In this document: positions 1-64,000 of the stretch, piece by piece
Layout: every line of letters begins with the position of its first letter
How positions within the stretch are numbered: position 1 is the first letter of the stretch
DNA from: Streptosporangiales bacterium
GTDB lineage: Bacteria > Actinomycetota > Actinomycetes > Streptosporangiales > WHSR01
Direction of reading: 5' to 3'
DNA length: 64,000 nt
Assembly (NCBI GenBank): GCA_009379995.1
Contig: WHSR01000006.1
Location: forward strand, 41,865 to 105,864
The notes under the pieces: model-generated
The model's input: the letters and a program-made list of their open reading frames with translations, nothing else
Database searches by the model: none
Told to the model about the DNA's origin: nothing
Program-made: the position numbers and the translations under genes

Positions 1-321
1 ATCGTCGAGGCGGCGGCGGTCGACGGTGCCGGGTTCTGGCGCCGGATGTTCGAGGTGACGATCCCGTTCACCCTGCCGGTCATCGCTGTGGCCGCGCTGT
101 TCGGCGCGGTGATCACGTTCACCGACATGACGGTGGTCTACCTGCTCACCGGCGGCGGACCTACCCACTCCACGCAGGTGCTGGCGAGCTGGGCGTTCAT
201 TAAGGGGATCGAGGGCGGCGACCTGGCCCAGGGCGCCGCGGTCGCGCTGTTCCTGTTCCCGCTGCTGCTCGCCGCCGTCATCGCGATCCTCACCGCGGTA
301 CGGCGCATGGAGGTCTCATGA
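1..321 (+). CDS. Sugar-type ABC transporter permease, C-terminal fragment (gene starts upstream of window)
   Basis: Frame 1 is open from nt 1. The segment ...EAAAVDGAGFWRRMFEVTIPF... plus hydrophobic helices is typical of BPD_transp_1 permeases. The stop overlaps the next ATG (ATGA at 318-321). Confidence 0.8.
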   Translation: MVEAAAVDGAGFWRRMFEVTIPFTLPVIAVAALFGAVITFTDMTVVYLLTGGGPTHSTQVLASWAFIKGIEGGDLAQGAAVALFLFPLLLAAVIAILTAVRRMEVS

Positions 322-1220
322 CGGCGGCGCCCACTACCGCGCTCGACGAGCGCACGATCGCCCATCTCCGCCGGCGCGCGGCCCGACGGCACGTGGCCGC
401 CCGGATAGGCCTGTACGCCGCCGCGGTGACCGCCGCGCTCGTCTGCGCCGGCCCGTTCCTGTGGTCCGGCATCACCGCCTTCAAGCAGGACACCGACCTG
501 TACCAGAGGGACAACAACCCGTTCATCTACAACGTGAACCCGACCGGCGAGCACGTGAGCTACCTGTTCACCGACACCGCGTTCGCCACCTTCGCCTGGA
601 ACACCCTCTGGGTGGGGCTACTCGTGGTCGCCATCACCCTCTTCCTCGGACTGCCGGCCGCATACAGCCTGGCCCGGCTCAACCGGCCGTGGTCCGGGCC
701 GCTCGGCATCGCGATCTTCTTCGTCTACCTGGTGCCGCCGACGCTGCTGTTCATCTCCCTCTCCCGGGTCGTTGGAGTGCTGGGGCTGCAGGACTCGACC
801 TGGTCGCTCGTGCTCATTTACCCGACGATCACGATCCCGGTCTCGGTGTGGCTGCTCATCGGCTTCCTCAAGGCGATACCGAAGGACATCGAGGAGCAGG
901 CGATGGTGGACGGCTACAGCCGGCTCGGGGCGTTCGTCCGTACGGTGGTGCCGCTGGTCTTCCCCGGCGTCGTCGCCGTGGTCGTGTTCGCGTTCACCCT
1001 GGCCGCCAGCGAGTTCATCTACGCGCTGGCCTTCGTGTCGCCCACCTCGGAGAAGGTCATCAGCACCGGCGTGCCCACCGAGCTCGTGCGCGGCGACGTG
1101 TTCTTCTGGCAGTCGCTGCAGGCGTCGACGGTCCTGGTAGCGGTGCCCATCGCGTTCGTCTTCAACCTCTTCCTGGAGAGGTTCATCGCCGGCTTCACCA
1201 TGGGCGCCGTCAAGGGCTAG
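318..1220 (+). CDS. Carbohydrate ABC transporter permease (MalG-like)
   Basis: 300-aa ORF with about 6 hydrophobic helices and a conserved permease loop (...IEEQAMVDGYSRLGAFVRTVVPL...). Translationally coupled to the upstream permease. Confidence 0.85.
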   Translation: MTAAPTTALDERTIAHLRRRAARRHVAARIGLYAAAVTAALVCAGPFLWSGITAFKQDTDLYQRDNNPFIYNVNPTGEHVSYLFTDTAFATFAWNTLWVGLLVVAITLFLGLPAAYSLARLNRPWSGPLGIAIFFVYLVPPTLLFISLSRVVGVLGLQDSTWSLVLIYPTITIPVSVWLLIGFLKAIPKDIEEQAMVDGYSRLGAFVRTVVPLVFPGVVAVVVFAFTLAASEFIYALAFVSPTSEKVISTGVPTELVRGDVFFWQSLQASTVLVAVPIAFVFNLFLERFIAGFTMGAVKG

Positions 1221-1222
1221 CA

Positions 1223-1305
1223 CCCCCTCCCCCCTTGGCCGTGATCTTGCAGAAATTCAACTTGGGCCGGTTCAAATTTCTGCAAGATCACGGCCAAGGG
1301 AGGGG
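1223..1305. repeat. Palindromic repeat family A, long form (copy A1)
   Basis: Perfect 25-bp arms CCTTGGCCGTGATCTTGCAGAAATT / AATTTCTGCAAGATCACGGCCAAGG around a 17-nt centre CAACTTGGGCCGGTTCA. Near-identical copy at 37098-37169. Confidence 0.9.
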
Positions 1306-1321
1306 CAGATACAGTCGATCC

Positions 1322-1987
1322 ATGGGATTGCTGCGCGACGAGCTGTGGGCCGAGATCGACGACATCTTCAACCGGATCCTCGAGCACCCCTTCGTACGGG
1401 GACTCACCGATGGCAGCCTGCCGCAGGACGCGTTCCGGCACTACGTGATCCAGGACGCGCACTACCTGCGCGCCTACGCGCGGGCGCTCACGATCTGCGC
1501 GGCCAAGGCGCCGACCGAGGTGGACTCCAGGATGTTCGCCGAGCACGCGAGCGAGGCGATCGCCGTGGAGCAGCAGATGCACGCGGAATTCGTTTCGGCC
1601 CTCGGCGGCTCGGCGGAGGGCGCCGCGGCCGAGCCGGTGAAGCCCACCACCCAGGCCTACACCAGCTACCTCCTCGCCACCTGCTACGGAGGGTCGTTCG
1701 CGGAGGCGCTGGGCGCGGTACTCCCGTGCTACTGGATCTACGCCCGGGTCGGCGACGCCCTGCTGGAGCGGTCCTCACCCGACCCGCTGTACGCGCGGTG
1801 GATCACCACGTACGGGGGTGAGGAGTTCCAGGCGGTGGTGAACGCGGTGCTCGACCTCACCGACCGGCTGGGCGCCGAGCTGTCCGCGGCCGAGAAGGAA
1901 CGGATGCGCCAGCACTTCGTCACCACGTCCCGGTACGAGTGGATGTTCTGGGACGCCGCCTGGCAGCGGGAGACCTGGCCGGTTTAG
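1322..1987 (+). CDS. tenA: TenA-family thiaminase II / aminopyrimidine aminohydrolase
   Basis: In-frame ATG inside the artefactually long 461..1987 ORF. MGLLRDELWAEIDDIFNRILEHPFVRGLTDGSLPQDAFRHYVIQDAHYLRAY... is the TenA fold signature. TACAGT lies 6 nt upstream of the ATG (possible leaderless start). Confidence 0.85.
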   Translation: MGLLRDELWAEIDDIFNRILEHPFVRGLTDGSLPQDAFRHYVIQDAHYLRAYARALTICAAKAPTEVDSRMFAEHASEAIAVEQQMHAEFVSALGGSAEGAAAEPVKPTTQAYTSYLLATCYGGSFAEALGAVLPCYWIYARVGDALLERSSPDPLYARWITTYGGEEFQAVVNAVLDLTDRLGAELSAAEKERMRQHFVTTSRYEWMFWDAAWQRETWPV

Positions 1988-2703
1988 TCCTTTGCCGCTG
2001 GGCCGCTGGCCACTACCTGCCGGAGCACCTCGACGGCGGCGTTGCGGTGCTCGTCCAGCACCCGTACCACCAGCTCGACGTCGCCGGAACGGACCGCCGA
2101 CACGATGACGTCGTGCTCGCGGGAGACCCGCTGACGGTTCCGCTCGTCGCCCAGGTACACCGCCCGGTAGGTGTCGGTGGCGTCCCACAGGATCCGGATG
2201 AGCCGCATCAACCGCGGCATACCTGCCGCCTCCAGCAGGATGAAGTGGAACCTGCGGTTGGCGGTCGTCATCGCCATGATGTCGCTCGCCGCGCCGGCCT
2301 TGTCGACCTCCCGCTGCGCCTCGGCGAGACGCTCCAGGTCCTCCTCGGTCAGCCGGTCGATCGCACGACGCGCCGCCTCGCCCTCCAGCAGCTGCCGGAT
2401 CCGGTACACCTCCAGCAGGTCGTCGAGGGACAGGTCGGTCACGAAGTAGCCGCGGTGCGGCCGGTACGTGACCTGCCCCTCGCCCTCCAGGATCTTCAGC
2501 GCCTCCCGCAGCGGCACGCGGCTCACCCCGAGCTGCTCGGCGAGCGCGTCCTGGCGGATGGGTTCGCCGGGGGCAAGCCGTCCGGACAGGATGGCCTGGC
2601 GCAGCTCGGAAAGGACGAATTCCTGAGCCGTCGGCGGGCGAAGGGGCCGCGTCACGGCGGTCACGATACCCCGCCCGGTGTGGCCTGGCACGATTTCAGC
2701 CAT
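1984..2703 (-). CDS. GntR-family transcriptional regulator (FadR/FCD subfamily)
   Basis: N-terminal winged HTH ...LRQAILSGRLAPGEPIRQDALAEQLGVSRVPLREALKILEGEG... followed by a helical FCD-like domain. Confidence 0.85.
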   Translation of the reverse strand: MAEIVPGHTGRGIVTAVTRPLRPPTAQEFVLSELRQAILSGRLAPGEPIRQDALAEQLGVSRVPLREALKILEGEGQVTYRPHRGYFVTDLSLDDLLEVYRIRQLLEGEAARRAIDRLTEEDLERLAEAQREVDKAGAASDIMAMTTANRRFHFILLEAAGMPRLMRLIRILWDATDTYRAVYLGDERNRQRVSREHDVIVSAVRSGDVELVVRVLDEHRNAAVEVLRQVVASGPAAKD

Positions 2704-2712
2704 GAAAGCAGG

Positions 2713-3354
2713 TCATCCAAGGTCGGCGCCCTCTCCGAGCTCGAGCCGGCGGGCATCGGTGTCGATCCGTACCCGTGAGCCGCTGAGGAAAGCGTCAACG
2801 ATGCCGAGACCGTTCGAGTTGAGCAGCCCGTCGTGCACCGAGTACGCGCGGCGCGGCCCGACCTCCCGTACGTAGTCGACCATCTCTGACACCTTGAGCC
2901 ACGGCGCGTTGGTGGGCAACAGCAGCGTGTTCACCGGTACGTCGGGGACCGTGAACTGGTCGCCGGGGTGGAACACCTCGCCGTCGACCAGGAAGCCGAT
3001 GTTGTTGACCACCGGTATGTCGGGATGGAGAACCGCATGCCACTCGCCGTACACCCCCACCTCGAAGCCGGCGACCGAGAACGCCTCGCCGCGGCCCACG
3101 GCGTGTGCGCGCACGCCGGCGTCCGCGAGCAGCCGGCGGACACTCGGATTCGTCCAGATCTCCAGGCCGGGGTTGCGGTCGACGGCGGCGACGATCCGGT
3201 CAACGTCGAAGTGGTCGACGTGCTCGTGGGTGATCAGCACACCGTCGGCGCCGAGCGTCGCCTCCGGCTCGGTAAACGAGCCCGGGTCGACGACCAGCGC
3301 CGCGCCCTCCTTCTCCAGCCGCACACACGCGTGACCCATCTTGGTGAGCCGCAT
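2713..3354 (-). CDS. MBL-fold metallo-hydrolase
   Basis: MRLTKMGHACVRLEKEG...LITHEHVDHFD carries the HxHxDH metallo-beta-lactamase motif. Confidence 0.8.
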   Translation of the reverse strand: MRLTKMGHACVRLEKEGAALVVDPGSFTEPEATLGADGVLITHEHVDHFDVDRIVAAVDRNPGLEIWTNPSVRRLLADAGVRAHAVGRGEAFSVAGFEVGVYGEWHAVLHPDIPVVNNIGFLVDGEVFHPGDQFTVPDVPVNTLLLPTNAPWLKVSEMVDYVREVGPRRAYSVHDGLLNSNGLGIVDAFLSGSRVRIDTDARRLELGEGADLG

Positions 3355-3406
3355 TCGCCCTCACCTGTCCTCTGCTCTCTCGGCTCCGGTGGGTTGGATT
3401 GTTGGC

Positions 3407-4555
3407 TCAGCCGCCGCGGGAGGCGGCCTCGTCCGGCTCCTCGCTCGACTGGGGCCGCGCCGTGAGGATGAGGTACACACCCCTGGTCACCAGCGGCAGC
3501 ACGAAGACGATCAGGAACGCATACGCGAGGTAGGTGTACCCCTGCGACACCAGCGCGATGATCCCGATCCGGGAGAGCACGAAGGCCAGGACGAGAACGC
3601 CCACGATCCAGACGGTCCTGGCCCGAGGGGTCAGGCCGCGGCGGCCGAGGCCCGCGAGGGCGCTGTCCACCCGGTCGAGGAACGCGCGGATCATGGCGGC
3701 GGAGGTGTCGACGACGGCGTAGACCAGGACCACCGCGAAGAGCAGGCTCAGCCCGATGCCGCCGGTCCTTTCCAGCATGACCAGCCAAGGGATGGGCGCC
3801 TCCGTCACCCCCTCGTCGTAGAAGCTCTGCACCGCCAGATAGGTCAGTACGAACGGAATGGTAACGAAAACGCCCGACAGAATACCCGCCGTAATCGTTT
3901 CGCGTCGCTTCTGCTGACGGTCGAGGCAGAAGAGTACGGGCACGACGCTCGGAATGTTGTAGCCGACGTACACCAGGCCCGACACCAACGCGGCGGCAAC
4001 CGTCGGCGACGGCGATTGGGAAACGTCGCCGCTGGCGATGACGCCCGCCGCCTCGTCCCACCGCCGCACCAGGACGAAGATCGCGAGAACGATGATGCCG
4101 ACCGAGAACAGGATGCTGCCGAGCAGGTCGAACCCCTCGAGAATGCTCCGGCCGGAGAACAGCACGATGCCTATCGCGACCAGAACGCCTATGACGGCAA
4201 GCAGATAGGGCACATGAAAGGACCCGGAAAGTACCTCACCGACCGCCGAGGTCACGATTCCGGTGACCACGATCATGAAAACGATCCATATCAGATCGAA
4301 GAGCGGCCAAAGCGGGCCTTTGAGCTTCCGTACGTACTCGCGATAATTGTAGACCCGCAGAATACGGGCCAGTTCGTAGGCGATCGTGCACAGGACCGCG
4401 AACCCTACCAGCAAGACGACGATGGTCCAGATGCCCAGTGCACCGAGCTGGCCCGCGTACTCGACGACCTCCCGTCCCGTGCTGAAGCCTGGACCCACCA
4501 CCACGATCTGAAAGATCGCGGCCGGAAGCACGAACCTCTTGAAAGCGCCGGACAT
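3407..4555 (-). CDS. YkvI-like polytopic membrane protein (putative transporter)
   Basis: Internal ATG (cat at 4553-4555) of the 3407..5041 ORF. MSGAFKRFVLPAAIFQIVVVGPGFSTGREVVEY resembles the YkvI N-terminus (GAGFASGQE). About 10-11 hydrophobic helices. Confidence 0.65.
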   Translation of the reverse strand: MSGAFKRFVLPAAIFQIVVVGPGFSTGREVVEYAGQLGALGIWTIVVLLVGFAVLCTIAYELARILRVYNYREYVRKLKGPLWPLFDLIWIVFMIVVTGIVTSAVGEVLSGSFHVPYLLAVIGVLVAIGIVLFSGRSILEGFDLLGSILFSVGIIVLAIFVLVRRWDEAAGVIASGDVSQSPSPTVAAALVSGLVYVGYNIPSVVPVLFCLDRQQKRRETITAGILSGVFVTIPFVLTYLAVQSFYDEGVTEAPIPWLVMLERTGGIGLSLLFAVVLVYAVVDTSAAMIRAFLDRVDSALAGLGRRGLTPRARTVWIVGVLVLAFVLSRIGIIALVSQGYTYLAYAFLIVFVLPLVTRGVYLILTARPQSSEEPDEAASRGG

Positions 4556-4563
4556 CACGGGCC

Positions 4564-5903
4564 TCACACGATTCCCTCGGTCTTCATGCGCTCGAGCGCC
4601 GTGGCATGGGCCGCGACGATCTGGTCCAGCTCCGATTCGCCGTGAGCCGAACTCAGGAAGGCCAGGTGTACGGGCGAGGACAGGAACACACCCTCCCGCA
4701 GGAGAAGCGCCGCCAGCATCCTCGCCGCCACCTTGTCGCTGCCGTGCAGGTCGCGTACGTTCGCCGGCTTTGCGTCGGTGAAATGGAAGCCCCACAACGA
4801 TCCGGCCCCGGTGACGTGCGCCGAGATGCCGAGCCGGCTTACCAGCGCGGACAGCTCCGAACGGAGACGATCTCCGCGCGCCTCGAGCGTGGAGTAGATC
4901 TCGGGATTCTCCAGAAGAACGTCGAGCTGCGCGACTCCCGCGGCGGTGGTCATCGGGTTGGCGGCATGCGTGCCGCCCGCCACCACGGAAAGGCCATCGT
5001 CGCCGGCCAGCACCCTGTCCACGAGGTCCCCCCGCCCGCATACGGCTCCCACCGGAAGACCGCCACCCACGATCTTTCCGAAGACAGTCAGATCCGGCCG
5101 CACGCCGAGGAGGCCAGCCGCCCCTCCTGGCGCGAGCCGAAAGCCGGTGATGACCTCGTCAGCGATCAGCACGACGCCGCACTCCCGGCAGGCGTCGCCC
5201 ACGGCCTGGAGGAAGCGGCGCTCCGCGGGCAGGGCACCACCCCCGCCGAGGACGGGTTCCACGATGACGCAGGCGAGGTCCTCCGCGTGCTCCCGGATGA
5301 TCTCCGCCGCCCTGTCGCTGTTGAAGGGAAGCGTCACGACGGTGCCGGTGACCTCCGGCGGTACCCCGGCGCTGTCCGCGACGGCCGCGGGGCGATCGGC
5401 CGTGCCCCCCAGCTGTGTATAGCTGTGCAGCAAGAAGTCCTGCCCCCCGTGCCAGCCACCCTCGAACTTGGCGATCTTGCCCCGGCCCGTTGCGGCGCGG
5501 GCGAGGCGAAGCGCCGACAGGGTCGCCTCGGTCCGCTGGAAACGAAGATCACCCTCTCCGCCCCCGGCACGGAGGAAACGATGCGCCGGGCGAGCTCGTA
5601 CTCCCCCGTGCCCGGCGCTCCGAACTGGATGCCCCGGGTGAGCTGCTCGGCGATCGCGCGCTCCACCCGCTCGTGGCGGTGGCCGAGGATCAGCGGGCCG
5701 AATCCGAGGTTGCAGTCCAGGTACCGGCGGCCGTCCAGGTCATAGAGGTACGGGCCCTCGGCACGGACCGCGTACGTGGGCACCGGCCACCAGAAACGCG
5801 AACGGGTGGCCCCGCCCGGCACTACCTGACGAGCCTGCTCGTAGTGGGCGACGCTTTGCGGCAAGAGTTCGCGTATTTCCTTTTCCACCGGCTCCAGCAT
5901 CAT
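4564..5903 (-). pseudogene. Class-III aminotransferase (glutamate-1-semialdehyde aminomutase-like), split by a 1-nt frameshift near 5532
   Basis: The N-terminal ORF (5334..5921) ends ...GAERVIFVSSG. The expected continuation [40 protein letters not shown] is in the -1 frame and runs into ORF 4564..5433. ATG at 5903 has a GAGAGGA RBS; alternative GTG at 5921. Confidence 0.7.
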
Positions 5904-6026
5904 CTGGGCGTCCTCTCGCACGACCGGACAGTTTGATCATTATCCTAAAATTCCCATTTAGGGGAAACCATCCATAGCCGTGAAGCGACGAGGTGCCGGG
6001 AAGCCGGAGCGCGGTTGTGAAGGGGG

Positions 6027-7481
6027 TCAGCCCGCTCCGCCAAGAGCGACGGTCACCGTGAAGGCCATCAGGACGACGAGTGTCCAGACGGCCGGCGCGG
6101 AGCTCTCCAGGTGCATGCGGCGGCGGTTCGCCCGGGCCGCGAAGGCGGCGCTCCGAGGCACCCACCACGGGTCGTGGCGGGCCTCCAGCAGGTAGAACGT
6201 CAGGCCGAGCCCGGCGCCGTACGTCAGGTGGCCGACCAGGCTCGGAAACGTGCTCGCGACCCCCTGCGCGGTCCACTGTGGATCGCCGCCGAGCAGCACC
6301 GGCAGCAGCGTCACCCCGCCCAGCACCCACCACAGGAAGCCGTACGCGGTCCCCCACCCCACCGCGGACGCCAGGTCGTGGGTCTGCCGGCGGAACAGCA
6401 GGCCGTAGGAGGCGCCGATGATCAGCGAGATCGCGAGGTGGACGGTGAATCCGACACCTATCGAGCTGGCGCCCACCAGCCGGGCCACCGTGGGAAAGAA
6501 GCCGATCTGGACCATGACCAGGGTGAACAGGAGGCCGCCGACGCAGCCGGCAAGCACGCCACGGCCGACCGCACGCAGCGTCCTGGCGCCGGGCCCCTCG
6601 TCGCCGGCACGCTCGACCGGCGCGGTGAACAGCAGCCGCCACGCCCTGTCGAGCCAGGCATAGGCGGCCGCCACGGCCACGCCGAGCAACAGGTACGACG
6701 GCAGCGTCGGAAACGCCTCGCCGACGTCCTCCGCCGACCAGGTGAGCCTGCCCCCCTCGACCAGCGGCACCACCGTCAAACCCAGCACCACCCACAGCAG
6801 GAAGCCGTAGCCCGCTCCCCGGATCAGGGACGGTCCCGTCGTGTCGGGCGCGCGGGGGTGCAGCATCCCGAACCCCGCACCGGCGAGGATTCCCAGGCCG
6901 AACACGGCCAACGTGATCATCCCCAACGGCCGCTGCATCATCGACGAGGAGACGGCCAGCGGCCCGTACTGCTCGCCGACCACCGCGGTGAGCAGCCATG
7001 CGGGAAAGATGCCGGCGATCGCTCCCCGCAGCACCACACCGGCGGTCACCGACCGACGCGCCGGTGCCCTCGAGCGCAACCAGGCGAGGACGAGGCCGGT
7101 TGTCGCACCGTACAAAAGGTGCCCGAGGAGGCTGGGAAACGCGTCGCGAGCGGCAGCCGCCGTCCACGCCACCTCGCGGCCGAGCAGGGCCGGCAGCAGA
7201 GTGAGCGCGCCGAGGTACCACCAGAACATGCCGTACGCCAGACCCCAGAACACCGTCTCGCCCGCACCGGGACTCTGGTGGCGTACGAGAACGGCGAACA
7301 GCGCGCCGACAAACGCCGCGATCGCCATGTGCACGGCGAACCCGACCGACGGCGAGTCCACCCGAACCAGCGAGGCGACGGTCGGCAACACACCTAGCTC
7401 GACCATGGCCGCGCCGAACACCAGCCCACCGGCGAGACCGGCCACCGTCCCGGACCTGGCCGCCGCCCAGAACCCCGTCAT
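6027..7481 (-). CDS. Polytopic membrane protein built from three copies of a ~130-aa four-helix module
   Basis: Each internal repeat ends in FPSLLGHLLYGATTG / FPTLPSYLLLGVAVA / FPSLVGHLTYGAGLG. The ATG overlaps the NDH-2 stop (TGATG); alternative GTG at 7484. Confidence 0.75.
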   Translation of the reverse strand: MTGFWAAARSGTVAGLAGGLVFGAAMVELGVLPTVASLVRVDSPSVGFAVHMAIAAFVGALFAVLVRHQSPGAGETVFWGLAYGMFWWYLGALTLLPALLGREVAWTAAAARDAFPSLLGHLLYGATTGLVLAWLRSRAPARRSVTAGVVLRGAIAGIFPAWLLTAVVGEQYGPLAVSSSMMQRPLGMITLAVFGLGILAGAGFGMLHPRAPDTTGPSLIRGAGYGFLLWVVLGLTVVPLVEGGRLTWSAEDVGEAFPTLPSYLLLGVAVAAAYAWLDRAWRLLFTAPVERAGDEGPGARTLRAVGRGVLAGCVGGLLFTLVMVQIGFFPTVARLVGASSIGVGFTVHLAISLIIGASYGLLFRRQTHDLASAVGWGTAYGFLWWVLGGVTLLPVLLGGDPQWTAQGVASTFPSLVGHLTYGAGLGLTFYLLEARHDPWWVPRSAAFAARANRRRMHLESSAPAVWTLVVLMAFTVTVALGGAG

Positions 7482-9286
7482 CACACCGCTTCCTTCTCCG
7501 CGTGGTCGGGCACGGGCCTGGACTCGGTGAGCACGACGTCACGGGTGAAGAACAGGTCGAGTATCCAGTCGAGTGCTACCCGAACCTTCTTCTCCAAGCC
7601 CGGCAGCTTGCCGAGGTACACACTGCGCCACAGCGCCCAGGCGACCAGCCCGGAGAACGGGCGGCCGCGGAGCTCCGCGGCGCCCTTCTGGTGGCCGAGC
7701 GCGACGAGCAGGCCGATGGTGCGGAACCGGAACGGCTTGACCGGCCGGCCGTCCAGCGCCGCGACGATATTGTCGGCGGCCACCTTGCCCTGCCGCAGGG
7801 CGTGCTGGGCGGTCGGCGGGTGGAACTGGCCCTGCGCCGCCACGTCGGGGATGGCCGCGCAGTCGCCGAGCGCCCACACGTTGGCCGATCCCTGTGCGCG
7901 GAGGTTCGGATCGACGGCGACCGCGCCGTTCCTGGCCCGCGCGATGGGAAGCGCGGCGACCAGCGGATTGGGCTGGTTACCCGCCGTCCACACCAGCGTG
8001 CGCGCCGGCAGCCGCTGCCCGTCGCCGAGCACCACCTCGTCCCCGGTCGCCTCGGCCACCCGCGCGGACAGGACGAACTCGATGCCCCGCCTCCGCAGAT
8101 CCGCCAACGAGTAGTCGGCGAGCTCCCGGCTGAGTTCGGGCAGGATGCGGTCTTGGGAGTGGACAAGCACGAATCGCAGCTGCGCCGCGTCGATCCGCGG
8201 GTAGTAGCGCCGCACGTCGTGCACCATGTCGAACAGCTCGGCGATCAGCTCGGCGCCGGCGAAACCACCGCCGGCCACCACGAACGTGAGCTGCCGGCGC
8301 TGCTCCGCCGGATCCGGCTCGACGTCGGCCCGCTCGAGCAGCCCGATGACGTGGTCGCGCAGCCGGGTCGCGTCCTCGAGCGTCTTCAACGCGAAGGAGT
8401 GCTCTGCCACCCCGGGAAGGCCGCGGTAGTTGGCGGTGGCGCCGAGCGCGAGCACGAGGTGGTCGTACCGCAGGGCCTCGGCAGCGAAGTTGTCACCCCG
8501 CCGCAGCCAGATCTCCTGCCGGTGCACGTCCACCGCCTCGACCCTCGCCCGGTGGAATACCGTGTGCGGGCACGACGCACGTACCGGCGCACTGATGTGC
8601 CGCGCGTGCAGCGCGCCCGCGGCGACCTCGGCCAGCATCGGCGTGAACAGCAGGTAGTTGCTGTCGCTGACGAGTGCCACCTCGACGTCGGAACGCCGGG
8701 CCAGCCGATGTTCCAGCGCTTGGGCGGTGCTGACCCCGGCGAAACCGCCGCCCAGGACGACGACACGACGCGGCGGCCGGCGGGGTCGCGGCTTGGCCGC
8801 CACCGGCCACGACCGGGCGAGCGCCGCAAGAACGTAGTGCGTACCGACACCGGTCAGCGCCCCGTACAGCATGCGGCCGACCAGGTACGGGAACGTGGCA
8901 TTCGCGTCGGCCAGTGACCAGGTCACCGCCTGACCGGTGAGCGCCGGAAGCAGCGTAAGCGACTCCGCCACCCACAGCAGCATGCCGAGCAGTACGCCGG
9001 TGCCGGCGGCCGCCGCGTGCCCGCGCGGCCGGTACCCGACGACGGCACCGATGACCGCGCCCATCAGCACGGCGAGGACGAGCGCCAAGCCCACTCCGGG
9101 GCTGTCCGGCCCGGCGCCGACGAAGCCCATGTCGCTCATGCCCTGCAATGCCTGGATCAGCACAACCACGAACCCGGCCGCCAGGCCGACCATCGCCCCG
9201 GCGGCTGCCAGCACCGATCGGGGCAACTCCGAACTTCGAGTCGGCTCGGTCACAGCGCCCGATTCCACCACAACTTCGCTACCCAC
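7481..9286 (-). CDS. ndh: Type-II NADH dehydrogenase (NDH-2) with an N-terminal four-helix membrane module
   Basis: RRVVVLGGGFAGVSTAQALE... and ...LTFVVAGGGFAGAELIAEL... are the two Rossmann GxGxxG motifs of NDH-2. Residues ~20-160 are homologous to the repeats of the downstream gene (ATFPYLVGRMLYGALTG). Confidence 0.8.
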   Translation of the reverse strand: MGSEVVVESGAVTEPTRSSELPRSVLAAAGAMVGLAAGFVVVLIQALQGMSDMGFVGAGPDSPGVGLALVLAVLMGAVIGAVVGYRPRGHAAAAGTGVLLGMLLWVAESLTLLPALTGQAVTWSLADANATFPYLVGRMLYGALTGVGTHYVLAALARSWPVAAKPRPRRPPRRVVVLGGGFAGVSTAQALEHRLARRSDVEVALVSDSNYLLFTPMLAEVAAGALHARHISAPVRASCPHTVFHRARVEAVDVHRQEIWLRRGDNFAAEALRYDHLVLALGATANYRGLPGVAEHSFALKTLEDATRLRDHVIGLLERADVEPDPAEQRRQLTFVVAGGGFAGAELIAELFDMVHDVRRYYPRIDAAQLRFVLVHSQDRILPELSRELADYSLADLRRRGIEFVLSARVAEATGDEVVLGDGQRLPARTLVWTAGNQPNPLVAALPIARARNGAVAVDPNLRAQGSANVWALGDCAAIPDVAAQGQFHPPTAQHALRQGKVAADNIVAALDGRPVKPFRFRTIGLLVALGHQKGAAELRGRPFSGLVAWALWRSVYLGKLPGLEKKVRVALDWILDLFFTRDVVLTESRPVPDHAEKEAV

Positions 9287-9452
9287 CGCCCCAATATCGC
9301 CTTACCGATCGCTTACGAACCGCGTCGGTGTTGTTCGGCCGGGCTGGGGGCTACCGAACAACCGCGGCATCCCGTAGACACGGCGCGTCAACGCTGACTG
9401 TGACCTGTCTCCCGGTGACAGGTCCTATCGGGGAGCGAAAGGGGACCTACGA

Positions 9453-10016
9453 ATGCATAGGACATGGAAGACCGCGCTGACCACGCTGGCAGCGGCCGGC
9501 CTGCTGCTCGGCGGGGCCGCCACGGCGGCCAGCGCCGGGTCGCCCGATGGCACGTCATCAGAGCACGAACTGTCCGCGAGCGAGTCGGCGGCCGTCCCGG
9601 CGGGAACGCTGCCGGGCTCGCCGCCGTGCAAGGCCACCCTGGGGAACCTTCTGGCCACCTACAAGCACGGGAAGTGGGCCAAGCTGGAGATCTACTGGGA
9701 CAACGCGCACAAGACCAACTGCGCCTACCTGCGGCACGGCCCGAAGGTGCCGGACGGGCAGCACGAGACCTACGTCCTGCTCTTCACCTGCAAGACCAGC
9801 ACCAAGGGCAAACCGTGCAAGGCGATCAAGTATGACCCGCCGCGCTACGACTACGACGGCGGCCCGTACACCACCTACGCCGGAAAGGTCAGCGTCAAGG
9901 CGGCCGGTAAGTGCATCTTCGCCAGAGGCGCCGTCAAGGCCGGCGGCGAGTGGCGCCGCATCGACAGCCTCGGCAGGAAGGGCCTGAAGGACCCCAAGGG
10001 CAACCACTGCGGCTAG
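9453..10016 (+). CDS. Secreted hypothetical protein
   Basis: Signal peptide MHRTWKTALTTLAAAGLLLGGAATAASA. Cys-containing mature part, high GC3. AAAGGGGA RBS region upstream. Confidence 0.6.
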   Translation: MHRTWKTALTTLAAAGLLLGGAATAASAGSPDGTSSEHELSASESAAVPAGTLPGSPPCKATLGNLLATYKHGKWAKLEIYWDNAHKTNCAYLRHGPKVPDGQHETYVLLFTCKTSTKGKPCKAIKYDPPRYDYDGGPYTTYAGKVSVKAAGKCIFARGAVKAGGEWRRIDSLGRKGLKDPKGNHCG

Positions 10017-10037
10017 ACCACCCTCCCCCGCCACGGT

Positions 10038-10068
10038 CCCCCGCCCGGCATCACCCCCCGGGCGGGGG
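10038..10068. terminator. GC-rich hairpin between convergent genes
   Basis: CCCCCGCCCGG (10038-10048) pairs with CCGGGCGGGGG (10058-10068), 9-nt loop. Lies between the stops of 9453..10016(+) and 10090..10905(-). Confidence 0.5.
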
Positions 10069-10089
10069 ACCTCGATTTGGGCTGGGCCG

Positions 10090-10905
10090 TCAACGCCGCA
10101 TCAGGTTGTGGCAGGCGATGGCAGCGGCGGCGACCACGTTGAGGGAGTCGACGCCGAGCGCCATCGCACCGGCGCTCATCGGGATGCACACGGCCTCGTC
10201 GGCCTCCTGCACCCAGCGAGACGACAGCCCGTCGCCCTCGGTGCCCAACAGCAGGGCGACCTGCTCGCCCATGGGTGCCTTGTCCATCGGGACCGCCGAC
10301 TGATCCGGGGTAAGCGCCAGCAGCCGGAAACCGGCAGCACGCAACTCCTCCAGACCGTCGTACCAACTCGTCATCCGGGCGTACGGAACCGCGAAGACCG
10401 CACCCATCGACACCTTGACCGACCGCCGGTACAGCGGATCCGCGCATCTGGGCGACAGGGCCACCGCGTCGACGCCGAGCGCCGCCGCGCACCTGAAGAT
10501 CCCGCCGACGTTCGTGTGGTCGACGATGTCCTCGCAGACCACGAGCCGCCGGGCGCCTGCAATTACCTCGGCGACCGACGCCAACGGCAGCCGCTGCATC
10601 GACGCGAGCGCGCCGCGGTGGATGGGAAAGCCGGCGATCCGCGCGGCGACCTCGTCGTCCACCAGGTAGGCGGGAACGTCGGCGCCGTCGAGGACATCGC
10701 CCATCGAGGTGAGCCAGCGCCTGGTCAGCAGGAACGAACGGAACGGGTAGCCGGCACGGGCGGCGCGGCGGATGACCTTCTCGCCCTCGGCCATAAACAG
10801 CCCGTGCCCGGCCTCGAGGCTGGTGCGCAGCTGAACGTCCCGCAGCCGTACGTAGTCCGCCAGCCGCGGGTCGTCCGGATCGTCGACCGTCACGACGCAC
10901 GCCAT
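10090..10905 (-). CDS. TrmH/SpoU-family RNA 2'-O-methyltransferase
   Basis: ...DPRLADYVRLRDVQLR...GLFMAEGEKVIRRA... N-terminal region and C-terminal SpoU motifs (LLLGTEGDGLS, IPMSAGAMALGVDSLNVVAAAAIA). Confidence 0.85.
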   Translation of the reverse strand: MACVVTVDDPDDPRLADYVRLRDVQLRTSLEAGHGLFMAEGEKVIRRAARAGYPFRSFLLTRRWLTSMGDVLDGADVPAYLVDDEVAARIAGFPIHRGALASMQRLPLASVAEVIAGARRLVVCEDIVDHTNVGGIFRCAAALGVDAVALSPRCADPLYRRSVKVSMGAVFAVPYARMTSWYDGLEELRAAGFRLLALTPDQSAVPMDKAPMGEQVALLLGTEGDGLSSRWVQEADEAVCIPMSAGAMALGVDSLNVVAAAAIACHNLMRR

Positions 10906-11020
10906 GACCCCAGTGTCGCCGAACCCCGAGGAGGGATGATTCAGGGTCGTATCGGGGATTTCCCCGACGAACCCCTATGCGGTCGGCGGGCATACTCGGC
11001 TTCGTGCGGTTCTCGCGGAG

Positions 11021-11671
11021 GTGGAGCAGCAACCGGTGGGTGTGATCGACACGTACATCGCCGAGCTCGGCGGCGCGCTCCGCGGCCCCGGGCGGGTGAA
11101 GGCCGACCTGCTCGCCGAGGCGCGCGACAGCCTGGTCGACGCGACGGAGGCGTACCAGAGCCGCGGCCTCGACCGGGAGGCGGCCGAGCACGAGGCGGTG
11201 GGCGAGTTCGGCACGGTCCCGGAGATCGCGCCGGGGTACCAGACCGAGCTGGGCCTGGCTCAGGGGCGGCGGACGGCGCTGCTGGTCTTGCTCGTCCTCG
11301 CCCCGCAGGACCTGGTGTGGGACGCCTGGGGGGCGGTTGCGCCCGACTGGACCGGGAGCCCGGGGCCGGGGTACCTGCTGGTGGACGGGGCGGTGAAGTG
11401 GCTCGGCAGCGCCGCCATGGTCGGCGCGCTGCTCGCCGTGCTGGTGGGCGGGATCGGCCTCCGATACCTCGGCGCCCGCCGCCGGCTCACCCGGGGCATC
11501 GGCGTCCTCGGGTTCGCGGTCAGCGGGGTGTTCACGGTGTCGGGTGTGCTGCTCACCGTTCTCGCCCCCAGTGGCGGCTGGCCGTTCGACGTCGTCGGTC
11601 TGCTGGCGTTCTTGGTCATCCCGCTGACGTGCACCGCGATGTCCGCGCGCCGCTGCCTCGCCGCCGGGTAG
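11021..11671 (+). CDS. Membrane protein with N-terminal 'permease-prefix'-like helical domain
   Basis: IDTYIAELGGALRGPGRVKADLLAEARDSLVDATEAY... followed by 4 hydrophobic helices. This architecture usually accompanies PadR regulators. Start codon uncertain. Confidence 0.55.
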   Translation: MEQQPVGVIDTYIAELGGALRGPGRVKADLLAEARDSLVDATEAYQSRGLDREAAEHEAVGEFGTVPEIAPGYQTELGLAQGRRTALLVLLVLAPQDLVWDAWGAVAPDWTGSPGPGYLLVDGAVKWLGSAAMVGALLAVLVGGIGLRYLGARRRLTRGIGVLGFAVSGVFTVSGVLLTVLAPSGGWPFDVVGLLAFLVIPLTCTAMSARRCLAAG

Positions 11672-11691
11672 CCGGAACGCCTCGGGCCGTC

Positions 11692-12024
11692 TCAGGTCTG
11701 GGGCGAGGCCGGTCGGAGCACCCCGTCGATGACTGCCGCGAAGTCCCGCCACGCGGACCGCTCGGCGGCGAGCGCGCGCCGGCCCGCTGCGGTGAGCCGG
11801 TAGGTACGGCGCCTGCGTCCGCTTACCGTGGCCCAGGCGCTGCGCAGGTAGCCCGCCCGCTCCAGCCGCCGCAGCGCCGGGTACAGCGTGCCGGTCGGCA
11901 GTTCGAGGGCGCCGCCGCTACGCTCCTGCAACGCCTCCATGATGGCGTAGCCGTGCCGGGGCTCCTGCTCCAGGACGGCGAGGATCAGGGCGTCCAGGTG
12001 CCCGCGCAACGCATCCGGCTTCAT
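11692..12024 (-). CDS. PadR-family transcriptional regulator
   Basis: LDALILAVLEQEPRHGYAIMEALQERSGGALELPTGTLYPALRRLERAGYL is the canonical PadR winged HTH. TAGGCT lies 6 nt upstream of the ATG (leaderless-type promoter). Confidence 0.9.
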   Translation of the reverse strand: MKPDALRGHLDALILAVLEQEPRHGYAIMEALQERSGGALELPTGTLYPALRRLERAGYLRSAWATVSGRRRRTYRLTAAGRRALAAERSAWRDFAAVIDGVLRPASPQT

Positions 12025-12117
12025 GTAGGCAGCCTATGGGTAGAGTGCCACACTCGTCTACCTACATGTAGACCATCTATATAAGCGACGCGTCGCGCGG
12101 GCCCAAGGATGGGGCCG

Positions 12118-12882
12118 TCAGGCGTCGCCCATCTCGGCCACCGCGTCGGCGTCCGTGACAGGGGCGGGTCCCTGCGAGCGCTGTACCGGCACGCAGCAAT
12201 CGCCCTGCTGCTCGAGCAGCCAGTCGAAGTCCTCCACCTTGATGAAGCAGTCGCCGTCGTGGCCCCACTCACGTCCCCACGAGTTGCGCAGCCGGATCAC
12301 CGGGATGCCGCGTTCCTCTCCCGGCAGGCGGCTTCGCAGCGCGAGCCCTCGCACCAGGATGGCGTGACCGCCAGCGACCTCCCCGTCCCGGTCGACCTCG
12401 AGAAGCCCGGATGGCCGCGGCGTCATCATCGAGGAAAGCCACGGGATGCCGATGATGACAGGTCCGGAGTACGAGACGGCGCGCAGCGCGTCGTCGACGC
12501 CGAAGGCCCACCGGTATTCGTCCATGTAGCCGAGGTTCTGCACGATCTTGGCTCCGGCGAGGACGGAGGTTCCCGAATAGTCCTCCCCCGGAAACTCGTC
12601 GACCTTCTGCGCGTCCCGGTAGATCTTCTGCGCCAAGGAGGTGTCCGCCGGGACCGCGACCGGTAGGGCCGCCAGCTCGTGTGCCCAGCTGAAGCCCACA
12701 CAGGCGCCCTCTTTGCCCTGGTCGAGCCAGGCGTCGCAGCGCCACGCGTTCGAGCGCAGCGGCAGCTCCTCGGTGAGAAGGGAGCGAATCGCGTACCCGC
12801 GGCTTCGCTCGTCGAATTGCACAAGTCGGTCGAGGCGGGGATCGGAGGCAGTCGAACCGTCCCGAAGCATGATGTCTGCCAT
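12118..12882 (-). CDS. Papain-like (C1 family) cysteine peptidase, no signal peptide
   Basis: Internal ATG of ORF 12118..13470 with a GGAGGG RBS 7 nt upstream. Catalytic-type motifs QGKEGACVGFSW (Cys), GGHAILVRG (His) and NSWGREWGHDG (Asn-Ser-Trp). Confidence 0.75.
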   Translation of the reverse strand: MADIMLRDGSTASDPRLDRLVQFDERSRGYAIRSLLTEELPLRSNAWRCDAWLDQGKEGACVGFSWAHELAALPVAVPADTSLAQKIYRDAQKVDEFPGEDYSGTSVLAGAKIVQNLGYMDEYRWAFGVDDALRAVSYSGPVIIGIPWLSSMMTPRPSGLLEVDRDGEVAGGHAILVRGLALRSRLPGEERGIPVIRLRNSWGREWGHDGDCFIKVEDFDWLLEQQGDCCVPVQRSQGPAPVTDADAVAEMGDA

Positions 12883-12923
12883 CTGGTATCCCTCCCAGTA
12901 CGGCGAGATGTTGGGTTGGGGGG

Positions 12924-12975
12924 CCTCGCTCTTGTCCGTGGTCTTGAATTTCTGCAAGATCACGGGCAAGAGGGG
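12924..12975. repeat. Palindromic repeat family A, short form (copy A2)
   Basis: CTCTTGTCCGTGGTCTTG - AATTTCTG - CAAGATCACGGGCAAGAG. Same outer arms as A1/A4 with the centre deleted. Confidence 0.75.
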
Positions 12976-13082
12976 AGCCGCGAGCAACGTTGACACGGAC
13001 CGCCGGCAAACGGTCCCTGCCGACGGGCATATCTCGGGACAGGGATCGCTGCCCCTTCGGGCAACCGCCGAGGCGGCCGGCC

Positions 13083-14192
13083 TTACCGGGAGCGGATGAG
13101 GCCCGCCTCCGCGCAGGCCGCCTCCAGCTCGTTCAGGCCGAAGGCCTCGACCGGGCCCAGCGCGCCCGTTCCGGGCAGGTCCCCGGCCGCCGCCCGTACG
13201 GCGCCCCAGGCCAGCAGATGGCCGGTCAGCTCGTAGGGGTCGCCGCCGGACAGGTGTACCTCGCCGAGCTGCGTGCCCGACCCGTCGAAGGCGGCGGCCA
13301 CCGCGTACGTGCCCACCCGGGCGCCCGCGGCCGGGTCCGGGTCGCGGCCCGGGCGGCGCATCGCCCGTTCCCCGGCCGCCCGCAGCCCCGCCCGTACGCC
13401 TGGCACCCGTGCCAGCAGCGGAGAGACTCGGGAGGCGGTGTGCAGGGCGCGGGTCGCCGTACCGAACCAACCCAGGTAGACGTCGACCTCCCGAAGCCCC
13501 GGGAACAGGCGGGGCAGCGCGAAGTGTTCGGAGCCGCCGATCGACAGCGCCTCGCGGGGCCGCCCGTGCACGTGGAACGAACGCATTCGCGCGGCCGCCC
13601 TCTCCTCCCGGATCCCGTCACGCCAGGCGAACATCGGCTCCAGTGCGACCCCGGCCAGCGAGGCACGGGTACCCCGGCTCGCCGCGCCGCGCAGGGCGCC
13701 GGGACCGCCGAGGGAGAAGTAGCCGACCTCCACCCGGGTGGCCTGCTCACCGGCCTCCCGGAGCACGAGCGCGCCCGCCAGGTTGCCCGGCACGAAGTCG
13801 TACCCGAACGCGGTCACCAGCGCGGTGCCGGCGGCCTCCGCACGGGGTCCGAAGTCCTCGAAGACCCGACGCACGAACGGGGGCTCACCGGTCGAGTCGA
13901 GGTACCAGGCGCCCGCCTCGATCGCCGCCGCCACGGCCGGGTCGCCCAGCCGGGTGAACGGGCCGACGGTCGACACGAGCACGTCGCCGCGGTCGACGAG
14001 GGCCCGTACGGTTGCCGGGCGGGCGACGTCGGCCACGGCGGTGCGCGTCCCGCCCAGCTTCGCCGCCAGGGTGCGCAGGCGATCCTCGTCGCGGCCGGCG
14101 ATCGTCGCCTGCGCACCCCGCTCGACCAGTGACCCTACGGTCAGCCGACCGGTGTAGCCGGTGGCCCCGAAGACGACGACGCGCCCGGACAC
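13083..14192 (-). CDS. Saccharopine dehydrogenase-family NAD(P)-binding oxidoreductase
   Basis: MSGRVVVFGATGYTGRLTV... Rossmann start. The VSTVGPFTRLG and YLDSTGEPPF segments are typical of this family. Confidence 0.8.
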   Translation of the reverse strand: MSGRVVVFGATGYTGRLTVGSLVERGAQATIAGRDEDRLRTLAAKLGGTRTAVADVARPATVRALVDRGDVLVSTVGPFTRLGDPAVAAAIEAGAWYLDSTGEPPFVRRVFEDFGPRAEAAGTALVTAFGYDFVPGNLAGALVLREAGEQATRVEVGYFSLGGPGALRGAASRGTRASLAGVALEPMFAWRDGIREERAAARMRSFHVHGRPREALSIGGSEHFALPRLFPGLREVDVYLGWFGTATRALHTASRVSPLLARVPGVRAGLRAAGERAMRRPGRDPDPAAGARVGTYAVAAAFDGSGTQLGEVHLSGGDPYELTGHLLAWGAVRAAAGDLPGTGALGPVEAFGLNELEAACAEAGLIRSR

Positions 14193-14225
14193 ACCGACAA
14201 CCTACACCGGCCGGCGGACCGTGGA

Positions 14226-14987
14226 TCACGGCTGCCGAGTAGCCTCCTGGTCGTACGGCGAAGGCGTGGTGGGTTCGCTCGGGTACGGCTCCCCGGCACG
14301 CGCCTGGGAACGGACCTGCTGGGTGTCCCGCTGCATGGTGGCGAGCCATTGCTCCCACCGTGCCTGCATCGGCCTGATCAGACCACCACCCATGCCGACC
14401 ACGAGGATGCCGCCCACCGTGGCGAGCACCGTGATGAGCACCGGCATAGTCACCGTGATGGCGATCCCCATCTGGTTCAGGGCCGCGATGGCGCCGAGGC
14501 CGATGATGAACACCTGGGTGATCATCGCCAGCAGCCGGCCGTAGGCGAGGCCACCCAGGGCGGCCTCCACCAGGTCGCGTACCGCCTTGGCGATCGCCGC
14601 GGCCACGACGACGAGGATGATGGCGACGGCAACCCTCGGCAGCCATGCCACCAGGCCGCCAAGCAGATCGCTGATCGGGTTCGGGCCGAAGGCACCGAAT
14701 CCGATCTGCAGCGCGATCAGCAGCACCGCGTAGTAGATGATCCTCGCGACCAGACCGCTGGCGTCGTACTTGCTGCGCTCCAGCGCCCGGCCGAGGCCGC
14801 CGCGCTCGACCGCCCGATTGAAGCCGATACGCCCGAGCACCACGTCGATGACCTTCTGCAGCACCCGGGCGACGATCCAGCCGATGACCAGTATGACCAG
14901 GAAGGCCACGAGTTTCGGGATGAAGCTCGCGACACTGCTCCATGCGTCCGTGAGGCCCTGCTGTAGATCGATGGCCTGGACAGACAT
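14226..14987 (-). CDS. Membrane protein with conserved TM-helix repeats (CmpX-like)
   Basis: Repeated amphipathic/TM units (FIPKLVAFLVILVIGWIVARVL..., LVAWLPRVAVAIILVVVAAAIAKAV...) characteristic of the TM_helix repeat family. Confidence 0.65.
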   Translation of the reverse strand: MSVQAIDLQQGLTDAWSSVASFIPKLVAFLVILVIGWIVARVLQKVIDVVLGRIGFNRAVERGGLGRALERSKYDASGLVARIIYYAVLLIALQIGFGAFGPNPISDLLGGLVAWLPRVAVAIILVVVAAAIAKAVRDLVEAALGGLAYGRLLAMITQVFIIGLGAIAALNQMGIAITVTMPVLITVLATVGGILVVGMGGGLIRPMQARWEQWLATMQRDTQQVRSQARAGEPYPSEPTTPSPYDQEATRQP

Positions 14988-14993
14988 GCAGTT

Positions 14994-15081
14994 CCCCCCT
15001 TTCTTCAGTGATCTTTGCTATACCCCGCGTGCGAACGATCATTCACGGGAGGGATGCCAAGATCACGGGCGAGAGGGGCGG
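14994..15081. repeat. Palindromic repeat family A, diverged copy with enlarged centre (copy A3)
   Basis: The right arm AAGATCACGGGCGAGAGGGGCGG (15059-15081) closely matches A6. The left arm ...TTTCTTCAGTGATCTT (14994-15015) matches only in its inner part. Confidence 0.45.
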
Positions 15082-16808
15082 CCCTTGCGCAGGAAGGCGC
15101 GCAGCCGGTCCAGCGGCCAGGTGTTGATGACCTCGTCCCGGGTGAGCCAGCCCCGCTGTGCGGTGCCGACCCCGTACCGCAGGAAGGCCAGATGCCGGGT
15201 GGAGTGCGAGTCGCTGTCGATAGCGAAGTTGACCCCGTACCGCTTGGCCCGCAGGATGTGCTCGTCCTTCAGGTCGAGACGGTCGGGGAAGGAGTCGATC
15301 TCCAGCGCCGTACCGGTGCGCGCGCACGCCTCGAAGATCTCGTCGAGGTCGGCGTCGATTGGGGGGCGCTTGCCGATGAGCCGGGCCGTCGGGTGGCCGA
15401 TGATGTTGACGTACGGGTTCTCGCAGGCCCGTACGATCCGCCGGGTCAGCTCCTCGCGCGACTGGTTGAAGTGCGAGTGCACCGAGGCGATGCAGACGTC
15501 GAATCCCTGCAGGAACTCGGCGGGCCAGTCGACGTTCCCGTCCGGGTCGATGTTGAGCTCGCTGCCGTGCAGCAGCCGCATCTCCCCGTACTTTCCGTCG
15601 AGGGCCCGTAGCCGCTCCCGTTGCGCCAGCACCTTCTCGTCCGACATGCGCTGCATGTACAGGTTGGGCGCGTGGTCGGTGACCGCGTAGTACTCGTAGC
15701 CGCGCGTCGACGCGGCCTCGAGCATCTGCTCCAGCGTCGACAGCCCGTCGGTGAGGTCGGTGTGGGTGTGCAGGTCGCCGCGGATATCGTCCTCGGTGAC
15801 CAGCCGGGCGACCAGGTCGGGAAGCTCGCCCCGCACCGCGGCCTCCACCTCGCCCCGGTCCTCCCGGAGCGCCGGCGGGACCCACGGCAGCCCGAGCCGC
15901 TCGTACACCTCCTCCTCGGTCTCGGAGACGATCTTCTCCTCGGTCTCCGCGTCGAACAGGCCGTACTCGGACAGCTTCAGGCCCTGCCGCACGGCGATCT
16001 CCCGGGTGCGGATGTTGTGCGCCTTGGAACCGGTGAAGTACTGCAGCGCGGCGCCCCACGCGTCCGGCGCCACCACCCGCAGGTCGACCTGCAGCCCCTT
16101 GGTGGTACGAACCGAGCTCTTGGTGTCGCCGTGCGCGATCACCTCGTCCACGTACGACGCGGTCGTGAACGCGTCCATGAGCACCGCCGGGGCGCCGGAC
16201 GTCGCGAGGATGTCGATGTCGCCGATGGTCTCCCGCATCCGGCGCAGCGAGCCCGCGTACGTGCACCGCTCGCACCCGGTTACCTGGGACATCTCGGCCA
16301 CGATGTCCTCGGCGAGCTCCAACGCGACCGCCAGGTGCACCCGGTCGCCGGCCTGCTGCATGAGCTCGACGCCGTGCAGGATGTTCTCCTCGGTCTTCGA
16401 CCCGAAGCCCTTGAGTCCGTGCAACTTCCCCGCGTGGATGGCGTCCACGAGCTCGTCGATCGAGGCGATGCCCAGCTCCTCGTACAGGACCACCGCCTTC
16501 TTCGGCCCGAGGGTGGGTATCGCGGTTAGCTGGCGCACCCCGGCCGGGATCTTCGCGCGCAGCTCCTCCACCGCGGGCACGGTCCCGGTCTGGAGGTGCT
16601 CGAGGATCTTCTCGGCGATCGACTTGCCGACGTTCGGGATCTGCTGCAGCCCGGAGAGATCGAGGCGCGATATGTCCTCGTGGTAACCGCCGACGGCGCG
16701 GGCGGCCTTCTCGTAGGCGCGCGCCTTGTACGCCTCGCCGCCGGTGATCGAGATGAGGTCGGCGTACTCCTGCAGGAGCGCCCCGACCTCCTCGTTCGGC
16801 CGGCCCAT
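15063..16808 (-). CDS. polX: DNA polymerase/3'-5' exonuclease PolX (family X polymerase + PHP domain)
   Basis: N-terminal HhH/pol-beta region (YKARAYEKAARAV...IPNVGKSIAEKILE) and C-terminal PHP domain (GDLHTHTDLTDG..., ASVHSHF...). Confidence 0.9.
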   Translation of the reverse strand: MGRPNEEVGALLQEYADLISITGGEAYKARAYEKAARAVGGYHEDISRLDLSGLQQIPNVGKSIAEKILEHLQTGTVPAVEELRAKIPAGVRQLTAIPTLGPKKAVVLYEELGIASIDELVDAIHAGKLHGLKGFGSKTEENILHGVELMQQAGDRVHLAVALELAEDIVAEMSQVTGCERCTYAGSLRRMRETIGDIDILATSGAPAVLMDAFTTASYVDEVIAHGDTKSSVRTTKGLQVDLRVVAPDAWGAALQYFTGSKAHNIRTREIAVRQGLKLSEYGLFDAETEEKIVSETEEEVYERLGLPWVPPALREDRGEVEAAVRGELPDLVARLVTEDDIRGDLHTHTDLTDGLSTLEQMLEAASTRGYEYYAVTDHAPNLYMQRMSDEKVLAQRERLRALDGKYGEMRLLHGSELNIDPDGNVDWPAEFLQGFDVCIASVHSHFNQSREELTRRIVRACENPYVNIIGHPTARLIGKRPPIDADLDEIFEACARTGTALEIDSFPDRLDLKDEHILRAKRYGVNFAIDSDSHSTRHLAFLRYGVGTAQRGWLTRDEVINTWPLDRLRAFLRKGRPSRP

Positions 16809-16837
16809 ACGCCTAGCCTATGCCGAATCCGGACCGG

Positions 16838-17110
16838 TCAGCCCACCTCGCGGAGCAGCTTGTCCATGGCGAAGACCCGTTCGCGCAGCTCCGATACCTC
16901 CACCCGGAGCGTACGCAGCTCCTGCAGGGTCTTCGTCTGCTCGCCGGCCACCCGCTCGGCGAGCGCGCGGTAGTCCACCTCGCGTCCCGCGCAGCTCCTG
17001 GCGCGCAGCGTGGCGAAGCCCTGCCGGATGAGCACGGTCAGCACGACCGTCAGCGTCAACACCGTACCGGCGACCGCGATGGCCCCCACCAGATTGCCGT
17101 CGATATCCAT
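16838..17110 (-). CDS. Small single-pass membrane / coiled-coil protein (paralog 1)
   Basis: N-terminal TM helix (LVGAIAVAGTVLTLTVVLTVLI) and C-terminal LRTLRVEVSELRERVFAMDKLLREVG. Paralogous to 17241..17567. Confidence 0.55.
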   Translation of the reverse strand: MDIDGNLVGAIAVAGTVLTLTVVLTVLIRQGFATLRARSCAGREVDYRALAERVAGEQTKTLQELRTLRVEVSELRERVFAMDKLLREVG

Positions 17111-17240
17111 CCGAGCCCCTCTGCCTGATCACCATCGGAACTCGACCACTGTGCCGGCAGCGCGGCGCGGGGCACATCCGGGACGTACCCGAGGTTGCCC
17201 TGACTCCGACCCGGAGGGCGCCCTGACCGTGTGCGACCTC

Positions 17241-17567
17241 CTACCCGACCTCCCCGACCTCGCGGAGGAGCTTTTCCAGGGCGGCCATCCGCTCGCGCAG
17301 CTCGGCCAGCTCCACGCGCACGGTGCGCAGCTCCAGGGTGGGGCGCTGGGTGCGGCGCCATCGGGCGGGGGAAAGCAGGGTCTTTTTCTGCAGGTCGGTG
17401 GCGTTCTCGGCGAGCAGGCGGAAGTCGTCGGCGCCCGCCATCTCCGCCCGGGCCTGGGCACCCCGGGCCGCCGTGATGTACCTGACGACCGCGAGCACGA
17501 TGAACCCCGCCAGCGCCGGCAACCCCAGCCCGAGGATGAGCCCGATGAGGTTGCTGCTGATCTCCAC
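17241..17567 (-). CDS. Small single-pass membrane / coiled-coil protein (paralog 2, carries a 14-codon insertion)
   Basis: TM helix (LIGLILGLGLPALAGFIVLAVV) and C-terminal LRTVRVELAELRERMAALEKLLREVG. Contains the extra LSPARWRRTQRPTL segment. Confidence 0.55.
   Translation of the reverse strand: MEISSNLIGLILGLGLPALAGFIVLAVVRYITAARGAQARAEMAGADDFRLLAENATDLQKKTLLSPARWRRTQRPTLELRTVRVELAELRERMAALEKLLREVGEVG
17333..17375. repeat. 43-nt element S, copy 1 (inside CDS 17241..17567)
   Basis: CCAGGGTGGGGCGCTGGGTGCGGCGCCATCGGGCGGGGGAAAG is 42/43 identical to the reverse complement of 52609-52651. Confidence 0.85.
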
Positions 17568-17612
17568 CGCGGACCTCCCGAAGACACGCCATGCCTAACT
17601 TAGCCTGGAGTC

Positions 17613-18632
17613 ATGGAGAGCCAGCTGCTACACATACCGGGAGCCGTGGCCGCCGAGGCGCCGGACGACGGTGTCGCCGCCCACTACGGGGAGCCCTACC
17701 ACGAGCAACGCGCGCTGGCCGAGGACGCCGGGCTGGTCGACCGAAGCAACCGCGGGGTCGTCCGGGTGGCCGGGCCGGACCGGCTGACGTGGCTGCACAG
17801 CCTGCTGACCCAGCATCTCGAGCGGCTCGAACCGCAGGCGGCCGCCGAGAGCCTGGTGCTGAGCCCGCACGGACACGTCGAGCACCACCTGTCGCTGGTC
17901 GACGACGGCGAGGCGGTGTGGGCGCACGTGGAGCCGGGCACCGCGGGCGAGCTGGTGTCGTTCCTGGAGTCGATGCGGTTCCTCATGCGGGTCGAGCTGG
18001 CGGATGTGACCGGGGAGTACGCGGTGCTGTCGGTGTGCGGTCCCGGCACCGACAAGGCCCTCGCCGAGGCCGCCCTCCCGGACGACGCACCGGCGCGGCG
18101 GGACCCGTACGGGACCGACCTGTTCGTGCCGCGGGCCCGGCTGGCCGAGGTCGCCGACCGCATCCGGGAGGCGGGGGCGCGGCCCGCCGGCATGTGGGCG
18201 TACGAGGCGCTGCGGATCGCCGCGTACCGGCCCCGGCTGGGCCTGGACACCGACCACCGCACGATTCCGCACGAGGTTGGCTGGCTGGAGACGGCGGTGC
18301 ATCTGGACAAGGGCTGCTACCGCGGGCAGGAGACCGTCGCGCGTGTCTACAACCTGGGACGCCCGCCGCGCCGGCTGGTCTTCCTGCACCTCGACGGCAG
18401 CGTCGACCGGTTGCCCGGGCATGGGGACCCGGTCGAGCAGGACGGCCGCCAGGTGGGCTTCGTTGGCTCCGCGGCCCGGCACCACGAACTCGGCCCCATC
18501 GCCCTCGCGCTGGTCAAGCGGAACGTACCGACCGACGCGACCCTGCTCGCCGGCGGTGTGGCCGCCGCGCAGGAGGTAGTGGTTTCACCGGACACCGGGG
18601 CGCACGTGAAGATCGACGTTCGCCGCCGCTGA
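17613..18632 (+). CDS. ygfZ: Folate-binding Fe-S cluster repair protein YgfZ (GcvT-like)
   Basis: ...AHYGEPYHEQRALAEDAGLVDRSNRGVVRVAGPDRLTWLHSLL... and the signature KGCYRGQETVARV. Confidence 0.85.
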   Translation: MESQLLHIPGAVAAEAPDDGVAAHYGEPYHEQRALAEDAGLVDRSNRGVVRVAGPDRLTWLHSLLTQHLERLEPQAAAESLVLSPHGHVEHHLSLVDDGEAVWAHVEPGTAGELVSFLESMRFLMRVELADVTGEYAVLSVCGPGTDKALAEAALPDDAPARRDPYGTDLFVPRARLAEVADRIREAGARPAGMWAYEALRIAAYRPRLGLDTDHRTIPHEVGWLETAVHLDKGCYRGQETVARVYNLGRPPRRLVFLHLDGSVDRLPGHGDPVEQDGRQVGFVGSAARHHELGPIALALVKRNVPTDATLLAGGVAAAQEVVVSPDTGAHVKIDVRRR

Positions 18633-18798
18633 GGGTGTCCCGTGGGCCGGCCGGGTAGCTCCGTGGTATGAGCCGCCCCAGATAAAACACTCGGCGGCGC
18701 CAGCGCCGAGTTCATCCCGTCGTGTGACGCTATGGACGTAATGCCGCGCCTACCGTGGTCGATGTCGAGAATCCGTCGATCGGAAATCGGGGTCCACG

Positions 18799-19524
18799 GT
18801 GCACGCGTTAACGTTCTCGTTCCTTGCCGCGCGGTACGAGGAGCACGCGGACGCGCTGCGCGGCGTCCGCAAGGAACAGCAGGAGCTGCACGACGACGGG
18901 TGGCAGTGCGGGCAGGCTCAACTCGATGACATCGAGGCGGAGATCACCTATCTCCTGCTCCGCGATTATCGGCCCGAAACACTGGTGGAGATAGGTTCTC
19001 TGTACGGCTGGTCGACGAGCTGGATCCTGCGCGCGCTCCGCGACAACGGACACGGAAGCCTGTACACCTACGACGTCGTCGACCACGTCACACGCACCAT
19101 GCCGCCCGAGCTTTCCGCGGACCGCTGGGTCTTTCGGGAAGGGGACGTGCGGCAAAATCTGGCGCATCTGCCGGCCGATATCGACTATCTCTTCATCGAC
19201 GCGGCCCATTCGGCGAGATTCGCCCTGTGGTACATCGACCATCTCTTCCCCCGCCTGCGCACGGGCACACCGACCAGCGTGCACGACGTATTCCACCGCC
19301 GCAGGCCGCTGCCGTGGACCGAAGGCGCGGTAGTCCTCGGCTGGCTACGGGAACGGGATATCCCCTATTTCACGGCGGCGAAATCCCACGAACCCGACGT
19401 ACACGACCGACTCATGCGGCTGCGGGAACGACTGGGCCTGGCCGACCCGATCCACTCCGGTCAGCACAACCCGATGATCTTCTTTACCTACGCGCGGGCG
19501 GGCGACCCTATGCCTCGACGATGA
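18799..19524 (+). CDS. Class I SAM-dependent methyltransferase (Methyltransf_24-like)
   Basis: Motif [17 protein letters not shown] and ...[10 protein letters not shown].... GTG start. The 3' end overlaps dtd convergently. Confidence 0.65.
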
Positions 19525-19933
19525 GGGTCACCGGCCCGTCGCCCGCCAGCGCCACATCCATGTGCGCGCCGAACACGCCGGTCTCCACCCGGGCGCCGCG
19601 TCGCCGCAGGGCCCCGACGAACTCCTCGACCAACGGCTCGGCGACCTCCCCCGGTGCCGCCGCAGACCACGACGGGCGACGGCCCTTGCGGGTGTCGGCG
19701 TACAGGGTGAACTGGCTGACGACGAGCAGCGGCGCGCCCACGTCGGAGCACGACGCCTCGCCTTCCAGGATCCGCAGCCCCCAGATCTTCGCGGCCAGCT
19801 TGTCGGCCTGCGCCTCGGTGTCGGTGTGGGTGGCGCCGACGAGCACGACCAGCCCCGGCTCGTCGATCGCACCCACCACCGAGCCGTCGACGGCCACGCT
19901 GGCCCGGCTCACCCGTTGGACTACCGCACGCAT
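19508..19933 (-). CDS. dtd: D-aminoacyl-tRNA deacylase
   Basis: [17 protein letters not shown]...[21 protein letters not shown]...GVFGAHMDV matches Dtd over its full length. Confidence 0.9.
19906..19932. repeat. 27-bp direct repeat, copy 1 (includes dtd codons 1-9)
   Basis: GGCTCACCCGTTGGACTACCGCACGCA is repeated 26/27 at 20806-20832, exactly 900 bp away. Confidence 0.85.
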
Positions 19934-19970
19934 CGCTGCTGAAGAAGGATCACGTTCGGCCTCTCATCAC

Positions 19971-20684
19971 CTATGCGGCTCGGTGGCTCGAGGTCACGTG
20001 TTGCCCGGCTCTCGTGGTGAGCATGGCTCCTAGCCAGTCTGGACCTATGGTGACGACGACGTCCGCAAGTTGGTGAAGCTCCTGGGCCACCGGGCTACGC
20101 CGCGGACTCGCGATGACCACGCGGCGGCCAAGGTCCTGCACGGTACGGACCGCTTCCGCCAGGTCACGGCCGCCTGTTACGAGCACCGCCGTCTCGGAGG
20201 CCCCGGACTGGCCGAGGCGGACGAGATCCAATGTGAGCAAGGTGTCCACGCCCTTCTGGGAGTGTTCTGGTCTCCACTCCCAGTGCGTCTCGAACGTCGA
20301 GACCAGTTCGTCCGGCTCGATGCCGAGGTCGACCGCCGTGTTGCGGAGCGCGGCGCGGATCGGCGTCCTCATGCGGGGAGACCTACGTTCGGCAAGGTGC
20401 CCGAGACGTACCTGAATGCCGGAAGTCAGGGCGATGGCGTCGTGGAATCTCTTCTGACTTGCATGCCGAGAGTGGGTGGAGTCGTACGCTCCGTCGTACC
20501 AGTAAGTGCGTAGAAGGGCATCGCCGTCGGCGCGGGCCGGCGGGCCGAGGCCGGCCAACCAGTCTACGACGGCTGCCGCGTTCGGGCGGACCTGGTTCGT
20601 CCTCAGCGAGAGGGCGCGCGCTCCCGCCGCAACGAGGTACCCGGCGTCAACGAAGCCGCAATATTCCCCCACGAGCGTCTCCAC
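19971..20684 (-). CDS. NYN-domain (LabA/PIN-like) protein, putative RNase
   Basis: GFVDAGYL..., RTYWYDG, QKGVDTLLTLDLVRL and AVLVTGGRDLAEAV...GRRVVI follow the NYN/LabA acidic-residue pattern. The start may be the second GTG (20672), which has a GGAG 6 nt upstream. Confidence 0.7.
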   Translation of the reverse strand: METLVGEYCGFVDAGYLVAAGARALSLRTNQVRPNAAAVVDWLAGLGPPARADGDALLRTYWYDGAYDSTHSRHASQKRFHDAIALTSGIQVRLGHLAERRSPRMRTPIRAALRNTAVDLGIEPDELVSTFETHWEWRPEHSQKGVDTLLTLDLVRLGQSGASETAVLVTGGRDLAEAVRTVQDLGRRVVIASPRRSPVAQELHQLADVVVTIGPDWLGAMLTTRAGQHVTSSHRAA

Positions 20685-20741
20685 GAAAAGGAAAGGGCCC
20701 CAACGGGGCCCACTCCAAGTCTCCCAACGGGATTGAAATGA

Positions 20742-20770
20742 AGCCTATGGAGGACATACGTGGCTGTCAA
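20742..20770 (-). promoter_or_regulatory. Sigma-70-like promoter inside the cassette (TTGACA-17 nt-TAGGCT)
   Basis: The reverse complement of 20765-20770 is TTGACA. The reverse complement of 20742-20747 is TAGGCT. The spacer is 17 nt. Confidence 0.5.
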
Positions 20771-20805
20771 CGTCGGTGTCCACAGCGAGTAATCCACTGT
20801 CAAGT

Positions 20806-20832
20806 GGCTCGCCCGTTGGACTACCGCACGCA
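20806..20832. repeat. 27-bp direct repeat, copy 2 (relic of dtd 5' end)
   Basis: GGCTCGCCCGTTGGACTACCGCACGCA. One mismatch to copy 1. Confidence 0.85.
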
Positions 20833-20896
20833 CGTCGTAGCATTCTGCCCGTCATGGCGTCGATGCTCATCACCTTCCCCGGCGACACGAGCCGCG

Positions 20897-21898
20897 GTGG
20901 CTGAGGATTTCCCGGTCGTCGCCGAGGTCGTTCGGTCGGGATTCGTGGAGAGCCGGCACCACGGCGCGTACGTCGCGCTCGACGCGGACGGCGAGATCGC
21001 CGCCGCGGCCGGTCCGGTGGGTGCGCCGATGTTCCCGCGCTCGTCCAACAAGCCGCTGCAGGCCGCGGCCATGCTGGAGTGCGGGCTCCGGCTGGAGGGC
21101 GAGCTGCTCGCGCTGGCCGCGGGGAGCCACAGCGGGGAGGAGTTCCACCTGGCCGGGGTGCGCCGCATTCTGGGCGCCGCCGGCCTCGACGAGTCGGCGC
21201 TGGGCTGCCCGCCGGCCCTGCCGCTGGACGCCGACGCCGCCCGGTCGGCGGTGCGAGCCGGGCAAGATCCGCGTCCGGCCTTCATGAACTGCTCCGGCAA
21301 GCACGCCGCCATGCTGGCCACCTGCGTCGCGGCCGGCTGGCCGGCCTACTGGTCGGCCGGTTCGTACCGCGATCCGGATCATCCGCTTCAGGTCGCGATC
21401 CGGGCCACCATCGAACGGCTGGCCGGGGAACCGGTGGCCGCGGTGGGGGTGGACGGCTGTGGCGCGCCGCTGTTCGCGCTGACGCTCACCGGCCTCGCCC
21501 GGGCGTACCGGTCCGTCGTGCTCGCCGACCCGGATGGCACCGAGCGCCGGGTGGCCGACGCCATGCGGGCCCACCCGGCATGGTGCTCGGGGAGCCGGCG
21601 CGACGAGCGGACGCTCATGCGGGGTGTGCCGGGGCTGCTGATCAAGGGCGGAGCCGAGGGCGTCAAGGCGTTCGCGTTGCCCGACGGCCGGGCAGGCGCC
21701 GTCAAGATCGAGGACGGAGCGGCCCGGGCGAGCACGCCGGTGACGGTCGCCGTACTCCGGGCCCTCGGCGCCACGCACCTTCCTGGGGCGCCCTCGGCGC
21801 GGGCGGCCTTGGACGAGCTCGCGAGCGTCCCGGTGCTGGGCGGCGGCGAGCCCGTCGGCGAGGTACGTGCCGTGAGCGACACGCGCGAGGCTCAGTAG
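20897..21898 (+). CDS. Asparaginase-family protein (L-asparaginase II / PF06089-like)
   Basis: ...VVRSGFVESRHHGAYVALDADG...PRSSNKPLQAAAML...GSHSGEEFH...MNCSGKHAAMLA...GVDGCGAP... Start assigned to an in-frame GTG; exact start uncertain. Confidence 0.7.
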   Translation: MAEDFPVVAEVVRSGFVESRHHGAYVALDADGEIAAAAGPVGAPMFPRSSNKPLQAAAMLECGLRLEGELLALAAGSHSGEEFHLAGVRRILGAAGLDESALGCPPALPLDADAARSAVRAGQDPRPAFMNCSGKHAAMLATCVAAGWPAYWSAGSYRDPDHPLQVAIRATIERLAGEPVAAVGVDGCGAPLFALTLTGLARAYRSVVLADPDGTERRVADAMRAHPAWCSGSRRDERTLMRGVPGLLIKGGAEGVKAFALPDGRAGAVKIEDGAARASTPVTVAVLRALGATHLPGAPSARAALDELASVPVLGGGEPVGEVRAVSDTREAQ

Positions 21899-24594
21899 TC
21901 AACCCTCGGGCAGGGGTAGGAGCGACCCTGCTGCCCCCACGTCGTCTTGTCTTCCTCCCTCGAGACCTGCCCGCAATCCATCTCCACTGTGCCGGCACCG
22001 GGCGCCGAGTCGCTCGCCTCGAGGATGAGGACCCGTTTGTCCTTCGGTGCCCGGTAGGTTCGATCGAAGGCGATGTACCCGGTCTCGCCCTGAAGGTTGA
22101 CCTCTCCACCGCGCAGCTTCTCCGCAGCGACGGTCGGGTCGAAGTCGGGGTCGCGGCCACGGTCCGTGTATGCCCGATTGATCGCCGCGGCAGCCGTCCT
22201 GAGCGCGTCGTACCCGGCCGCCGCGTCGCTCTCGGGCTCCTGGCCGAACATCTGGCGGAACGCCGTCACGAACGGCGTTGCCGTGTTCCCCCCGGCGGAA
22301 ATCGGGTCGCTGAACGCGCCATAGTACAGGGTGAGGAACGGGTAGTCGCCGAGCCTGCTGTTCGGGTCTGCGACAAAGACGGTGAGCGCGCTTCCGCCAA
22401 GCACGGTGATCTGCTGCCCCTGGCATTCGGGCCGGTCCCTCATGCCGTACAGGAGAGCGGGAAACTGCTGCGCGCGACCCGCGAAATACACAAAGCCCTC
22501 GGCCTGATCGAGTGTGCCGCAGATGTCCGACGCGACATCGCTGGCCGGGTCCGACGAGTCCTCGCTGTACTCGATCTCGTCCAGGATGGCCTTGCGGCCG
22601 TGGGTCCTGGCATAGTCGGCCTTGAAATCGTTCCGCAGGTTCCTGCTGTAGTAGTCACCGGGATCGAAAACCACGACAGCACCGCTGCCGAGCTTGTGGT
22701 GCGCGAAAACGGCCATGGCGTCGGCGATCCGGTGGTTCCTCGGGGAAATTTGGAAGTAGTCCCTGGAGGCGGTCGAGACCGCGTCGCCGGTGACCGCGGA
22801 ACCGATGATCGGCAGCTGCACGTCCTGCTCGTGCAGGTATCGAATTGCGCGTATCGACTCGTTGCGGCTCTGTGAAATCCCGATGATGGCGCCGAGGGTA
22901 CGGTCGCTACGGGCCAGCTCGATGATCCGGTCCGCCGCCGTCTGCCAGTGGCCGAATCTATCACCCGGATTGGCGATCAAGAGCCGGATCCGCATCTTGT
23001 TGGGATCAAGCTGGGCGGCATTGTTCGCCTGCCGCTGGGCAAGGACCGCGCCACGAAGCTGCAGGAGGCTGCTCGGGCCTATGTGTCCAGGATCCGCGGG
23101 CAGGGTCAGCGGGGCGAAAAATACTACCGTTCGGTACGGGTTGTTACCCTCCTTGGACAGCCGGATGACCTCTTCGTTCTGCTTGTGGATCAACGCCTCG
23201 AGCGAGCGCAGCCGCCGCTCACCGGGGCGGTCCAGGGTGCACGAAGGGTCGCCGTTCGTGATACCCACCCGCTCCCTGGACGGCTGCAGGGAGGCATCAC
23301 CGGACGTCATGACGGTCTCGACGCGACAGTCCGCGCTCCCGGGCCACACGGGAACGGGTGCAATCCCTGCCCATTCGAGTATCGCGACCATCAGCACGGC
23401 CGCGGCCACCGCCGGGGCGAAGACGGCGACAACCGGGCGAGAATAGTCGCGCCTCCGGTTCGGCCTTGGCTCGAGCCAGTTCTCGTTCAGCCAATCCCTG
23501 ACGCCCTCATCCTGGGTCGCCTCGAGGCAAACGCCGTGGACAGGTCTGCTGCCCGACCGGCCCGGCGACCGCTCGACGGCCGCGCGGAGATCGTTTGCGA
23601 CTCGCCGATAATCGGTGTCACCGGGTCGTGGAGGATTGCGAGGGTTGAAGCCAACAGGAACCACGTACGAAGGCAGGCGGCCTGGGACAGGGATCGTCGC
23701 CAAGATCATCAGGGCCGATGTCCGCTGCCGCTCGAGGTCAAGGCGTCCGTAGGTATCTAGTAACCGGCGTGCCGGCGTGCCATCCTCGGCCGGGCCAGGG
23801 AGGAGCACGACAAACGACCACTCGCGGCGATGCCGATTCTTGGACAGCACGAACGGTCGCGTTGCCCTGTCGAGGTCCTTGAGCAAGGCCATCAGAAGGA
23901 TCCTCCGGACAACGGTCGGATCGAGACTGGCGCGATTGACGGCGACGCTCAGGAAATCCTTGGCCGGGCCCCTGACCACCGACGTGGCCCAGGACAGTCG
24001 TCTAGTTCTGGTCAGCCAGAGGCCATAGATCGCTCTTGGCAATTCCCGGACGAGCAACCCGATTGCCCTCTGGTGCAGCTTGTCCCCCGCCAGCATCCCC
24101 GGACCAGCCAGTTCCGCAAGCCATTTCAGCGGTGCGTGCCGCTCGAAGAGCTGGTAATAGAGGTATTCCACCATCTCTTTGCGCCTGACGGCCAGGTCAG
24201 GCCGCTTCGGCCGGCGGGGCTCGTCCTTTGCCAGGGCGGCGCGGCAGGTGCGGAACAGCGGCAGCCGTAGCTCGCCGGAGCCCGCAGGCATCGTGTCCTG
24301 AAACCTGTCGGCGATGTCATCGAGCATGTCCAGCGCCATCAAGTCCGACGTGGCGCCGGGGGCACTGGGCCGCGTGAAGTAGCGGTCCTCGACGAGCACG
24401 TGCGGCACAAGGTTTTCGCCCGAAGGGCCGATGAGCCGCTCCCGGTACCCGGCGACCACCCTCGTGATCTCTTCGCCGGGCTCACCGGTCAGTACCACCG
24501 TTGGACCCGATCCGTGGGACGGTCGCGAGGCTGCGAAATCGTCGAGGACCGGAATGAGACCATCGAAGCCACGCAGCGGTGGGATAGAGGTCAT
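21892..24594 (-). CDS. Orphan membrane receptor-like protein: cytoplasmic degenerate P-loop-like domain + TM helix + extracytoplasmic type-1 periplasmic-binding (LivJ/ANF-receptor-like) domain
   Basis: ATG at 24594 with GGAGG 6 nt upstream (the ORF track starts at 24681). N-terminal region has PTVVLTGEPGEEITRV (Walker-A-like but no GK[ST]) and WSFVVLLPG. TM helix is PVVAVFAPAVAAAVLMVAILEW. The C-terminal ~430 aa show a PBP1 pattern (LGAIIGISQSRNESIRAIRYLHEQDVQLPIIGSAVTGD..., YFQISPRN, GAVVVFDPGDYYSRNLRNDF). Confidence 0.7.
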   Translation of the reverse strand: MTSIPPLRGFDGLIPVLDDFAASRPSHGSGPTVVLTGEPGEEITRVVAGYRERLIGPSGENLVPHVLVEDRYFTRPSAPGATSDLMALDMLDDIADRFQDTMPAGSGELRLPLFRTCRAALAKDEPRRPKRPDLAVRRKEMVEYLYYQLFERHAPLKWLAELAGPGMLAGDKLHQRAIGLLVRELPRAIYGLWLTRTRRLSWATSVVRGPAKDFLSVAVNRASLDPTVVRRILLMALLKDLDRATRPFVLSKNRHRREWSFVVLLPGPAEDGTPARRLLDTYGRLDLERQRTSALMILATIPVPGRLPSYVVPVGFNPRNPPRPGDTDYRRVANDLRAAVERSPGRSGSRPVHGVCLEATQDEGVRDWLNENWLEPRPNRRRDYSRPVVAVFAPAVAAAVLMVAILEWAGIAPVPVWPGSADCRVETVMTSGDASLQPSRERVGITNGDPSCTLDRPGERRLRSLEALIHKQNEEVIRLSKEGNNPYRTVVFFAPLTLPADPGHIGPSSLLQLRGAVLAQRQANNAAQLDPNKMRIRLLIANPGDRFGHWQTAADRIIELARSDRTLGAIIGISQSRNESIRAIRYLHEQDVQLPIIGSAVTGDAVSTASRDYFQISPRNHRIADAMAVFAHHKLGSGAVVVFDPGDYYSRNLRNDFKADYARTHGRKAILDEIEYSEDSSDPASDVASDICGTLDQAEGFVYFAGRAQQFPALLYGMRDRPECQGQQITVLGGSALTVFVADPNSRLGDYPFLTLYYGAFSDPISAGGNTATPFVTAFRQMFGQEPESDAAAGYDALRTAAAAINRAYTDRGRDPDFDPTVAAEKLRGGEVNLQGETGYIAFDRTYRAPKDKRVLILEASDSAPGAGTVEMDCGQVSREEDKTTWGQQGRSYPCPRVDY

Positions 24595-24960
24595 TTCTAC
24601 CTCCAGAAGCGCCTGTGTTCTGGGGAAGCCCGAGAGGAAGGGAATTCTACAAGTAGAGCATCTCGATTTTCGTAGATTCACCCGCCTTGGCGGTACTCGA
24701 CCGCTAGGTGAATTTCCTCCGCGCGACTCCTCTTATCCGCTTTAGGGAAAGCTGCGGTGCAGGTCAGCCCTTGCCTCGGCGAGGCCGGGGGCGTTCATCG
24801 CCACCGGCAAGTAAATCAGGGGTCGCCGGGACCGGTCCCCAGACGCGACATCGACTGTATGACCCGGACCGTCGCCGGTCAGGGCCACTTGCGCGGGACC
24901 GCGACGATCTCCGAGAGTTCGTCCCGACCAGCCGACAGCGTGACGCACCTCACGACCGTC

Positions 24961-24990
24961 TGCTTGCTCCCGCGTTTGCAATAGCAAGCA
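24961..24990. promoter_or_regulatory. Inverted repeat upstream of the XRE regulator (candidate operator)
   Basis: TGCTTGCT (24961-24968) and AGCAAGCA (24983-24990) are perfect 8-bp arms enclosing TTGC-AATA-GCAA. Located 22 nt upstream of the ATG at 25012. Confidence 0.4.
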
Positions 24991-25011
24991 CCCTGGAGTA
25001 AGACTGAGGCC

Positions 25012-25419
25012 ATGGCGACTCTGAAGATGGGCTCGATCGGTGAGTACATCCGCGAACAGCGGCAGCAGGCGAAGATCTCGCTTCGCCAGCTCGCCGAGTC
25101 CGCGGGGGTCTCCAACCCGTACCTGAGCCAGATCGAGCGAGGGCTGCGCAAGCCGAGCGCGGAGATCCTGCAGCAGATCGCGAAGGGCCTGCGGATCTCC
25201 GCGGAGGCGCTCTACGTGCAAGCCGGCATCCTCGAGGACCGACCGAACGACACCGAGGTTCCGACCGCCATCCTGGCCGACGCATCGATCAGCGAGCGAC
25301 AAAAGCAGGTCCTGCTCGACATCTACGAGTCGTTCCGCAAAGAAAACGAGAGCGGCGCCCGCGGACGCGCCGCGGCGACGGGTTCGCCGAAGGCTGCAGG
25401 AAAGGACGATCCGACATGA
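25012..25419 (+). CDS. XRE-family helix-turn-helix transcriptional regulator
   Basis: IGEYIREQRQQAKISLRQLAESAGVSNPYLSQIERGLRKPSAEILQQIAKGL is a canonical Cro/C1 HTH. The stop overlaps the next ATG (ATGA). Confidence 0.85.
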   Translation: MATLKMGSIGEYIREQRQQAKISLRQLAESAGVSNPYLSQIERGLRKPSAEILQQIAKGLRISAEALYVQAGILEDRPNDTEVPTAILADASISERQKQVLLDIYESFRKENESGARGRAAATGSPKAAGKDDPT

Positions 25420-25817
25420 CACTGAGCGCTGAGATGAAGAAGCTGAGGGAGAGCAAGGCGTTCTACGCGGCCGCCGGGGCCGGAGATCTCGCGGTCGAGA
25501 AGCTGCGCGAGGTCCCCGAGCAGCTGCGCAAGATCGAGGGGGCCAAGGGCGCCCGGCGGGAGCTGTCCGGCCGTGCGCAGACGTACGCCGCCCAGCTGAC
25601 CGAAAAGGCGGTCGAGGTGTACGGGGAGCTCGGCGCCCGTGCGGCGGAGGCGTACGAGGGCCTCGCCGAGCGCGGCAAGCACGTGGTGGGCGACCACGCC
25701 GACGAGGAGCCCGCAATGGTCCCCAGCCAGATCGAGCCGGAGGCGACCCCGCCGACCCGCTCGACCCGGCAGACCACCGGTGCCGCGAAGACCGGCACCG
25801 CGAGGAAGAGCTCCTGA
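25416..25817 (+). CDS. HbhA-like (heparin-binding hemagglutinin-like) coiled-coil protein
   Basis: AAAGAGDLAVEKLREV... and ...YEGLAERGKHVV resemble mycobacterial HbhA (AALGAADLALATVNEL, YNELVERGEAAL, recalled from memory). Coupled to the XRE gene as in mycobacteria. Confidence 0.55.
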   Translation: MTLSAEMKKLRESKAFYAAAGAGDLAVEKLREVPEQLRKIEGAKGARRELSGRAQTYAAQLTEKAVEVYGELGARAAEAYEGLAERGKHVVGDHADEEPAMVPSQIEPEATPPTRSTRQTTGAAKTGTARKSS

Positions 25818-25823
25818 AACGAC

Positions 25824-25859
25824 CGGGGATGGGTGGGTCGTCCGGCCCACCCATCCCCG
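25824..25859 (+). terminator. Perfect 14-bp stem hairpin after the HbhA-like gene
   Basis: CGGGGATGGGTGGG (25824-25837), loop TCGTCCGG, CCCACCCATCCCCG (25846-25859). No long U-tract. Confidence 0.55.
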
Positions 25860-25872
25860 TAGGCTCACAGTC

Positions 25873-26853
25873 ATGACGGACATGCGCTACCGGCAGCTCG
25901 GCGACTCCGGCCTCATGGTTTCCGTGGTGGGCCTGGGGTGCAACAACTTCGGTCACCGCATCGACAAGGACCAGACCCAGGCCGTGGTCGAGGCCGCCCT
26001 GGACGAGGGCGTGACCCTGTTCGACACCTCGGACACCTACGGCAGGCCGCGCGGCTCCTCCGAGGAGCTGCTCGGCGACGTCCTCGGATCGCGCCGCGAC
26101 GACGTCATCGTCGCCACCAAGTTCGGCAACGCGACCGACGGCCTCAACGGGCCGGACTGGGGGGTACGCGGCTCCCGACGCTACATCCGCCGTGCCGTCG
26201 AAGGTTCGCTGCGCCGGCTGCGCACCGACTACATCGACCTCTACCAGATGCGCTATCCCGACCCGGTGACCCCGATCGAGGAGACCCTGGCCACGCTCGA
26301 CGACCTGGTCAGAGAGGGCAAGGTCCGATACGTGGGGTGCTCCAACTTCACCGCCTGGCAGGTCGCCGACGCCGACTGGACCGCCCGGAGCGCCGGCTAC
26401 CAGCGGTTCATCAGCGCGCAGAACAACTACAACCTCATCGAGCGGGAGGTCGAGGCCGACCTCGTACCTGCCTGCGAGCACTACGGGGTGGGCGTGCTTC
26501 CCTTCTACCCGCTGGCCAGCGGCCTGCTGACGGGCAAGTACCACCGGGGCGAGGCGCCGCCCGAGGGCTCGAGGCTGGCCGGCGCCGCGCTGAGCCGTCC
26601 CTCCCACCGTCTCACCGAGAGCAACTTCGACGGGGTCGAGCGGATCGCGGCGTACGCTAGGGAACGCGGCCTCACGCTCCTCGACGTCGCAATCGGCGGG
26701 CTGGCCGCACAGCCGGCCGTCGCGTCGGTGATCGCCGGGGCGACCAGGCCGGACCAGGTACTGGCCAACGTAGCGGCGGGGCGCTGGGAGCCGGCCGCGG
26801 AGGATCTGGCCGCGCTCGACGAGATCGCGCCGTCGCCTCGAGGGGAGCGCTGA
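25873..26853 (+). CDS. Aldo/keto reductase
   Basis: MRYRQLGDSGLMVSVVGLGCNNFG...LFDTSDTYG...DLYQMRYPD...GKVRYVGCSNF is the AKR signature. TAGGCT lies 7 nt upstream of the ATG. Confidence 0.9.
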   Translation: MTDMRYRQLGDSGLMVSVVGLGCNNFGHRIDKDQTQAVVEAALDEGVTLFDTSDTYGRPRGSSEELLGDVLGSRRDDVIVATKFGNATDGLNGPDWGVRGSRRYIRRAVEGSLRRLRTDYIDLYQMRYPDPVTPIEETLATLDDLVREGKVRYVGCSNFTAWQVADADWTARSAGYQRFISAQNNYNLIEREVEADLVPACEHYGVGVLPFYPLASGLLTGKYHRGEAPPEGSRLAGAALSRPSHRLTESNFDGVERIAAYARERGLTLLDVAIGGLAAQPAVASVIAGATRPDQVLANVAAGRWEPAAEDLAALDEIAPSPRGER

Positions 26854-26856
26854 ACG

Positions 26857-27180
26857 ATGCCGATGTTCGGGCCGCTGGAGGGTTTCCTCGGGCTGCTGTG
26901 GCTCGCCGCCCTTGGCGTCAAGGCGTGGGCCCTCGTGGACGCCGCGATCCGGCCGGCGCCGGCGTACGTGGCGGCCAACAAGCAGACCAAGCCGCTGTGG
27001 TTGGTGATCCTGGTAGCGGCCGTCGCCCTCGACCTGCTCATCAGGCAGGGATTCCTCGGCCTGTTCGCGATCGCCGGGCTGATCGCGGCGATCATCTACC
27101 TCGTCGACGTCCGGCCGAGGGTCCGGGAGGTCCAGGGCGGGCCGAGCTCCGGCTCCTCCGGCCCCTACGGTCCCTGGTGA
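26857..27180 (+). CDS. DUF2516-family small membrane protein
   Basis: FLGLLWLAALGVKAWALVDA...NKQTKPLWLVILVAAV...GLIAAIIYLVDVRP matches the DUF2516 pattern. Confidence 0.7.
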   Translation: MPMFGPLEGFLGLLWLAALGVKAWALVDAAIRPAPAYVAANKQTKPLWLVILVAAVALDLLIRQGFLGLFAIAGLIAAIIYLVDVRPRVREVQGGPSSGSSGPYGPW

Positions 27181-28040
27181 CGCAGCGAGCCGGACGCCCC
27201 TTCGGCACCCTGGGTACTCCGTTCCGGTCTGGGTTCCGGTCTGGGTTCCGGTCTGGGCTCCCGAACCTCCTCGCCGAGTCTGGGCTCGGTGAGGCCGAGA
27301 CCGTCGAGGTCGGCGACGAGCCGCGAGGCAAGGTAACGGTGTCCGTCACGGGTGGGGTGGATGCCGTCGGGCATGACGTACCTCGCCGCGTTGCCGGTCT
27401 TGTCCTTGCGGTTCCCGGTGATCCACCGCTCGGCTAGCGGGTCGATGAACGGTACGCCGGCCGTCCCCGTCGCGGACTTCATCGCGTCCCGGATGGCGGG
27501 GGCCTCGGGGCGCGGGTCCCCGCCCCACAGCGGGCCGATGACCAGGACGTGGGTGTCCGGCCAGACCCGTGAGACCTGGGCGAGCAGGGACAGGGTCGCC
27601 GCCTCGACCTTCGGCGGCTCGCGCCGCCAGTCGTTGTGCCCCCCGGCGATGATCAGCATGTCCGGGGCGGGTCGCCAGGCGAGCTGATCGATGAACAACT
27701 CGGCGAACCTCTTGCCGAGACTGCCCCCGTTCACCAGGCCGGTGCCGCTGTGGCCAGCGACGACCACCTGCCAGCCCAGCAGCCGCGCCGTCTCGGTCGC
27801 ATAGGTCTGGTGGGTGTCGACCCGCCCGCTGCCGGTGGCGTAACTCTCGCCGAGGAACATCACCACCGGCGGCCGCTGGACGGGCAGTACCGGCGAGGCC
27901 GGCGCTGGCCTCGCCGGCCGGCCTCCACCGAGACATCCGCCCAGCGACGCCGCCACCAGTGCCGCCAGGGCGCACGCGCACAGCCGGGGCTTGTGGTATC
28001 GGGTCAGCGCGGCCCCCGGAGGACGTAGGCTGCGTTCCAT
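27165..28040 (-). CDS. SGNH/GDSL-family hydrolase lipoprotein
   Basis: Lipobox ...AASLGGC. FLGESYATGSG (block I Ser), HSGTG, IIAGGHNDW and DGIHPT (block V). C-terminal EPRPEPRPEPRPE repeat. ATG at 28040 (alternative TTG at 28049). Confidence 0.75.
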   Translation of the reverse strand: MERSLRPPGAALTRYHKPRLCACALAALVAASLGGCLGGGRPARPAPASPVLPVQRPPVVMFLGESYATGSGRVDTHQTYATETARLLGWQVVVAGHSGTGLVNGGSLGKRFAELFIDQLAWRPAPDMLIIAGGHNDWRREPPKVEAATLSLLAQVSRVWPDTHVLVIGPLWGGDPRPEAPAIRDAMKSATGTAGVPFIDPLAERWITGNRKDKTGNAARYVMPDGIHPTRDGHRYLASRLVADLDGLGLTEPRLGEEVREPRPEPRPEPRPERSTQGAEGASGSLRHQGP

Positions 28041-28767
28041 GGACGGCAACGGGCGTACCCACCGACTGGAACTCCAAGACCAGACGGTGCGGGATTGGGA
28101 TGCGGTGGTCCTCGACGCAACGCCCGACGGTGTGGTGCTGGACCGGTCGGCATTTTATCCGGGCGGCGGTGGCCAGCCACCCGATCACGGAGTCCTGCTG
28201 TGGGGCGGCGTACAGACGCGTATCGTCGGCGCCAGCAAGGGCGATGAGTTCTACCTGATCCCCGTCGAGGGCGACCCGCTGCCGCCGCCCGGCACCGCCG
28301 TACGCGGCGCGATCGAGGACGAGCGGCGTACGGCGCTGATGCGTACCCACTCCGGCCTGCACGTGCTGTCCGGAGTGGTGTTCCGCGACTTCGGGGCGTT
28401 GGTGACCGGGGGGAACATGGAGCCGTACGTGGCCCGGATGGACTTCAACCTGCCGGAGGTCCCGCCCGGCTTCAAGGAGGCGGTGGAGGAGGCCTGCAAC
28501 TCGGAGGTGGCCGAGGACCGCCGCATCGACATCAAGGTGCTGCCCCGCGAGGAGGCCTTCCAGATCCCGGACATCATCCGCACCGCGCAGAACCTGATCC
28601 CACCCGAGGTCGCCGACGTCCGGATCGTCGACATCGTCGGCCTGGACACGCAGGCCGACGGGGGCACGCACGTCGCGTCGACCAAGCAGATCGGGCGTAT
28701 CCAGGTCGCCAAGATCGAGAACAAGGGCAAGGGGTTCCGCCGGCTGCGCATCCGGGTGACCGACTGA
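28039..28767 (+). CDS. AlaX-type alanyl-tRNA editing protein
   Basis: ...VVLDRSAFYPGGGGQPPDHG..., RRTALMRTHSGLHVL and DGGTHV (zinc/editing-site motifs of the tRNA_SAD family). TAGGCT lies 7 nt upstream of the ATG at 28039. Confidence 0.8.
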   Translation: MDGNGRTHRLELQDQTVRDWDAVVLDATPDGVVLDRSAFYPGGGGQPPDHGVLLWGGVQTRIVGASKGDEFYLIPVEGDPLPPPGTAVRGAIEDERRTALMRTHSGLHVLSGVVFRDFGALVTGGNMEPYVARMDFNLPEVPPGFKEAVEEACNSEVAEDRRIDIKVLPREEAFQIPDIIRTAQNLIPPEVADVRIVDIVGLDTQADGGTHVASTKQIGRIQVAKIENKGKGFRRLRIRVTD

Positions 28768-28850
28768 CGGTTCTGACGCCGAGATCTATGTTGTGGGGGC
28801 CATTTTGTCCGATTCGGACCCCCGCAACATAGATCTCGGCGTCAGAACCG
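28768..28850. repeat. Palindromic repeat family B (copy B1, extended 32-bp arms)
   Basis: CGGTTCTGACGCCGAGATCTATGTTGTGGGGG ... CCCCCGCAACATAGATCTCGGCGTCAGAACCG, 31/32 complementary, 19-nt centre. Confidence 0.9.
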
Positions 28851-30006
28851 CCCTCTCGTCGGGTCGGTGTACGAGCTCGGAGTCGATGTAGTCCCGGGCG
28901 GCCTCGAACAGGTCGACGTCCCGGCGGGACCGCTCGGAGAGGTACCAACGGTGTTCGAGCACCTCGTGGTAGATCTCCGCCGGCTCCAGCTTCCCCCGCA
29001 GCTCCGTCGGCACCATGCGCACCACCGGCTCGAACGCCTCGGTCAGCCATCGGCGTGCGACGACCGCCGCGCTCGGTGGGTCGCCGTGCGGGTACTTGGC
29101 CGCCTGGAAGCAGTCCAGGTCGGCGGCGAGGCGTCGGGCCTGGTTCTCCTGCACCGACAGCCCGGCCAGCTGCTCCATCCGCCGCCGGTTGTGCCCGGGC
29201 TCGACGACCTGCGTCCGCAGCACGAGCCGCTCGCCGGTCTCGTCGGCATGGATCTGGATCTCCCCGACGTCGTACCCGAGCTGGTTGAGCCGGCAGAGCC
29301 GCCCGTCGATGCGATACCGCTCGTCGGCCGCGAAGACCTCCTCACGGGTGAGCTCGTTCCACAGCGACTCGTAGCGCTCCCTGACGTCGAGCGCCATCTC
29401 TACCGGGTCGATCCCCGGGTCGAGCAGCTCGCCGGCGATGTTCTCGACAGCGATCTCCAGGTCGTATGCCCGCTGCCCGTCGCTCACCCCCAGGTGCAGC
29501 TCACCGGTCTCCGCGTCGACCAGGTAGGCCTCCAGCGCCCCGGCGTCGCGACGGAACAGCGTGTTGGACAGCGAGCAGTCACCCCAGTAGAAGCCGGCCA
29601 GGTGGAGGCGAACGAGCATCTCGACCAGGGCATCGAGGAGCTTGCTGGTCATCTGCGGCTCGAGCCGGTAGCAGAACAGGGCACGATAGGGCAGCGAGAA
29701 CTGCAGGTGCCGGGTGACCAGAGCCGCCTCGAGCGACTCGTCCTCCTCCCCGTCCCGCCGGTCGGTGACCACACCCACCGCCTCCACGACCGGGATGTCC
29801 CGGCGGGCGAGTCCGCGCAGCATGCGGTACTCCCGCTCGGCTATCTGCCGCGGGATCTCCTTGATCGCGTAAACCCGGCCGGCGTGCCGCGAGATGCCCC
29901 GCGGCAGCGCGACGAGACGGTCGGCCGGCCACCGCTCCAGCGGGGTCGACCACGGTAGGTCGAGGAGGTCCGGCTGCCCGGGCCCGGGCGTGAGGTGAAG
30001 CCGCAC
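28786..30006 (-). CDS. DUF4032 / Kdo-WaaP-like kinase-fold protein
   Basis: ...YAIKEIPRQIAEREYRMLRGLARRDIPVVEAVG... and GFYWGDCSLSNTLFRRD...YLVDAETGE resemble the RIO/Kdo kinase core. The last ~20 codons and the stop lie inside repeat B1. Confidence 0.7.
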   Translation of the reverse strand: MRLHLTPGPGQPDLLDLPWSTPLERWPADRLVALPRGISRHAGRVYAIKEIPRQIAEREYRMLRGLARRDIPVVEAVGVVTDRRDGEEDESLEAALVTRHLQFSLPYRALFCYRLEPQMTSKLLDALVEMLVRLHLAGFYWGDCSLSNTLFRRDAGALEAYLVDAETGELHLGVSDGQRAYDLEIAVENIAGELLDPGIDPVEMALDVRERYESLWNELTREEVFAADERYRIDGRLCRLNQLGYDVGEIQIHADETGERLVLRTQVVEPGHNRRRMEQLAGLSVQENQARRLAADLDCFQAAKYPHGDPPSAAVVARRWLTEAFEPVVRMVPTELRGKLEPAEIYHEVLEHRWYLSERSRRDVDLFEAARDYIDSELVHRPDERAVLTPRSMLRGSESDKMAPTT

Positions 30007-30086
30007 GTCCAGTTACAGCATCTTCTGCGTCGGGATGCTTCCCGTGCGGAACGGCCGGCGGGAACGGCTAAGGTGTGGTCGGACAA

Positions 30087-30159
30087 GCCGGCGTAGCTCA
30101 ACTGGCAGAGCAGGTGCCTTGTAAGCACCAGGTTGGGGGTTCGAGTCCTCTCGCCGGCT
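30087..30159 (+). tRNA. tRNA-Thr (anticodon TGT)
   Basis: Cloverleaf read by hand. Acceptor GCCGGCG/CGCCGGC; D-arm GCTC..GAGC; anticodon stem GGTGC/GCACC with loop CTTGTAA; T-loop GGGGG-TTCGAGT-CCTCT. No encoded CCA. Confidence 0.85.
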
Positions 30160-30195
30160 CTCGCCGACTCCGCGTACCGATCGGCTGGGTGCCCC

Positions 30196-30636
30196 GTGGT
30201 CGTCTGGTGGACCATCCCGAACTCCTCGATCGCCTGGGAGTGGCGGCCGGAGGACTCGATCTACGTCCCCGGCGTCCTGGTACGCGACGACGACGGAAGC
30301 TGCTCGTTCACCCCCGGCGCCGCGGCACCGCACCCGTGGCCCGAGCCGCGGCGACCCGCCGGTCAGGCCCTGGCGGAGATGACGGCGACCTTCGCGATGG
30401 AGGCCAACATCCGGCCGACCGATATGACCATCACCTGGATACGCGGCATCGCCGCGGTGAGCTGGGACCGCTGCCTCGATCGATGGCTTCGCCACGAGGC
30501 CGGCGCCCGGAGCAATCGCCGGTGCCTGCACCACGGAACGTACCTCCGCCGCGTGCCCGTCTCGCACAGCGTCGAGGAGGCCGGCGCCATCGCGCTCGAC
30601 CTCCTGGACGACGATCGGGGTCGGCGGTACACCTAG
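30196..30636 (+). CDS. Hypothetical protein
   Basis: Strong GC3 bias through the frame. The ORF-track start (30133) overlaps the tRNA, so the first GTG after the tRNA is used. No recognisable motifs. Confidence 0.4.
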   Translation: MVVWWTIPNSSIAWEWRPEDSIYVPGVLVRDDDGSCSFTPGAAAPHPWPEPRRPAGQALAEMTATFAMEANIRPTDMTITWIRGIAAVSWDRCLDRWLRHEAGARSNRRCLHHGTYLRRVPVSHSVEEAGAIALDLLDDDRGRRYT

Positions 30637-31742
30637 GGCCGGATACGGAGGACCTCGCCCTCCCCGGGCAGGGCGCTGCCCTTGTTGGAGACGTAGTACG
30701 AGCCGTCCGGGCCGACCGCGACGCCGGTGGGCGTGATCAGCCCCTCGCTGGCGATCTCCGTCCGGCTTCCGTCCTTCTCCACCCGGATCAGCGCGCCGGT
30801 CGGGTCACCCGACGTCAGGCCGTTTTTGAAGATCTCCAGCACGAGCAGCCGGCCCCGCCTGTCGAAGGCGATGTCGACGATGTTGGTGAACCCCTCGGCG
30901 TGCACGGTTGGCGGCTTGCCGGAGACTACCCGGAAGACCTTCGCCCCGCCGACGGGGAACGGAAATCCGGTGAGCTGGCCGACGTAGTAGGCACCGTCGG
31001 GACCGCGCGCCACGGTGGTCGGCACCGGCTGCATCGGTACGCCGGAGACCATCTCGACCGGGAAGACCGTCAACACGGAGATCCGGCCGCGCCTGTCGAT
31101 CCGCAGCAGGTCGTTGGCGCCGGCGTCCACGGCGAGCACCTTGGAGCCGCCCTGCGGGAGCAGGGCGTAGGGGTTGGTGTCCGGCGCAGTGCCCGGCTGG
31201 TCCTGGTCGGGGTCGTTCTCGGCCTCGTACGCGGCCAGGTCGGCGAATGTACGCCACCGGTCGGTCGCCGGGTTGACCTTGAGGATTGTTCCGACGGCGG
31301 CCCCGGCGGGGCCGAGCTCCGCCCGGCGGGCGGGATCCGTGCCGAGCCCCACGGGCACGAGCAGCGACCTTCTGTGCACCACGACGTCGTGCGGACCGAG
31401 GACCTCGCTCAGGTCCGGGGTGCCGAGCGACGGCAGGCCGGTGACGATGCGGCGCTGTTGGCCGCGGTGGACGGCGGTGACGGCGCCGGTCTGCCCCAGG
31501 CAGAATTCCTGGCCCCCGGCGCCGATGATGCACGGGCCGTCCCCGCCGCTGCCGGCCTCGGTGACGAGGAGCACCCCACCCGGCCCGAAGTTGAGGCCAC
31601 GGGGGTTGTCGAGCCCGCTGGCCACCGTCTCCACCCTGGGCGACCGCGCCACGGTCCCGGCCTCGGCCGCGGTGGCCGCGAGCGTGCCGAGCAGCAGCCC
31701 GCCTAACGCGGCGAGCGCAAGCCCGCGCCGCCTTCTCTGCAT
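30633..31742 (-). CDS. Secreted beta-propeller protein (ScyD/ScyE-like)
   Basis: Signal peptide MQRRRRGLALAALGGLLLGTLAATAAEA. Repeated ...GLDNPRGLNFGPGG..., ...ARGPDGAYYVGQL... and ...PTGVAVGPDGSYYVS... propeller blades. Confidence 0.6.
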   Translation of the reverse strand: MQRRRRGLALAALGGLLLGTLAATAAEAGTVARSPRVETVASGLDNPRGLNFGPGGVLLVTEAGSGGDGPCIIGAGGQEFCLGQTGAVTAVHRGQQRRIVTGLPSLGTPDLSEVLGPHDVVVHRRSLLVPVGLGTDPARRAELGPAGAAVGTILKVNPATDRWRTFADLAAYEAENDPDQDQPGTAPDTNPYALLPQGGSKVLAVDAGANDLLRIDRRGRISVLTVFPVEMVSGVPMQPVPTTVARGPDGAYYVGQLTGFPFPVGGAKVFRVVSGKPPTVHAEGFTNIVDIAFDRRGRLLVLEIFKNGLTSGDPTGALIRVEKDGSRTEIASEGLITPTGVAVGPDGSYYVSNKGSALPGEGEVLRIRP

Positions 31743-31922
31743 TGCCCACCTCCGAAAGAACACGTGGGCGGAAACCCGCCGGGACAATCCAAGCACGTCC
31801 TAACCGGCAGAAAGGGCCTGCTCGCCCAAAGTGCCCAAATCGGCCACCGCCGCGGGCAGGTTCGCTCCGTCGGCCGACCGGTCGCCTAGTCTCGAACGTC
31901 GGCGTGTAGAGGGGAGCAGGCG

Positions 31923-32435
31923 GTGGACGAGGAGCGGACCGACGTGCGCATCGAGGCGCGGATCGAGCCGGCCGGCGTGGCGGACGCTGGGGAGATCTTG
32001 ACCCTGCAGCGCGCTGGGTACGTCGGCGAGGCCCAGCTGTACGGCGACCCGTTCCTCCCGCCGCTGGTGGAGTCGCTGGCCCAGATACGGGCCGCCATCG
32101 AGAACACCGCGTCCGGCGGAGACATCGTGCTCAAGGCGTGCCTGCACGGGCGCGTCGTCGGCGCGGCGCGCGCCAAGCAGGTCGGCCGTACCGGCTCGGT
32201 GTTCCGGCTCGTGGTCGCGCCCGACGTTCAGGGCCGCGGCATCGGCACCGCCCTGCTGCGGGCCGTCGAGGAGGCGTTCCGCGGCCGAGTCGAGGAGCTC
32301 GTTCTGTTCACCGGAGACCGCAGCGACGGGAGCCTCCGCCTCTGCCGCCGGTTCGGGTACACCGAGATCCGCCGCGAGCGGATCGCGCCGCACCGAGGAC
32401 TGGTGCACATGCGCAAGCCGCTCGCGGACCCATAG
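31923..32435 (+). CDS. GNAT-family N-acetyltransferase
   Basis: Acetyl-CoA motif RLVVAPDVQGRGIGTALLRAVE and C-terminal RFGYTE. Confidence 0.85.
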   Translation: MDEERTDVRIEARIEPAGVADAGEILTLQRAGYVGEAQLYGDPFLPPLVESLAQIRAAIENTASGGDIVLKACLHGRVVGAARAKQVGRTGSVFRLVVAPDVQGRGIGTALLRAVEEAFRGRVEELVLFTGDRSDGSLRLCRRFGYTEIRRERIAPHRGLVHMRKPLADP

Positions 32436-32442
32436 CGCATAG

Positions 32443-32507
32443 CGCCGAGATCTATGTTATGGGTCCGTTTTGTCCTGTTTCGTACCCCCACAACATAGAT
32501 CTCGGCG
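32443..32507. repeat. Palindromic repeat family B (copy B2)
   Basis: CGCCGAGATCTATGTTATGGGT ... ACCCCCACAACATAGATCTCGGCG. Lies between convergent stops (32435 and 32523). Confidence 0.85.
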
Positions 32508-32522
32508 GGGTGTGGGTCAGCG

Positions 32523-33485
32523 TCAGCCGCCAAGGGTGGCTAGCTCCTCCGCGTCCTCGCGCTCGAAGGTCTCCTCGAGCTGCTCCGGGCTCGCGTCCAC
32601 GTCGATCTTCTCGACCGGGACGCCGCGGGCGGACTCGATCGCGTTCAGCCGCCGGCTCAGCCGGTCGGTGGCGTACCGCACGGTCAGGTCCGTGGGTATG
32701 CCGAACGGCGCGTCCGGGTAGCCGGGACGCCGGTACTCGACAAGGGCCACCACGTGCGGGGTCAGCTCCGCGATGCGCTCCTGCACGATCTGCCAGTTCG
32801 CGTCGTCGGCCGCGACGTGCCGGCGGCAGGTGAACGTACCCCAGGCCATGTGCCGGCGCTCGTCGTCGCCGATGAGCTTGATGAGCTGTCGCATGCCGGG
32901 GAAGATGCGGTGCTCGGTGCAGATGCGGTTCCAGGAGTAGTAGCCGGTGAGCGCGAGCGAGCCCTCGATGACGTGGTTGTACGTGACAGCAGCGCGCACC
33001 TGGTTGGCCGGGCTCGGGTCGGAGTCCAGCGACTGCAGCGACGCGGGCAGCTCCTGGTAGAACAGCACGCGGTAGCCCGGGTTCTCCTCGATCCACTCGT
33101 GCAGGTCGTCGCGCACCCCGAGGGTGTCCAGCCAGCGCCGGAATGCCAGGGTGTGCTTGGCCTCCTCGAAGCAGAACTGGGTGAGGTACAGCTCGTCGGC
33201 GAACCGGCCCTCGGCGGCCATCGCCCGGATGAACGGCTGGATGTCCTCGGTGACCGCCTCCTCGCCGGCGATGAACGCGGTACACAGGCCGAGCGCGGCA
33301 CCCTGCCTGATCTCGTCGAGGCCGTGCCAGTCCTCGGCGTCACGGGTGAAGTCGAGTTCGGCAGGATCCCAGAACTTCCCGTTTCCCTTCACGAACAGCC
33401 GCAACGGGAAGGAATCCCAGTTCAAGCCGCCCCGCCGGATGGAGTTGAATCCGTCCCGCGCGGGCGTACCTTGTAGCACCGACAT
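32523..33485 (-). CDS. R2-like ligand-binding oxidase (ribonucleotide reductase R2 fold)
   Basis: Internal ATG (33485). [33 protein letters not shown] and [11 protein letters not shown] are the ferritin-like metal-binding helices of R2lox proteins. Confidence 0.85.
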
Positions 33486-33598
33486 CGACGCCTCCTGGAC
33501 GCTCGTGGATCCGTCGTCGCCAGCTTTACACGTCGCGCAAGTCTGTAAAAGGGCCCAGATGCGGGGATTCTCCGGCCGGGGTGGCCCTCCGATCACCC

Positions 33599-34441
33599 CT
33601 ATCGGGTGAAGGCGTCCTTGAACCGGGCCAGACGCACCTGGGCGCCCGGTGGCAGGCCGAGCCGCTGGGCCGCGTTGCCCGAGTTCACGGCGATGGCCAC
33701 GAATCCCGCGGAGTCGACGTACGCGACCAGCTCTCCGGGCGACACGGCGGCGAACGTCTCCCGGAACGGCACGGTGAGCGTGCGCCTGGCCAGGTCGACG
33801 GCGAGGGTGTCGCCGGAATTCACCCCCAGCTCGCTCAGCTGGCTGGCCCGCACGCTGAGCTGCACGTTGCCGAACCTGTCGGCGGACAGCACCTCGCCCT
33901 CCGCGTATCCGTCACGCATCCGGCTGACCGGCTCCGGCAGGCTCGTCAGGTCGTCCACCGGGATGGCCGGACCGACCTCGGCGAGGTCCAGCCCGCCGGC
34001 GAGCCGCGCCGCCACCGGCGCGAACATGTCCCGCCCGTGAAAAGTGTGCGAGACCGGGTGAATCCACAGCTCCCGAGCCTCGAGCCGATGCGAGCGGCGC
34101 GCCCCGCCCACCGCCCTGACCGCCCACGACAGCAGGCCGTTGTCCGGACCGACGAAGACGTGGTCGCCGGCCTCGACCGCGACGGCGCGCCGGGCCGTAC
34201 CCACACCGGGATCGACCACCGCCACATGCACCCCGGAGGGCAGGTACGGCACCGTCTGGGCGAGCACCGCCGCACCGCGACGGACATCGCCCGGCGGCAC
34301 CAGGTGTGTGATGTCGATGATCGGTATACCCGGAGCGAGCCGGACCATGACGCCGTGACAAGAAGCGACAAAACCGTCTTCCAGTCCATAGTCGGTCAAA
34401 AACGTGATGCACTGGCATGTGCCACCCGTCGACGTACCCAT
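33599..34441 (-). CDS. SAM hydrolase / SAM-dependent halogenase family protein (DUF62)
   Basis: [33 protein letters not shown] and [18 protein letters not shown] are the family motifs. Confidence 0.8.
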
Positions 34442-34535
34442 GGCCCGTGAGCGTACGACGGCGCGTCGTATCAGAACACTGTCGGACGTCCCGCGTAGCA
34501 TGGCCCCGGCTAGCGAACGAAGACGAAGGGAACCG

Positions 34536-34826
34536 ATGCACGCCGCGAGCGCACCTCAGGACGCCGTCGCGCAGGGCGACCTGTCCGAGCGCGATCGGCA
34601 GATCCTTGCCTTCGAGCGTCAGTGGTGGAGGTACGCCGGCGCCAAGGAGCAGGCGATCCGCGAGCAGTTCGACGTGTCGGCGACGCGCTACTACCAGCTC
34701 CTCAACACCCTCATCGACCGCCCGGAGGCGCTTGTTCACGACCCGCTCCTGGTCAAGCGGCTACGGCGGATGCGTGCCGCCCGGCAGCGCCAGCGCGCGG
34801 CGCGCCGCCTCGGCGTCCGGACCTGA
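34536..34826 (+). CDS. DUF3263-domain protein
   Basis: LSERDRQILAFERQWWRYAGAKEQAIREQFDVSATRYYQLLNTLID. GAAGGG RBS before the ATG at 34536 (alternative ATG at 34500). Confidence 0.65.
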   Translation: MHAASAPQDAVAQGDLSERDRQILAFERQWWRYAGAKEQAIREQFDVSATRYYQLLNTLIDRPEALVHDPLLVKRLRRMRAARQRQRAARRLGVRT

Positions 34827-34850
34827 CGGACCTCCTCACCAAGGCCCGCG

Positions 34851-35672
34851 ATGACCCTGCTCGAACCTCGCACGGCGGCTGGGCGGGAGGGACTCGCCGC
34901 CATCCGGGCGAATCCGCGGCACGCGGTCATCGGCCTCGACTTCGACGGAACGCTCGCCCCCATCGTCGCCGACCCGGAGGCGGCGCGGGCGCATCTCGGC
35001 GCCGTACCCGCGCTGCGCGGGCTAGCGCCGCTCGTCGACTCCGTCGTGGTGGTGACCGGACGTCCGGCGGGTACTGCCGTTGCGTACGGCGGCTTCGCCA
35101 GCGTGCCCGGCCTAGTCGTGCTGGGCCAGTACGGGCTCGAGCGCTGGGAGGCGGGCAGGCTGCGCATCCCGCCGCCTCCTCCGGGCATCGAACGGGCACG
35201 GTCCTCGCTGCCCGACCTGCTGGCCCGGGCGGGCGCTCCGGAGGGAGTCTGGGTCGAGGACAAGGGCAGCGCGCTTGCCGTACACACCCGACGTACCTCC
35301 GACCCGGAAGGAGCGCTGGCGTCGATCCGGGGGCCACTCGCGGAGCTCGCCGAGCACGCCGGGCTCGTGGTCCAGCCCGGGCGAATGGTGCTCGAGCTGC
35401 GGCCTCCGGGGACGGACAAGGGCGGGGCGCTGCGGGCGTTCCTGCGGGAGCGGGCCGGACGTGCGGTTCTGTTCGCCGGCGACGACCTCGGCGACCTGCC
35501 CGCGTTCGATGCGGTCGACGCACTGCGGGGGGCCGGCGTCCCCGGCGTGACCGTCTGCGCCGGATCGACGGAGGTGACCGGCCTGGCGGAGCGAGCCGAC
35601 CTCGTGGTCGACGGCCCGGAGGGCGTGGTGACCCTGCTCGAGGCCCTCGCCGAGTCCCTTCGGACACCCTGA
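34851..35672 (+). CDS. otsB: Trehalose-6-phosphate phosphatase
   Basis: HAD motifs VIGLDFDGTLAPIV (motif I), VVVTGR, and KGGALRAFL...LFAGDDLGD. Confidence 0.85.
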   Translation: MTLLEPRTAAGREGLAAIRANPRHAVIGLDFDGTLAPIVADPEAARAHLGAVPALRGLAPLVDSVVVVTGRPAGTAVAYGGFASVPGLVVLGQYGLERWEAGRLRIPPPPPGIERARSSLPDLLARAGAPEGVWVEDKGSALAVHTRRTSDPEGALASIRGPLAELAEHAGLVVQPGRMVLELRPPGTDKGGALRAFLRERAGRAVLFAGDDLGDLPAFDAVDALRGAGVPGVTVCAGSTEVTGLAERADLVVDGPEGVVTLLEALAESLRTP

Positions 35673-35844
35673 CCCGCCATCGGGAGGCCGGCCTTCTGGA
35701 CGGGCCACATCGGCCAGCGTCGCCGCCCCGAATCCGGGTAAGCCGTTCCAGGAAGGCGTCCACGACCTCGCCGCCCTCTTGGATGAACGGCGGACCATGG
35801 TAGGACTTCACTGCTCGATGAATTTAGCCACCAAGGAGCCGGCC

Positions 35845-37074
35845 ATGGAGAGCACAACCTGCTGCATCGTCGGAGGCGGACCGGCCGGAGCCATGCTCGG
35901 CCTGCTTCTCGCCCGCGCCGGCGTCGACGTGGTCGTGCTGGAGAAGCACGCAGACTTTCTGCGGGACTTCCGCGGCGACACCGTGCACCCGTCCACGCTC
36001 GAGCTGCTGGACGAGCTCGGTCTGGCCGAGCGCTTCGCCGAGCTGCCCCAGGAGCACGCTCCCACCCTGAGCATGGTGACCGACGAGGGTCCGGTGACCG
36101 TCGCCGAGTTCAGCGCCCTGCGCCACCCGCACCCTTACATCGCGTTCGTGCCGCAGTGGGACTTCCTCGCCATGCTGACCGACGAGGCGGGGCGCTACCC
36201 GACGTTCACCCTGAAGATGCAGGCGGAGGCCCACGACCTGATCCGTGAGGGTGGGCGGGTACGCGGCGTCCGCTACCGCGACCGCGACGGCGAGCACGAG
36301 CTGCGGGCGCAGCTCACCGTCGCCGCGGACGGCCGCCACTCGGCCCTGCGCTGCGCCGCCGGGCTGACGCCCGTCGGGTACGGCGTGCCCATGGACGTGG
36401 TGTGGTTCCGGCTGTCGCGACGCGAGTCGGACCCGCGGCAGGAGGTAGCCCTTCGGCTGGTCACCGGCGGCCTGATGGCCTACATCGGGCGCGGGACGTA
36501 CTGGCAGATCGCGTACATCGTGCTCAAGGGCGGGTACGAGCGGCTGATGTCCGCCGGTCTGGACGTGCTGCGCGCCGAGATCGTGAGTCGGCTGCCGTTC
36601 CTCGCCGATCGGGTCGGCGAGCTGGCCGACTGGAACGACCTGAGCGTGCTCGACGTGCGCATCGACCGGCTCCGCCGCTGGTACGTGCCCGGGCTGCTGT
36701 GCATCGGGGACGCGGCGCACGCCATGTCCCCGGTCGGGGGCGTCGGCATCAACCTGGCGATCCAGGACGCCGTCGCGGCGGCGAACCTGCTCGCCGAGCC
36801 GCTGCTGCGGGGACACACCTCCGTCGACGACCTGGCGAAGGTGCAGCAGCGCAGGGAGATGCCCGCCGCGGCGACCCAGTGGATGCAGCGCGTGCTGCAG
36901 GCCCGCTTTATCGGACCGCTGCTGCGCGGCACCCGCCCGCCGGTGCCGCCGCTGCCGGCGCGCCTGCTCTCTCACTTCCGCCCCGGGCGGCATCTCATCG
37001 CGCACCTCATCGGGGTCGGCGCACGCCCCGAGCACGTACGGCTCCCGGTCCCGGATTCCGTGCCGCGCGGCTGA
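35845..37074 (+). CDS. FAD-dependent monooxygenase/oxidoreductase
   Basis: AAGGAG RBS. CCIVGGGPAGAMLGLLLARAGVDVVVLEK (dinucleotide fold) and LLCIGDAAHAMSPVGGVGINLAIQDA (GD motif). Confidence 0.85.
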   Translation: MESTTCCIVGGGPAGAMLGLLLARAGVDVVVLEKHADFLRDFRGDTVHPSTLELLDELGLAERFAELPQEHAPTLSMVTDEGPVTVAEFSALRHPHPYIAFVPQWDFLAMLTDEAGRYPTFTLKMQAEAHDLIREGGRVRGVRYRDRDGEHELRAQLTVAADGRHSALRCAAGLTPVGYGVPMDVVWFRLSRRESDPRQEVALRLVTGGLMAYIGRGTYWQIAYIVLKGGYERLMSAGLDVLRAEIVSRLPFLADRVGELADWNDLSVLDVRIDRLRRWYVPGLLCIGDAAHAMSPVGGVGINLAIQDAVAAANLLAEPLLRGHTSVDDLAKVQQRREMPAAATQWMQRVLQARFIGPLLRGTRPPVPPLPARLLSHFRPGRHLIAHLIGVGARPEHVRLPVPDSVPRG

Positions 37075-37097
37075 GACGTTCGCGCCGCCGTACGGCC

Positions 37098-37169
37098 CTG
37101 CCTTGGTCGTGATCTTGCAGAAATTCAACTCGGGCCGATTCAAATTTCTGCAAGATCACGGCCAAAGGG
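37098..37169. repeat. Palindromic repeat family A, long form (copy A4)
   Basis: CCTTGGTCGTGATCTTGCAGAAATT-CAACTCGGGCCGATTCA-AATTTCTGCAAGATCACGGCCAAAGG. Differs from A1 at a handful of positions. Confidence 0.9.
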
Positions 37170-37206
37170 ATCAGCCGACGCACAAGCGGCGCGGCAGACT
37201 GGTCCC

Positions 37207-37851
37207 GTGGACCTTGCGATCATCGAGACCGTCTTCCGTATGCTGCTCGCCCTGGTGACCGCCGCGGCGATCGGACTGGAGCGTGAGCTTGCCGCGCAGC
37301 CAGCCGGATTGCGCACGCACGTGCTGCTGGGCCTCGGCGCGGCGCTGTTCACCATCGCCGGCATCCAGTTCGCCGGCGGCGACCCCACCCGCGTCGCCGC
37401 CCAGGTGGCCAGCGGCGTCGGCTTCTTGGGTGCGGGCGCGATCCTGCAGGAACGCTTCCGCATCCGCGGCCTCACGACCGCGGCGTCCCTGTGGGTGACG
37501 GCGGCACTCGGGGTCGCCGCCGCCGTCGGCGCCTACGTGGCGCTCGCCGCCGTCACGGTCGTCTCCCTCGCCGCGCTCACCCTGCTGAAGTGGGTGGAGC
37601 GGGAGTACTTTCCCCGGCAGCGGGGCCAGGAGCTGGCCGTCCACCTGTCATCGGGAGTACGGCTCAGCGAAGCCCTGGACAGGATCCAGCAGATCTCCGG
37701 CACGTTCGACCTGCGCCAGATCGAGCCGACGGCCGACGGCGGCCAGCGGCTGGTCGGTCACGTACGGCTGCCCCGCACCCATGACCTCCTCCAGGTGGCC
37801 GAACGGCTCGAGGGGGTGCCGGGGGTGAGCGGCATCAGCCTGCAGCGCTGA
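37207..37851 (+). CDS. MgtC/SapB-family membrane protein
   Basis: LALVTAAAIGLERE...AGLRTHVLLGLGAALFT...VASGVGFLGAGAIL...GLTTAASLWVTAALG is the MgtC N-terminal domain. C-terminal ACT-like domain. Confidence 0.85.
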   Translation: MDLAIIETVFRMLLALVTAAAIGLERELAAQPAGLRTHVLLGLGAALFTIAGIQFAGGDPTRVAAQVASGVGFLGAGAILQERFRIRGLTTAASLWVTAALGVAAAVGAYVALAAVTVVSLAALTLLKWVEREYFPRQRGQELAVHLSSGVRLSEALDRIQQISGTFDLRQIEPTADGGQRLVGHVRLPRTHDLLQVAERLEGVPGVSGISLQR

Positions 37852-38359
37852 CGACCCGCTCGAACGCGTCGTAGGCGGTCTGGTCGAAGAGCACGAATCG
37901 GGCCTCGGTCACGTTCGACAGCCCGCCGGCCGCCCCTCGTACGGCCTCGATGGCGATGCGGGCCGCGTCGTCGATCGGCCATCCGTACGCGCCGGCCGAC
38001 ACCGCTGGGAACGCCACGGCCTCCGCCCCCAGCTCGTCGGCGACCTGCAGCGACTCGCGATAGCACGAGGCGAGCTGCCCGGACCGGTCCACGCTCTTCG
38101 CGTACACCGGTCCCACCGTGTGGATGACCCACCTGGCCGGCAGGTTGCCCGCCGTCGTCGCGACCGCCTGCCCTGCCGGCAGCCCGTCCGGGTAGCGCGA
38201 TGCCCGGAGTTGCTTGCACTCGGCGAGGATCGCCGGGCCGCCACGCCGGTGGATGGCTCCATCGACCCCGCCGCCGCCCATGAGCGAGGAGTTGGCGGCG
38301 TTGACGACCGCGTCGACCCGCTGCCCGGTGATGTCACCCCGGATGAGTGTGATTTCCAT
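37835..38359 (-). CDS. Macro-domain protein (O-acetyl-ADP-ribose deacetylase type)
   Basis: IRGDITGQRVDAVVNAANSSLMGGGGVDGAIH...VIHTVGPVY...AFPAVSAGAYGWP is the YmdB/Af1521-type signature. Confidence 0.9.
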   Translation of the reverse strand: MEITLIRGDITGQRVDAVVNAANSSLMGGGGVDGAIHRRGGPAILAECKQLRASRYPDGLPAGQAVATTAGNLPARWVIHTVGPVYAKSVDRSGQLASCYRESLQVADELGAEAVAFPAVSAGAYGWPIDDAARIAIEAVRGAAGGLSNVTEARFVLFDQTAYDAFERVVSAAG

Positions 38360-38428
38360 GGCTCAGAGACTGTCGCCCACGACCGGCCGGTGACAATCTA
38401 CAGTCGGTTCGTAGAGCCGTACCAGACT

Positions 38429-38478
38429 CACGTGATCTTGCAGAAACTGCCCACTTCGGCAAGATCATGGGCAAGGTG
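38429..38478. repeat. Palindromic repeat family A, diverged copy (A5)
   Basis: CGTGATCTTGCAGAAA ... GCAAGATCATGGGCAAGG. The outer left arm has diverged. Lies in a divergent promoter region. Confidence 0.55.
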
Positions 38479-38494
38479 TGGGAGGGCGGGGGCA

Positions 38495-38968
38495 ATGCAC
38501 GAGGTCTCGTGGGCGCGAGCGGGCGGTCCCGGTGGCGGTCCGGGCGGGGCGCTGTGGCTACGTACATCGCGACCGGAGTCCCATCCGGTGTGGGCCGGCA
38601 TCACGTTCGGGGCCGGCTCGCTGCACCAGCCCGTCGAACACCTCGGTGTGGCCAGCCTGCTGGCGGCGTGGCTGACGACCGGCCTGAGCCGTCCGGTCGA
38701 GGCGGCCGAGGATGCCGCGAACGCGGCCCAGGTCTGGTTCCGGCTGGGCCTGACCGACAGCTCTCTGGTGGTGACGGGCACCGTGGAGGGCGTGGCGGCC
38801 ACCCTGCGGCGGATGGACGGACTGCTCGCCGACGCATCGTACGCCGAGGTGGACGACACCCTGCGCGACCGGGCCCGGACCCATTCCAGCCCGCTCGGCC
38901 CGTGGACCTCGCATCTGGTGGCGCGCTGGCTGGGCCACCGCCCGCACCTCGCCGCGCGGCGACCGTGA
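38495..38968 (+). CDS. Hypothetical protein
   Basis: GGAGGG RBS 8 nt upstream of the ATG. High GC3 throughout. No recognisable motif. Confidence 0.45.
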   Translation: MHEVSWARAGGPGGGPGGALWLRTSRPESHPVWAGITFGAGSLHQPVEHLGVASLLAAWLTTGLSRPVEAAEDAANAAQVWFRLGLTDSSLVVTGTVEGVAATLRRMDGLLADASYAEVDDTLRDRARTHSSPLGPWTSHLVARWLGHRPHLAARRP

Positions 38969-39013
38969 GGAGCGTGTCCCACATGAGCGCCCTTCCGTTG
39001 ACCCAGGCTTGCT

Positions 39014-39047
39014 CTACAAAGTGTAGTACTACGAAGCGTCGTACTAC
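39014..39047. promoter_or_regulatory. Candidate BlaI operator(s)
   Basis: Palindrome CTACAAAGTGTAG (39014-26) is followed by TACTAC-GAAGC-GTCGTA (39027-43). The latter fits the TAC[GT]AC-N5-GT[AC]GTA motif I recall for mycobacterial BlaI. Located 25 nt upstream of blaI. Confidence 0.55.
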
Positions 39048-39068
39048 TTGCCGTAGGCACGGTTTAAC

Positions 39069-39452
39069 ATGGACGGCGTGAACAGGCTCGGCTACCTCGA
39101 ACGAACCGTGATGAACGTGCTGTGGGAGCGCGGGGAGCCACTCACCGCGCGCGACGTGGGCCGTGCCCTCGCCGGCGATCGCGACCTCGCGCACACGACG
39201 GTGATGACGGTCCTCGACCGGCTGGCGAAGAAGGGGCTGCTGGCGCGCCAGCGGGACGGTCGGGCATGGCGCTACCGGCCGGCGGCCAGTCGGGAGACGT
39301 ACGTGGCCGAGCTGATGCTGAATGCTCTCGACCAGACGAGGGACAGAGACGCGGCCCTCGCTCGCTTCGCCCGTTCGGTCACCGGCGAGGAGGCGCGGGT
39401 GCTACGCAGCGCGCTGGACGAGATCGAGCGCGGGAGAGGACGCGGGGGGTGA
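39069..39452 (+). CDS. blaI: BlaI/MecI/CopY-family transcriptional repressor
   Basis: LGYLERTVMNVLWERGEPLTARDVGRAL...AHTTVMTVLDRLAKKGLLARQRDGRAWRY is the penicillinase-repressor winged helix. Confidence 0.9.
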   Translation: MDGVNRLGYLERTVMNVLWERGEPLTARDVGRALAGDRDLAHTTVMTVLDRLAKKGLLARQRDGRAWRYRPAASRETYVAELMLNALDQTRDRDAALARFARSVTGEEARVLRSALDEIERGRGRGG

Positions 39453-39456
39453 CACC

Positions 39457-40374
39457 GTGATCACCGCCGCGCTGCTCGCCGCGCTGTCCCTGGTATGCGT
39501 GGCCGCCGCCACCGCGCTGGCGCCGGCCAGATGGCCTCGGCGGGGGCCGAGCTCCGGGATCGTGCTCTGGCAGGCGATCGGACTCGCTTGGGGACTGGCC
39601 ATGGTCGGCGCGGCGCTGGCGGTTGCCGTCGCCCCGTACGGCCGAGGACTGGCGTTCGGGCTCGTCGCGCTCGTCCGCGGGGACGTTCCCGTCGCGCTCG
39701 GCCCGCTGCGCATCGTGGCGCTCGCGGGCGGGACGGCGCTCTTCGGCCTGCTGGTCAGCGCGCTCCTCGCCTCGCTCGTGCAGGTCGGCCTGGCGCGGCG
39801 GCGGCACCGTACGCTGCTCGCGCTGCTGGCCGACGGGCACCCCGGGCTGCCCGGAACGCTCGTCGTCGACCACCCGGCCGCGGCCGCGTACTGCGTGCCG
39901 GGGGTCCGGGCGCGTGTCGTGGTCAGCGCCGGGGCCCTCCGACTGCTCGCCCGCGACGAGCTGCAGGCGGTACTGGCACACGAGCGCGCGCACGCACGGG
40001 AACGGCACGACCTTGTGCTGCTTCCGTTCACCTCGCTGCGCTGGATCTTCCCGCGGTCCCGGATCGTACGGAACGCGATCGACGCGGTCTCGCTCCTGGT
40101 GGAGATGCGGGCCGACGACCGGGCGCTGTCGGAGCAGCCTCGTCGGCTGCTCGCCACCGCGCTGCTGCGGTTCGGCGCGTCCGAGCCGCGGGCCACTCCG
40201 TCCGGCACGCTCGGCATCGCCTTTCCCGCGGTATCCCAGGATCCGGTGGTCGTCCGCGCGCTGCGGTTGATCGGGCCCAGTCCGGCGCTGCCCCGGCACA
40301 TCCAGGTCATCACCTGGGGTACCGCCGGTGCGCTGGCGGCGCTCCCGCTGGCGCTGGCCCTGCTCCCGCTCTGA
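39457..40374 (+). CDS. M56-family (BlaR1-like) membrane metallopeptidase, no sensor domain
   Basis: GTG 5 nt after the blaI stop. 4 TM helices. Zinc motif LAHERAHARERHD (HExxH). Confidence 0.8.
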   Translation: MITAALLAALSLVCVAAATALAPARWPRRGPSSGIVLWQAIGLAWGLAMVGAALAVAVAPYGRGLAFGLVALVRGDVPVALGPLRIVALAGGTALFGLLVSALLASLVQVGLARRRHRTLLALLADGHPGLPGTLVVDHPAAAAYCVPGVRARVVVSAGALRLLARDELQAVLAHERAHARERHDLVLLPFTSLRWIFPRSRIVRNAIDAVSLLVEMRADDRALSEQPRRLLATALLRFGASEPRATPSGTLGIAFPAVSQDPVVVRALRLIGPSPALPRHIQVITWGTAGALAALPLALALLPL

Positions 40375-40468
40375 CGGTCCCTTGGGCAACCTGCCGTGCC
40401 GCGACGGCGTCATTAGGACTGCAGCGAGTCCGCTGCAGTCACCGTCGATGGAGATTTGGGGTACTCCG

Positions 40469-42174
40469 ATGCGTTCCAACCTCAAGCACGTCGCCGCGTT
40501 ATTCGCCGCCACGCTCGCGGTGACCCTCCCGGCCGCCATGGTCTCTCTCGCCACGACGCCGGCTGCCGCAAGCGCCCCACCGCGGTCCTGCCCGCCCCGG
40601 TACCGGTGGGCGAGATCAAGGAAGGGATGACCGGCTCGGGCCTGACCGTAAGCAAGGGCACCACGCCGGAGCCGTTCCAGGTGACGGTTCAGGGCGTCCT
40701 CGAAGACGGGATCGCGCCCGGCGTGGACATGATCGTCGTCGAGGCGGACTCGCCGACGTTGGATCGGGTCGGCGGGATCTGGGCCGGCATGTCCGGCTCG
40801 CCGGTCTACGCCGACGACGGCCGCATCATCGGCGCGGTCGCGTACGGGTTCTCCCTCGGCCCGTCGAAGATCGGCGGCATCACGCCGGCCGAGGAGATGC
40901 TCGAGGTCCTGGACGACCCGGCGCAGGTTCAGGCCACGCGGGCCAAGGAGAAGCTGGCCCTCCCGGAGGCGATGCAGCGTGAACTCGTCGCCAGCGGGGC
41001 GGCGAGCGAACAGCAGGTCGAACAAGGTCTGGGGCGACTTCCGTTGCCGTTGGGCGTCTCTGGCGCGAACGAGCAGCGTCTGCAGGGCATGCAGGAGGAG
41101 CTGGCGAGGCGCGGGCTGAACGTCCGCGTCTACCGGGCCTCCGCCGCCGGTGCGCGATCGCCGGTGCCGCCGTCGGCACGACGACCATGGTGTGTTCCGG
41201 GCTGGCGCTCGCGTTTGGCCATCCGTTCAACCAGCTCGGCCCGGTCGCGATGAGCGCGCACACCGCCGAGGCGATCACCGTGGTCGACGACCCGGCTGGC
41301 ACCCCGTTCAAGCTCGCGAACATCGGCGGGGTCGCCGGGACCCTCGACCAGGATCGGCTGACCGCCGTCCGGGCCCGGCTCGACGAGTCACCGACGGCAA
41401 CCCCCATCACCTCGCACGTCTCCTCGGGGGACCGGTCGCGGACGGGCACCTGCTCGCCAACCTGGACCTGGTCTTCGACAGGTTTGTCGTGCCCGGCACC
41501 TCGACGGTCAGCTGGACGGTGACCGGGCGGACCGCGAGCGGGCAGCAGTGGACGCTCGACCGGACCAACCGCTATGCCTCGTCCGATGACATCACGTTCG
41601 CGGCGTCCGGGGAGGTCACCCAGCAGCTCGCAACGATCACCACCAACCGGTTCGAGGCGGTCGAGATCACCGACGTTGATCTCACCGCATCGGTCGATCC
41701 CGACTTCGCGCAGTTCACCGTCGACACCGTGTACGCCAGAGCGGACGGCGACTGGGTGGAGGTCGGCCCGGACACGCCGATCGAGGCGACCGCCGGGCAG
41801 GCCCTCGGCCTTCGGGTCGACCTGACGGCGTACCGGCGCCCACCCGTACCGTCGAGTTCCAGATCGACGTGCCCGAGAACCGCGCGGGCGGTACCGGACA
41901 GCTGACCGTCGCCGGCGGGCTCGTCGACTACCCCGGCCCGGATCCGTTCTGCGTGCTCCAACCGTCGTTCTGCGCACGTGAGGATCCGGGTGGCGAGTCC
42001 GTGCCGGACCTGGTGGAGAGGCTGCAGGACGAGCCGAGGAACGACGATCTGCTCGTCACACTGGACCTCGACCCGGTCGACGGCGGCCCGAGTCAACCCG
42101 TCACGATCGACAGTTCCAAGCGGCTCGACCAGGTTGTCACCGGGGAGCAGCTGATCCCGGTCACCGTCAGCTGA
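40469..42174 (+). pseudogene. SpoIVB-like S55 serine peptidase, interrupted by four frameshifts
   Basis: The signal peptide (MRSNLKHVAALFAATLAVTLPAAMV...), the catalytic segment VGGIWAGMSGSPVYADDGRIIGAVAYGF, then ...GTTTMVCSGLALAFGHPF..., then the C-terminal parts lie in 5 successive frames. Shifts are near 40575, 41150, 41425 and 41840. Confidence 0.65.
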
Positions 42175-42227
42175 TCGCCCCGGCCCTCTTCCGCCGACCC
42201 CTCGACCGTAACCACTCGGCCGAGGGG

Positions 42228-43004
42228 TCACGGCCGGCTCTGGCTGCGCAGCCGGGCCGCCTCGTAGAGCGCGATCCCGGCGGCCACCGCCGCGTTGAGC
42301 GACTCCGCGCCTCCCGCCATCGGGATACGCACGGTGAGGTCGCAGGTCTCGGCTACCAGCCGGGACAGCCCTCTGCCCTCCGAGCCCACGACCACGGCCA
42401 GCGGTTCGGTCGCCACCTCGAGCTCGTCCACCGACGTCTGCGAGCCGGCGGCGAGACCGACCACGAAGAGCCCTTCCCGCCGGTAGGCCTGCAGCGTCCG
42501 GGTGAGGTTGGTGGCGCGCGCCACCGGCACCCGGGCGAGCGCCCCGGCCGACGCCTTCCACGCCGCGGCGGTCACGCCGGCCGCGCGTCGCTGCGGCACG
42601 ACCACGCCGTGGCAGCCGAACGCGGCGGCCGACCGTACGATCGCGCCGAGGTTACGGGGATCGGTGACGCCGTCCAGAGCGATCACCAGCGGGGTCTCGC
42701 CGGCCTCGTGGGCGCGAAGGATCAGGTCGTCCGGGTGTGCGTACTCGTAGGCCGGGACCTGGAGCACCAGGCCCTGGTGCGGGGCACGGCCGGCCAGGCG
42801 GTCCAGCTCGGCCCGGGACGATTCGAGCAGCGGCACCCCGGCGTCCCCGGCGAGCGCGACAGCGTTCCGGAGCCGGTCGTCCCTGTCGAGTCCGCGGGCG
42901 ACGTACAGCGCGGCCGCGGGGACGCCGGCGCGCAGCGCCTCGACGACGGGATTGCGCCCGGCGACGACCTCGGTGCCCCCTCGGTCCGTACCGCGGCGTG
43001 CCAC
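42228..43004 (-). CDS. rlmB: 23S rRNA (guanosine-2'-O)-methyltransferase RlmB
   Basis: [11 protein letters not shown]...[21 protein letters not shown]...[12 protein letters not shown]...[22 protein letters not shown] (SpoU/TrmH class). Conserved position next to cysS. Confidence 0.85.
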
Positions 43005-43011
43005 GGACGCC

Positions 43012-44421
43012 TCAGTCCCGCCTGAGCTCCCAGCGGGAGCCGGACGGGGTGTCCTCGATGACGACGCCGGCCTCGGCGAGCCGGGCCCGGATGGCGTCGG
43101 CGGTCGGGTAGTCCTTCCGCGCCCGGGCCGCCTGCCGCTGCTCCAGCGCCACCGAGACGAGCTTGTCGACGACGTCGTACAGACCCTCGTCCCCGCGGCC
43201 GACCCACTGCGGGTCCAGCGGATCCAGCCCGAGCACGTCGAGCATGGCCCGGGTCTCGGCGAGGCGCAGCCCCACCGACTCCTTGTCGCCGCCCGCGAGC
43301 GCGTTGTTGCCGTCCCGCACCGCGCCGTGCACGACCGCGAGGGCCTGCGGCACGCCCAGGTCGTCGTCCATCGCGGCGGCGAACGCCGCGGGCAGCGGGG
43401 CGTCGGAAACGGCGGTCGGTGCGGAGACTTCCGTGGCCCGGGTGACGAACCCCTCGATCCGCCGGTACGCCGCGGCGGCCTCGTACAGCGCCTCCTCGGA
43501 GTAGTCGATCATCGACCGGTAGTGCGCCTGAGCGAGATAGTAGCGCAGCTCGACCGGGCGGACCTTCTTGACCAGCTCGGACACCAGCAGGGAGTTGCCG
43601 AGCGACTTGCTCATCTTCTCGCCACCCACCCTGAGCAGCGCGTTGTGCAGCCAGTACCGCGCGAAGCCGTCACCGGCCGCCCGCGATTGCGCGATCTCGT
43701 TCTCGTGGTGCGGAAAGATCAGGTCGACCCCGCCGGCGTGGATGTCGAAGGTCTCGCCCAGGTACTTGGTGGCCATCGCCGAGCACTCGAGGTGCCAGCC
43801 GGGGCGGCCGCGACCCCACGGCGTCTCCCACCACGGCTCGCCGGGCTTCTCCCCCTTCCACAGCGCGAAATCGCGCGGGTCGCGCTTGGCGGTGTCGGAG
43901 TCGGTGTCGGAGTCGGTGTCGCCGGCCGGGCGCATGTTCTCCAGACGCTGGTGGGACAGCGCGCCGTACTCCGCGTACGAGAGCACGTCGAAGTAGACGT
44001 CGCCGTCGGTCGGGTACGCGTGCCCGCGCTCGATCAGCCGGCGCATCAGCATGATCATCTCAGGAACGTGGCCGGTCGCCCGCGGCTCGACGGTCGGGGG
44101 CAGGCAGCCCAGCACGTTGTACGCCCAGGTGAACGCCTGCTGATTGCGCTCGGACACCATCCACCACGGAATGCCCTCGTGGTGGGCGACATGGATGATC
44201 TTGTCGTCGACGTCGGTGACGTTGCGGCAGAACGTCACCTCGTACCCGTTTCTTGCGAGCCAGCGACGCAGGACGTCGAAGGCGACGCCGGACCGGATGT
44301 GGCCGATGTGCGGAGCCGCCTGCACCGTGGCGCCACACAGGTAGAACGTGACCTTCCCCGGCGTCAGGGGGACGAACTCGCGGACCGTGCGGGTGCTGGT
44401 GTCGTACAGGTGCAGGCTCAC
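43012..44421 (-). CDS. cysS: Cysteine--tRNA ligase
   Basis: [17 protein letters not shown] (HIGH), GWHLECSAM and KMSKSLGN (KMSKS). Confidence 0.95.
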
Positions 44422-44618
44422 CCGACAAGCCTACTGACGGGCCGGGGTGATACGTCCGCCGGAAGGCTCGGGCCACCGGGAAGACATGGCAAACTCAAAG
44501 CCGGCGATTTCCGCGCCTTTGCGGTCAAGGTCGGGCCAACTCCGCACCGGCCTGGCTAGCCTCCTGGCCGGATGCTCGCCGTCCCTACCGAAACACCCAC
44601 TCCTCAGGAGAACGCGTC

Positions 44619-45332
44619 TTGATGGGTACCGACCTCGAGCACGGCGGGAGCCGGCCACCCCGCCGGGGCGCCCTGTGGATCGCCGGTTTTGGCGTCACCC
44701 TCATCACAGCAGCGGCCTTCGTCCTCTCCTACGAGGGCCTGTACGCAGCCGCGTTGGCCGGCGGGGTACGGCCGACGCTGGCCTTCCTCTACCCGACGAT
44801 CTTCGATGGCTTCCTGCTGCTTGCCTTCGCCGCGGCGGTTGTCCTGCGGTCCAACGGACTGCGGGCCACCTGGTACCCGTGGCTGCTCATAGTGGTGCTG
44901 CTGGCGGCGGCCGGCGGCGCCAACGTGCTGCATGCCGTGGGTCGGGAGTCGCTGCTTCCGCCGGAGTCGATGAGGGTGGCCGTCGCGGCGGTCCCGCCGA
45001 TCGCCCTCGGGCTGGCGTTCCCGCTGTGGCTGCTGCTGTTCGCGCACCTTCGGGGCGGCCGGCGTGCGCAGCGCTCCGGCCGGGCCGGTGAGGTGGCGAA
45101 CGACATCGTCCCCGGCCTGCAGGACCGCGACACCGGCGCCCGGGAGCCCGATGTCCGGGAGGCCGAGGAGCCGGCGGACTCCGCGAAGACCGACGGCGAC
45201 GAGTCCGGCGGCCCGGCATCCGAGCCCTCCGACACGGACCGATCCTCGCTCACCGGCCGGCCCGATGCCCCGCCCCCGATCACCCCGCCGTCGAGCAAGG
45301 TCCGCAGCTCACCGATTCCCCCGGACGCCTAG
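44619..45332 (+). CDS. DUF2637-domain membrane protein with acidic/Pro-rich tail
   Basis: FGVTLITAAAFVLSYEGLYAAALAGGV...AFLYPTIFDGFLLLAFAAAV matches the DUF2637 pattern. TTG/ATG start pair. Confidence 0.65.
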   Translation: MMGTDLEHGGSRPPRRGALWIAGFGVTLITAAAFVLSYEGLYAAALAGGVRPTLAFLYPTIFDGFLLLAFAAAVVLRSNGLRATWYPWLLIVVLLAAAGGANVLHAVGRESLLPPESMRVAVAAVPPIALGLAFPLWLLLFAHLRGGRRAQRSGRAGEVANDIVPGLQDRDTGAREPDVREAEEPADSAKTDGDESGGPASEPSDTDRSSLTGRPDAPPPITPPSSKVRSSPIPPDA

Positions 45333-45335
45333 TTT

Positions 45336-45402
45336 CCGCCGAGATCTATGTTGTGGGGCAAGTAATCGGGCAAAACGACCCCCGCAACATAGATCTCGGC
45401 GG
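45336..45402. repeat. Palindromic repeat family B (copy B3)
   Basis: CCGCCGAGATCTATGTTGTGGGG ... CCCCCGCAACATAGATCTCGGCGG. Starts 4 nt after the stop at 45332. Confidence 0.9.
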
Positions 45403-45463
45403 GGGGCGATACACCGGGTGAGGAGACGATCACGGCGGAGGGCCGCCAGAGGGGAGCACGGTC

Positions 45464-46681
45464 GTGACCACATCGTGGCTGCCGGTACCCGACGGGACTG
45501 ACTTCCCGGTGCAGAACCTTCCGTACGGTGTCTTCTCCCGGCGGGGCGAGCTGCCCCGCATCGGGGTGGCGATCGGGGAGTACGTGCTCGACCTCGCCGG
45601 CCTCGCCGCCGCCGGGCTCGTGCAGGATCGCCGGTGGTTCGCGGCCGGCTCGCTCAACGCGTTCATGGTCGCCGGGCGGCCGGCCTGGCAGGCCACCCGA
45701 TCCCGGCTGGTCGAGCTGCTGACGGAGGAGAGGCACCGCGAGGAGGTCGAGCCGCACCTGGTGCCGCAGGCGGAGGCCGAGCTGCACCTGCCGGTGGAGG
45801 TGAGCGACTACGTCGACTTCTACTCCTCCCTCGAGCACGCGTCCAACCTGGGACGGATCCTCCGGCCCGATGCCGAGCCGCTGCTGCCCAACTGGCGCCA
45901 CCTGCCCGTCGCGTACCACGGCCGGGCCGGCACGGTGGTGGTGTCCGGCACGCAGATCGCCCGGCCGTACGGGCAGCGGAGGGCACCTGACGCGCAGACC
46001 CCGACCTTCGGCCCGTCGACCCGGCTGGACATCGAGGCCGAGGTCGGTTTCGTGGTGGGTGTGCCTTCCTCGCTGGGTTCCCGGATCGGCACCGGGTCGT
46101 TTCGCGAGCACGTATTCGGTTTCGTCCTTGTCAACGACTGGAGCGCCCGCGACATCCAGGCCTGGGAGTACCAGCCGCTCGGTCCGTTCCTCGGCAAGTC
46201 GTTCGCCACGTCGATCTCGCCCTGGGTGGTGCCTGTCGACGCACTCGAGGCGGCCCGGGTGCAGCCGCCGGCCCAAGACCCGGAGCCTCTGCCGTACCTG
46301 CAGGTGGCCGAGGCGTGGGGGCTCGACCTGACCCTCGAGGTCGAGCTGAACGGGCACGTCGTCGCCCGGCCGCCGTTCGCCGGCATGTACTGGACCCCGC
46401 CGCAGCAGCTCGCGCACGCCACCGTGAACGGCGCCGCGGTACGGGCCGGCGACCTCTTCGCCTCGGGTACCGTCTCCGGGCCCAACCCCGAGCAGTACGG
46501 CTCCCTCATCGAACTCACCTGGAACGGGGAAAGGCCGCTGATCCTGCCGAACGGCTCCGCCCGGACCTTCCTGGAGGACGGCGACGTGGTGACGCTCCGG
46601 GCGAGCGCACCACAGGCCGAAGACGTCCGTATCGGCTTCGGCGAGGTGACCGGCACTATCGTCCCGGCGAGGCCGGGGTGA
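45464..46681 (+). CDS. fahA: Fumarylacetoacetase
   Basis: FPVQNLPYGVF...DFYSSLEHASNLG...LPVAYHGRAGTVVVSGT...DIEAEVGFVVG...NDWSARDIQAWEY matches FAH over its full length. Confidence 0.9.
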   Translation: MTTSWLPVPDGTDFPVQNLPYGVFSRRGELPRIGVAIGEYVLDLAGLAAAGLVQDRRWFAAGSLNAFMVAGRPAWQATRSRLVELLTEERHREEVEPHLVPQAEAELHLPVEVSDYVDFYSSLEHASNLGRILRPDAEPLLPNWRHLPVAYHGRAGTVVVSGTQIARPYGQRRAPDAQTPTFGPSTRLDIEAEVGFVVGVPSSLGSRIGTGSFREHVFGFVLVNDWSARDIQAWEYQPLGPFLGKSFATSISPWVVPVDALEAARVQPPAQDPEPLPYLQVAEAWGLDLTLEVELNGHVVARPPFAGMYWTPPQQLAHATVNGAAVRAGDLFASGTVSGPNPEQYGSLIELTWNGERPLILPNGSARTFLEDGDVVTLRASAPQAEDVRIGFGEVTGTIVPARPG

Positions 46682-47921
46682 ACCGGAGCGGCAGATGCTT
46701 GATGCCCGCGATGAAGTTCGAGGTGAGCCGGTCGACCGGGCCGGCCAGCTCGAGATCGCGCAGCCGCCACAGGGCCTCGCGGAAGAAGATCTCGAGCTGC
46801 AGTCGGGCGAAGTGGGCACCCAGGCACACGTGCGGCCCGTCTCCGAACGCCACGTGATCGTTCGCCGTGCGGCCTATGTCGAACCGGTCTGGGTCGGTGA
46901 ACTGCCGCTCGTCCCGGTTCGCCGAGGCATAGAACACGACTACCTTGTCGCCGCCGGAGATGTGCTTCCCCCGAAGCTCGAAGTCCCTGGTAGCGGTGCG
47001 GCGGAAGCTGATGACGGGCGGAGCGTAGCGCAGCACCTCGTCGACGGCGGTCGGCAGCAGGTCAGGGTCGTCGAGCAGCCGCCGCAGCTCACCCAGGTTC
47101 TCGATGAACGCGAGCATCCCGCCCGGCACGCCGCTGCGCACCGTGTCGTTGCCCGCGACCGAGACGAGGAAGAAGAACATCTCGTACTCGGCGTCGCTGA
47201 GACCACGGCCCTCGACCTGTGCGTGCGCCAGCGCGCTGATCACGTCGTCGCCGGGATGCTCCTTCTTGTAGCGGGCCAGCTCCTGGGCGTAGGCGAACAT
47301 GTCGGCCAGCGCGGCCGGCGAGCGCGGGTTGATCGGCTTTCCGTCGGGGCCGTACTCGACCTCGGCGTGGTCGGGGTCCTGGTAGCCGATGATGCGATTG
47401 GTCCAATACAGCAGCAGATGCCTGTCGCTTTCCGGTACTCCCATCACGTCGCAGAGGTTGAGCAGCGGGAAGTCGTCGGAAACCTGGACGGTGAAGTCGC
47501 ACTCACCGTGCTCGACGATCCCGTCGATGAGTCGTCGGGCCCGCTCCTCGACGTCGTGGGCGAACTTCTCCACCCGCCGCGGGGTGAAGATCCGGCTCAC
47601 TATGCGTCGCAGCCGCTGGTGCTCCGGCGGGTCCATGTTGAGCATCATGCGCCGGATGAACGGCAGGTCCGCCGGGTCCGGGTCGCGGATCTGGGTGGCG
47701 CCGAGACGGGAGGAGAACGCCTGCGGCGTACGCGTCACCTCGACCACGTCGTCGTACCGCGTGATCGCCCAGAACCCCGGGCCGGCGGGCCAGTCGAGGA
47801 CCTCGTGCTCCTCCACCCAGGTCACCGGATCGTGGTCGCGCAACCAGCGGAACGTGTCGTACGGGATGCCCCGCGCGTACGTCCGCGGGTCGAAGATGTC
47901 GGCGAGCCGTTCTCCTCCCAT
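46656..47921 (-). CDS. Cytochrome P450
   Basis: MLNMDPPEHQRLRR, VSVAGNDTV (I-helix), EVLRY (ExxR) and the heme loop FGDGPHVCLGAHFA. Confidence 0.9.
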   Translation of the reverse strand: MGGERLADIFDPRTYARGIPYDTFRWLRDHDPVTWVEEHEVLDWPAGPGFWAITRYDDVVEVTRTPQAFSSRLGATQIRDPDPADLPFIRRMMLNMDPPEHQRLRRIVSRIFTPRRVEKFAHDVEERARRLIDGIVEHGECDFTVQVSDDFPLLNLCDVMGVPESDRHLLLYWTNRIIGYQDPDHAEVEYGPDGKPINPRSPAALADMFAYAQELARYKKEHPGDDVISALAHAQVEGRGLSDAEYEMFFFLVSVAGNDTVRSGVPGGMLAFIENLGELRRLLDDPDLLPTAVDEVLRYAPPVISFRRTATRDFELRGKHISGGDKVVVFYASANRDERQFTDPDRFDIGRTANDHVAFGDGPHVCLGAHFARLQLEIFFREALWRLRDLELAGPVDRLTSNFIAGIKHLPLRFTPASPGR

Positions 47922-47999
47922 CGCCTGCTCCCCTCTGGACCCGACACAGCCGCGACCCTGAGCCTAAGCCCATCCGCGGGGCGCGCGGCAGGGCCGACC

Positions 48000-48497
48000 T
48001 CACGATGGTCGGGAGGAGGATTCGGGTACGACCAGGGCGGTGGCAATGGCGGCCAACCCCTCGCCGCGACCCGTGAGGCCCAGACCGTCGGTGGTCGTCG
48101 CCGAGACCGCGACCGGCGCCCCGGCGGCTTCCGACAGTGTGTTTTCCGCCTCCGCCCTCCGCGTACCGATCCTGGGTCGGTTGCCGATCACCTGGATCGC
48201 TACGTTGCCGACCTCGAAGCCGGAGGCCCGCACCCTGACCGCTACCTCGCGCAGCAGCGTGCAGCCAGACACCCCGGACCAGCGGGAATCGGCGGTACCG
48301 AACTGCGCCCCCAGATCGCCGAGACCGGCGGCGGACAGCAATGCGTCGCAGGCCGCGTGGGCGGCGACGTCGCCGTCCGAGTGGCCGGACAGCCCGTCCT
48401 CCCCCGGCCAGAACAGGCCGGCAAGAAACAGCGGGCGGCCTTCCGCGAAGGGATGAACGTCGACCCCGACACCCACCCTCGGCACGTCACGAGACAT
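48000..48497 (-). CDS. ispF: 2-C-methyl-D-erythritol 2,4-cyclodiphosphate synthase
   Basis: Internal ATG (48497). [10 protein letters not shown]...[29 protein letters not shown]...[14 protein letters not shown]. Confidence 0.9.
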
Positions 48498-48603
48498 TCC
48501 TGAGCTCCACGCGGTGCTCCGGTAAGCCCGCAGCGAGCGCCGCGCCCGCCTCGCCAGCGGCAAAGATCAACACCTCAGCACGCAAGCGAGTGAGAACGCC
48601 GCC
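48487..48603 (-). pseudogene. Possible remnant of the ispD 5' end
   Basis: The frame upstream of and overlapping the ispF start reads [24 protein letters not shown]. This resembles the IspD N-terminal motif (AAGxGxRLGAGxPKAFVxL). Only ~120 nt separate carD from ispF. Confidence 0.35.
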
Positions 48604-48619
48604 AGACACCGCCTGGGGT

Positions 48620-49102
48620 TTAGGAAGCGAGGAGCTCGTCGAGAAGGGCCTCAGCCTTGTCCTCGTTGGTCTTCTCCGCCAACGCGAGCTCGCTGACCAG
48701 GATCTGCCGGGCCTTGGCGAGCATCCGCTTCTCGCCGGCGGACAAACCCCGCACCTTGTCGCGTCGCCACAGGTCACGGACGACTTCGGCCACCTTGTTG
48801 ACGTCGCCCGAGGCGAGCTTCTCCAGGTTCGCCTTGTATCGGCGAGACCAGTTCGTGGGCTCCTCGGTGTGCGGTGCGCGGAGCACCTCGAACACCCTCT
48901 CGAGACCTTCCTGGCCCACGACGTCGCGAACCCCGACGATCTCGGCGTTCTCCGCGGGAACCCGTACGGTCAGATCGCCCTTGTCGACCTTCAGGACTAG
49001 ATAGGTTTTGTCTTCACCTTTGATGGTGCGAGTCTCGATGGCTTCGATACGAGCAGCCCCATGATGGGGGTAGACAACGGTGTCGCCGACCTTGAAAGTC
49101 AT
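48620..49102 (-). CDS. carD: CarD-family RNA-polymerase-binding transcription regulator
   Basis: [39 protein letters not shown]...NWSRRYKAN... matches actinobacterial CarD throughout. Confidence 0.95.
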
Positions 49103-49378
49103 GTGACAAGTACCCCTTCCGCTGGGCTTCAGGATACCACGTCTGGGCCTCTCACCGTAGCGCCAGAAAGGACCAAATGCGCAGGTCACATGGCGTTTAC
49201 GGTCTTGACAAAGCACGAAGTTCGTGCAAGGGAGGCCGGACTTGTGGCCGCGTTTCCGTCGCCGGCCGCACTCATCGGAAGTGTTTCACCGCACCGCTCG
49301 GCGAACCGGACACATGGGCGCATACTGAAGATACAGGCTCCGGAACGTGGCAGTACAACCCAGAACGGGAGGTACCGC

Positions 49379-50068
49379 GTGGGGCTCAAGGGTGGCCGGG
49401 GCGATGACGAGGACTGCCTGCCGCCGGTCGACGTTGTCGTCCCCAACGATGCCCGCGAACTGGAGGCGGATGTCCGGGCGTACCACCGCGAGCTGCGACG
49501 ACGGCACAGGCGGCAACGCTGGACACGGCTGGCTCGCGGGCTGCGCCTACACGGCATCACCCTCCCGCTCGCCCTCGTCGCGCTCCTGCTCGTCGGGCTG
49601 AGTACCGCCCTCATGACGCTGCTCGGGCCACGTCCGACGTCCCGTCCGTCGCCGGCCGCACTGGCCAACCGGCCGCCGGCCGCGCCGGGCAAGGTCGGCG
49701 GCCTGCTCCCGGACACCGCGGTGGTAGTTGGCGAGGAGCGGGAGCGTACGAGGCAACTGCGCCCCGCGGTCGTCGCGCTGATCCCCTGGGGCTGCCGGTG
49801 CGATCGGGCGGCCGACGAGCTGTATCGACAGGCGCGGGCGTTCTCGCTGCCGGTCTACTTCGTGGCGAGCCGCCGCCCGGTTGACGAGCTGCGGCCGCTC
49901 ATCGGCACGGCGGGCCACGGGCTGGCGGTTCCGGTACACGACGGCCCGGGCACGCTGGAGTCGGCGTACCACGCCTCCGGCCTCACCGCGGTCCTCGTCC
50001 GCCGAGATCTATGTTGCGGGGGAGTCGAATCGGACAAATCGACCCCACAACATAGATCTCGCCGGTGA
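49379..50068 (+). CDS. Hypothetical single-pass membrane protein
   Basis: GGGAGG RBS before a GTG. TM helix ITLPLALVALLLVGLSTALMTLL. High GC3. The 3' end reads through repeat B4 and stops just after it. Confidence 0.5.
   Translation: MGLKGGRGDDEDCLPPVDVVVPNDARELEADVRAYHRELRRRHRRQRWTRLARGLRLHGITLPLALVALLLVGLSTALMTLLGPRPTSRPSPAALANRPPAAPGKVGGLLPDTAVVVGEERERTRQLRPAVVALIPWGCRCDRAADELYRQARAFSLPVYFVASRRPVDELRPLIGTAGHGLAVPVHDGPGTLESAYHASGLTAVLVRRDLCCGGVESDKSTPQHRSRR
49999..50065. repeat. Palindromic repeat family B (copy B4)
   Basis: CCGCCGAGATCTATGTTGCGGGGG ... CCCCACAACATAGATCTCGCCGG. Followed by a 12-nt tandem TCTCGCCGGTGA x2 plus a variant (50057-50092). Confidence 0.9.
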
Positions 50069-50185
50069 TCTCGCCGGTGATCCCGCCGGTCGTGGGCCGG
50101 CGGTTTCTGGAGCTACCCTCCGGTAACACTGACGGGTAGCGTTGGAGGTGCAGAGCAAGGGGCGCCGAAAAACGGAGTCACCCAA

Positions 50186-52108
50186 ATGACCCAGACCAGA
50201 CCAGTCGACGAACGCGAGGCCCGCCGGGTAGCCGAGGAGGCCCGGGAGGCCGAGTGGCGCCGCCCGAGCTTCGGCAAGGAGCTGTTCCTCGGTCGGTTCC
50301 GACTCGACCTCATCCACCCGCATCCCCGCGCGGACGCCGAGTCGGTGCGCCGGGGCGAGGAGTTTCTGACCCGGTTGCGGGAGTTCCTGGAGAACAAGGT
50401 CGACGGCGCGCTCATCGAGCGCGAGGCCCGCATCCCCGACGACGTGATCAAGGGGTTCAAGGAACTCGGCACCCTCGGCATGAAGATCGATGAGAAATAC
50501 GGCGGCGTGGGCCTGTCGCAGGTCTACTACAACAAGGCGCTCGTGTTGGCCGGCTCGGTCCATCCCTCGATCGGCGCGCTGCTGTCGGCCCATCAGTCGA
50601 TCGGCGTGCCACAGCCGCTCAAGCTCTTCGGCACAGAGGAGCAGAAGCGGGAGTTCCTGCCGCGTTGCGCCCGCACCGACATCTCCGCGTTCCTGCTCAC
50701 CGAGCCCGACGTTGGCAGCGACCCGGCCCGGCTGAGCACCACCGCCACGCCGACCGAGGACGGCAAGGCGTACCTGCTGGACGGCGTCAAGCTGTGGACC
50801 ACCAACGGCGTGGTCGCCGGCCTGCTCGTCGTCATTGCCCGGGTGCCCAAGAGCGAGGGGCGCCGGGGCGGGATCACCGCTTTCGTGGTCGAGAGCGACA
50901 CCCCGGGCATCACCGTGGAGAACCGCAACGCGTTCCTGGGGCTGCGCGGCATCGAGAACGGCGTCACCCGGTTCCACCGGGTACGGGTGCCGGTCGAGAA
51001 CCGCATCGGCGAGGAGGGCCAGGGCCTCAAGATCGCGCTGACCACACTCAACACCGGCCGGCTGTCGCTGCCCGCGACCTGTTCGGCCACCGCGAAGTGG
51101 TGCCTCAAGATCGCCCGCGAGTGGTCGCGGGAGCGCGTCCAGTGGGGCCGGCCCATCGGTGAGCACGAGGAGGTCGCGAGGAAGATCTCCTTCATCGCCG
51201 CCACCTCGTTCGCCCTGGAGGCCGTCCTCGACCTATCCAGTGAGCTGGCCGACGACGGGCGGGCGGACATCCGCATCGAGGCGGCGCTCGCCAAGCTGTA
51301 CGGCTCGGAGATGGCCTGGCTGATCGCGGACGAGCTGGTGCAGATCCGCGGCGGTCGCGGGTTCGAGACCGCGGAGTCGCTGGCCGCCCGTGGGGAGCGG
51401 GGGGTCCCGGCCGAACAGGCGCTGCGGGACACGCGGATCAACCGGATCTTCGAGGGCTCGACCGAGATCATGCACCTGCTCATCGCCCGTGAGGCCGTGG
51501 ACGCGCACCTCTCGGTGGCCGGCGACATCATCGACCCGGAGGCGGATCGCGGCCGCAAGGCACGGGCGATCGCGCGTGCCGGCGGTTTCTACGCCCGCTG
51601 GCTGCCGACCCTTGCCGTCGGCGAGGGCCAGCTGCCGGGGTCGTACGCCGAGTTCGGACCGCTCGCCCGGCACCTGCGCTACGTCGAGCGGGCCAGCCGC
51701 AAGCTCGCCCGGTCGACGTTCTACGGGATGTCGCGCTGGCAGGCGAAGATGGAGCGCAGGCAGGGCTTCCTCGCCCGGATCGTGGACATCGGGGCCGAGC
51801 TGTTCGCGATGAGCGCGTCCTGCGTGCGGGCCGCCATGGTGCGCGCCGACGACCCCGAGAGGGGACGGGAGACGTACGAGCTGGCCGACGTGTTCTGCCG
51901 GCAGGCCCGGCTGCGGGCCGAGGAGCTGTTCGGCCGGCTCTGGGAGAACACCGACGACCTCGACCGCCGGCTCTCCCGTGGCGTCCTCGAGGGCCGCTAC
52001 ATCTGGCTGGAGGACGGCGTGCTCGACCCCTCCATCGAGGGCCCGTGGATCGCCGAGCAGGCCCACGGTCCGTCGCAGAAGCAGGACGTCCACCGCAAGA
52101 CGGGCTGA
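50186..52108 (+). CDS. Acyl-CoA dehydrogenase (long FadE type with C-terminal extension)
   Basis: AFLLTEPDVGSDPARL..., GVKLWTTNG, QIRGGRGFE... and RINRIFEGSTEIM are ACAD core motifs. Confidence 0.9.
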   Translation: MTQTRPVDEREARRVAEEAREAEWRRPSFGKELFLGRFRLDLIHPHPRADAESVRRGEEFLTRLREFLENKVDGALIEREARIPDDVIKGFKELGTLGMKIDEKYGGVGLSQVYYNKALVLAGSVHPSIGALLSAHQSIGVPQPLKLFGTEEQKREFLPRCARTDISAFLLTEPDVGSDPARLSTTATPTEDGKAYLLDGVKLWTTNGVVAGLLVVIARVPKSEGRRGGITAFVVESDTPGITVENRNAFLGLRGIENGVTRFHRVRVPVENRIGEEGQGLKIALTTLNTGRLSLPATCSATAKWCLKIAREWSRERVQWGRPIGEHEEVARKISFIAATSFALEAVLDLSSELADDGRADIRIEAALAKLYGSEMAWLIADELVQIRGGRGFETAESLAARGERGVPAEQALRDTRINRIFEGSTEIMHLLIAREAVDAHLSVAGDIIDPEADRGRKARAIARAGGFYARWLPTLAVGEGQLPGSYAEFGPLARHLRYVERASRKLARSTFYGMSRWQAKMERRQGFLARIVDIGAELFAMSASCVRAAMVRADDPERGRETYELADVFCRQARLRAEELFGRLWENTDDLDRRLSRGVLEGRYIWLEDGVLDPSIEGPWIAEQAHGPSQKQDVHRKTG

Positions 52109-52124
52109 GCCCCGGTCGACGGGG

Positions 52125-53289
52125 TCACGGCCGGTTCCGCCCGGACCTGCGCATCTCCTTGTGGATGATCTTCCATTGGCGGGTACGCTCGGCCCGGAGC
52201 CGGGCGTCGGTGCGGCTCGCCATCCACGCCGCCTCCCGACGCAGCTTGCGCCAGCTGGCCAACCGCCGCTCGGGTAGCTCACCCGCCTCGACGGGCCGCC
52301 CGTACCGCACAGTCCGGCTCGGTGTCGTGTACGCAGTCGGAGAAGCGGCAGCCGCCGGCCAACTCTTCGATGTCGGCGAACGCCTGGGAGAGACCCTCGT
52401 CGGCCTGGTAGAGGCCGATCCGGCGCAGAGCGGGTGTGTCGATGACGAGGCCACCCGCCGGCAGCATCAGCAACTCGCGATGCGTCGTCGTGTGACGGCC
52501 CCGTCCGTCCGACGCGCGCACCGACTGGATGTCCATCAACTCGACCCCGGCGAGCGCGTTGACAAGCGTGGACTTCCCCGACCCCGACGGCCCGAGCAGC
52601 ACAGCGGTCTTTCCCCCGCCCGATGGCGCCGCAGCCAGCGCCCCACCCTGGCCCGGCCGCAGCCGTACCGCCTCGAGCCCGTCGAGCCCGCTTCCCGCGA
52701 CGACAGAAACGGCGTGCACCTCGGCGCCGGGGGCAGCCGCCGTAACCTCGGCGACCAGCCGGTGCGCGTCGGCGTCGCCGAGCAGGTCGGCCTTGGTGAC
52801 GAGGACGACGGGTCGGGCGCCGCTCTCCCACGCGAGCGTGAGCAGGCGCTCGATCCGGCCCAGATCGGTATCCGGATACGCCGGCTCGGTCACGAAGGCG
52901 ATATCGACGTTGGCGGCGAGCACCTGGCCGCGGGAGTCGCCGGACAGGCCACCGCGTGACCCCCGTGCGACGCCGCCCCGGACGAAGGCGGTACGGCGAG
53001 GCAGCACGGCGGCCACCTCGCGCCGTCCGTCGGGGGACCGACGGACCGCCACCCAGTCACCCGCGCACGGGAGGGCCCGCAGGGCGTCGGACCGGTAGAC
53101 GGCGCGGAGGTCGGCGTCCGCGGACAACACATCACAGACGTCCCTGTCGACGCGCGCGACGCGGGCGGGCGTCAGGTCGTCGGCGTCGTACGGCGCGAAA
53201 GCGGCCGCCCAGCCGTCGTCCCAGCCGAGACCGGGAAGTCGCGACGAGGAGAAGTCACAAGACGAGGAATCAGAAGAAACGAGAGCCAA
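52125..53289 (-). pseudogene. rsgA: Ribosome small-subunit-dependent GTPase RsgA, reading frame broken by one extra C (52293-52295); possibly a sequencing error
   Basis: ORF 52279..53289 carries VLVTKADL, LLGPSGSGKSTLVNAL and the zinc knuckle GCRFSDCVHDTEPDCAV. The expected tail AVEAGELPERRLASWRKL... continues in ORF 52125..52454 after removal of one C. Confidence 0.75.
52609..52651. repeat. 43-nt element S, copy 2 (inside rsgA)
   Basis: CTTTCCCCCGCCCGATGGCGCCGCAGCCAGCGCCCCACCCTGG is the reverse complement of 17333-17375 with one mismatch. Confidence 0.85.
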
Positions 53290-53574
53290 CGGAAGGCACC
53301 CTTCGGACGCGGGTGCCCGGCCTCGGGACGTCGGGCGTCAGAGGGAACGGGCCACCCTGGAGGAGTCGGACATCGGACACGGCAAGACCGCGCTCATAGG
53401 TCCTCACCTCCTCGGGTCGCGTCCTCGACGGGCGATCACCGTACCCCGTCGCCCGGCATCCCGCGCAACTGGTTATTCGGATCAGTCCGCGGCGCCGCAC
53501 ACCCTTGCCATGTCGGGCCTTTGGGTCTATGCCCGATGTGTCGGGTGTGTGCCAACAACGAGGGGTGACGAGCG

Positions 53575-54204
53575 GTGGGGAATCGTCGAGCGGCGGGATG
53601 GCCGCCGTTAGCCGGGACGGTGCGGGATGACGGCCGGGTCGGGCGCTGGTTCAGTCTGATGCTGGCCGTCCCGCTGGCCGCCGGCGGCACCAACAGCGCC
53701 TGCGAGGCGGACTACCCGCCGCCGGGCGCGGAAGCGGACCAAGGCACCGAGGATCGCGGCAGCCACAGGGGCGAGGATCGTGAGAAGGCCGAGGCCGCTG
53801 GCGACCAGGACAACAAGGATAACGAGGATCGCGGCCGGAACCGGGAAATCATCTGCATGGTGTCGGCCGACGTGCCCACCTTCGACGAGGAAGGATCGCC
53901 GTTCATCGTGGGCGAGGCGACGTACTGGTGCGAGTCGCCCGGCGCCGACCAGTTGACCGTGATCGTACGGGTCCAGCAGCGCAACGACGACGGCACCTGG
54001 GTGACCGTCGCCAGCTCACGGGACACCGCGGTCGGCCTTCAGACGGTCCGGGACGAGGGGCGCGAGGAGCGGGTACGGCGGGCGACCGCGCCCTGCCGGT
54101 CCGGGACGTATCGCACCCTGGTGGTCGCCGAGCGCGGCCCCGGGGGCGACGCCAAGGTTCTGGTGGACAACAGCTTCCAGGCCACCGACCCCTGCGACCC
54201 TTGA
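53575..54204 (+). CDS. Hypothetical secreted protein or lipoprotein with an acidic low-complexity linker
   Basis: High GC3. Possible lipobox ...LAAGGTNSAC. The DQGTEDRGSHRGEDREKAEAAGDQDNKDNEDRG linker is followed by a Cys-containing domain. Start uncertain (GTG 53575 or 53620). Confidence 0.45.
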   Translation: MGNRRAAGWPPLAGTVRDDGRVGRWFSLMLAVPLAAGGTNSACEADYPPPGAEADQGTEDRGSHRGEDREKAEAAGDQDNKDNEDRGRNREIICMVSADVPTFDEEGSPFIVGEATYWCESPGADQLTVIVRVQQRNDDGTWVTVASSRDTAVGLQTVRDEGREERVRRATAPCRSGTYRTLVVAERGPGGDAKVLVDNSFQATDPCDP

Positions 54205-54251
54205 TCCGTACGGCTTGCGCCGGCCCAACTCCGGCTCGGCCCAACCCGGCG

Positions 54252-54420
54252 TCAGGTGTACGCCTGGCGGTATTCGCCGGGCGGCACACCGTACACCTCG
54301 CGGAACGCCCGGCCGAAGTGCGCCGGGTCGGTGAAGTGGCCGGTCAGGAGCGCCAGCTGGAGACCTGGGCGTCCCGCTCTCGGCGGGCGTCGCGTACCGC
54401 TTGCGCGGGGTCGAACGGCT
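54252..54420 (-). pseudogene. AraC-family HTH C-terminal remnant
   Basis: Ends ...QLALLTGHFTDPAHFGRAFREVYGVPPGEYRQAYT (second AraC HTH). The upstream helix (DARRERDAQVS) is in another frame and a TAG interrupts further upstream. No intact N-terminal domain. Confidence 0.45.
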
Positions 54421-54601
54421 AGCCCACGGGATTCGCCAGTACCGTGTCCAGCCACTCCCCCAAGGTTGGCGTTGCAAGATGGCGTTCGAGGAGGTCCTCC
54501 GCGACGCTCCGCACCTGGATGTACGGCACATCGTGAGCCTAATATGCGCATCGGCCGCCATTGAGAGTGGGTGGGTGAGTGATGGGCGACGTTCCCGCAG
54601 C

Positions 54602-55444
54602 TCAGCGGCCAGCCCACCAGCCCACCCAGAAGCGTCGGGTTAGCGGGCCGGTGAAGTTCGGCGATCGCTTCTCCAGGAACGCGGCGATGCCCTCCCGGGC
54701 GTCGTCGGTGGCGGCGACCTCACCGAACCGCCGCGCCAGGTAGGTCAGCCGGTCGCGGAGCGGCTCATCTCGGTAGGTGAAGTAGGCGTCCCGTCCCAGG
54801 GACAGCCCGATCGGGCTCTTGTCCGCGATGGCCGCGGCCAGCTCGTCGACCCGCCGATCCAGCTCCGCCCGCGGTACGGCCTCGGTGATCAGTCCGATCT
54901 CGACGGCCTCCGGCGCGGTGACCGGCCGGCCGGTGTAGTAGAGCTTGAGCGCCTGCTTCGGAGGGACGTTCCGGTCGACGACTGCCATGATCATCATCGG
55001 CCACAGGCCCACGTTGACCTCGGGCGTGCCCAGCTTCACGTCGTCGGCCGCGACGACGAGATCGCACGAGCACGCCAGCCCCAGCCCTCCGGCCAGGGCG
55101 TGGCCGGCAAGCCGGCCGATGATCGGCTTACCCAGCTCCGGAAACGCGGAGAAGAGGTCGACCGCGTCGGCCTCCCCGGCCCGCTCTCCGCCGCCCGAAG
55201 CCTGGCCCGGGATGCTTCCCCGGCCCATGGCGCCGAGGTCGGCACCGGCGCAGAAGACCCTGTCTCCTGCGCCGGTCAGCACGACGACCCGTACCTGCGG
55301 GTCCTTCTTCGCCCGCTCGAGCGCGTCGAGCAGGTCCGCGGTCATCTCCGGGCTGAGCGCGTTGCGCGCCTCGGGCCGGTCGAGCGTGATCCGGCCGACC
55401 CGGTCGGCGACCTCGTAACGGAGGGTCCGGTAGCCTCCGACCAT
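54602..55444 (-). CDS. Enoyl-CoA hydratase/isomerase family protein
   Basis: ITLDRPEARNAL...VVVLTGAGDRVFCAGADL...GHALAGGLGLACSCDL.... The ATG overlaps the thiolase stop (TGATG). Confidence 0.85.
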   Translation of the reverse strand: MVGGYRTLRYEVADRVGRITLDRPEARNALSPEMTADLLDALERAKKDPQVRVVVLTGAGDRVFCAGADLGAMGRGSIPGQASGGGERAGEADAVDLFSAFPELGKPIIGRLAGHALAGGLGLACSCDLVVAADDVKLGTPEVNVGLWPMMIMAVVDRNVPPKQALKLYYTGRPVTAPEAVEIGLITEAVPRAELDRRVDELAAAIADKSPIGLSLGRDAYFTYRDEPLRDRLTYLARRFGEVAATDDAREGIAAFLEKRSPNFTGPLTRRFWVGWWAGR

Positions 55445-56595
55445 CACCCGAGGCGCTCGATGATCGTGGCGTTGGCCTGGCCGCCTCCCTCGCACATGGT
55501 CTGCAGCCCGTACTGGCCGCCGGTGCGCTCCAGCTCGTGCAGCAGCGTCGTCATCAGCTTCGCGCCGGTGGCGCCGAGCGGATGCCCGAGCGCGATCGCG
55601 CCGCCGTTGACGTTGGTCTTCTCCAGCGGCGCGCCGGTGTCATGCGACCAGGCCAGCGGCACAGGCGCGAACGCCTCGTTGACCTCGAACAGGTCGATGT
55701 CGTCCAGCGTCATCCCGGCCCGCGCCAGCACCTTCTCGGTGGCCGGGATCGGCGCGGTGAGCATGAAGACCGGGTCGGCACCCACCACCGTCAACGCCCG
55801 GATCCGGGCCCGTGGGGTGAGGTTGTGCCGCCGCACCGCGTCCTCGGAGGCGAGCAGCAGCGCGGCCGCCCCGTCCGAGATCTGGCTGGAGGTGCCCGCG
55901 GTGATCTGCCAACCCTCGCGCAGCGGCGCCAGACCCGCCATCTTCTCCGGCGAGGTGTCGCGGCGGGGCCCCTCGTCCTGCCGTACGCCGTTCACCGGTG
56001 CGATCTCCCGGTCGAACCGACCCTCGTCGATCGCGGTGGCCGCGCGCTGGTGGCTGCCCAGCGCGAACTCCTCGAGCCGCTCCCGGGTGAAGCCCCACTT
56101 CTCGCACATGAGCTGGGCGCCCCGGAACTGCGAGATCTCCTGATCGCCGTACCGCGCCTTCCAGCCATCGCCGTCGTACGGGGTGCCCCAGCCCTTCTCG
56201 AACCCGACGACGGCGGCGCTTCCGATGGGAACCATGCTCATGTTCTCCACGCCGCCGGCGACCACCAGGTCCTGCGTGCCCGACATGACGGCCTGCGCCG
56301 CGAACTGCACGGCCTGCTGCGACGAGCCACACTGCCGGTCGATGGTGACCCCGGGTACGTCCTCCGGGAGACCCGCGGACAGCCAGGCTGTACGGGCGAT
56401 ATCCACCGTCTGCGCGCCGACCTGGTCGACGCAGCCGAAGATGACATCGTCGACAGCGCTCGCGTCCACACCGGTGCGCCCGACGAGTTCCTTGATCACA
56501 TGTGCGCCGAGGTCCGCGGGGTGAACACCGGAGAGCCCGCCGCCCTTCTTGCCCACCGGAGTTCGTACCGCGCCGACGATGTACGCCTCAGCCAC
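55444..56595 (-). CDS. Acetyl-CoA C-acyltransferase (thiolase)
   Basis: AYIVGAVRTPVGKKGG, IDRQCGSSQQAV (active-site Cys), NVNGGAIALGHPLGATG and CEGGGQANA. GTG at 56595 has a GGGAGGA RBS (the ORF track starts at 56658). Confidence 0.9.
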   Translation of the reverse strand: MAEAYIVGAVRTPVGKKGGGLSGVHPADLGAHVIKELVGRTGVDASAVDDVIFGCVDQVGAQTVDIARTAWLSAGLPEDVPGVTIDRQCGSSQQAVQFAAQAVMSGTQDLVVAGGVENMSMVPIGSAAVVGFEKGWGTPYDGDGWKARYGDQEISQFRGAQLMCEKWGFTRERLEEFALGSHQRAATAIDEGRFDREIAPVNGVRQDEGPRRDTSPEKMAGLAPLREGWQITAGTSSQISDGAAALLLASEDAVRRHNLTPRARIRALTVVGADPVFMLTAPIPATEKVLARAGMTLDDIDLFEVNEAFAPVPLAWSHDTGAPLEKTNVNGGAIALGHPLGATGAKLMTTLLHELERTGGQYGLQTMCEGGGQANATIIERLG

Positions 56596-56816
56596 AACGT
56601 CCTCCCACGTCCGTCGCTGTGCCGTCGAGATCCGCAAACCAGCGTACTGGTCGGTCACCGAACCTCATTCGGTCACCAGGCTACCTCGCCCGCCGGGCGC
56701 ATGCCGTTCTCTGCCCGTGCCGCAGATCCTCCCGTTGGTGCTATATTTCAACGTAGGTTGATTTACGTTTACTCCCGGTTTACCGTGGCTACAAGAGCCG
56801 TGGAGGAGGCGCCGGC

Positions 56817-59633
56817 ATGGGCACCCAGAGCACGACGGCGGGCGATCTGGGAACCGGCGGCGGGCACGACGGGCTCGTCCTGTCGTTCGAGGAGATCGGC
56901 GCGACGATGCTGCCGCTGGTCGGCGGCAAGGCGGCGAACCTGGGCGAGCTGACCCGAGCGGGGCTCCGGGTGCCGCCCGGCTTCTGCGTGACCACCGAGG
57001 CGTACGAACTCGTGGCGGCCGGGGCCGGGCTGGAACCGGTGCTGGCCTCGCTGGCTGATTCCTCCCTGGCCGAGCGGGCCGAGGAGGAAGCAGCCGAACT
57101 CGCCGCGACCGCCCGGGAGCGGCTGCTGTCCGCCCCCGTACCGGACGCCGTGGCCCGGGCCATCACCGAGGGTTACGTTCGGCTGGGCCACGGCGAGCCG
57201 ATCGCGGTGGCCGTGCGCTCCTCCGCCACCGCCGAGGACCTGCCGTTCGCCAGCTTCGCCGGGCAGCAGGACACCTACCTCGGGGTGATCGGCGCAGAGG
57301 CTGCGCTCGACGCGGTACGGCGCTGCTGGGCGTCGCTGTGGACCGAGTGCGCGGTGAGCTACCGGACCAGCGCCGGGATCGACCACCGCGGTGTGCGGCT
57401 GGCCGTCGTGATCCAGCGCATGGTCGACGCGCGGGTCGCCGGTGTGATGTTCACAGCTAATCCACTCACCGGCCGGCGCCGCCAGGCGGTGATCGACGCG
57501 AGCCCCGGGCTCGGTGAGGCGGTCGTGTCCGGCGCGGTCAACCCCGACCATTTCGTGGTGGACCCCTCGACCGGCGAGGTGCTCGAACGGCGTCTCGGCG
57601 ACAAACGCCTGCTGATCCGAGCGGTGCCGGAAGGCGGCACCGAACGGGTCGAGCTCGCCCACCCGACGCAGGGGGCCGACGCGACCGCCTGCCTCGGCGA
57701 CGACGAGCTCGCCGCCCTCGCCCGGCTCGGCGGCCGGGTCGAGGACCACTACGGCGCGCCCCAGGACACCGAGTGGGCGATCGACGCCGAGGGCACCCAG
57801 TGGCTCACCCAGGCCCGGCCGATCACCACCCTCTACCCCCTGCCGGACGTTGCTCCCCCGCCGGACGGCGAGCTGCGGGTGTACTTCTCGGTGAACGTTG
57901 CCCAGGGCGTGTTCCGGCCGCTCACGCCGATGGGCATCCAGATGTTCCGGCTGGTCGGCTCGTCGCTGGCGGCGGTGGTCGGACTGCGGCTCGCGGACCC
58001 GACGGCGGGGCCTCCGATCATGGTGGTCGCGGCGGACCGGCTGTTCCTCGACACGACGAAGGCAATACGCAGCAGCCTGGGGCGACGGATCGTGCCCGCG
58101 GTGATGGGCATCATGGAGGCCCGCTCCGCGCCGATCTTCCGCCGGCTCTTCGACGACCCGAGGCTGAGCGTCGCGCACTCGGCGTGGCCGGCGCTGCGCC
58201 GCATCCTGCCGGCCGTGCTGCGCCAGGGCGTGCCGTTCCGGGTGGTCCACAGGGTGCTGCGTCCCGCCAGGGCGCGGCTACGGCTGGCACGGACGATCGA
58301 GGAGATCCGGCGGGCGACGGCCGTGCCCGCCGGGGCGTCCGCCGGTGAGCGGCTCGCGGCGGTCGAGAACGCCGTGGCCCGTACCGTGCGCCCGCTCTTC
58401 CTCGGCGCCGCGGCCCCGGTGTTGCTGACCTACGCCGGCCTCTGGCGCGTCACCCGCAAGCTGCTCGGCTATGCGGCGACCGACGACGAGCTGCAGACCG
58501 TGCTGCGCGGTCTCCCGTACAACACGACCACTGAGATGGACCTCGAGCTGTGGCGGATCAGCGCCGACATCGGTCGCGACCCGTCCGCGCGGGCGTTGTT
58601 CCTGGACAACTCGCCGGAGGAGCTGGCGCGGATGTACGGCGCGGGCGGCCTGCCGTCGGCCGCCCGTCGTGGGCTCACGGGATACCTCGAGCGGTACGGC
58701 CACCGGGGGGTGGCCGAGATCGACATCGGCATGCCCCGCTGGGCGGACGAGCCCGACCACATCCTCGGCGCGGTCGCCAACTACCTGCGGCTCGGCGACC
58801 CCGAGCTGGCACCGGACGTGCAGTTCGAGAGGGGTCGCCGGGCCGGTGAGGCCATGGCCGCCGAACTCGCCCGCCGGGCGCGGGGGCGCGGCCGGATGCG
58901 CGGGAAGATCGTCGGGTTCTGTCTACGGCGCGTTCGCGCGATCGCGGGCCTGCGGGAGACCCCGAAGTTCAGCATCGTCCTGCTGTTCGCCGGCATCAGG
59001 GAGCAGCTGCGCCACGTTGGCGAGGAGCTTGCCGCGAGCGGACGGCTCGAGTCGGGCGAGGACATCTACTTCGTCGACCTCGGCGAGGCTCGGGAAGGGC
59101 TGTCCGGCCGGGACCTGCGGCCCCTCGTCCGGGAGAGGCGGGCGTCGTACCGGCAGGAGCTGCGGCGCCGCCACGTGCCGCGGATCCTGCTGTCGGACGG
59201 CACCGAGCCGGAGAACGACGGGAGTGGGGATGTCTCCGCCGAGACGTCCGCGGGGGGCGCGGCGGACGCCCTAGGCGCGCTCACCGGCACGCCGGCCTCG
59301 CCGGGCAGGGTGACGGCCAGGACGCGGGTGGTGCTCGACCCTGTCGGCGCCCACCTCGAGCCCGGCGAGATCCTGGTCGCGCCGTCGACCGACCCCGGCT
59401 GGACCCCGCTGTTCCTTACCGCGGGCGGGCTGGTCATGGAGATGGGCGGGGCCATGTCGCACGGTGCGGTGGTGGCCCGGGAGTACGGCATCCCGGCCGT
59501 GGTGGGCGTCCGGCACGCCACCGAGCGCATCGAAACCGGCGGCCTGGTCACCGTCGACGGCTCGGCGGGAACCGTCACGGCCCAGCCGCCCGCGCACCAA
59601 ATGTCGCCGAACTCACCACGAAGTGATCTGTGA
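56817..59633 (+). CDS. PEP-utilising enzyme of the rifampicin-phosphotransferase (RPH)-like architecture (usually annotated phosphoenolpyruvate synthase)
   Basis: N-terminal ATP-grasp (LVGGKAANLGEL..., VAVRSSATAEDLPFASFAGQQDTYLGV, TEWAID), a long middle domain, and a C-terminal swivel His domain (GGAMSHGAVVAREYGIPAVVGV). GGAGGAGG RBS. Confidence 0.75.
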   Translation: MGTQSTTAGDLGTGGGHDGLVLSFEEIGATMLPLVGGKAANLGELTRAGLRVPPGFCVTTEAYELVAAGAGLEPVLASLADSSLAERAEEEAAELAATARERLLSAPVPDAVARAITEGYVRLGHGEPIAVAVRSSATAEDLPFASFAGQQDTYLGVIGAEAALDAVRRCWASLWTECAVSYRTSAGIDHRGVRLAVVIQRMVDARVAGVMFTANPLTGRRRQAVIDASPGLGEAVVSGAVNPDHFVVDPSTGEVLERRLGDKRLLIRAVPEGGTERVELAHPTQGADATACLGDDELAALARLGGRVEDHYGAPQDTEWAIDAEGTQWLTQARPITTLYPLPDVAPPPDGELRVYFSVNVAQGVFRPLTPMGIQMFRLVGSSLAAVVGLRLADPTAGPPIMVVAADRLFLDTTKAIRSSLGRRIVPAVMGIMEARSAPIFRRLFDDPRLSVAHSAWPALRRILPAVLRQGVPFRVVHRVLRPARARLRLARTIEEIRRATAVPAGASAGERLAAVENAVARTVRPLFLGAAAPVLLTYAGLWRVTRKLLGYAATDDELQTVLRGLPYNTTTEMDLELWRISADIGRDPSARALFLDNSPEELARMYGAGGLPSAARRGLTGYLERYGHRGVAEIDIGMPRWADEPDHILGAVANYLRLGDPELAPDVQFERGRRAGEAMAAELARRARGRGRMRGKIVGFCLRRVRAIAGLRETPKFSIVLLFAGIREQLRHVGEELAASGRLESGEDIYFVDLGEAREGLSGRDLRPLVRERRASYRQELRRRHVPRILLSDGTEPENDGSGDVSAETSAGGAADALGALTGTPASPGRVTARTRVVLDPVGAHLEPGEILVAPSTDPGWTPLFLTAGGLVMEMGGAMSHGAVVAREYGIPAVVGVRHATERIETGGLVTVDGSAGTVTAQPPAHQMSPNSPRSDL

Positions 59634-59666
59634 GTTCGCGAACACCCAGATAATCGAGGGTCGGTT

Positions 59667-59705
59667 ACTCTAGGCAAGGTACCGCTGGTGTGCCCTAGAG
59701 TTTTC
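59667..59705 (+). terminator. Hairpin + T-tract after the RPH-like gene
   Basis: ACTCTAGG (59667-74) pairs with CCTAGAGT (59694-701), 19-nt loop, followed by TTTTCG. Confidence 0.4.
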
Positions 59706-59791
59706 GTCACTTGTGGTTTTCGTCACCTATCGGCCGTATCGCAGCATTGAAGGGGGTACGACCTAGTGCTCTCCCCGACGTGGAGGGCGCA

Positions 59792-60283
59792 ATGACCGGA
59801 GCGGGGCCCCGGACCAGCGCCATAGGACAGCGAACCGACGGTGAACACCCCGACGCCCGTGGCCTGATGAGCATCGGCAGTCTGGCCAGGGTCACGGGTG
59901 TCAGCAGCCGCACGATCAGGTACTACGAGGAACTCGGCATCCTGCCGGCACCCAAGCGCTCTCCCGGCGGTACTCGCAAGTACCCAGAGGAGTACCGCCT
60001 CTATATCGAGGGCGCCCTCGCGCTGAAGGAGCTCGGATTCAGCCTCGAGGAGATCAAACTGCTCGGAGGACTCGCCCTGGGCCGGCGAATACCCGCCGAG
60101 CACCGGCAGCAGGTGGCCGACGTTGTGTGGGAAAAGGTGCAGCGACTCGAGCACAAGATCAAGGTTTTGCGGCAGCTGTACGACATGCTGGACGAGGCTG
60201 ACGAGGAGCTGACCGGGGCGCCGTCCGCCCCGCATCCGCTCCGGGCGTTGCTCCAAGAGGAGCGCCCTCCGCTGGCCTCTTGA
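59792..60283 (+). CDS. MerR-family transcriptional regulator
   Basis: MSIGSLARVTGVSSRTIRYYEELGILPAPKRSPGGTRKY is the MerR HTH. GGAGGG RBS before the ATG at 59792 (alternative ATG at 59867). Confidence 0.8.
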   Translation: MTGAGPRTSAIGQRTDGEHPDARGLMSIGSLARVTGVSSRTIRYYEELGILPAPKRSPGGTRKYPEEYRLYIEGALALKELGFSLEEIKLLGGLALGRRIPAEHRQQVADVVWEKVQRLEHKIKVLRQLYDMLDEADEELTGAPSAPHPLRALLQEERPPLAS

Positions 60284-60401
60284 GCCGACGTCGGGGCCAC
60301 GGGCAGCGGCCCCGGTCGGTCCGGTGATGCGTCGCGTTTGAGGTGCCATCATCGCCTGGTCTTCGCGTACGCTCACGCTGAGGACACGGTCCGAGATAGG
60401 C

Positions 60402-60584
60402 ATGCCCAGGGGAGGCAACGTGGATGGTTTGATCGTCCTCCTGCTCTTGGCCCTCATCATCGCCTGGGTCGTCGGTCGGACCCGTCGCCGTGCCGGTTTC
60501 GGCACCCAGGCGCGGACGTACGTGGGCGTGATAGTGATCTTCGTGCTCGTGGTCCTGATGCTGTACGCGACCTCGCAGGGCTGA
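60402..60584 (+). CDS. Small two-helix membrane protein (hypothetical)
   Basis: LIVLLLLALIIAWVV...RTYVGVIVIFVLVVLMLY. A GTG at 60420 has a better RBS (GGGGAGG). Confidence 0.4.
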   Translation: MPRGGNVDGLIVLLLLALIIAWVVGRTRRRAGFGTQARTYVGVIVIFVLVVLMLYATSQG

Positions 60585-60593
60585 CGTCCCGCC

Positions 60594-60644
60594 CCGCCCT
60601 TCTTGCCCGTGATCTTTCTGCAAGATCACGGGCAAGAAGGGCGG
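60594..60644. repeat. Palindromic repeat family A, short form (copy A6)
   Basis: Perfect 23-bp stem CCGCCCTTCTTGCCCGTGATCTT / AAGATCACGGGCAAGAAGGGCGG with 5-nt loop TCTGC. Lies between convergent stops. Confidence 0.9.
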
Positions 60645-60652
60645 CAAGAGGG

Positions 60653-61426
60653 TCAGCGCGAGCCAGCCAGCAGGACCTCGGCGACCTGGTCCGGATCATC
60701 GCTCGGCGGCACGTGGCCGCAGCCTTGCAGCGCGACGTGCCTGGCCTCGGGCAGCGCCTCCCGGGCGCGTTCGGCCTGGACCGGCAGGAGCAAACGGTCA
60801 CGGGTACCCCAGGCCACCGTGACCGGTGACCTGGGGACGCCCCAGAAGTAGTAACGGAAGGTATTCGGCAGCGTCACGTCGAAACCGGGAGCCCTGCGGA
60901 ACGCCTCGACGGTCGCCAACGCGGCATCCGGATCGAGCCGCCACGGTCGGGCGTAGATCTGCCCGAGGAACGCGGTCCGCAGCGGGGTGGAACGCATCAG
61001 CCGGGGCGTTAACGGACGAAGCGCGCGGGCGAGGGCGCGCGACCCACGGAGGGAGGCCGCGGCGTAGCGGGCCTCGGCGGGCGTCCAGAAGCCGATGGGC
61101 GACAGGGCGGTCGCGGATCGCACGGTACCGCGCCGGGCGAGCTCCAAGGCGATGCCGCCGCCCAGGGAGTTGCCGGCCACGTGCGGCGTGCCGACACCCA
61201 GCCCGTCGATGAACCGCTCGACGGCCTCGGTCAGCGTACTGACGTCGTGCCGCGCTCCGCCCGGCAGCAGCGGCGAATCGCCGAAGCCGGGCAGGTCGAC
61301 GGCGATCACCTCACGCTCGGCCGCCAGCCGGTCGAGGACGGGAACCCACATGCCGCGGTAGCTGCCGAGGCCATGCACGAGCATCAGCGGCGGGCCCTGC
61401 CCCCGGCGGTCGTAGGCGAGGCTCAT
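60653..61426 (-). CDS. Alpha/beta-fold hydrolase
   Basis: GGGAGGA RBS. PLMLVHGLGS, nucleophile elbow VAGNSLGGG and C-terminal GCGHVPPSDDPDQV. Confidence 0.85.
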   Translation of the reverse strand: MSLAYDRRGQGPPLMLVHGLGSYRGMWVPVLDRLAAEREVIAVDLPGFGDSPLLPGGARHDVSTLTEAVERFIDGLGVGTPHVAGNSLGGGIALELARRGTVRSATALSPIGFWTPAEARYAAASLRGSRALARALRPLTPRLMRSTPLRTAFLGQIYARPWRLDPDAALATVEAFRRAPGFDVTLPNTFRYYFWGVPRSPVTVAWGTRDRLLLPVQAERAREALPEARHVALQGCGHVPPSDDPDQVAEVLLAGSR

Positions 61427-61522
61427 GCGGTCATCCTCCCAGCCACCCGGCGCTGAATGGGCCGGTTTGCGCCCGCCGACGTCTGTCACGGGCCGGCACC
61501 GCGTGGCGTCCGCCGGCGTCCC

Positions 61523-62206
61523 TCAGCCGCTGGAGGCCGGGCTTGGCGTCGCCGTCTCCGCGTCCGCACCGCTGCCTTTCCGCTCGCTGCCTTTCCGCTC
61601 GCCGCCCTTCCTTTCGCGGCCGGCCCTCTCGGAAGCGGGACCCGGCGAGCCGGTCGGCGAACCGGTGGGTGAGGCGGTCGGGGACGGCGGCGGGCTCGTC
61701 GGCGCGGGGAATGACGTGTAGAGGTCGGCGTACGGCATCACCGGCGTATTCACCTCAACGGTCCCGGCCTGCTCGAACTCGAAGGCGAGCCGGACGTACT
61801 GGCCACCGCTCAAGTTCCTGGTCAGATCCTGCAGGGTCAGAGGGGGACCGCCCTCTCCGGGGCGGACGGGCTCGCTCACCGGCAGGGTGAGCCGGTCGCC
61901 AGGGATCTCCACCGAGCGCGCGGTGCCGGGGGCCGTCACCGAGACCAGGTCGTCGGGCTGGGCGCGGCCGTTGATCAGGACCAGGTAGATCGGGGCGGAT
62001 TCGCCGGCGGGAATCGTCTCGCCGGGTCCTGGGCCCAGCACGAAGACGTTCCTCAGCAGAATGCCGCGCAGCGACGCGTTCTCGCCGTTTGCCAGGACGG
62101 ATTGTGCCGCGTCCCCGCCGGATCCCGCACAGCCCGCGAGCAGAGACACGAGCGCTGCGGCGACCGCGAGGGCAGGTCCCCGCGCAACACGACCCCTCGA
62201 CCTCAC
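61523..62206 (-). CDS. Lipoprotein with a Pro/Ser/Thr-rich and ERKG-repeat tail
   Basis: GTG with GGGAGGG RBS. Lipobox LVSLLAGC. The tail ...PTSPPPSPTASPTGSPTGSPG...RERKGGERKGSERKGS is encoded by 15-nt tandem repeats. Confidence 0.65.
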   Translation of the reverse strand: MRSRGRVARGPALAVAAALVSLLAGCAGSGGDAAQSVLANGENASLRGILLRNVFVLGPGPGETIPAGESAPIYLVLINGRAQPDDLVSVTAPGTARSVEIPGDRLTLPVSEPVRPGEGGPPLTLQDLTRNLSGGQYVRLAFEFEQAGTVEVNTPVMPYADLYTSFPAPTSPPPSPTASPTGSPTGSPGPASERAGRERKGGERKGSERKGSGADAETATPSPASSG

Positions 62207-62231
62207 AAAGCCCTCCCATCGGAAACATGTC

Positions 62232-63125
62232 TCAGTGGATACGACTGCCCTGCGCGACGAGCAGGACCACATCCAGAGCGGCCACCAGTATTGCCACCAG
62301 GAACGCGTAGCGCGACCGATACCCGCTTCCGTCCCGCCCGTCGCGGGCGCGAGCCCGTACGGCCACCCCTGCGACCACCACCGCGACGACCACGACGAGG
62401 CCGGCCGTGCCGAGCGCGCCGGGCGGGCCCGGCGGGGCGATGACGAGCAGCACGGTGCCGACCACGAGCAGTCCCGCGGACAACAGCCGGGAACCCGTCT
62501 CGCCGAGCCGGTGCGGCAGACCGCGGATCCCGGTGGCCAGGTCGCCGGGGAGGTCCGGCAGCACGTTGGCGAAGTGCGCGCCCATGCCGAGCAACGCCCC
62601 TGTGGCGAGCGCCCACCAGGCCGGCCATGGGTGTCCGGGCAGCCCGAGCGTCACGAACGCGGGCAGCAGCCCGAACCCGACCGCGTACGGGACGGGCGAG
62701 AGCAGCGTCCGCTTCGCACCCAGGTTGTACGCCCAGGCCGCGGCGACGCCAGCCAGATGGGCGGCAGCGGCCCGGGGCCCGCTCGCCAGCGACAGCGGGA
62801 CGCAGGCCGCCACGGCGATCACCGCGGCGGCTCCGACGACGCGGGGCGCCACGGCGCGACCGACCAGCGGCTTGTCGGCCCTGCCGGTGCTGCGGTCCCG
62901 TTCCCGGTCCAGGTAGTCGTTGCTCCAGCCCACCGACAGCTGGCCGGCCAGTACGGCGACGCCGACCCACGCCGCACCGAGGCCCCGTCCCGCCGAGATC
63001 GCAAGCGCCGTGACGACCAGGGTGACCGCCGCCGTCGGCTCCGGATGGCAGGCGCGGAGCAGCGCGAGGGCGGCACGCATGGTCACGGGGGGCGGGCCCA
63101 GAGGGTAGGGGGGCGGGAAAGACAT
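62232..63125 (-). CDS. UbiA-family prenyltransferase
   Basis: Asp-rich motif GWSNDYLDRERD, 8-9 TM helices, and a second motif region HFANVLPDLPGD. Start at 63125 or 63080. Confidence 0.75.
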   Translation of the reverse strand: MSFPPPYPLGPPPVTMRAALALLRACHPEPTAAVTLVVTALAISAGRGLGAAWVGVAVLAGQLSVGWSNDYLDRERDRSTGRADKPLVGRAVAPRVVGAAAVIAVAACVPLSLASGPRAAAAHLAGVAAAWAYNLGAKRTLLSPVPYAVGFGLLPAFVTLGLPGHPWPAWWALATGALLGMGAHFANVLPDLPGDLATGIRGLPHRLGETGSRLLSAGLLVVGTVLLVIAPPGPPGALGTAGLVVVVAVVVAGVAVRARARDGRDGSGYRSRYAFLVAILVAALDVVLLVAQGSRIH

Positions 63126-63146
63126 GGCTGTGACAGGCTGGGCGAT

Positions 63147-63938
63147 ATGGGCGGTATGGCCGATGCGCCGAACACGGCGGCGCCGGAAGCGCGCACGAAG
63201 ACGGGCGCGCCGCTGCGGCCCCGCAACCACCCGGCCCAGTACGACGACCTCGCCGACCAGTGGTGGAAGCCGCGGGGCGCGTTCGCGATGCTGCACTGGA
63301 TCGCCGCCGCCCGCGCCCGGCTGGTGCCCCCGCCGTCCCGGGGGGAGGCCGTGCTGCTCGACGTGGCCTGCGGCGGAGGTCTCCTCGCCCCGCACCTCGA
63401 CGGCCTCGGGTACGTCCACATAGGGGTCGACCTGTCGCCCACCGCGGCCACCGTCGCCCACGCGCACGGGGTCGACGCCGTCGTCCGGGGCGACGCCTGC
63501 CGGCTGCCGTTCGCGGACGCGAGCGTGGACGTGGTGGTGGCCGGCGAGATCCTCGAGCACGTGCCCGATCGGCCGCTGGCCGTCGCCGAGTGCTGCCGGG
63601 TGCTGCGCCCCGGCGGAACGCTCGTCCTGGATACCGTCGCTGACACCTGGCTGGCCCGCCTCCTCGTCGTCACCGTAGCCGAGCGCATCCCCGGCGCCGC
63701 GCCCCGGCACATCCACGACCCCGCGCTCTTCGTCGACCGCCGGGCCCTGCTCGTTGAATGCGCCTCGCACGGGGTACGGCTCCGGTTGAACGGTCTGCGT
63801 CCCAGCCTCGTACAGCTCCTGGGATGGCTCGCCCGCCGGCGCGGGGAGGTCGACATGGTTCCGGGCGGCCCGACGACTGTCCTGTTCCAGGGAGTCGGGG
63901 TGAAGGTCGGCTCGATGCGGAGAACCGCTGCCCCGTGA
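63147..63938 (+). CDS. Class I SAM-dependent methyltransferase (UbiG/UbiE-like)
   Basis: Motif I LLDVACGGGLLAPHL, DVVVAGEILEHV and RVLRPGGTLVLDT. Divergent from the UbiA gene. Confidence 0.8.
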   Translation: MGGMADAPNTAAPEARTKTGAPLRPRNHPAQYDDLADQWWKPRGAFAMLHWIAAARARLVPPPSRGEAVLLDVACGGGLLAPHLDGLGYVHIGVDLSPTAATVAHAHGVDAVVRGDACRLPFADASVDVVVAGEILEHVPDRPLAVAECCRVLRPGGTLVLDTVADTWLARLLVVTVAERIPGAAPRHIHDPALFVDRRALLVECASHGVRLRLNGLRPSLVQLLGWLARRRGEVDMVPGGPTTVLFQGVGVKVGSMRRTAAP

Positions 63939-64000
63939 CACCGGACAAGGCGGCGGAGAAGGCCCGCGAGCTCGCACCCAGGCTCGCCGCGCGGGCCGAC
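63935..64000 (+). CDS. Start of an unidentified gene (runs out of window)
   Basis: A GTG overlaps the preceding TGA (GTGA). VTPDKAAEKARELAPRLAARAD has high GC3. Too short to classify. Confidence 0.3.
   Translation, partial: MTPDKAAEKARELAPRLAARAD

Follow-up and report, generated by a model that had tools for sequence, protein, structure and literature searches.

A stretch of 64 kb of DNA, which we call the window, carries six copies of a non-coding palindrome with the box GTGATCTTGCA. Each copy was read and aligned individually. Together they form a real, so far nameless family of dispersed palindromic repeats that bear a common box (family A). With moderate confidence we interpret family A as a non-autonomous palindromic element of REP/MITE-like character that is mobile, or was so recently, and that acts at the 3' ends of mRNAs. 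To our knowledge, interspersed palindromic repeats are well studied in Proteobacteria and hardly at all in high-GC actinomycetes. The most unusual features of family A are a box that occurs across lineages, composites of several exactly phased boxes, and the use of the TGA of the box as a stop codon.

In this genome the elements are 50-85 bp long. They begin with a C-rich outer left arm and the sequence (GCC)GTGATCTTGCA(GAAATT); a variable interior separates this sequence from the inverted box, which is followed by an outer right arm rich in G. An inverted pair of boxes can be described by the pattern GTGATCTTGCA-N(0-30)-TGCAAGATCAC, and a direct pair by GTGATCTTGCA-N(30-42)-GTGATCTTGCA.

Two copies represent the long form. 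A1 (1223-1305) follows an ABC permease gene that stops at 1220 and precedes tenA, which starts at 1322. In A1 the C-rich outer left arm is followed by the box GTGATCTTGCAGAAATT (1241-1257), a 17-nt centre CAACTTGGGCCGGTTCA (1258-1274), the inverted box (1275-1291) and the G-rich outer right arm. The paired arms on both sides of the centre (1229-1257 and 1275-1303) are 29 nt long each and 97% complementary. A4 (37096-37170) is flanked by an FAD monooxygenase gene (stop at 37074) and an MgtC gene (start at 37207). The boxes of A4 are as in A1, its arms have two mismatches, and its centre CAACTCGGGCCGATTCA is identical to that of A1 at 15 of 17 positions; the two mismatches and the conserved centre had both been described in an earlier note on this DNA.

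The short form is also represented by two copies. In A2 (12924-12977) the left arm CTTGTCCGTGGTCTTG directly abuts AATTTCTGCAAGATCACGGGCAAG, with two G-T mismatches. On one side of this copy is the stop (13083) of a saccharopine dehydrogenase gene and on the other the start of the gene 12118-12882, both genes being on the minus strand. A6 (60594-60644) has perfect 23-nt arms, CCGCCCTTCTTGCCCGTGATCTT and AAGATCACGGGCAAGAAGGGCGG, closed by a 5-nt loop, and lies between convergent genes with stops at 60584 and 60653. Both A2 and A6 have retained the right arm (AA)TTTCTGCAAGATCACGGGCAAG in full, and the alignment shows that their left arm is cut at GTGGTCTTG / GTGATCTT. Therefore, the short forms are best read as long forms that lack the tip of the palindrome, which agrees with the suggestion of the earlier note that their centre had been deleted.

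The two remaining copies are diverged. A3 (14994-15081) lies between the PolX gene and an MscS-like gene, both on the minus strand; the latter starts at 14987, 6 nt away from the left end of the element. Its outer arms CAGTGATCTT / AAGATCACGGGCGAGAGGGG enclose an unrelated interior of 40 nt, and these outer arms (CAGTGATCTT / AAGATCACGG) are its only recognisable part. A5 (38429-38478), of the structure ACGTGATCTTGCAGAAACTG...CGGCAAGATCATGGGCAAGG, is located upstream of a minus-strand Macro-domain gene (start 38359) and is the only copy in the window in a 5' or divergent region. All six copies were found where the earlier note had placed them, to within a few bases.

The abundance of the box in the window is far above expectation. 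The 17-mer GTGATCTTGCAGAAATT with up to three mismatches has 7 matches versus 0.03 expected, and the 10-mer CCGTGATCTT with up to one mismatch has 17 matches versus 2.6 expected. A search of the window with an HMM of the half-element detected neither a seventh copy nor a solo box outside the palindromes.

The window has a G+C content of 70.3% and encodes ordinary chromosomal genes, among them those for an ABC permease, TenA, GntR, NDH-2, SpoU, PolX, GcvT, Dtd, CysS, IspF, PPDK and a thiolase. Called genes cover 86-89% of it, which leaves 11-14% of non-coding DNA. The six copies overlap with genes by only 19 bases, all of them in A3, so the description of family A as dispersed non-coding palindromes at gene boundaries holds. 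The finer placement given in the earlier note requires some correction. A3 is not fully intergenic and runs into the end of PolX. A promoter-region location is possible for A5 only; A2 lies between two minus-strand genes and not in a promoter. A candidate promoter inside the element itself (TTGCAG-N18-TTCAAA) was discarded, as it has no acceptable -10 hexamer and a scan found none. No transposase, integrase, Y1/RAYT or IS110 domain was found by Pfam in about 58 ORFs of the window (13 of them have no Pfam hit), which bears out the earlier statement that no transposase or RAYT-like gene is present there.

Comparison with close relatives demonstrates that the elements behave as units at individual intergenic sites, where they are gained, erode starting at the centre and vanish again. 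A forest-soil contig (L040) is syntenic with the window at 76-86% nucleotide identity. The gap between the permease gene and tenA is 101 nt long and contains A1 in the window; in L040 it is 25 nt long and has no trace of A1. The 3' end of PolX in L040 has its own stop codon and no A3. L040 also carries a degenerate copy (CGTCCGTGATCATGCAGAAACG) in the gap between tenA and the GntR gene, which measures about 0 nt in the window. In L086, the closest relative by TenA (82%), the permease-tenA gap is 39 nt long, and the outer arms of A1 alone remain in it: CCCCCTTCCCCTTGGAC|GGGG. From the empty A1 and A3 sites, the remnant of A1 and the extra copy in L040 it follows that copies turn over site by site. 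No clean target-site duplication is readable from the filled A1 and A3 sites and their empty counterparts in L040, with a possible CA...CA at A1 at most, because the compared genomes are only 76-86% identical and the flanks have diverged. The nearest named organism is Carbonactinospora thermoautotrophica (TenA 73%, PolX 79-80%), and the box is absent from about 43 kb of its DNA.

The box also occurs in other actinomycete lineages. An 18-mer scan of genome contigs gave at least 32 loci; among the matches listed, 29 were chance and three were real, all from Sphaerimonospora, a member of Streptosporangiaceae. There the box sits within composites of about 250 bp built of the unit CGTGATCTTGCAGWWACTCGCAG. 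Each arm contains three units at a spacing of exactly 53 bp, the other arm is inverted, and a small central palindrome marks the junction. The mean column identity of the arms, boxes included, is 73%, and that of the best arm pair is 76%; the inverted arms are diverged and about 80-140 nt long (76% complementary in L016). The spacers of the arms are partly similar and keep small motifs (GACCTGC, CCAGGG), but they are not complementary, hence the composite is not one hairpin. Two types of ends, CCCCCCGCCGTGATC and AACCCCATGTGGTGATC, define its orientation. Judging from this layout, the composite resembles an array of phased binding sites, as 53 bp would correspond to approximately five helical turns. 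The composites are likewise located behind stop codons, and the genes that flank them encode a glycosidase, an epimerase, a DUF5719 protein and a peptidase. Two other interpretations of the composites were ruled out: nested self-insertions, since the spacers of both arms are not complementary, and a CRISPR array, since the orientation flips at the centre, there are three units per arm and the spacers share motifs.

In metagenomes, hairpins were selected by an exact inverted pair of boxes, which gave 39 loci. The set was chosen for exact boxes, and therefore the conservation of the box within it is ascertained rather than measured. About 30 of the 39 loci are high-GC hairpins from soil with a C-rich flank, a (GCC) box, an interior, the inverted box and a G-rich flank. 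The interior is self-complementary, commonly CCTCGTG-TCGA-CACGAGG. L059 has two hairpins in tandem, and L065 has phased direct arrays of boxes at a spacing of 41 bp. The 11-mer box is common to lineages that NCBI places in different orders. The low-GC matches L049, L070, L077 and L079 are eukaryote-like satellite DNA without ORFs and are unrelated, and L075, L054/L073, L058 and L082 were also dismissed as unrelated.

Several other searches gave negative results. The box is absent from a 22-kb sample of Actinomadura craniellae. No autonomous copy (two boxes 0.5-3 kb apart around an ORF) was found in about 210 kb of high-GC loci. A BLAST search of 72,556 plasmids gave no match to A1 or to the L016 composite, and the palindrome pattern has 0 matches in viral contigs. 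Seven viral-contig matches of the 17-mer all fall in low-GC coding DNA (peptide DLAEI) and are therefore due to chance.

The hairpins are placed almost exclusively just behind the stop codons of genes. Genes could be called on both sides of 24 hairpins: they are convergent in 11 cases, co-directional in 12 and divergent in one. Of 33 hairpins, 29 face at least one stop codon within 200 nt, with a median of 18 nt between the stop and the box. In some cases the element itself supplies the stop. The TGA of the box (G-TGA-TC) is the stop codon of five gene ends, and PolX at A3 brings the total to six genes. The right arm of A3 provides both the stop of PolX (TCA 15063-15065, minus strand) and its last four codons; PolX of the window is four residues longer than that of L040. 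The flanking genes have no common function: they encode a permease, TenA, PolX, MgtC, a Macro-domain protein, a hydrolase, PhoX, TetR and others. The supply of stop codons, the presence of the box in other actinomycete lineages with phased arrays and the CTTGCAG core discussed below are points beyond the earlier note.

Most copies would form very stable hairpins. The predicted folds of A1 have energies of -58.7 (plus strand) and -61.7 kcal/mol (minus strand) with z about -10, those of A4 -43.3 and -42.1 kcal/mol (z about -7.5), and those of A6 -46.9 and -49.2 kcal/mol (z about -9.4). For A2 the values are -40.7 kcal/mol on the plus strand versus -28.6 on the minus strand. The minus strand, probably the transcribed one, folds less well by 12 kcal/mol because both mismatches are G-T on the plus strand. 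In total, A1, A2 (plus), A4 and A6 fall into the range of -40 to -62 kcal/mol with z from -6 to -10; A3 and the minus strand of A2 fold more weakly (z from -2.8 to -5.3), and A5 (-17.9 kcal/mol, z = -1.4) folds no better than its shuffles.

The copies could instead be immobile RNA hairpins under selection. They would be terminators without a U-tract or mRNA stabilisers, their stems being alike by descent, local duplication or gene conversion, and the relatives would differ by ordinary loss and divergence. The position right behind stops, often between convergent genes, and the very stable folds on both strands are what such hairpins would show. However, no T-run follows the hairpin at any of the six copies by direct reading, and a consensus terminator scan of positions 1-20000 flagged none of the three copies there (A1-A3). 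In 2014 Czyz and co-authors reportedly found that hairpins lacking a U-tract are poor terminators for mycobacterial RNA polymerase, which counts against this explanation as well. Selection on the transcribed strand also receives no support from the mismatches: G-U and A-C mismatches assigned by transcription direction number 7 and 4, which is not a significant difference, so there is no G-U bias on the transcribed strand.

In 14 metagenome copies of equal length, 83% of cells pair, and double changes in the arms number 20 versus 11.2 +/- 2.7 in shuffles (0 of 500 shuffles are as high). Many metagenome copies are chimeric, with mismatched inner stems made of two arm alleles, CCTCGTG and CTTGGTG. 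We read the covariation as subfamily structure together with exchange between copies and not as proof of structural selection.

L069 and L092, whose PhoX proteins are 89% identical, each have a hairpin right after phoX. The interiors of the two hairpins are unrelated, and the boxes differ by a compensatory change from A-T to C-G. Either the hairpin was retained under selection or the same gap was used repeatedly; a kept hairpin with compensatory changes in two organisms fits selection as well as it fits a mobile element. The PhoX of L069 is closest to those of Actinomadura, Spirillospora and Nonomuraea (at most 77%), and its contig was typed as Streptosporangiales-like. Actinomadura craniellae has an ordinary GC-rich hairpin in the same phoX gap, and L087 has a different, unrelated hairpin in the A1 gap. 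Such gaps seem to need some hairpin. Yet neither the A1 gap nor the PolX end of L040 contains any hairpin. Moreover, a terminator needs no particular stem, whereas the 11-mer box spans different NCBI orders, and the phased direct arrays of Sphaerimonospora and L065 are unable to form one hairpin. On balance, we consider it unlikely that selected immobile hairpins account for family A and prefer the mobile, REP/MITE-like element.

Rfam does not suggest a known RNA either. In the window only a tRNA reaches the threshold. An E-value search with A1 gave only eukaryotic miRNA-precursor models far below the threshold, a generic signal of long hairpins, and nothing was found for the L016 composite.

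The box contains the heptamer CTTGCAG; of its nine occurrences in the window, seven are part of family A. A1 and A4 have this core in either arm, separated by a 27-nt spacer, and A2, A5 and A6 have a single one; in several metagenome hairpins the spacer between the cores is 7-16 nt. The same heptamer, 5'-CTTGCAG-3', is the operator core of MalR/AcrC, repressors of the LacI/GalR family (PMC5526262). Operators of the MalR type are defined as direct or inverted repeats of this core with a 3-15 bp spacer, and AcrC binds CTTGCTG-N3-TAGCAAG and CTGCAAG-N2-CTTGCAG (PMC5526262). The exact core and its everted (CTTGCAG...CTGCAAG) or inverted arrangement are shared with family A.

The box could accordingly be an operator of a MalR-like repressor or of another HTH protein, with the copies serving as regulon sites, decoys or roadblocks. 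The phasing of boxes speaks for protein binding, and two loci have a suitable context. The composite of L016 is flanked by genes for a family-1 glycosidase and an aldose epimerase. L048 has an exact everted pair of boxes that is enclosed by two perfect 16-bp palindromes GTGCAAGATCTTGCAC and adjoins a LacI-family gene and a HipA-like gene; this cluster looks like a real operator region. But L048 is itself the one hairpin in a divergent region among the 24, while the copies in general lie behind stops and not in promoters. The flanking genes are functionally unrelated, and a sugar regulon fits in L048 only. The core-to-core spacing varies from about 3 to 27 nt, often exceeding the 15 bp of MalR-type operators, and the conserved part (GCCGTGAT...) is longer than the 7-bp core. 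An operator does not need the self-complementary interiors and outer arms, nor does it explain why whole elements come and go. Finally, a 7-mer match to one of many known motifs may be chance. We regard an operator as quite an improbable explanation of family A, and treat the MalR core as a lead to the identity of the binding protein of the presumed mobile element.

The palindromes could also be preferred targets or footprints of some other element or enzyme, for example of an IS110/IS1111-type element or of a recombinase that acts on pairs of boxes. Several IS110-family elements target REP sequences. Copies do occur at breakpoints of synteny: A2 and A3 mark the limits of segments in which the window and L040 differ, and the hairpin behind phoX is immediately followed by a different neighbouring gene in the P0241 contig than in L092. 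Most synteny breakpoints between the window and L040, though, have no copy of family A, and no such element or recombinase lies beside any copy in the 64-kb window and about 200 kb of high-GC loci. The multiplication of the palindromes would also be left unexplained. This possibility appears very improbable to us. The ends of the elements bear what we take to be weak resemblances only to those of Tn3, IS6/IS6100, ISL3, IS3 and IS91 and to pC194-type nick sites, and we base no claim on them.

Several known systems resemble family A, which we prefer to read as a mobile or recently mobile element. Similar to REP/REPIN and BIME of Enterobacteria, Pseudomonas and E. coli, family A consists of short multi-copy extragenic palindromes behind genes or between convergent genes. 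They would form stable hairpins at mRNA 3' ends, have no transposase within the element and are lineage-restricted. The arrays of Sphaerimonospora and L065 recall the clustered units of BIME mosaics, except that the arrays of the family-A box are direct and phased instead of alternating. A REP unit is an imperfect palindrome of 20-40 nt with a hairpin of its own, and a REPIN consists of two such units in inverted order. In contrast to REP, the 25-nt arm CCTTGGCCGTGATCTTGCAGAAATT has no internal complementarity, and the hairpin forms between the arms only. As a single arm makes no hairpin, the long form cannot be seen as two REP hairpins joined in a doublet. The head tetranucleotide that REP has at the foot of the hairpin (GTAG or similar) is missing as well: the 78 half-elements that we tabulated by position have a C-rich stretch and then GCC before the box. 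A RAYT (Y1) gene, which in REP/REPIN systems is single-copy and flanked by the repeats, was not found in the 64 kb of the window, and our literature search found no report of REPIN/RAYT in high-GC actinomycetes.

MITEs such as Correia/NEMIS of Neisseria, ERIC/IRU and RUP are similar in their length of 50-280 bp, inverted terminal parts, lack of an ORF, presence or absence at orthologous sites, runs into gene ends and hairpins in transcripts. The Correia hairpin is a substrate of RNase III. Unlike in MITEs, no target-site duplication was seen, no parent IS with matching ends is known, and in this genome family A is nearly all one palindrome, not terminal repeats around a unique core. The suggestion of the earlier note that these are non-autonomous REP/MITE-like elements is partly supported: copies are present or absent at orthologous sites, which an element that is mobile, or at any rate unstable, would lead one to expect. 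"REP/MITE-like" describes how family A behaves; as we detected no target-site duplication and neither a parent IS nor a RAYT, the family cannot yet be counted among REP/REPIN or MITEs.

Inverted pairs of uptake sequences, which act as terminators in Neisseria and Haemophilus, also have a conserved box on both arms, lie behind genes and have variable loops. However, uptake sequences are also single and occur within genes at very high density, whereas the family-A box is never solo in the 64 kb. We know of no natural competence system of the uptake-sequence type in these actinomycetes. Family A has the GC-rich hairpin of an intrinsic (Rho-independent) terminator but not its U-tract. Mitra and co-authors in 2008-2009 and Streptomyces Term-seq studies are said to have described U-tract-less ("I-shaped") hairpin terminators in Actinobacteria. 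Those are GC-rich hairpins without a T-run right after stops in high-GC genomes, as in family A, but individually they are unrelated in sequence, while family A shares the box and the outer arms, and the box is also found in arrays that are not hairpins. We found no description of the motif in the literature that we searched, and with no Rfam family at threshold the earlier failure to match it to a named family is confirmed.

The following course of events would be consistent with these observations. The elements spread, or recently spread, in trans by means of a protein that recognises the box, the enzyme being encoded outside the window. We infer that the box is the recognition site of the spreading enzyme or of another protein, because Sphaerimonospora keeps phased arrays (three per arm, 53 bp) with non-complementary spacers. 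Long palindromes may then lose the centre or tip and give rise to short forms and remnants. Some elements run into the last codons of a gene and donate the TGA of the box as a new stop.

Once transcribed, the hairpin may block 3' exonucleases and may pause or terminate transcription without a U-tract; between cistrons it would be a likely target of a double-strand RNase. The REP in the malE-malF operon and the Correia elements serve as models for such effects at the RNA level, and it is by analogy with them that we propose an action at mRNA 3' ends. A hairpin that acts in this way would make copies behind genes tolerable or mildly useful, and copies in other places would be eliminated. The missing T-runs, the lack of a G-U bias, the weaker fold of A2 on its probably transcribed strand and the mismatched inner stems of many metagenome copies weigh against the preferred reading too.

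More speculatively, filamentous actinomycetes (Streptosporangiales and Carbonactinospora-like) may have a DNA-binding enzyme or nucleoid protein that has so far escaped recognition, is maintained by vertical descent and has the box as its site. This protein would assemble on phased boxes (53 or 41 bp) and copy or maintain the palindromes. Such a system would be an actinomycete counterpart of REPIN-RAYT with a different protein, possibly related to an HTH of the MalR type. We put this forward only as a tentative and rather doubtful proposal.

If the mobile-element interpretation is true, family A would provide a family of markers for Streptosporangiales and for a little-studied lineage in the vicinity of Carbonactinospora. 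It would be a source of variation at gene ends, where it creates new stops and, as in PolX, short extensions of the C-terminus, and would place very strong hairpins within operons, e.g., between the permease gene and tenA. It would also supply a defined box with which a partner protein can be sought in cultured Sphaerimonospora. As a minor observation, the contigs L023 and L065 both end at a copy of family A; repeats such as family A break assemblies.

The window holds a second palindromic family (family B), in which CGCCGAGATCTATGTTGTGGGG is followed by an oriented loop of about 20 nt and then by CCCCACAACATAGATCTCGGCG. The loop, ATTTTGTCCGATTCG, is found in both orientations. Copies lie at 28768-28850, 32443-32507, 45336-45402 and 49999-50065, the last designated B4. 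Eight matches to the family-B arm were observed in the window against an expectation of 0.28, and all eight are intergenic. Families A (the box-bearing non-coding palindromic repeat) and B may have a common recognition site, because the outer end of family B, GCCGAGATCT, and the end of family A, GCCGTGATCT, are alike at 9 of 10 positions. Family B was not found in the syntenic forest-soil contig L040, in loci L086-L089 and L091, or in one Carbonactinospora thermoautotrophica locus (L041). Three tandem 12-nt units (GATCTCGCCGGT, GATCTCGCCGGT and GATCCCGCCGGT) occupy positions 50055-50090, and the first of them begins within the right arm of B4.

The family-A box also builds larger structures. 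Composites in Sphaerimonospora (L016 2020-2290, L028 5625-5890 and L023 240-500) carry three boxes per arm at a spacing of exactly 53 bp and have two distinct types of ends. The L028 composite is flanked on the left by C-rich 13-nt repeats (ACCACCCCCCGAA) and on the right by 17-nt G-rich tandem repeats (GGGTYTTGAGGTTCTTY). A second phased-array architecture is represented by the metagenome locus L065 (positions 1-170), where a box hairpin at the contig start is followed by units (GGGAATTTATGCAAGATCACCGAGCCC...) spaced 41 bp apart. Since L065 starts at a copy and the contig of L023 ends at one, these box repeats seem to break assemblies.

A half-site contained in the family-A box recurs in the metagenome locus L048. 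Its divergent region 1161-1255, between genes for a LacI-family regulator and a HipA-like kinase, includes an everted pair, GTGATCTTGCAC-N10-GTGCAAGATCAC, placed between two perfect 16-bp palindromes GTGCAAGATCTTGCAC; the region looks like a MalR/AcrC-type operator cluster.

At the 3' end of the PolX gene, copy A3 displaced the original stop codon, and the new stop is supplied from the A3 box. The protein ends in …LRKGRPSRP* in the window (15063-15080) versus …LRKGR* in L040, i.e., it is four residues longer. Two gaps in which other genomes carry a family-A copy are instead filled by unrelated GC-rich hairpins: the permease|tenA gap of the relative L087 (125-235) and the phoX|purL gap of Actinomadura craniellae (L093 12110-12150).

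In C. thermoautotrophica (L089 13784-17924), PolX is adjoined by a series of WXG100 / YwqJ-deaminase / SUKH-3 cassettes, accompanied by a Prim-Pol gene; the series looks like a polymorphic toxin-immunity locus. The DnaB gene in L041 carries an intein and a LAGLIDADG domain. Within the window, the stretch 3355-5745 has no Pfam match; its long ORFs overlap on opposite strands (3407-5041, minus; 4606-5745, plus), and third-position GC is lower there, about 0.79-0.84. The tRNA-Thr(TGT) gene (30087-30160) is followed by two ORFs with no Pfam match, at 30133-30636 (plus) and 30633-31796 (minus).

Follow-up and report, generated by a model that had tools for sequence, protein, structure and literature searches.

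Heterocystous cyanobacteria reportedly carry small dispersed repeats (SDRs), sequences of 21-27 nt that occur as clean insertions in many contexts and have no classical transposon ends (Elhai et al. 2008, Genome Res 18:1484, cited in PMC3116915). These SDRs are said to be highly repeated and to be found in cyanobacteria only, several of their families having a hairpin that is supported by covariation. Microhomology-mediated template switching of the FoSTeS/MMBIR kind and insertions of the Pol-theta type give short, templated, and often inverted inserts with 1-4 nt of microhomology. The small duplications that go with FoSTeS/MMBIR cluster within about 100 nt and the templates usually lie within a few hundred bases, and most descriptions of these events come from eukaryotes and from amplification in E. 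coli. For such templated inserts see PMC12426944 and PMC7954356. REP and REPIN sequences, with about 20-40 nt per REP, are G+C-rich, palindromic, and extragenic, have no target-site duplication (TSD), are present in hundreds of copies, and are linked to a gene for RAYT, the transposase that mobilises them (PMC3116915). The Rickettsia palindromic elements (RPEs) are about 100-150 bp long, and belong to several families with tens of copies (Ogata et al. 2000, reviewed in PMC10969869). In Streptomyces ambofaciens, when breaks made by I-SceI were repaired by NHEJ, inserts of 30, 42, and 83 bp from the organism's own genome were found at the scars (Hoff et al. 2018, Sci Rep; PMC5869714). The donors of these scar inserts were nearby as well as distant loci, and the inserts came with 0-6 nt of microhomology or with changes of 1-4 nt (PMC5869714).

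The 64-kb window, which is the whole stretch of DNA that was analysed, contains at 17333-17375 on the plus strand a 43-nt sequence, CCAGGGTGGGGCGCTGGGTGCGGCGCCATCGGGCGGGGGAAAG, that matches the reverse complement of 52609-52651 at 42 of 43 positions, the sole mismatch being one G/C difference. This identity had been reported in the initial annotation and it held: besides the two copies there was no third match in the window at up to 3 mismatches and no degenerate copy by sensitive blastn at word size 7, and the number of matches expected by chance was 0.00 in 100 dinucleotide-preserving shuffles of the window. Copy 1 is translated as LSPARWRRTQRPTL within an ORF of 108 aa; copy 2, for which the unit's opposite strand is read, gives QGGALAAAPSGGGK within rsgA. 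Since the minus strand encodes both hosts, the unit is inverted between them, which agrees with the opposite orientation in the earlier reading. The copies are 35 kb apart. The genes, the copies, and the segments that were gained are as follows, where L001 and L002 are contigs that carry the orthologue of the small gene and L003 is the contig with the closest orthologue of rsgA.

17241..17567, minus strand: host gene 1, a small membrane-anchored coiled-coil protein of 108 aa
16838..17110, minus strand: tandem paralogue of host gene 1, no insert, the empty-site reference within the genome (cagctc-ctg-cagggtctt)
17333..17375, plus strand: copy 1 of the shared 43-nt stretch, 42/43 identity, 39-column gap in L001/L002 and both paralogues
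17337-17375: segment gained in copy 1 relative to orthologues, 39 nt, GGT...AAAG
17335-17374: equivalent description of the segment gained in copy 1, 40 nt, AGGGT...GGAAA, which replaces one T
52279..53289, minus strand: host gene 2, an rsgA-type circularly permuted GTPase (PF03193, E=1e-35)
52609..52651, minus strand: copy 2 of the shared 43-nt stretch, inverted, 39-column gap in L003
52609-52647: segment gained in copy 2, 39 nt, cleanly between the rsgA codons CAG (Gln) and ACC (Thr)

When the relatives of the small protein were examined it was found that its only close orthologue (P0002), which belongs to the syntenic Logan contigs L001 and L002, lacks the segment, and the orthologous DNA aligns with a gap of 39 columns. 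The gene order in these contigs is a GCV_T gene, two small genes, and PolX. The family of the small protein was taken as 215 cluster representatives from an exhaustive profile search, and the last six insert columns were occupied in 0 of 151 members (the best 150 of the 215 plus the paralogue); the single family member with an insert at that place (P0173) has 7 aa there and they are unrelated. The tandem paralogue at 16838..17110 had been said to be without the segment and this is the case. The closest relatives of the RsgA of the window are from Actinomadura, Thermomonospora, and Streptosporangium, and the segment is absent from 21 of 21 aligned RsgA orthologues and was found in 0 of 119 RsgA homologues. 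The spacing of the TK.DL (G4) motif to the P-loop is 68 residues here compared to 50-65 residues in these 119 homologues, and the DNA of the closest rsgA orthologue (79% protein identity) aligns with one gap of 39 columns and one gap of 9 columns. By this comparison both copies are evidently lineage-specific insertions into unrelated genes, the orthologues and the whole families being without them. Between the host genes and their nearest relatives identity is 63-79%, whereas the two copies match each other at 42/43, which indicates that the insertions are recent. The proteins of the window are singletons at 90% identity in a collection of 15 billion proteins, and the source organism is of an otherwise unsampled lineage.

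The sites with and without the segment, written in the orientation of the unit, are the following.

rsgA, empty site: CCGGGC-CA(A/G)-ACC
rsgA, filled site: CCGGGC-CAG-[39 nt]-ACC
Small gene, empty site: CAGCTC-CTG-CAGGGT (paralogue) and CAGCTC-CTG-TACGGT (L001)
Small gene, filled site: CAGCTC-CAG-[39 nt]-CAGGGT

An in-frame insertion of 42 nt had been proposed in the initial annotation. The unit is inserted and in frame, as proposed, but its size is 39-40 nt according to the gaps in the orthologues; the net gain at each locus is 39 nt (13 aa), and it is 39 and not 42 nt as the unit either stands in place of a Gln codon or adjoins one. The junction in rsgA is clean (CCAG/39 nt/ACC) and that in the small gene is imprecise, being either 40 nt in place of one T or a 39-nt insertion together with a T-to-A change. 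One formula fits both sites, namely CC-W-G becoming CC-[AGGGTGGGGCGCTGG(G/C)TGCGGCGCCATCGGGCGGGGGAAA]-G, where the bracketed piece is a 40-mer. The microhomology at the junctions is CC / G (or CCAG / AG), that is, 1-4 nt. The ends of the inserted piece are equal at both loci to within 1 nt, and equal ends argue for a discrete piece of DNA and against a random patch. CAGGGT does occur twice at copy 1 and this had been taken for a 6-bp target duplication; the first CAGGGT is, however, part of the shared unit and copy 2 is then followed by ACCGCT. A TSD is absent from both loci, the empty sites showing a clean gain of 39 nt in rsgA or 40 nt for 1 in the small gene. There are no terminal inverted repeats (TIR) either, as the one end, AGGGTGGGGCG..., does not recur inverted at the other, ...GGGCGGGGGAAA. 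No significant hairpin was found in the unit when it was folded as single-stranded DNA (z of -0.4 to -1.8 against shuffles), and its RNA fold was no different from that of shuffles (z of 0 to -1.1). The left junction reads CCAGG, yet an origin by Dcm-Vsr or restriction was dropped as CCWGG is not depleted (145 observed for 150 expected, and 153 for 155).

With regard to composition, copy 1 has five runs of G of at least 3 nt and copy 2 has four, and the 43-nt windows in the same 64 kb that reach 5 or 4 such runs are 0.07% and 0.6%, respectively. A quadruplex was not preferred for the unit by the gquad model of ViennaRNA, so it is the unusual density of G-runs alone that stands. The third-position G+C of the unit is poor in the rsgA frame (10/14) as against 12/14 in the frame of the other strand. 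That the unit has no stop in any of the six frames, to which attention had been drawn earlier, is true; it is not special, given that 40% of 39-nt windows share this property at 70% G+C.

Host gene 1 encodes 108 aa where a typical member of its family has 85-92 aa, and the insert makes up residues 65-77, which contain two prolines and fall within the conserved helix ...KT(L/V)-QELRT... Thirteen residues with two prolines in a conserved helix are probably damaging to the small protein because the length of the insert is not a multiple of the heptad; the tandem paralogue is intact. Next to both small-protein genes lies the gene for PolX, a family-X DNA polymerase with a PHP domain (15063-16808, minus strand), and it is placed likewise in L001. 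This adjacency of PolX to the insertion is probably a coincidence and is not evidence for end joining.

In RsgA the insert is at about residues 213-226, in the loop ahead of the beta-strand that leads into the P-loop GPSGSGKST. In an AlphaFold model it is modelled as coil with pLDDT<50 between a helix (205-208) and a strand (228-232), and the loop is predicted to be disordered and tolerant of indels. Two RsgA homologues (P0051 and P0077) have independent Gly/Ser-rich expansions of the same loop. Read in the rsgA frame, the insert and the Thr that follows it (52600-52650, minus strand, residues ~220-240) give APSGGGKT, which fits the Walker-A pattern [AG]x4GK[ST] and sits 13 residues upstream of the true P-loop. 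The rsgA gene is also frameshifted further on:

52293..52295, minus strand: run CCC, one extra C (CC to CCC) that shifts the rsgA frame

After this frameshift the rsgA ORF ends in ...RAARRGG and a stop, and the conserved C-terminus of RsgA (LPERRLASWRKLRREAAWMASRTDARLRAE..., 50 residues) is undamaged in the ORF 52125..52454 (minus strand). The extra C is either a sequencing error or the mark of a very recent pseudogene. A class-III aminotransferase gene (4564-5921, minus strand) is similarly split by a single-base frameshift at ...VSSG/TEAT..., with the halves otherwise intact: the ORF 5334..5921 is the N-terminal part (Pfam positions 11-94) and the ORF 4564..5433 is the C-terminal part (Pfam positions 180-370). 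A pair of single-base frameshifts in intact conserved genes of one 64-kb stretch suggests either errors in the consensus or pseudogenes of very recent date, and such errors do not explain a shared 43-nt string. A crude frameshift detector based on third-position G+C was too noisy for use. Whichever reading of the insertions is right, annotators should be aware of three alterations in this rsgA paralogue and of single-base frameshifts in the assembly.

Each copy has a 9-nt tandem duplication close to it. Perfect tandem duplications with a unit length of 7-39 nt number 18 in the 64-kb window, and the only two whose unit is 9 nt are these:

17244..17261: CCCGACCTC twice in tandem (9 nt), C-terminal EVG-EVG of the small protein, 75 nt away from copy 1
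52673..52690: TCGAGCCCG twice in tandem (9 nt), GLD-GLE within RsgA, 25 nt away from copy 2

Both duplications are on the 5' side of the copy in the unit's orientation. That at 17244-17261 is absent from the orthologue and the paralogue, and that at 52673-52690 is absent from L003, where it corresponds to the 9-column gap. A rough post-hoc estimate for finding such a duplication within 100 nt at both loci is about 10^-3. The clustering of lesions suggests one episode of error-prone synthesis or repair at each locus. It is possible, alternatively, that selection on both genes is relaxed, with which the frameshift in rsgA at 52293-52295 ahead of an intact C-terminus is consistent. Other perfect tandem repeats that lie in frame within genes are at 27221-27257 (12 nt x3, in a GDSL-lipase-like ORF), at 43890-43921 (12 nt x2.7, in cysS), and at 61570-61602 (15 nt x2.2, in a PCuAC-like ORF).

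Further copies were searched for in genomes, metagenomes, viruses, plasmids, and proteins. A 20-mer scan of the GTDB representative genomes, one genome for each of 185,579 species, gave 12 single matches, all of which are chance matches with 24-30 of 43 positions identical and no extension past the seed. A 23-mer scan of JGI metagenomes gave 7 matches, all by chance, and some of these fall in what we take to be a conserved sugar-transferase motif, VGRW(L/V)RRL. Four exact-pattern scans of IMG/VR with both halves of the unit gave 0 matches, and blastn against plasmids (PLSDB) and phages (INPHARED) gave chance fragments only. At the protein level we used a peptide profile made from the unit peptides in three frames, with 14 conserved columns, X flanks, and W anchors and tuned in simulation; against 5.8 billion proteins it gave 12 word candidates and 0 at E<=10, and it missed the window's own two proteins as well, which makes its outcome uninformative. 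For the 64-kb window together with the nucleotide collections that were searched, the count of copies stands at two. The initial annotation had likened the insertions to RPE-type mobile elements, and had named as a point against its own reading the case that these two were the only copies. With no TIR, no hairpin, and no other copy in the searched collections, the mobile reading is not established.

The surroundings of the copies are those of a core housekeeping region. Pfam matches among the approximately 60 ORFs of the window include PolX, a YgfZ-like folate-binding protein, Dtd, CysS, IspF, and CarD, as well as an acyl-CoA dehydrogenase, a thiolase, and a PPDK-like enzyme. Among these ORFs Pfam gave no match to transposases, integrases, reverse transcriptases, Cas proteins, Ku, or LigD. 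The sole match to Rfam or by ARAGORN in the window is a tRNA-Thr (TGT) at 30087-30160 on the plus strand. The window also contains two families of palindromic repeats. The first, of about 65 nt, is at 28777-28841, 32443-32507, 45337-45401, and 50000-50064 and has conserved 23-nt arms (CGCCGAGATCTATGTTGTGGGGG ... CCCCCGCAACATAGATCTCGGCG) and variable loops; one copy (28768-28850) can form a 32-bp hairpin that is 97% complementary, and the repeats are mostly intergenic, one of them overlapping the 3' end of the ORF 28786..30006. The second (CCTTGGCCGTGATCTTGCAGAAATT ... AATTTCTGCAAGATCACGGCCAAGG) has full copies at 1231-1304 and 37096-37169, which are 94% identical over a 68-nt core, and half copies or solo arms at 12944-12984 and 60590-60650, and it is comparatively A+T-rich and intergenic.

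How did the same piece come to be in two unrelated genes? The explanation that we tentatively prefer, while giving it somewhat less than an even chance, is that one short discrete piece of DNA was pasted twice in the course of error-prone break repair or template switching. The source piece would be of about 39-40 nt, (AG)GGTGGGGCGCTGG[G/C]TGCGGCGCCATCGGGCGGGGGAA(A), and it would have entered two chromosomal lesions during error-prone repair, leaving mutational scars and not a device. This could have happened by Ku/LigD-type end joining in which a small fragment was captured, or by a polymerase of low processivity that switched template on 1-4 nt of microhomology and then returned. The paste would leave no target duplication, and would give a clean junction in rsgA and an imprecise one in the small gene. 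Since each gene gains 39 nt and no frame of the piece has a stop, both would keep their reading frame. The 13 extra residues sit in the predicted disordered, indel-tolerant loop of RsgA and, in the other host, in the coiled coil of a small protein whose tandem paralogue is intact. We infer both the repair pathway and a source beyond the window. The junctions, with CC / G (CCAG / AG) microhomology and a 1-nt replacement, are of the end-joining type and untypical of transposition, and a repair scar would also agree with the lack of TSD, TIR, and any significant DNA or RNA fold, with a count of two copies that are inverted and 35 kb apart, with the 9-nt duplications nearby, with some 60 ORFs of housekeeping type that hold no mobile-element gene, and with the NHEJ precedent in S. 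ambofaciens (PMC5869714). Against it, both copies are derived and neither a native donor locus nor a third copy is seen in the window; the insert is also not templated from its own flanks of +/-300 nt (score 9-12 against a null mean of 10.7 for random 39-mers). Random capture of one locus into the other would rarely give equal ends at both loci, so that the same ends found twice call either for a discrete fragment that was cut identically twice or for a mechanism that recognises ends, as in a mobile element. The link to the 9-nt duplications, moreover, was drawn post hoc and has the alternative of relaxed selection.

The main rival is accordingly a non-autonomous mobile element, very small (39-40 nt) and low in copy number, that would function like an RPE or an SDR, and we consider it possible but rather unlikely. 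An enzyme encoded elsewhere would paste the element at CC-W-G without a TSD, possibly through a single-stranded intermediate, and its survival within genes would come from a length that is a multiple of three and from all frames being open. The equal ends with the one site formula CC-W-G, the derived state of both copies with no native source in sight, the recent date of the insertions (42/43 as against 63-79% for the hosts), and the unusual density of G-runs all agree with such an element. On the other hand, it would be known by two copies only in everything that was searched, TIR, TSD, and hairpin are all absent, one junction is imprecise, there is no mobile-element gene in 64 kb, and the common CCWG is a matter of 3-4 nt that could be due to chance. 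A more specific form of this idea, an ultra-small mobile unit of Actinomycetota (39-40 nt) that lacks inverted repeats, target duplication, and hairpin, is rich in G-runs, possibly as a quadruplex, inserts at CC-W-G sites into core genes, and leaves a 9-nt duplication nearby, we regard as doubtful; if it were true the mechanism of transposition or retro-insertion would be one so far undescribed. Were the piece mobile in either form, no smaller mobile unit would be known in the phylum. That the insertions of 39 nt, and perhaps the 9-nt duplications, are artefacts of assembly, polishing, or sequencing and not in the DNA of the organism is improbable. The two single-base frameshifts in otherwise intact conserved genes are in keeping with an artefact, and so is the source of the sequence, a draft contig (114,911 bp) whose organism was sampled once, but the known error modes are homopolymer indels and not the same in-frame 43-nt string at two loci in opposite orientation with one substitution. 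The junctions of both copies are embedded in unique sequence, and to our knowledge the unit matches no adapter. A further candidate is an origin in place at one locus, for example an expansion of the RsgA loop from its own P-loop coding region, followed by a single template-switch copy to the other. The Walker-A-like APSGGGKT ahead of the real P-loop and the independent expansion of the same loop in P0051 and P0077 invite this idea, and template switching on CCAG / AG, out of the small gene and into rsgA, would yield the clean 39-nt insertion that is observed. However, the insert is no more like the P-loop region in its DNA (score 12) than the null allows (95th percentile 14), for which reason a P-loop duplication was dropped as the main explanation; the third-position G+C in the rsgA frame is poor, and an older insertion would not have both its ends in common with a copied random stretch. 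An origin in place is improbable as well. As for an ancestral segment that was lost from all relatives, the initial annotation had looked to homologous residues in orthologues at both sites as the sign of it, and they were found in neither family; with 0/151 and 0/119 relatives carrying the segment and 0.00 matches expected, that explanation and chance similarity are refuted, their probability being negligible.

No described actinobacterial equivalent was found in the literature, which agrees with what had been surmised at the outset. With the systems mentioned above the unit compares as follows. As far as can be read from its sequence, the unit is without the structural hallmarks of MITEs, REPs, and IS200/IS605 derivatives. 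The likeness to the RPEs is that an in-frame repeat is found in unrelated housekeeping genes, to which it adds a tolerated peptide, and like an RPE or a MITE it is an in-frame insertion absent from orthologues; the difference is that the unit here is 39-40 nt, is not palindromic, has neither TIR nor a locus-specific TSD, and is known in two copies, both in the 64 kb, with 0 in GTDB representatives, JGI, IMG/VR, PLSDB, and INPHARED, where MITEs and RPEs have many. With the REPs it shares a similar length, richness in G+C, and the lack of a TSD, but it is intragenic, unstructured, and low-copy, and there is no Y1-transposase-like gene among the ORFs of the window. PATE-like derivatives of IS200/IS605, which transpose as single strands without a TSD, have subterminal hairpins at both ends and insert 3' of a fixed tetra- or pentanucleotide; in the unit such hairpins are missing, and both copies follow CCAG whereas the empty site of the small gene has CCTG. 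Like an SDR the unit is very short and has no classical transposon ends, but the high repetition, the hairpin, and the confinement to cyanobacteria that mark the SDRs are not seen for it. It resembles the inserts of FoSTeS/MMBIR in being short and inverted, with 1-4 nt of microhomology and a small duplication within 100 nt; those inserts do not recur with identical ends, and the unit does.

In an actinomycete there is a likeness to the capture of DNA at repair scars in S. ambofaciens, which is of the same size class (30/42/83 bp as against 39-40 nt) and has no TSD or TIR. As in captured filler DNA, the insert is some tens of bases long and identical to a sequence elsewhere in the genome (42/43, 35 kb apart), with microhomology in the range of 0-6 nt or a change of a few bases at the junction; unlike in filler capture no native donor locus was found in the window, where both copies are insertions and neither a third copy nor a local template was seen. 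The events in S. ambofaciens were single laboratory events at induced breaks and for each of them the native donor could be identified, whereas here two natural sites in core genes hold the same fixed piece, derived in each case and with the same ends, and the donor is not seen. If the repair reading is true, this would be a natural and fixed case of an outcome that has so far been seen only in laboratory assays of break repair, and actinomycete repair, by pasting short DNA into essential-type genes, would lead directly to new surface loops and indels in proteins. The same piece used twice, together with adjoining 9-nt duplications, would then be a possible signature in high-G+C genomes. Taken as a repair scar, the explanation that we prefer, the unit would be a natural form, and a new one, of an outcome of repair that is already known.

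Follow-up and report, generated by a model that had tools for sequence, protein, structure and literature searches.

How did a complete NYN/LabA-like gene come to lie between two nearly identical copies of the 5' end of dtd, with dtd itself remaining intact? The window, by which we mean the whole 64-kb stretch of DNA that was analysed, contains the following features at this locus.

19508..19933, minus strand: dtd (D-aminoacyl-tRNA deacylase), intact, 141 aa (PF02580, E 1.7e-49)
19906..19932, no strand assigned: direct repeat copy 1, identical to nt 2-28 of the dtd coding sequence and fused to the dtd body
19933..20805, minus strand: insert, a complete NYN transcription unit, GC 0.65, missing from the empty-site contigs
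19934..19970, minus strand: 37-nt spacer between the NYN stop codon (TAG 19973-19971) and the dtd ATG (sequence reading, terminator scan)
19971..20672, minus strand: NYN/LabA-like gene, 233 aa (PF01936)
20169..20171, minus strand: NYN codon 168, GGC (Gly) (alignment A1)
20686..20751, minus strand: conserved leader RNA motif with hairpin 1 (20722-20732), hairpin 2 (20695-20711) and then a T-run (terminator scan)
20742..20770, minus strand: candidate cassette promoter, TTGACA (20770-20765), 17 nt, TAGGCT (20747-20742) (read from the sequence)
20806..20832, no strand assigned: direct repeat copy 2, orphan dtd 5' end on the native GTG start, whose first base is 20833
20833..20896, no strand assigned: native dtd/asparaginase divergent intergenic region, contiguous with dtd in an empty-site contig
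20897..21898, plus strand: L-asparaginase II gene, native divergent neighbour of dtd (PF06089, E 3.4e-106)

The direct repeats

The first-pass annotation had described a pair of direct repeats, the first of which it read as the 5' end of the intact dtd gene, and both points were borne out. The sequence GGCTC[A/G]CCCGTTGGACTACCGCACGCA occurs at 19906-19932 and at 20806-20832, with 26 of 27 positions identical and a start-to-start distance of 900 bp, and copy 1 is formed by nt 2-28 of the dtd open reading frame. Copy 2 is followed on the plus strand by a C that completes a GTG start, and the orphan reads VRAVVQRAS. The G at 20811 (Ala8) occurs in the window alone; this position is A in the empty allele and also in the X1 strain, whose repeats are therefore identical over 27 of 27 nt. 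When up to three mismatches were allowed, just these two copies were found within the 64-kb window and none in 100 dinucleotide shuffles of it. The best flanking repeat measured 10-15 nt (95th percentile 15) around 200 random window positions and nine other genes, the latter mostly of low GC3. Only the NYN gene lay above this null, and a flanking repeat as a general trait of the low-GC3 genes of the window was rejected. An assembly artefact was likewise rejected, as independent Logan contigs from three samples (X1-X3) cross both junctions (for example 19706-20117, 19706-20681 and 20606-21333).

Empty and filled alleles in relatives

The first-pass annotation had proposed a search of related genomes for an empty site in which the repeat is present only once, and such a site was found in a relative with a flank identity of about 94-98%. 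Metagenome contigs from another study show the order dtd body, one repeat copy, native upstream region and asparaginase gene. One of them, 1409 nt long, comes from X5 and X7 and another, 231 nt long, from X6; neither differs from the window over 19895-19932. From 19932 they run on as CGTCGTAGCATTCTGCCCGTCATGGCGTCG, which is the sequence of 20833-20862; when they are aligned on 20806-20930, the loose end is GGTCACGCTGGCCC, which is that of 19892-19905. Since this relative has the repeat once and lacks the cassette, the NYN cassette is a true insertion, and the locus is polymorphic for insertion and empty site.

Filled alleles also exist. In at least two more distant relatives NYN occupies the same junction with dtd, the dtd start being preceded by ...VISNYRAA* CCA ATG in X1 and by ...VTSNYQAA* GCG ATG in the filled relative of X5, whose contig ends at 20734. 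Their NYN-dtd spacer is thus only 3 nt long (TAG CCA ATG or TAG GCG ATG), compared with 37 nt in the window, where the spacer contains no terminator and no obvious ribosome-binding site. The Logan data for the filled samples are assembled contigs, from which rare variants are dropped. As to the direction of change, the insert may have been gained in the window lineage or precisely lost from the empty lineage, which the repeat pair allows; the reading preferred below supposes a gain.

The native start of dtd

The empty-site allele has GTG where dtd of the window has ATG (19933-19931), the first base of which is supplied by the end of the insert. The earlier proposal that copy 2 is the native dtd start beside its native upstream region finds support in the contiguity of that region with dtd in the empty-site contig and in a -10-like box, AGAAT (ATTCT on the plus strand, 20842-20846), 8 nt upstream of the orphan GTG. 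Among 86 related dtd loci, 20 have an AGAAT box 6-8 nt upstream of the start, where 0.5% would be expected by chance. On the other side of the intergenic region the asparaginase gene probably starts at GTG 20897; this gene directly adjoins dtd in L002, L003, L006, L010 and L015. In the window dtd is most likely now transcribed together with NYN from the cassette promoter.

The inserted module

As the first-pass annotation had stated, a single protein gene lies between the repeats. Its product belongs to the NYN/LabA-like proteins, with 34.7 bits for PF01936 (curated cut-off 24.2) and an NYN fold. The AlphaFold model (pLDDT 88.6) finds its best Foldseek matches in 2qip (TM 0.76 on the target, E 1.5e-7) and in the NYN domain of MARF1, 6fdl (probability 1.0). 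The longest NYN open reading frame begins at 20684. We take GTG 20672, preceded by GGAG, as the probable start, because the X5 relative has ATG at 20672. The acidic residues D9, D143, D149 and D170 are kept and the full conserved set is not: position 168, the first Asp of the acidic GDxD motif in 18 of 18 aligned homologues, is Gly in the window. The filled relative of X5 reads GAC at this codon (20170 C>T on the plus strand), and the SGDGDF motif of 2qip aligns there. The nuclease of the window is possibly weakened or inactive, judged from this substitution.

Upstream of the gene a leader with two hairpins was recognised, the second of which, together with the T-run, resembles a terminator. 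A similar design lies upstream of NYN homologues across phyla, a terminator-like hairpin being preceded there by 1-4 small ones; most loci have one small hairpin before the terminator, and some have 2-4 tandem hairpin units. Nine of ten leader base pairs covary. A covariance model of the leader scores 51.5 bits in the window, and every other match lies directly upstream of an NYN gene; Rfam gave no match in 19300-21100. An 8-mer is common to the repeat and, as reverse complement, to the leader hairpins, with a chance probability of about 0.1.

The claim that the gene has its own promoter is supported. Candidate -35 and -10 boxes can be read in the sequence, and NYN homologues show similar boxes at the corresponding position before hairpin 1; a strict sigma-70 promoter scan did not call them, and the assignment therefore depends on inspection of the letters and on this conservation of position among homologues. 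Promoter, structured leader and NYN gene are, by these sequence comparisons, one conserved unit.

The insert is foreign in composition. The lower GC content noted in the first-pass annotation was confirmed (0.61-0.69 in the insert, 0.72-0.78 in dtd and the asparaginase gene), and the codon-usage profile that it had proposed gave the same picture, with a GC3 of 0.78 compared with 0.92 in dtd and 0.91 in the asparaginase gene. The best matches in the protein database were 57% for NYN, 88% for dtd and 73% for asparaginase. Also correct was the statement that no recombinase is present: neither a recombinase nor any other mobility domain was found in the insert or among the 36 open reading frames of the 64-kb window. 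Terminal inverted repeats, a mark of DDE transposons, IS elements and MITEs, are lacking, the first 40 nt and the reverse complement of the last 40 nt agreeing at 12 of 40 positions. The short target duplication of fixed length of such elements is lacking as well, since the duplication measures 27 nt in the window and 43-232 nt at other NYN loci. Nor does the insert resemble an integron gene cassette: its sole strong hairpin, an RNA-leader motif, is on the 5' side of the gene and not at the 3' end, where an attC site would be, and no integrase was found in the 64-kb window.

NYN genes and dtd at other loci

NYN homologues sit in unrelated genomic contexts. Neither dtd nor an asparaginase gene was found near the NYN homologue at 87 loci, and a functional pairing of NYN with dtd was rejected on this count (0 of 87). 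Conversely, at 86 dtd loci no second dtd 5' end, no NYN gene and no homologue of the window methyltransferase occurred within about 4-5 kb. The first-pass annotation had proposed a search for the cassette on plasmids and phages: NYN had no match among phages and a single match of 39% among plasmids, and the 27-mer repeat was not found in viral contigs.

Flanking duplications recur. Three other NYN loci (L104, L134 and L112) are bracketed by direct duplications of 43-232 nt. In local alignments of flank to flank the scores were 108 for L104/L105 (232 nt), 36 for L134 (84 nt), 34 for L112 (43 nt) and 24 for the window, and all four loci exceeded every one of 84 shifted controls, whose maximum was 19. 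The repeat of L104 is the 5' end of a DUF1156 gene and that of L134 the 3' end of an integrase gene; at both loci one copy is intact and the other a decayed orphan. The four NYN inserts share neither an end motif nor inverted terminal repeats. L128-L131 were rejected as an instance of clean target duplication; they involve a high-copy repeat family with many alternative joints. A spanning empty site was obtained for the locus of the window only. For L104 the result is suggestive: in X46 the flanks are present and the cassette is absent, with no contig spanning the site.

Origin of the insertion

The reading towards which we lean is that an 873-bp module entered the first 28 nt of dtd by an insertion that used no recombinase of its own and created a long target duplication, probably along a route of break repair. 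The module would consist of the promoter, the conserved two-hairpin leader with its terminator-like stem and the gene with the NYN/LabA-type nuclease fold. The 27-bp repeat would be the duplicated target and not an attachment site carried by the element. Most likely a linear DNA fragment was captured during the repair of a break with staggered ends, no dedicated recombinase taking part, and the fill-in of 27-nt overhangs would have produced the duplication. The promoter-distal copy would have stayed on the dtd body, where the insert with its last base completed a new ATG, and the promoter-proximal copy would have been left as an orphan start on the native leaderless promoter of dtd. Selection would then have retained an event that left dtd intact. 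Unrelated targets, duplications of 43-232 nt and the lack of common ends or inverted repeats fit a duplication made from the target better than an attachment site borne by the element.

Such events have been described as insertion with long target duplication (Nobusato et al. 2000; Furuta, Abe and Kobayashi 2010, PMC2853133). In this class the repeats often span start or stop codons of neighbouring genes, mobility genes are lacking, single nuclease genes (mcrA) can be the cargo and one reported case comes from an actinobacterium, Clavibacter (PMC2853133). The insertion in the window shares with it a small block without integrase, transposase or terminal inverted repeats, a repeat that spans the start codon and is single-copy at the empty site of a relative (X5/X6/X7), a duplication length that varies between insertions and a deviant GC content of the insert. 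It differs in its cargo, which is an NYN-fold gene with a structured leader and not a restriction-modification system, and in its repeat of 27 bp, which falls below the limit of more than 30 bp that Furuta et al. (2010, PMC2853133) set to exclude att-type repeats; at the other NYN loci the duplications reach 43, 84 and 232 nt. With regard to the route, fragments between 30 bp and 18.8 kb in size are captured at breaks by nonhomologous end joining (NHEJ) in Streptomyces and Sinorhizobium, accompanied by fill-in synthesis, and this has been proposed as one way in which actinomycetes acquire DNA horizontally (Hoff et al. 2018, PMC5869714; Dupuy et al. 2019, PMC6379672). Integration at a break independently of a recombinase would be common to both. 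The scars reported for NHEJ capture are, however, short fill-ins and microhomologies and not duplications of 27-232 nt, and the link to the window is a conjecture.

The first-pass annotation had suggested the integration of a small circle carrying a copy of the dtd start, either of the Campbell type or by a site-specific recombinase acting in trans. That the cassette is a true insertion agrees with this suggestion, and a Campbell-type origin is possible, because relatives exist in which NYN already adjoins dtd; the copy in the window could then stem from recombination with a donor and not from fresh break repair. According to this scenario, a fragment reaching from upstream of the NYN promoter to nt 28 of dtd entered a genome with an empty site and recombined through the 5' sequence of dtd that the two had in common. 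The fragment could have been circular, or it could have been linear, with one end anchored in dtd and the other joined illegitimately. The scenario comes close to the Campbell option of the annotation and needs no dedicated recombinase. A length of 27 bp is near the minimum for RecA-dependent exchange. One filled relative is abundant (about 50x) in the samples of the organism of the window (about 6x); the 3421-nt contig of this relative aligned with neither NYN nor the asparaginase gene at 80% likeness. Moreover, subtraction of 34 nt from the spacer of the window leaves the same TAG GCG ATG junction, and the homology between donor and recipient would begin exactly at nt 2 of dtd, as is seen. 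Arguing against this origin is the dtd sequence of the window itself, which near the junction matches the empty-site lineage (no difference in 38 nt, two in 100), whereas 14 differences in 137 nt separate it from the filled lineage that was sampled. Furthermore, it explains neither how NYN first came to adjoin dtd nor why duplications flank NYN modules at unrelated targets. We regard it as possible but doubtful.

The second half of the suggestion, a dtd-specific site served by a recombinase in trans, has fared worse. Here the 27 bp would be the att identity block of a non-autonomous or decayed element, integrated by a tyrosine recombinase encoded elsewhere, and the 5' end of the target would be restored as it is by the SXT/R391 elements in prfC (Hochhut and Waldor 1999; PMC2791158). 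These, too, enter a conserved gene with a role in translation at its 5' end, are bordered by short sequences that are nearly identical and keep the target functional by supplying a new 5' end and upstream signals; unlike the 0.9-kb insert without a recombinase, SXT measures about 100 kb, encodes its own tyrosine integrase and Xis and always uses prfC, whereas related NYN modules occur at other targets. CIMEs, decayed ICEs or IMEs that have kept attL and attR (PMC5704250), are similar in that they lack a recombinase, lie between direct repeats and occupy one end of a conserved gene. They derive, however, from integrase-bearing elements at the same att site, none of which turned up at dtd, and the repeats around NYN modules in other places are different ones. 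In favour of this origin, the repeat has a length that is common for the core of an att site. The identity extends exactly from within the gene up to the start codon, with the element bringing a new start and promoter, which follows the logic of 5'-end integrators (PMC2791158) and CIMEs (PMC5704250). Filled and empty sites are, in addition, patchily distributed among close relatives. Against it stand the missing recombinase in the insert and the 36 window reading frames, the 86 dtd loci, which showed no second dtd 5' copy and no recombinase-bearing element at the same att site within flanks of 4-5 kb, and the 87 NYN loci, which revealed no independent insertion on the same target. The results with viral contigs, phages and plasmids given above and the other NYN modules, whose targets differ, whose repeats measure 43-232 nt and whose ends have nothing in common, point in the same direction, and the 27-mer has by eye no clear dyad symmetry. 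A dtd-specific att site is accordingly the less likely option, and we consider this origin improbable. Still more remote is a homing-like spread, in which the empty dtd site would be cleaved by the NYN protein or a partner and repaired from a filled allele, the cassette being copied in the process, in the manner of free-standing homing endonuclease genes to which part of the host gene is attached. The nuclease fold of the cargo and the presence of the same junction in several lineages, with a closer lineage empty, would suit such a process. NYN domains are known as RNases, however, and no DNA-cutting homing enzyme of the NYN type is known; in addition, the targets of the other NYN modules are unrelated and the NYN of the window is without one conserved Asp. 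We regard homing as highly improbable.

Meaning of the insertion

The movement of small gene cassettes that lack a recombinase is poorly understood, and insertion with long target duplication has so far been described almost only for restriction-modification genes. The dtd locus offers a clean and datable example in a high-GC actinobacterium, with filled and empty alleles in nature and an essential-type target gene that survived the insertion. Since the same footprint occurs elsewhere in the cargo family, this mode of insertion can be tested with a second kind of cargo. If dtd is indeed transcribed with NYN, an insertion can part a housekeeping gene from its leaderless promoter and leave it dependent on the promoter of the incoming gene.

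In its design the module resembles type III toxin-antitoxin loci (ToxIN, CptIN, TenpIN), which likewise combine a promoter, a short structured or repeated RNA, a terminator and a gene of the endoribonuclease type, are patchily distributed and often lie in mobile or defence-related neighbourhoods. It departs from them in the fold of the putative toxin, NYN (PIN-like) and not ToxN/AbiQ, and in having mostly one small hairpin before the terminator. From this analogy one might suppose that the NYN gene and its two-hairpin leader form an undescribed selfish module of toxin-antitoxin (type III-like) or defence character, spread by recombinase-independent insertion with long target duplication, and that the window holds a fresh example with a blunted nuclease (Asp168Gly); we put this forward as a rather unlikely proposal. 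If it were true, the leader RNA would control or neutralise the NYN ribonuclease, and the module would spread as restriction-modification genes do. The conserved structured RNA upstream of a widespread NYN gene family provides a handle on what NYN proteins do.

The NYN gene lies between two copies of the dtd start

The 27-nt direct repeat that the first-pass annotation had described around an NYN-domain gene (PF01936) is real. Its copies, GGCTCACCCGTTGGACTACCGCACGCA at 19906-19932 and GGCTCGCCCGTTGGACTACCGCACGCA at 20806-20832, are spaced exactly 900 bp apart; they are the only two matches at ≤3 mismatches in the 64-kb window, and none occurred in 100 shuffled sequences (0/100). The best flanking repeats of nine other genes, mostly of low GC3, and of 200 random positions in the window measured 10-15 nt. 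Copy 1, joined to the body of the D-aminoacyl-tRNA deacylase gene dtd, corresponds to nt 2-28 of the intact gene. Copy 2 is an orphan dtd 5' end beside the native upstream region, and the NYN gene is the sole gene, and the one ORF, between them. Both junctions are bridged by independent contigs of single runs, from three samples, which rules out an assembly artefact as the source of the structure.

Features of the dtd locus
19508-19933, minus strand: intact dtd (PF02580, E 1.7e-49)
20686-20751, minus strand: two-hairpin leader directly upstream of the NYN gene
20833-20847: AGAAT box before the dtd start, seen in 20 of 86 dtd loci

The further neighbours are genes for a ygfZ-like folate-binding protein and a class I methyltransferase, with L-asparaginase II on the opposite side. 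GC3 of the insert is 0.78, compared with 0.92 in dtd, 0.92 in the ygfZ-like gene and 0.91 in the asparaginase gene; as a whole, the inserted DNA forms a complete module of foreign character.

Upstream of copy 2 the sequence reads, in dtd orientation, ...GGCAGAATGCTACGAC GTG, and the same box occupies the same place in the closest dtd loci (ggcagaatgcaccgaa GTG in L002, ggcagaatgcatggtc ATG in L007). In 20 of 86 actinobacterial dtd loci, A[GC]AAT precedes the start codon by 6-8 nt, the chance rate being 0.5%; a box of this type is absent at copy 1. Judged from its spacing, it looks like a -10 element positioned for a leaderless mRNA, and the comparison points to leaderless dtd as the usual state in these actinobacterial lineages. 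In several Streptosporangiales-type genomes dtd lies directly beside the asparaginase gene in divergent orientation, and at none of the 86 dtd loci is there, within about 4-5 kb, a further dtd 5' end, an NYN gene or any homologue of the window's methyltransferase.

The public asparaginase gene call (P0241, 383 aa, 20747-21898, plus strand) starts about 150 nt too early and crosses the start of the orphan dtd copy; for the conserved protein, the start lies near the GTG at 20897. The methyltransferase gene (18799-19524, plus strand, GC3 0.80), situated between the ygfZ-like gene and the dtd 3' end, overlaps dtd by 17 nt, and no flanking repeat was found around it (best 11 nt). Its slot beside dtd is filled by an LtrA gene in two other loci (L085, L089); dtd is therefore variable on both sides.

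An empty site and filled relatives

Four metagenome runs (X5-X8) of one sample from a different study contain an organism that shares about 94-98% identity with the window in its flanks. Its empty-site contigs (1409 nt in X5 and X7, 231 nt in X6) show 0 differences to window 19895-19932 and run on beyond 19932 as CGTCGTAGCATTCTGCCCGTCATGGCGTCG, which is window 20833-20862. When the same contigs are aligned on 20806-20930, the loose end GGTCACGCTGGCCC equals 19892-19905 with a C>T change at 19894. The ends of the cassette have no depth of coverage. The empty dtd allele has a GTG start and Val8, and thus the A of the present dtd ATG was supplied by the insert. A strain of the window's species in run X1 has A at 20811 and repeats identical at 27/27; the G at 20811 (orphan Ala8) is a later private change of the window.

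In two more distant lineages, whose dtd is about 90% identical to that of the window, the NYN gene ends at the dtd start codon. The junction reads ...VTSNYQAA* GCG ATG in the X5 relative, whose NYN gene is about 85% identical to the window's, and ...VISNYRAA* CCA ATG in the abundant X1 relative. The window has ...VTSSHRAA* followed by 37 nt, and removal of 34 nt yields the same TAG GCG ATG junction. The insertion is therefore common to, or was exchanged among, these relatives, whereas a closer lineage is empty. Two histories of the filled/empty polymorphism are conceivable: the window's lineage may have gained the insert, or the gain may be older, with precise loss in the empty lineage via the repeats. 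We estimate at roughly 0.1 the probability that a 27-nt orphan retains 0 or 1 change at about 13% neutral change, so that age alone cannot decide between gain and loss.

The NYN family at other loci

The NYN homologues are solitary genes that stand in a different context in every genome, with neighbours that include an ABC transporter, a Type ISP restriction enzyme with IS1595, a luciferase-like gene and DeoC; dtd was not found near them at other loci. Flank-to-flank alignment of 700 nt on each side of the NYN gene at 78 loci, with 84 controls for which the same geometry was displaced from the gene (mean score 11, maximum 19), revealed five locus groups that exceed the controls.

Flank repeats above the shifted controls (score; aligned length; identity)
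L104/L105: 108; 232 nt; 83%
L128-L131: 56; 110 nt; 85%
L134: 36; 84 nt; 81%
L112: 34; 43 nt; 93%
Window: 24; 27 nt; 96%

The L104 repeat corresponds to the 5' end of a gene for a DUF1156 protein, with the intact copy at the gene body and a decayed orphan beyond the NYN module; the search for its empty site gave only a hint. The L134 repeat comprises the last 27 codons and the stop of a tyrosine-integrase gene, the other copy being a decayed orphan. The L128-L131 repeat (in L129, 2200-2308 and 3358-3464 around NYN at 2396-3159) was not counted as a target duplication because it is a high-copy repeat, with a depth over 100 in soil metagenomes and many alternative joints. The NYN gene of this group is likely a pseudogene, as it is split into two ORFs.

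Mode of insertion

The footprint in the window matches what has been described as insertion with long target duplication, in which gene blocks lacking mobility genes sit between long repeats whose length varies; such repeats occur once at the empty site and in many cases lie across a neighbour's start or stop codon (PMC2853133). Lone nuclease genes are possible cargo, and double-strand breakage has been suggested as the factor that such cases have in common (PMC2853133); the window's 27-bp repeat falls just below the authors' cut-off of 30 bp. In Streptomyces and Sinorhizobium, breaks have been shown to capture DNA independently of a recombinase, with fill-in synthesis (PMC5869714, PMC6379672). 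If staggered breaks were made 27 nt apart, then filled in and joined to a captured fragment of 873 bp, precisely the observed structure would result; we infer break repair as the mechanism. None of the 36 further window ORFs has an integrase or transposase domain, their domains being housekeeping or of uncharacterised kind. The insert ends carry no inverted repeats, and no motif is common to the ends of four inserts. The gene was not found in phages, plasmids yielded one relative (39%), and the 27-mer is absent from viral contigs.

The first-pass annotation had proposed a circle carrying a copy of the dtd start, integrated by Campbell-type or site-specific recombination. This model agrees less well with the data on the NYN family than does long target duplication. 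Its Campbell variant, in which the donor already held NYN beside dtd, is the strongest rival.

The NYN gene and its leader

Relative to the X5 relative, NYN substitutions number 22/9/8 at codon positions 3/1/2, which indicates purifying selection. Structure comparison of the predicted model (pLDDT 88.6) gave matches to the LabA-like protein 2qip (TM 0.76 on target) and to the MARF1 NYN domain. Codon 168 (20169-20171, minus strand) is GGC (Gly) in the window; this residue is the first Asp of GDxD in 18/18 aligned homologues and GAC (Asp) in the X5 filled relative. The window's protein has lost this conserved acidic residue, and the nuclease may be weakened in the window's lineage.

Upstream of the NYN gene, TTGACA-17 nt-TAGGCT is followed by a small hairpin and then by the hairpin GGGCCCCGTTGGGGCCC with a T-run. 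The leader design, a small hairpin with an NTTG loop, a short linker, a GGGCCnC-nTT-GnGGCCC hairpin and a T-run, recurs directly upstream of NYN genes in many metagenomes and in distant taxa (L081, L082, L090, L091, L095-L131 and others), the homologues concerned being 26-58% identical. Compensatory changes occur in 9 of 10 predicted pairs among 27 sequences. A covariance model of the leader has one match in the window and otherwise matches only directly upstream of NYN genes, at 17 further loci, with 0/32 in dtd control loci; Rfam holds no match. Some NYN loci have 2-4 tandem small hairpins, a layout similar to that of type III toxin-antitoxin loci. The 8-mer CCCGTTGG (plus strand) within the dtd repeat, at 19912-19919 and 20812-20819, is the reverse complement of the core common to both leader hairpins (20699-20706, 20725-20732; chance probability ~0.1).

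Consequences for dtd

Before the insertion dtd would have been leaderless, with a -10 box of its own; it would now be second in order behind NYN and begin with a new ATG, and no terminator was found between NYN and dtd. The native dtd promoter would now drive an orphan frame of 76 codons, which extends into the leader and the start of NYN.

Other repeats and low-GC3 genes in the window

Five more low-GC3 (0.75-0.78) ORFs with no Pfam match (1939-2778, 3407-5041, 31800-32408, 35824-37143, 39379-41025) are scattered in the otherwise housekeeping region of the window, and around none of them does a flanking repeat exceed chance. Four copies of a palindromic repeat of 65 nt (CGCCGAGATCTATGTTG...CAACATAGATCTCGGCG), at 28777-28841, 32443-32507, 45337-45401 and 50000-50064, resemble a small family of the MITE/REP type. 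A direct repeat of 32 nt that opens with AATTTCTGCAAGATCACGG, also in four copies (1275-1306, 12947-12978, 37143-37174, 38452-38483), could represent a common regulatory site or leader.

Follow-up and report, generated by a model that had tools for sequence, protein, structure and literature searches.

Four copies of one palindromic sequence stand at the ends of unrelated genes in the DNA analysed here (the window, meaning the whole stretch of 64,000 nucleotides). The question raised by this locus is what kind of element these copies represent and how they came to lie at the ends of genes.

Architecture of the Repeat Family

The repeat, termed family B, was confirmed as a real observation: it is a hairpin-forming 63-nt repeat at the 3' ends of unrelated genes. 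The initial annotation had described four palindromic copies with arms of about 21 bp around a short centre, unexplained by any gene call, and this description holds. All four copies (B1 to B4; Table 1) are present, and their layout could be refined to cores of exactly 63 nt, in which two inverted 21-nt arms flank a 21-nt centre. Matches to the arm 13-mer GAGATCTATGTTG with ≤2 mismatches numbered 8 in the window compared to 0.28 expected, a count that 0 of 100 shuffles reached, and these eight are the two arms of each of the four elements. The two-arm pattern of the family can be written as GAGATCTATGTTG-N(20-50)-CAACATAGATCTC. Neither solo arms nor extra copies were found in the 64 kb window in a search with ≤6 mismatches. 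An inverted-repeat finder gave arms of 32 nt for B1 (97% complementary, 19 nt between them), 21 nt for B2 (95%), 23 nt for B3 (96%) and 23 nt for B4 (91%). The GC content of the cores was 0.51–0.57 vs. ~0.70 for the window, which stays at ~70% along its whole length.

Each centre carries a version of the motif TTTTGTCCGATTCG, which is exact in B1 and contains an indel in B2 (both on the plus strand), with one mismatch in B4 and three mismatches in B3 (both on the minus strand). Two copies thus lie in each orientation, in agreement with the earlier claim that the centre core occurs either way round. The sample is small, with four copies visible.

Table 1. Coordinates of the family B elements and of the features associated with them in the window.
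Feature	Position	Strand	Remark
B1 core (21-nt arm, centre, arm)	28778-28840	+	Centre motif on + strand
B2 core	32444-32506	+	Nearly fills an 87-nt convergent spacer
B3 core	45338-45400	-	Centre motif on - strand
B4 core	50001-50063	-	Centre motif on - strand; inserted in a conserved membrane-protein gene, at its 3' end
B1-encoded DUF4032 C-terminal tail TPRSMLRGSESDKMAPTT and TAG stop	28786-28842	-	From reading frame and homologue alignment
B1 left 10-bp arm extension CGGTTCTGAC	28768-28777	.	Inverted copy of DUF4032 codons 28841-28850; 10/10 complementary
B1 right 10-bp arm extension	28841-28850	-	Native DUF4032 coding, GCG GTT CTG AC, the conserved A-V-L
B4-encoded tail LCCGGVESDKSTPQHRSRR and TGA	50009-50068	+	Replaces conserved GVVTGVVRD...LEP.L.PL.RSP of orthologues
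12-bp x3 tandem array GATCTCGCCGGT	50055-50090	+	Outer right arm of B4 forms the first unit
7-bp x2 tandem duplication CATAGCG	32431-32445	+	Abuts the left end of B2; creates a second TAG

Conservation, Folding and Boundaries of the Elements

The arms and the centre have diverged to very different degrees. Pairwise arm divergence between copies was 6% (16/252 positions compared), whereas the centres differed by 23–41% even with gapped alignment, and variable columns made up 5/42 of the arms and 16/21 of the centre (Fisher p = 6.5e-7). The five variable arm columns all lacked a compensating change on the opposite arm, which indicates that the arm sequence, and not merely its pairing, has been conserved. 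As far as these alignments allow, such conservation points to recognition of the arms by a protein. Among the substitutions, one B2 arm has A in place of G, and the outer right arm of B4 carries a G-to-C change. In three of the four copies, one arm has T where the other has C at the same position (28794/28824, 45354/45384 and 50017/50047), and the stem contains a G-T or A-C mismatch there. In B3 the T and C are the other way round with respect to the centre, which could have flipped between its arms.

In the RNA folding check proposed earlier, all four copies were predicted to form long hairpins on both strands, with energies of −34 to −71 kcal/mol and z scores of −5.5 to −12. The B1 hairpin was the most stable (−69 to −71 kcal/mol, z about −12). 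The copies offered no strand preference or G-U evidence for structure at the RNA level, and the better-folding strand varied among them, tracking neither gene direction nor centre orientation. Intrinsic (Rho-independent) terminators consist of a short GC-rich stem, a 3–8 nt loop and a U-tract. The stems of family B are 21–32 bp, no T/U run follows any of the four copies, and a consensus scan of the window had no match at the elements; an identity as intrinsic terminators was rejected. At the curated gathering score, Rfam assigned no family to the elements, and permissive Rfam scans returned sub-threshold miRNA-precursor look-alikes, as generic long hairpins do. The only Rfam/ARAGORN match in the window was a tRNA-Thr (anticodon TGT) at 30087–30160, on the strand opposite to the DUF4032 gene and ~80 nt upstream of its start.

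The boundaries shared by the copies showed no copy-specific direct repeat of the kind left by target-site duplication. Candidate direct repeats were self-complementary strings inside the arms only (TA, GATC, AGATCT, CG) and are uninformative. A TA-flanked Tc1/IS630-type MITE with a shorter TIR was considered and rejected, as its supposed flanks, GCCGAGATC, would be identical at four unrelated sites. DNA-uptake-sequence pairs were also rejected, since the arms stand at a constant 21 nt from each other and the copies share a centre, and a CRISPR identity was rejected on the features of the elements.

Probable Insertion of B4 into a Conserved Gene

The copy that says most about the origin of the family is B4, which is read through by the ORF at 49061–50068. 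The protein encoded there (gene X, or geneX) has four orthologues at 58–67% identity (P0122-P0125) and four remoter homologues, and all eight continue as ...ASGLTA-LVRRD-GVVTGVVRD..LEP.L.PL.RSP. The window protein matches them up to LVRRD and then ends in LCCGGVESDKSTPQHRSRR*, the divergence falling exactly at the element boundary, so that 19 element-encoded residues stand in place of the conserved last ~27. No remnant of the native 84-nt tail could be detected downstream of B4 above shuffles.

The comparison with empty sites that had been suggested earlier was possible in part. No B element was found at the geneX loci of L017 (an 80-kb ENA contig), L018 and L019, and the spacer between the DUF2637 and FAA-hydrolase genes, occupied by B3 in the window, is empty in L019; these organisms are 58–70% identical in protein, not sister strains, and their loci are not nucleotide-level empty sites. 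The local gene order FAA hydrolase, IspF, CarD, geneX is common to the window, L017 and L019. B4 lies at a synteny break, as its downstream neighbours differ from those in L017. The orthologue tails, the empty loci, the lack of a native-tail remnant and the synteny break together form the strongest evidence that B4 arrived secondarily. Relative to orthologues at 58–70% protein identity, the alignments indicate that B4 is a derived insertion, and the same evidence speaks against the element being there for the benefit of geneX.

Beyond B4 (50066–50185), the window goes on to encode a 640-aa acyl-CoA dehydrogenase on the plus strand, and L017 (5246–5266) has a convergent chalcone-synthase-like gene. 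A PPDK-MerR-hydrolase block lies in opposite orientation in the window vs. L017.

Gene Context of B1, B2 and B3

B1 is located between an AlaX-like gene (plus strand, stop at 28765–28767) and a DUF4032 gene on the minus strand, the reading frame of which runs through the element and stops at a TAG in the far arm. In an alignment of the DUF4032 protein with 11 homologues, conservation ends at ...RPDE-AVL, with A386 and L388 invariant in 12 homologues, and the final 18 residues of the window protein are encoded by B1. This alignment also qualifies the earlier description of B1 as having 32-bp arms with 31 of 32 positions complementary. The figure agrees with the 97% given by the finder; the outer 10 bp of each arm are nevertheless secondary, being DUF4032 codons on one side and an inverted copy of them on the other. 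Judged by the alignment, these extra 10 bp per arm cannot be family sequence. One possibility is that a 20-bp palindrome was already present and received the element at its centre. Another is later growth of the arms through fold-back template switching, a process known from quasi-palindrome correction.

B2 lies between a GNAT gene, which ends at 32435, and a convergent ribonucleotide-reductase-small-chain-like gene (stop at 32523–32525). B3 begins 3 nt past the stop of the DUF2637 gene and ~60 nt before the start of the FAA hydrolase gene. Two of the copies lie between convergent genes. The initial annotation had emphasized that the copies abut stop codons. The plus-strand ORF ends at 28767, 32435 and 45332 do fall 1–10, 7 and 3 nt before B1, B2 and B3, and the read-through of B4 holds. 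The abutment itself results from insertion at the 3' ends of genes, which are tightly packed in this genome. In B1 and B4, two of the four cases, the element encodes a protein tail and supplies the stop, or the stop follows 1 nt after.

Source Lineage and Distribution

The gene content of the window was investigated by comparing 60 ORFs, picked by third-position GC, with Pfam. They encode housekeeping functions, including CysS, IspF, CarD, PPDK, thiolase, AlaX-like, DUF4032, FAA hydrolase and P450 proteins, and no transposase, integrase or Y1 transposase was found among the 60. Three large ORFs on the minus strand (3407–5041, 39379–41025 and 21892–24681) have a lower third-position GC (0.75–0.80) than their neighbours and no or weak Pfam matches, those of the 929-aa ORF at 21892–24681 being weak matches to periplasmic-binding proteins. 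Among 5.8 billion proteins, the well-conserved DUF4032 protein of the window forms a singleton cluster, and its best homologues, 61–63% identical, come from Streptosporangiales and Acidothermus-type MAGs. The singleton status and homologues of only 61–63% identity suggest that the source is a poorly sampled, deep-branching, uncultured actinobacterium.

The both-arm pattern had 0 matches in 185,579 GTDB species genomes. Scans for one arm in GTDB genomes and in JGI metagenomes gave three matches each and no further copy. These matches were attributed to chance, as they were lone arms in unrelated coding DNA of Bacteroidota, Proteobacteria or Elusimicrobia-type contigs. The B arm had 0 matches in IMG/VR; seven single-arm matches there to the 17-mer of a second family of the window, family A, lay in low-GC contigs and were likewise set aside as chance. 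B1 had no blastn match among 72,556 plasmids (PLSDB). The concatenated six-frame peptides of family B, a search chosen to reach ENA and Logan assemblies beyond the DNA scans, had no match among the 5.8 billion proteins, and a full-text literature search for the arm sequences returned unrelated PCR primers only. Family B is known so far from the present contig only. Having matched nothing in the collections or papers searched, it is, on this showing, lineage-specific.

Family A and Palindromes of Related Organisms

Family A (arms GGCCGTGATCTTGCAGAAATT) has copies at 1229–1303, 37103–37165 and 60594–60644, also at gene 3' ends; the last of these is internally deleted and has longer outer arms. 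Single family A arms occur at 12947–12963 and 38432–38468, all just after gene 3' ends, and the pair at 38432–38468 forms a short degenerate palindrome. The initial annotation had held the two families to be unrelated apart from a shared GATCT core. In statistical terms this is approximately correct: the local alignment score of A vs. B did not exceed that of a null preserving the palindromes (p about 0.12). The families do also share GCCGNGATCT at the outer arm, and the centre of the second A copy (A2) shares CCGATTC. Common descent of A and B is a hypothesis, not shown by these alignments. The density of two hairpin families, earlier regarded as unusual, is typical of a genome with MITE/REP-type expansions.

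Comparable palindromes were found in relatives. On L017, two adjacent A-like palindromes (1926–1977 and 1990–2040, arms GTGATCATGCAGAA) lie between convergent FAA hydrolase and P450 genes, the first giving the FAA hydrolase its ending ARDHAET plus TAA and the second providing the TGA stop of the P450 gene. The same two genes overlap by 26 nt in the window (46656–46681), without an element. On L020, a 66-bp palindrome of another family (7690–7755, arms CGTTGATCATGGGCAAG.TGCG) lies 12 nt past the DUF4032 stop, the same kind of site as that of B1, and is directly followed by a 9-bp x5 tandem array, GCGGAGGGC (7754–7805). In all the families from the window, L017 and L020, the outer end is GC-rich and an [A/T]GATC[A/T] core follows a few bases further in. 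Like family B, the A, L017 and L020 palindromes place this core 5–9 nt in, have an AT-richer inner arm and a ~17–22 nt centre, and occupy gene 3' ends or convergent junctions, where they supply tails or stops; the sequences of the inner arm and centre differ from those of B.

Comparison with Known Elements

Prokaryotic MITEs are short, multi-copy and AT-rich, with TIRs of 4–30 bp and a stable stem-loop, and are found mostly in the 3' regions of ORFs (PMC10969869). Family B agrees with most of this description. Like the Correia/NEMIS elements of Neisseria, ERIC and QMITE2 of Coxiella, it is short (four 63-nt copies, under the <500 bp limit), multi-copy, non-coding and AT-rich vs. its genome. 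Its terminal inverted repeats of 21–23 bp, 91–96% complementary, lie in the 4–30 bp range, and the transcript would form a stable stem-loop. MITEs resemble B further in their preference for the 3' regions of ORFs, where they occasionally alter protein ends (PMC10969869). B differs from MITEs in being far shorter than most, at 63 bp almost all arm, and in having no visible target-site duplication, no known parent IS and no similarity in the collections searched. The flanking direct repeats expected of MITEs, at least in young copies, are lacking in B.

REPINs consist of two inverted REP-like sequences around a variable spacer (PMC3337134, PMC3116915). The likeness to B is close, with conserved inverted short sequences, a less conserved spacer, one long hairpin and no target duplication. 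REPs proper are imperfect palindromes with a GTAG or CGTC end tag, and flanking ORFs can take their TAG stop codons from REP ends (PMC3733652). The B arm GCCGAGATCTATGTTGYGGGG is self-complementary in AGATCT only and has no GTAG or CGTC at its ends, so that B departs from REPINs and REPs in its arms as well as in its actinobacterial host and the lack of a RAYT gene in the window. A third group, the Rickettsia palindromic elements (RPEs), are 100–150 bp long and located in-frame inside genes. B shares with them the property of palindromic repeats that lie inside protein-coding genes and are translated; its 63 nt correspond to 21 codons, and two of three frames are open. B4 and B1 replace C-terminal tails, however, and add no internal segment. 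By its features, family B is MITE/REPIN-like, a resemblance that falls short of established membership in either family.

Origin of the Elements and Competing Explanations

We consider it probable, at about 65%, that family B represents a palindromic mobile element of MITE/REPIN type that is lineage-specific and non-autonomous, being mobilised in trans and tolerated at gene 3' ends. A transposase or recombinase encoded elsewhere in the genome would recognise the arm sequence, and the 63-bp unit would insert in either orientation and survive where it is least harmful, namely right at gene 3' termini and in short intergenic spacers. There it could replace the last residues of a protein and supply a stop codon. 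Once transcribed, it may fold into an RNA duplex of 21–32 bp that serves as a barrier at the 3' end or as a substrate of RNase III, and as a DNA hairpin or cruciform it may promote local slippage and arm extension. We infer transposition as the origin of the copies, a trans-acting enzyme of this kind as their mobiliser, and these downstream effects on RNA and DNA.

Support for the mobile reading comes from four near-identical copies at unrelated loci in both orientations, from their AT-rich composition and conserved arms vs. diverged centre, and from the derived state of B4 together with the element-encoded tails of B1 and B4. It is strengthened by the element-free geneX 3' ends of L017-L019 and DUF2637/FAA-hydrolase spacer of L019, by the GATC-core palindromes at gene 3' ends in L020 and L017, and by the long hairpins of all copies. 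Together these features match the MITE definition (PMC10969869), and the donation of stops is known from REPs (PMC3733652). It is weakened by the lack of target-site duplication and of a transposase, integrase or Y1 gene among the 60 ORFs, by the 58–70% protein identity of the organisms that provide the empty sites, and by the arm conservation, which a host protein that binds the arms could explain equally well. With four copies visible and none in GTDB, JGI, IMG/VR or the 5.8 billion proteins, spread of the family cannot be demonstrated.

Several other explanations draw on the same evidence. The elements might belong to a true REPIN-RAYT system, in which a single-copy domesticated Y1 (IS200/IS605-like) transposase acts on a single-stranded hairpin of REP-like arms without target duplication. 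The two conserved inverted 21-mers around a less conserved spacer, the long hairpin and the lack of target-site duplication would all suit such a system, and A-like families in a relative with geneX and DUF4032 61–64% identical suggest long persistence. The arms are not imperfect palindromes beyond AGATCT, however, and lack the GTAG/CGTC terminal tag of REPs (PMC3733652). The window also has no Y1_Tnp gene. A system of this type is considered unlikely. REPIN/RAYT systems have been described mainly in Gammaproteobacteria.

An origin by host selection, with a bidirectional U-tract-independent terminator or a stabiliser of mRNA 3' ends being duplicated by recombination or conversion, would explain why all four B copies and those of family A are found at the 3' ends of genes, two of them between convergent genes, and would account for the very stable folds predicted on both strands; terminator-like structures borne by MITEs have been discussed (PMC10969869). 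Yet the elements have no U-tract or terminator-scan match, ribosomes must translate the whole hairpin in B1 and B4, and B4 destroys a conserved protein tail. Nor would pure hairpin function need an arm sequence conserved without compensatory change or the partly conserved AT-rich centre motif, and we regard this origin, too, as improbable. The strong conservation of the arms relative to the centre, and the recurrence of the [A/T]GATC[A/T] core in the arms of all related families, could instead mark sites for a host DNA-binding protein (a nucleoid organiser or regulator) or an attC-/dif-like site-specific recombinase. We regard such sites as very unlikely; gene 3' ends and coding tails are unsuited to operators. 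Integron attC sites have R''/R' core sites (RYYYAAC ... GTTRRRY) at their ends and lie in a cassette array beside intI. The ends of B are GCCGAG/CTCGGC, its flanking genes are housekeeping genes 4–13 kb apart rather than cassettes, and there is no integrase in the window; an attC identity was rejected. Chance similarity or an assembly artefact has a negligible probability. The contig was probably assembled from a metagenome (its protein cluster has a single member, found on one contig of 114,911 bp), but the arm matches are far above expectation, centres differ among the four copies, each of which is flanked by unique sequence with genes, and an artefact would not yield 63-nt units with copy-specific substitutions.

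Taken as a mobile element, family B is of a well-known kind of small non-coding jumping DNA; its interest is modest, and the current view of bacterial repeats is not overturned. It adds MITE/REPIN-like hairpins with no match in the collections and papers searched, from a deep-branching uncultured actinobacterium, and gives clean examples of elements that rewrite protein C-termini and donate stop codons. For annotation, it is advisable to regard gene ends beside B-type elements as derived from the element. Conservation of the 21-bp arms leads one to expect a specific trans-acting protein, and the GATC-core palindromes at the same sites in relatives hint at a broader class.

Junctions and a Possible Wider Class

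The junction of B4 suggests how a site might be chosen. The orthologues read CTCGTCCGCCG[C/G]GAC where the window has CTCGTCCGCCGAGAT, and the outer 8–9 nt of the element coincide with the native Arg-Arg-Asp codons, using A/T-ending codons that are rare in the genome. Such microhomology would arise by chance in ~3 of 1,000 cases, a rough estimate for a single case. Speculatively, B, A and the GATC-core palindromes of relatives may form one clade-wide class of hairpins in uncultured Acidothermus/Streptosporangiales-like actinobacteria, read by an unrecognised enzyme at their [A/T]GATC[A/T] arms, an idea that we hold to be quite unlikely. Sites would then be picked by microhomology with the element ends, as in the match of the native CCGCCG[C/G]GAC at B4 to CCGCCGAGAT, and flanks would be grown or remodelled by fold-back copying, giving the 10-bp inverted flank copy of B1 and the arrays at B2, B4 and L020. 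If true, this would amount to miniature mobile DNA with a new mechanism, systematically rewriting the 3' ends of genes. The B4 microhomology, the B1 inverted flank copy and the clade-wide GATC-core design, with one or a few cases each, are the only hints of a new mechanism.

Tandem duplications at the ends of B4 and B2 may reflect replication slippage provoked by the hairpins. The chance that two of eight B ends touch a tandem array was estimated at about p = 0.03, given ~60 small arrays in the window, so that an excess over chance is suggestive only. Including the L020 palindrome (9 bp x5), tandem duplications touch element ends in three places, the others being B4 (12 bp x3) and B2 (7 bp x2).
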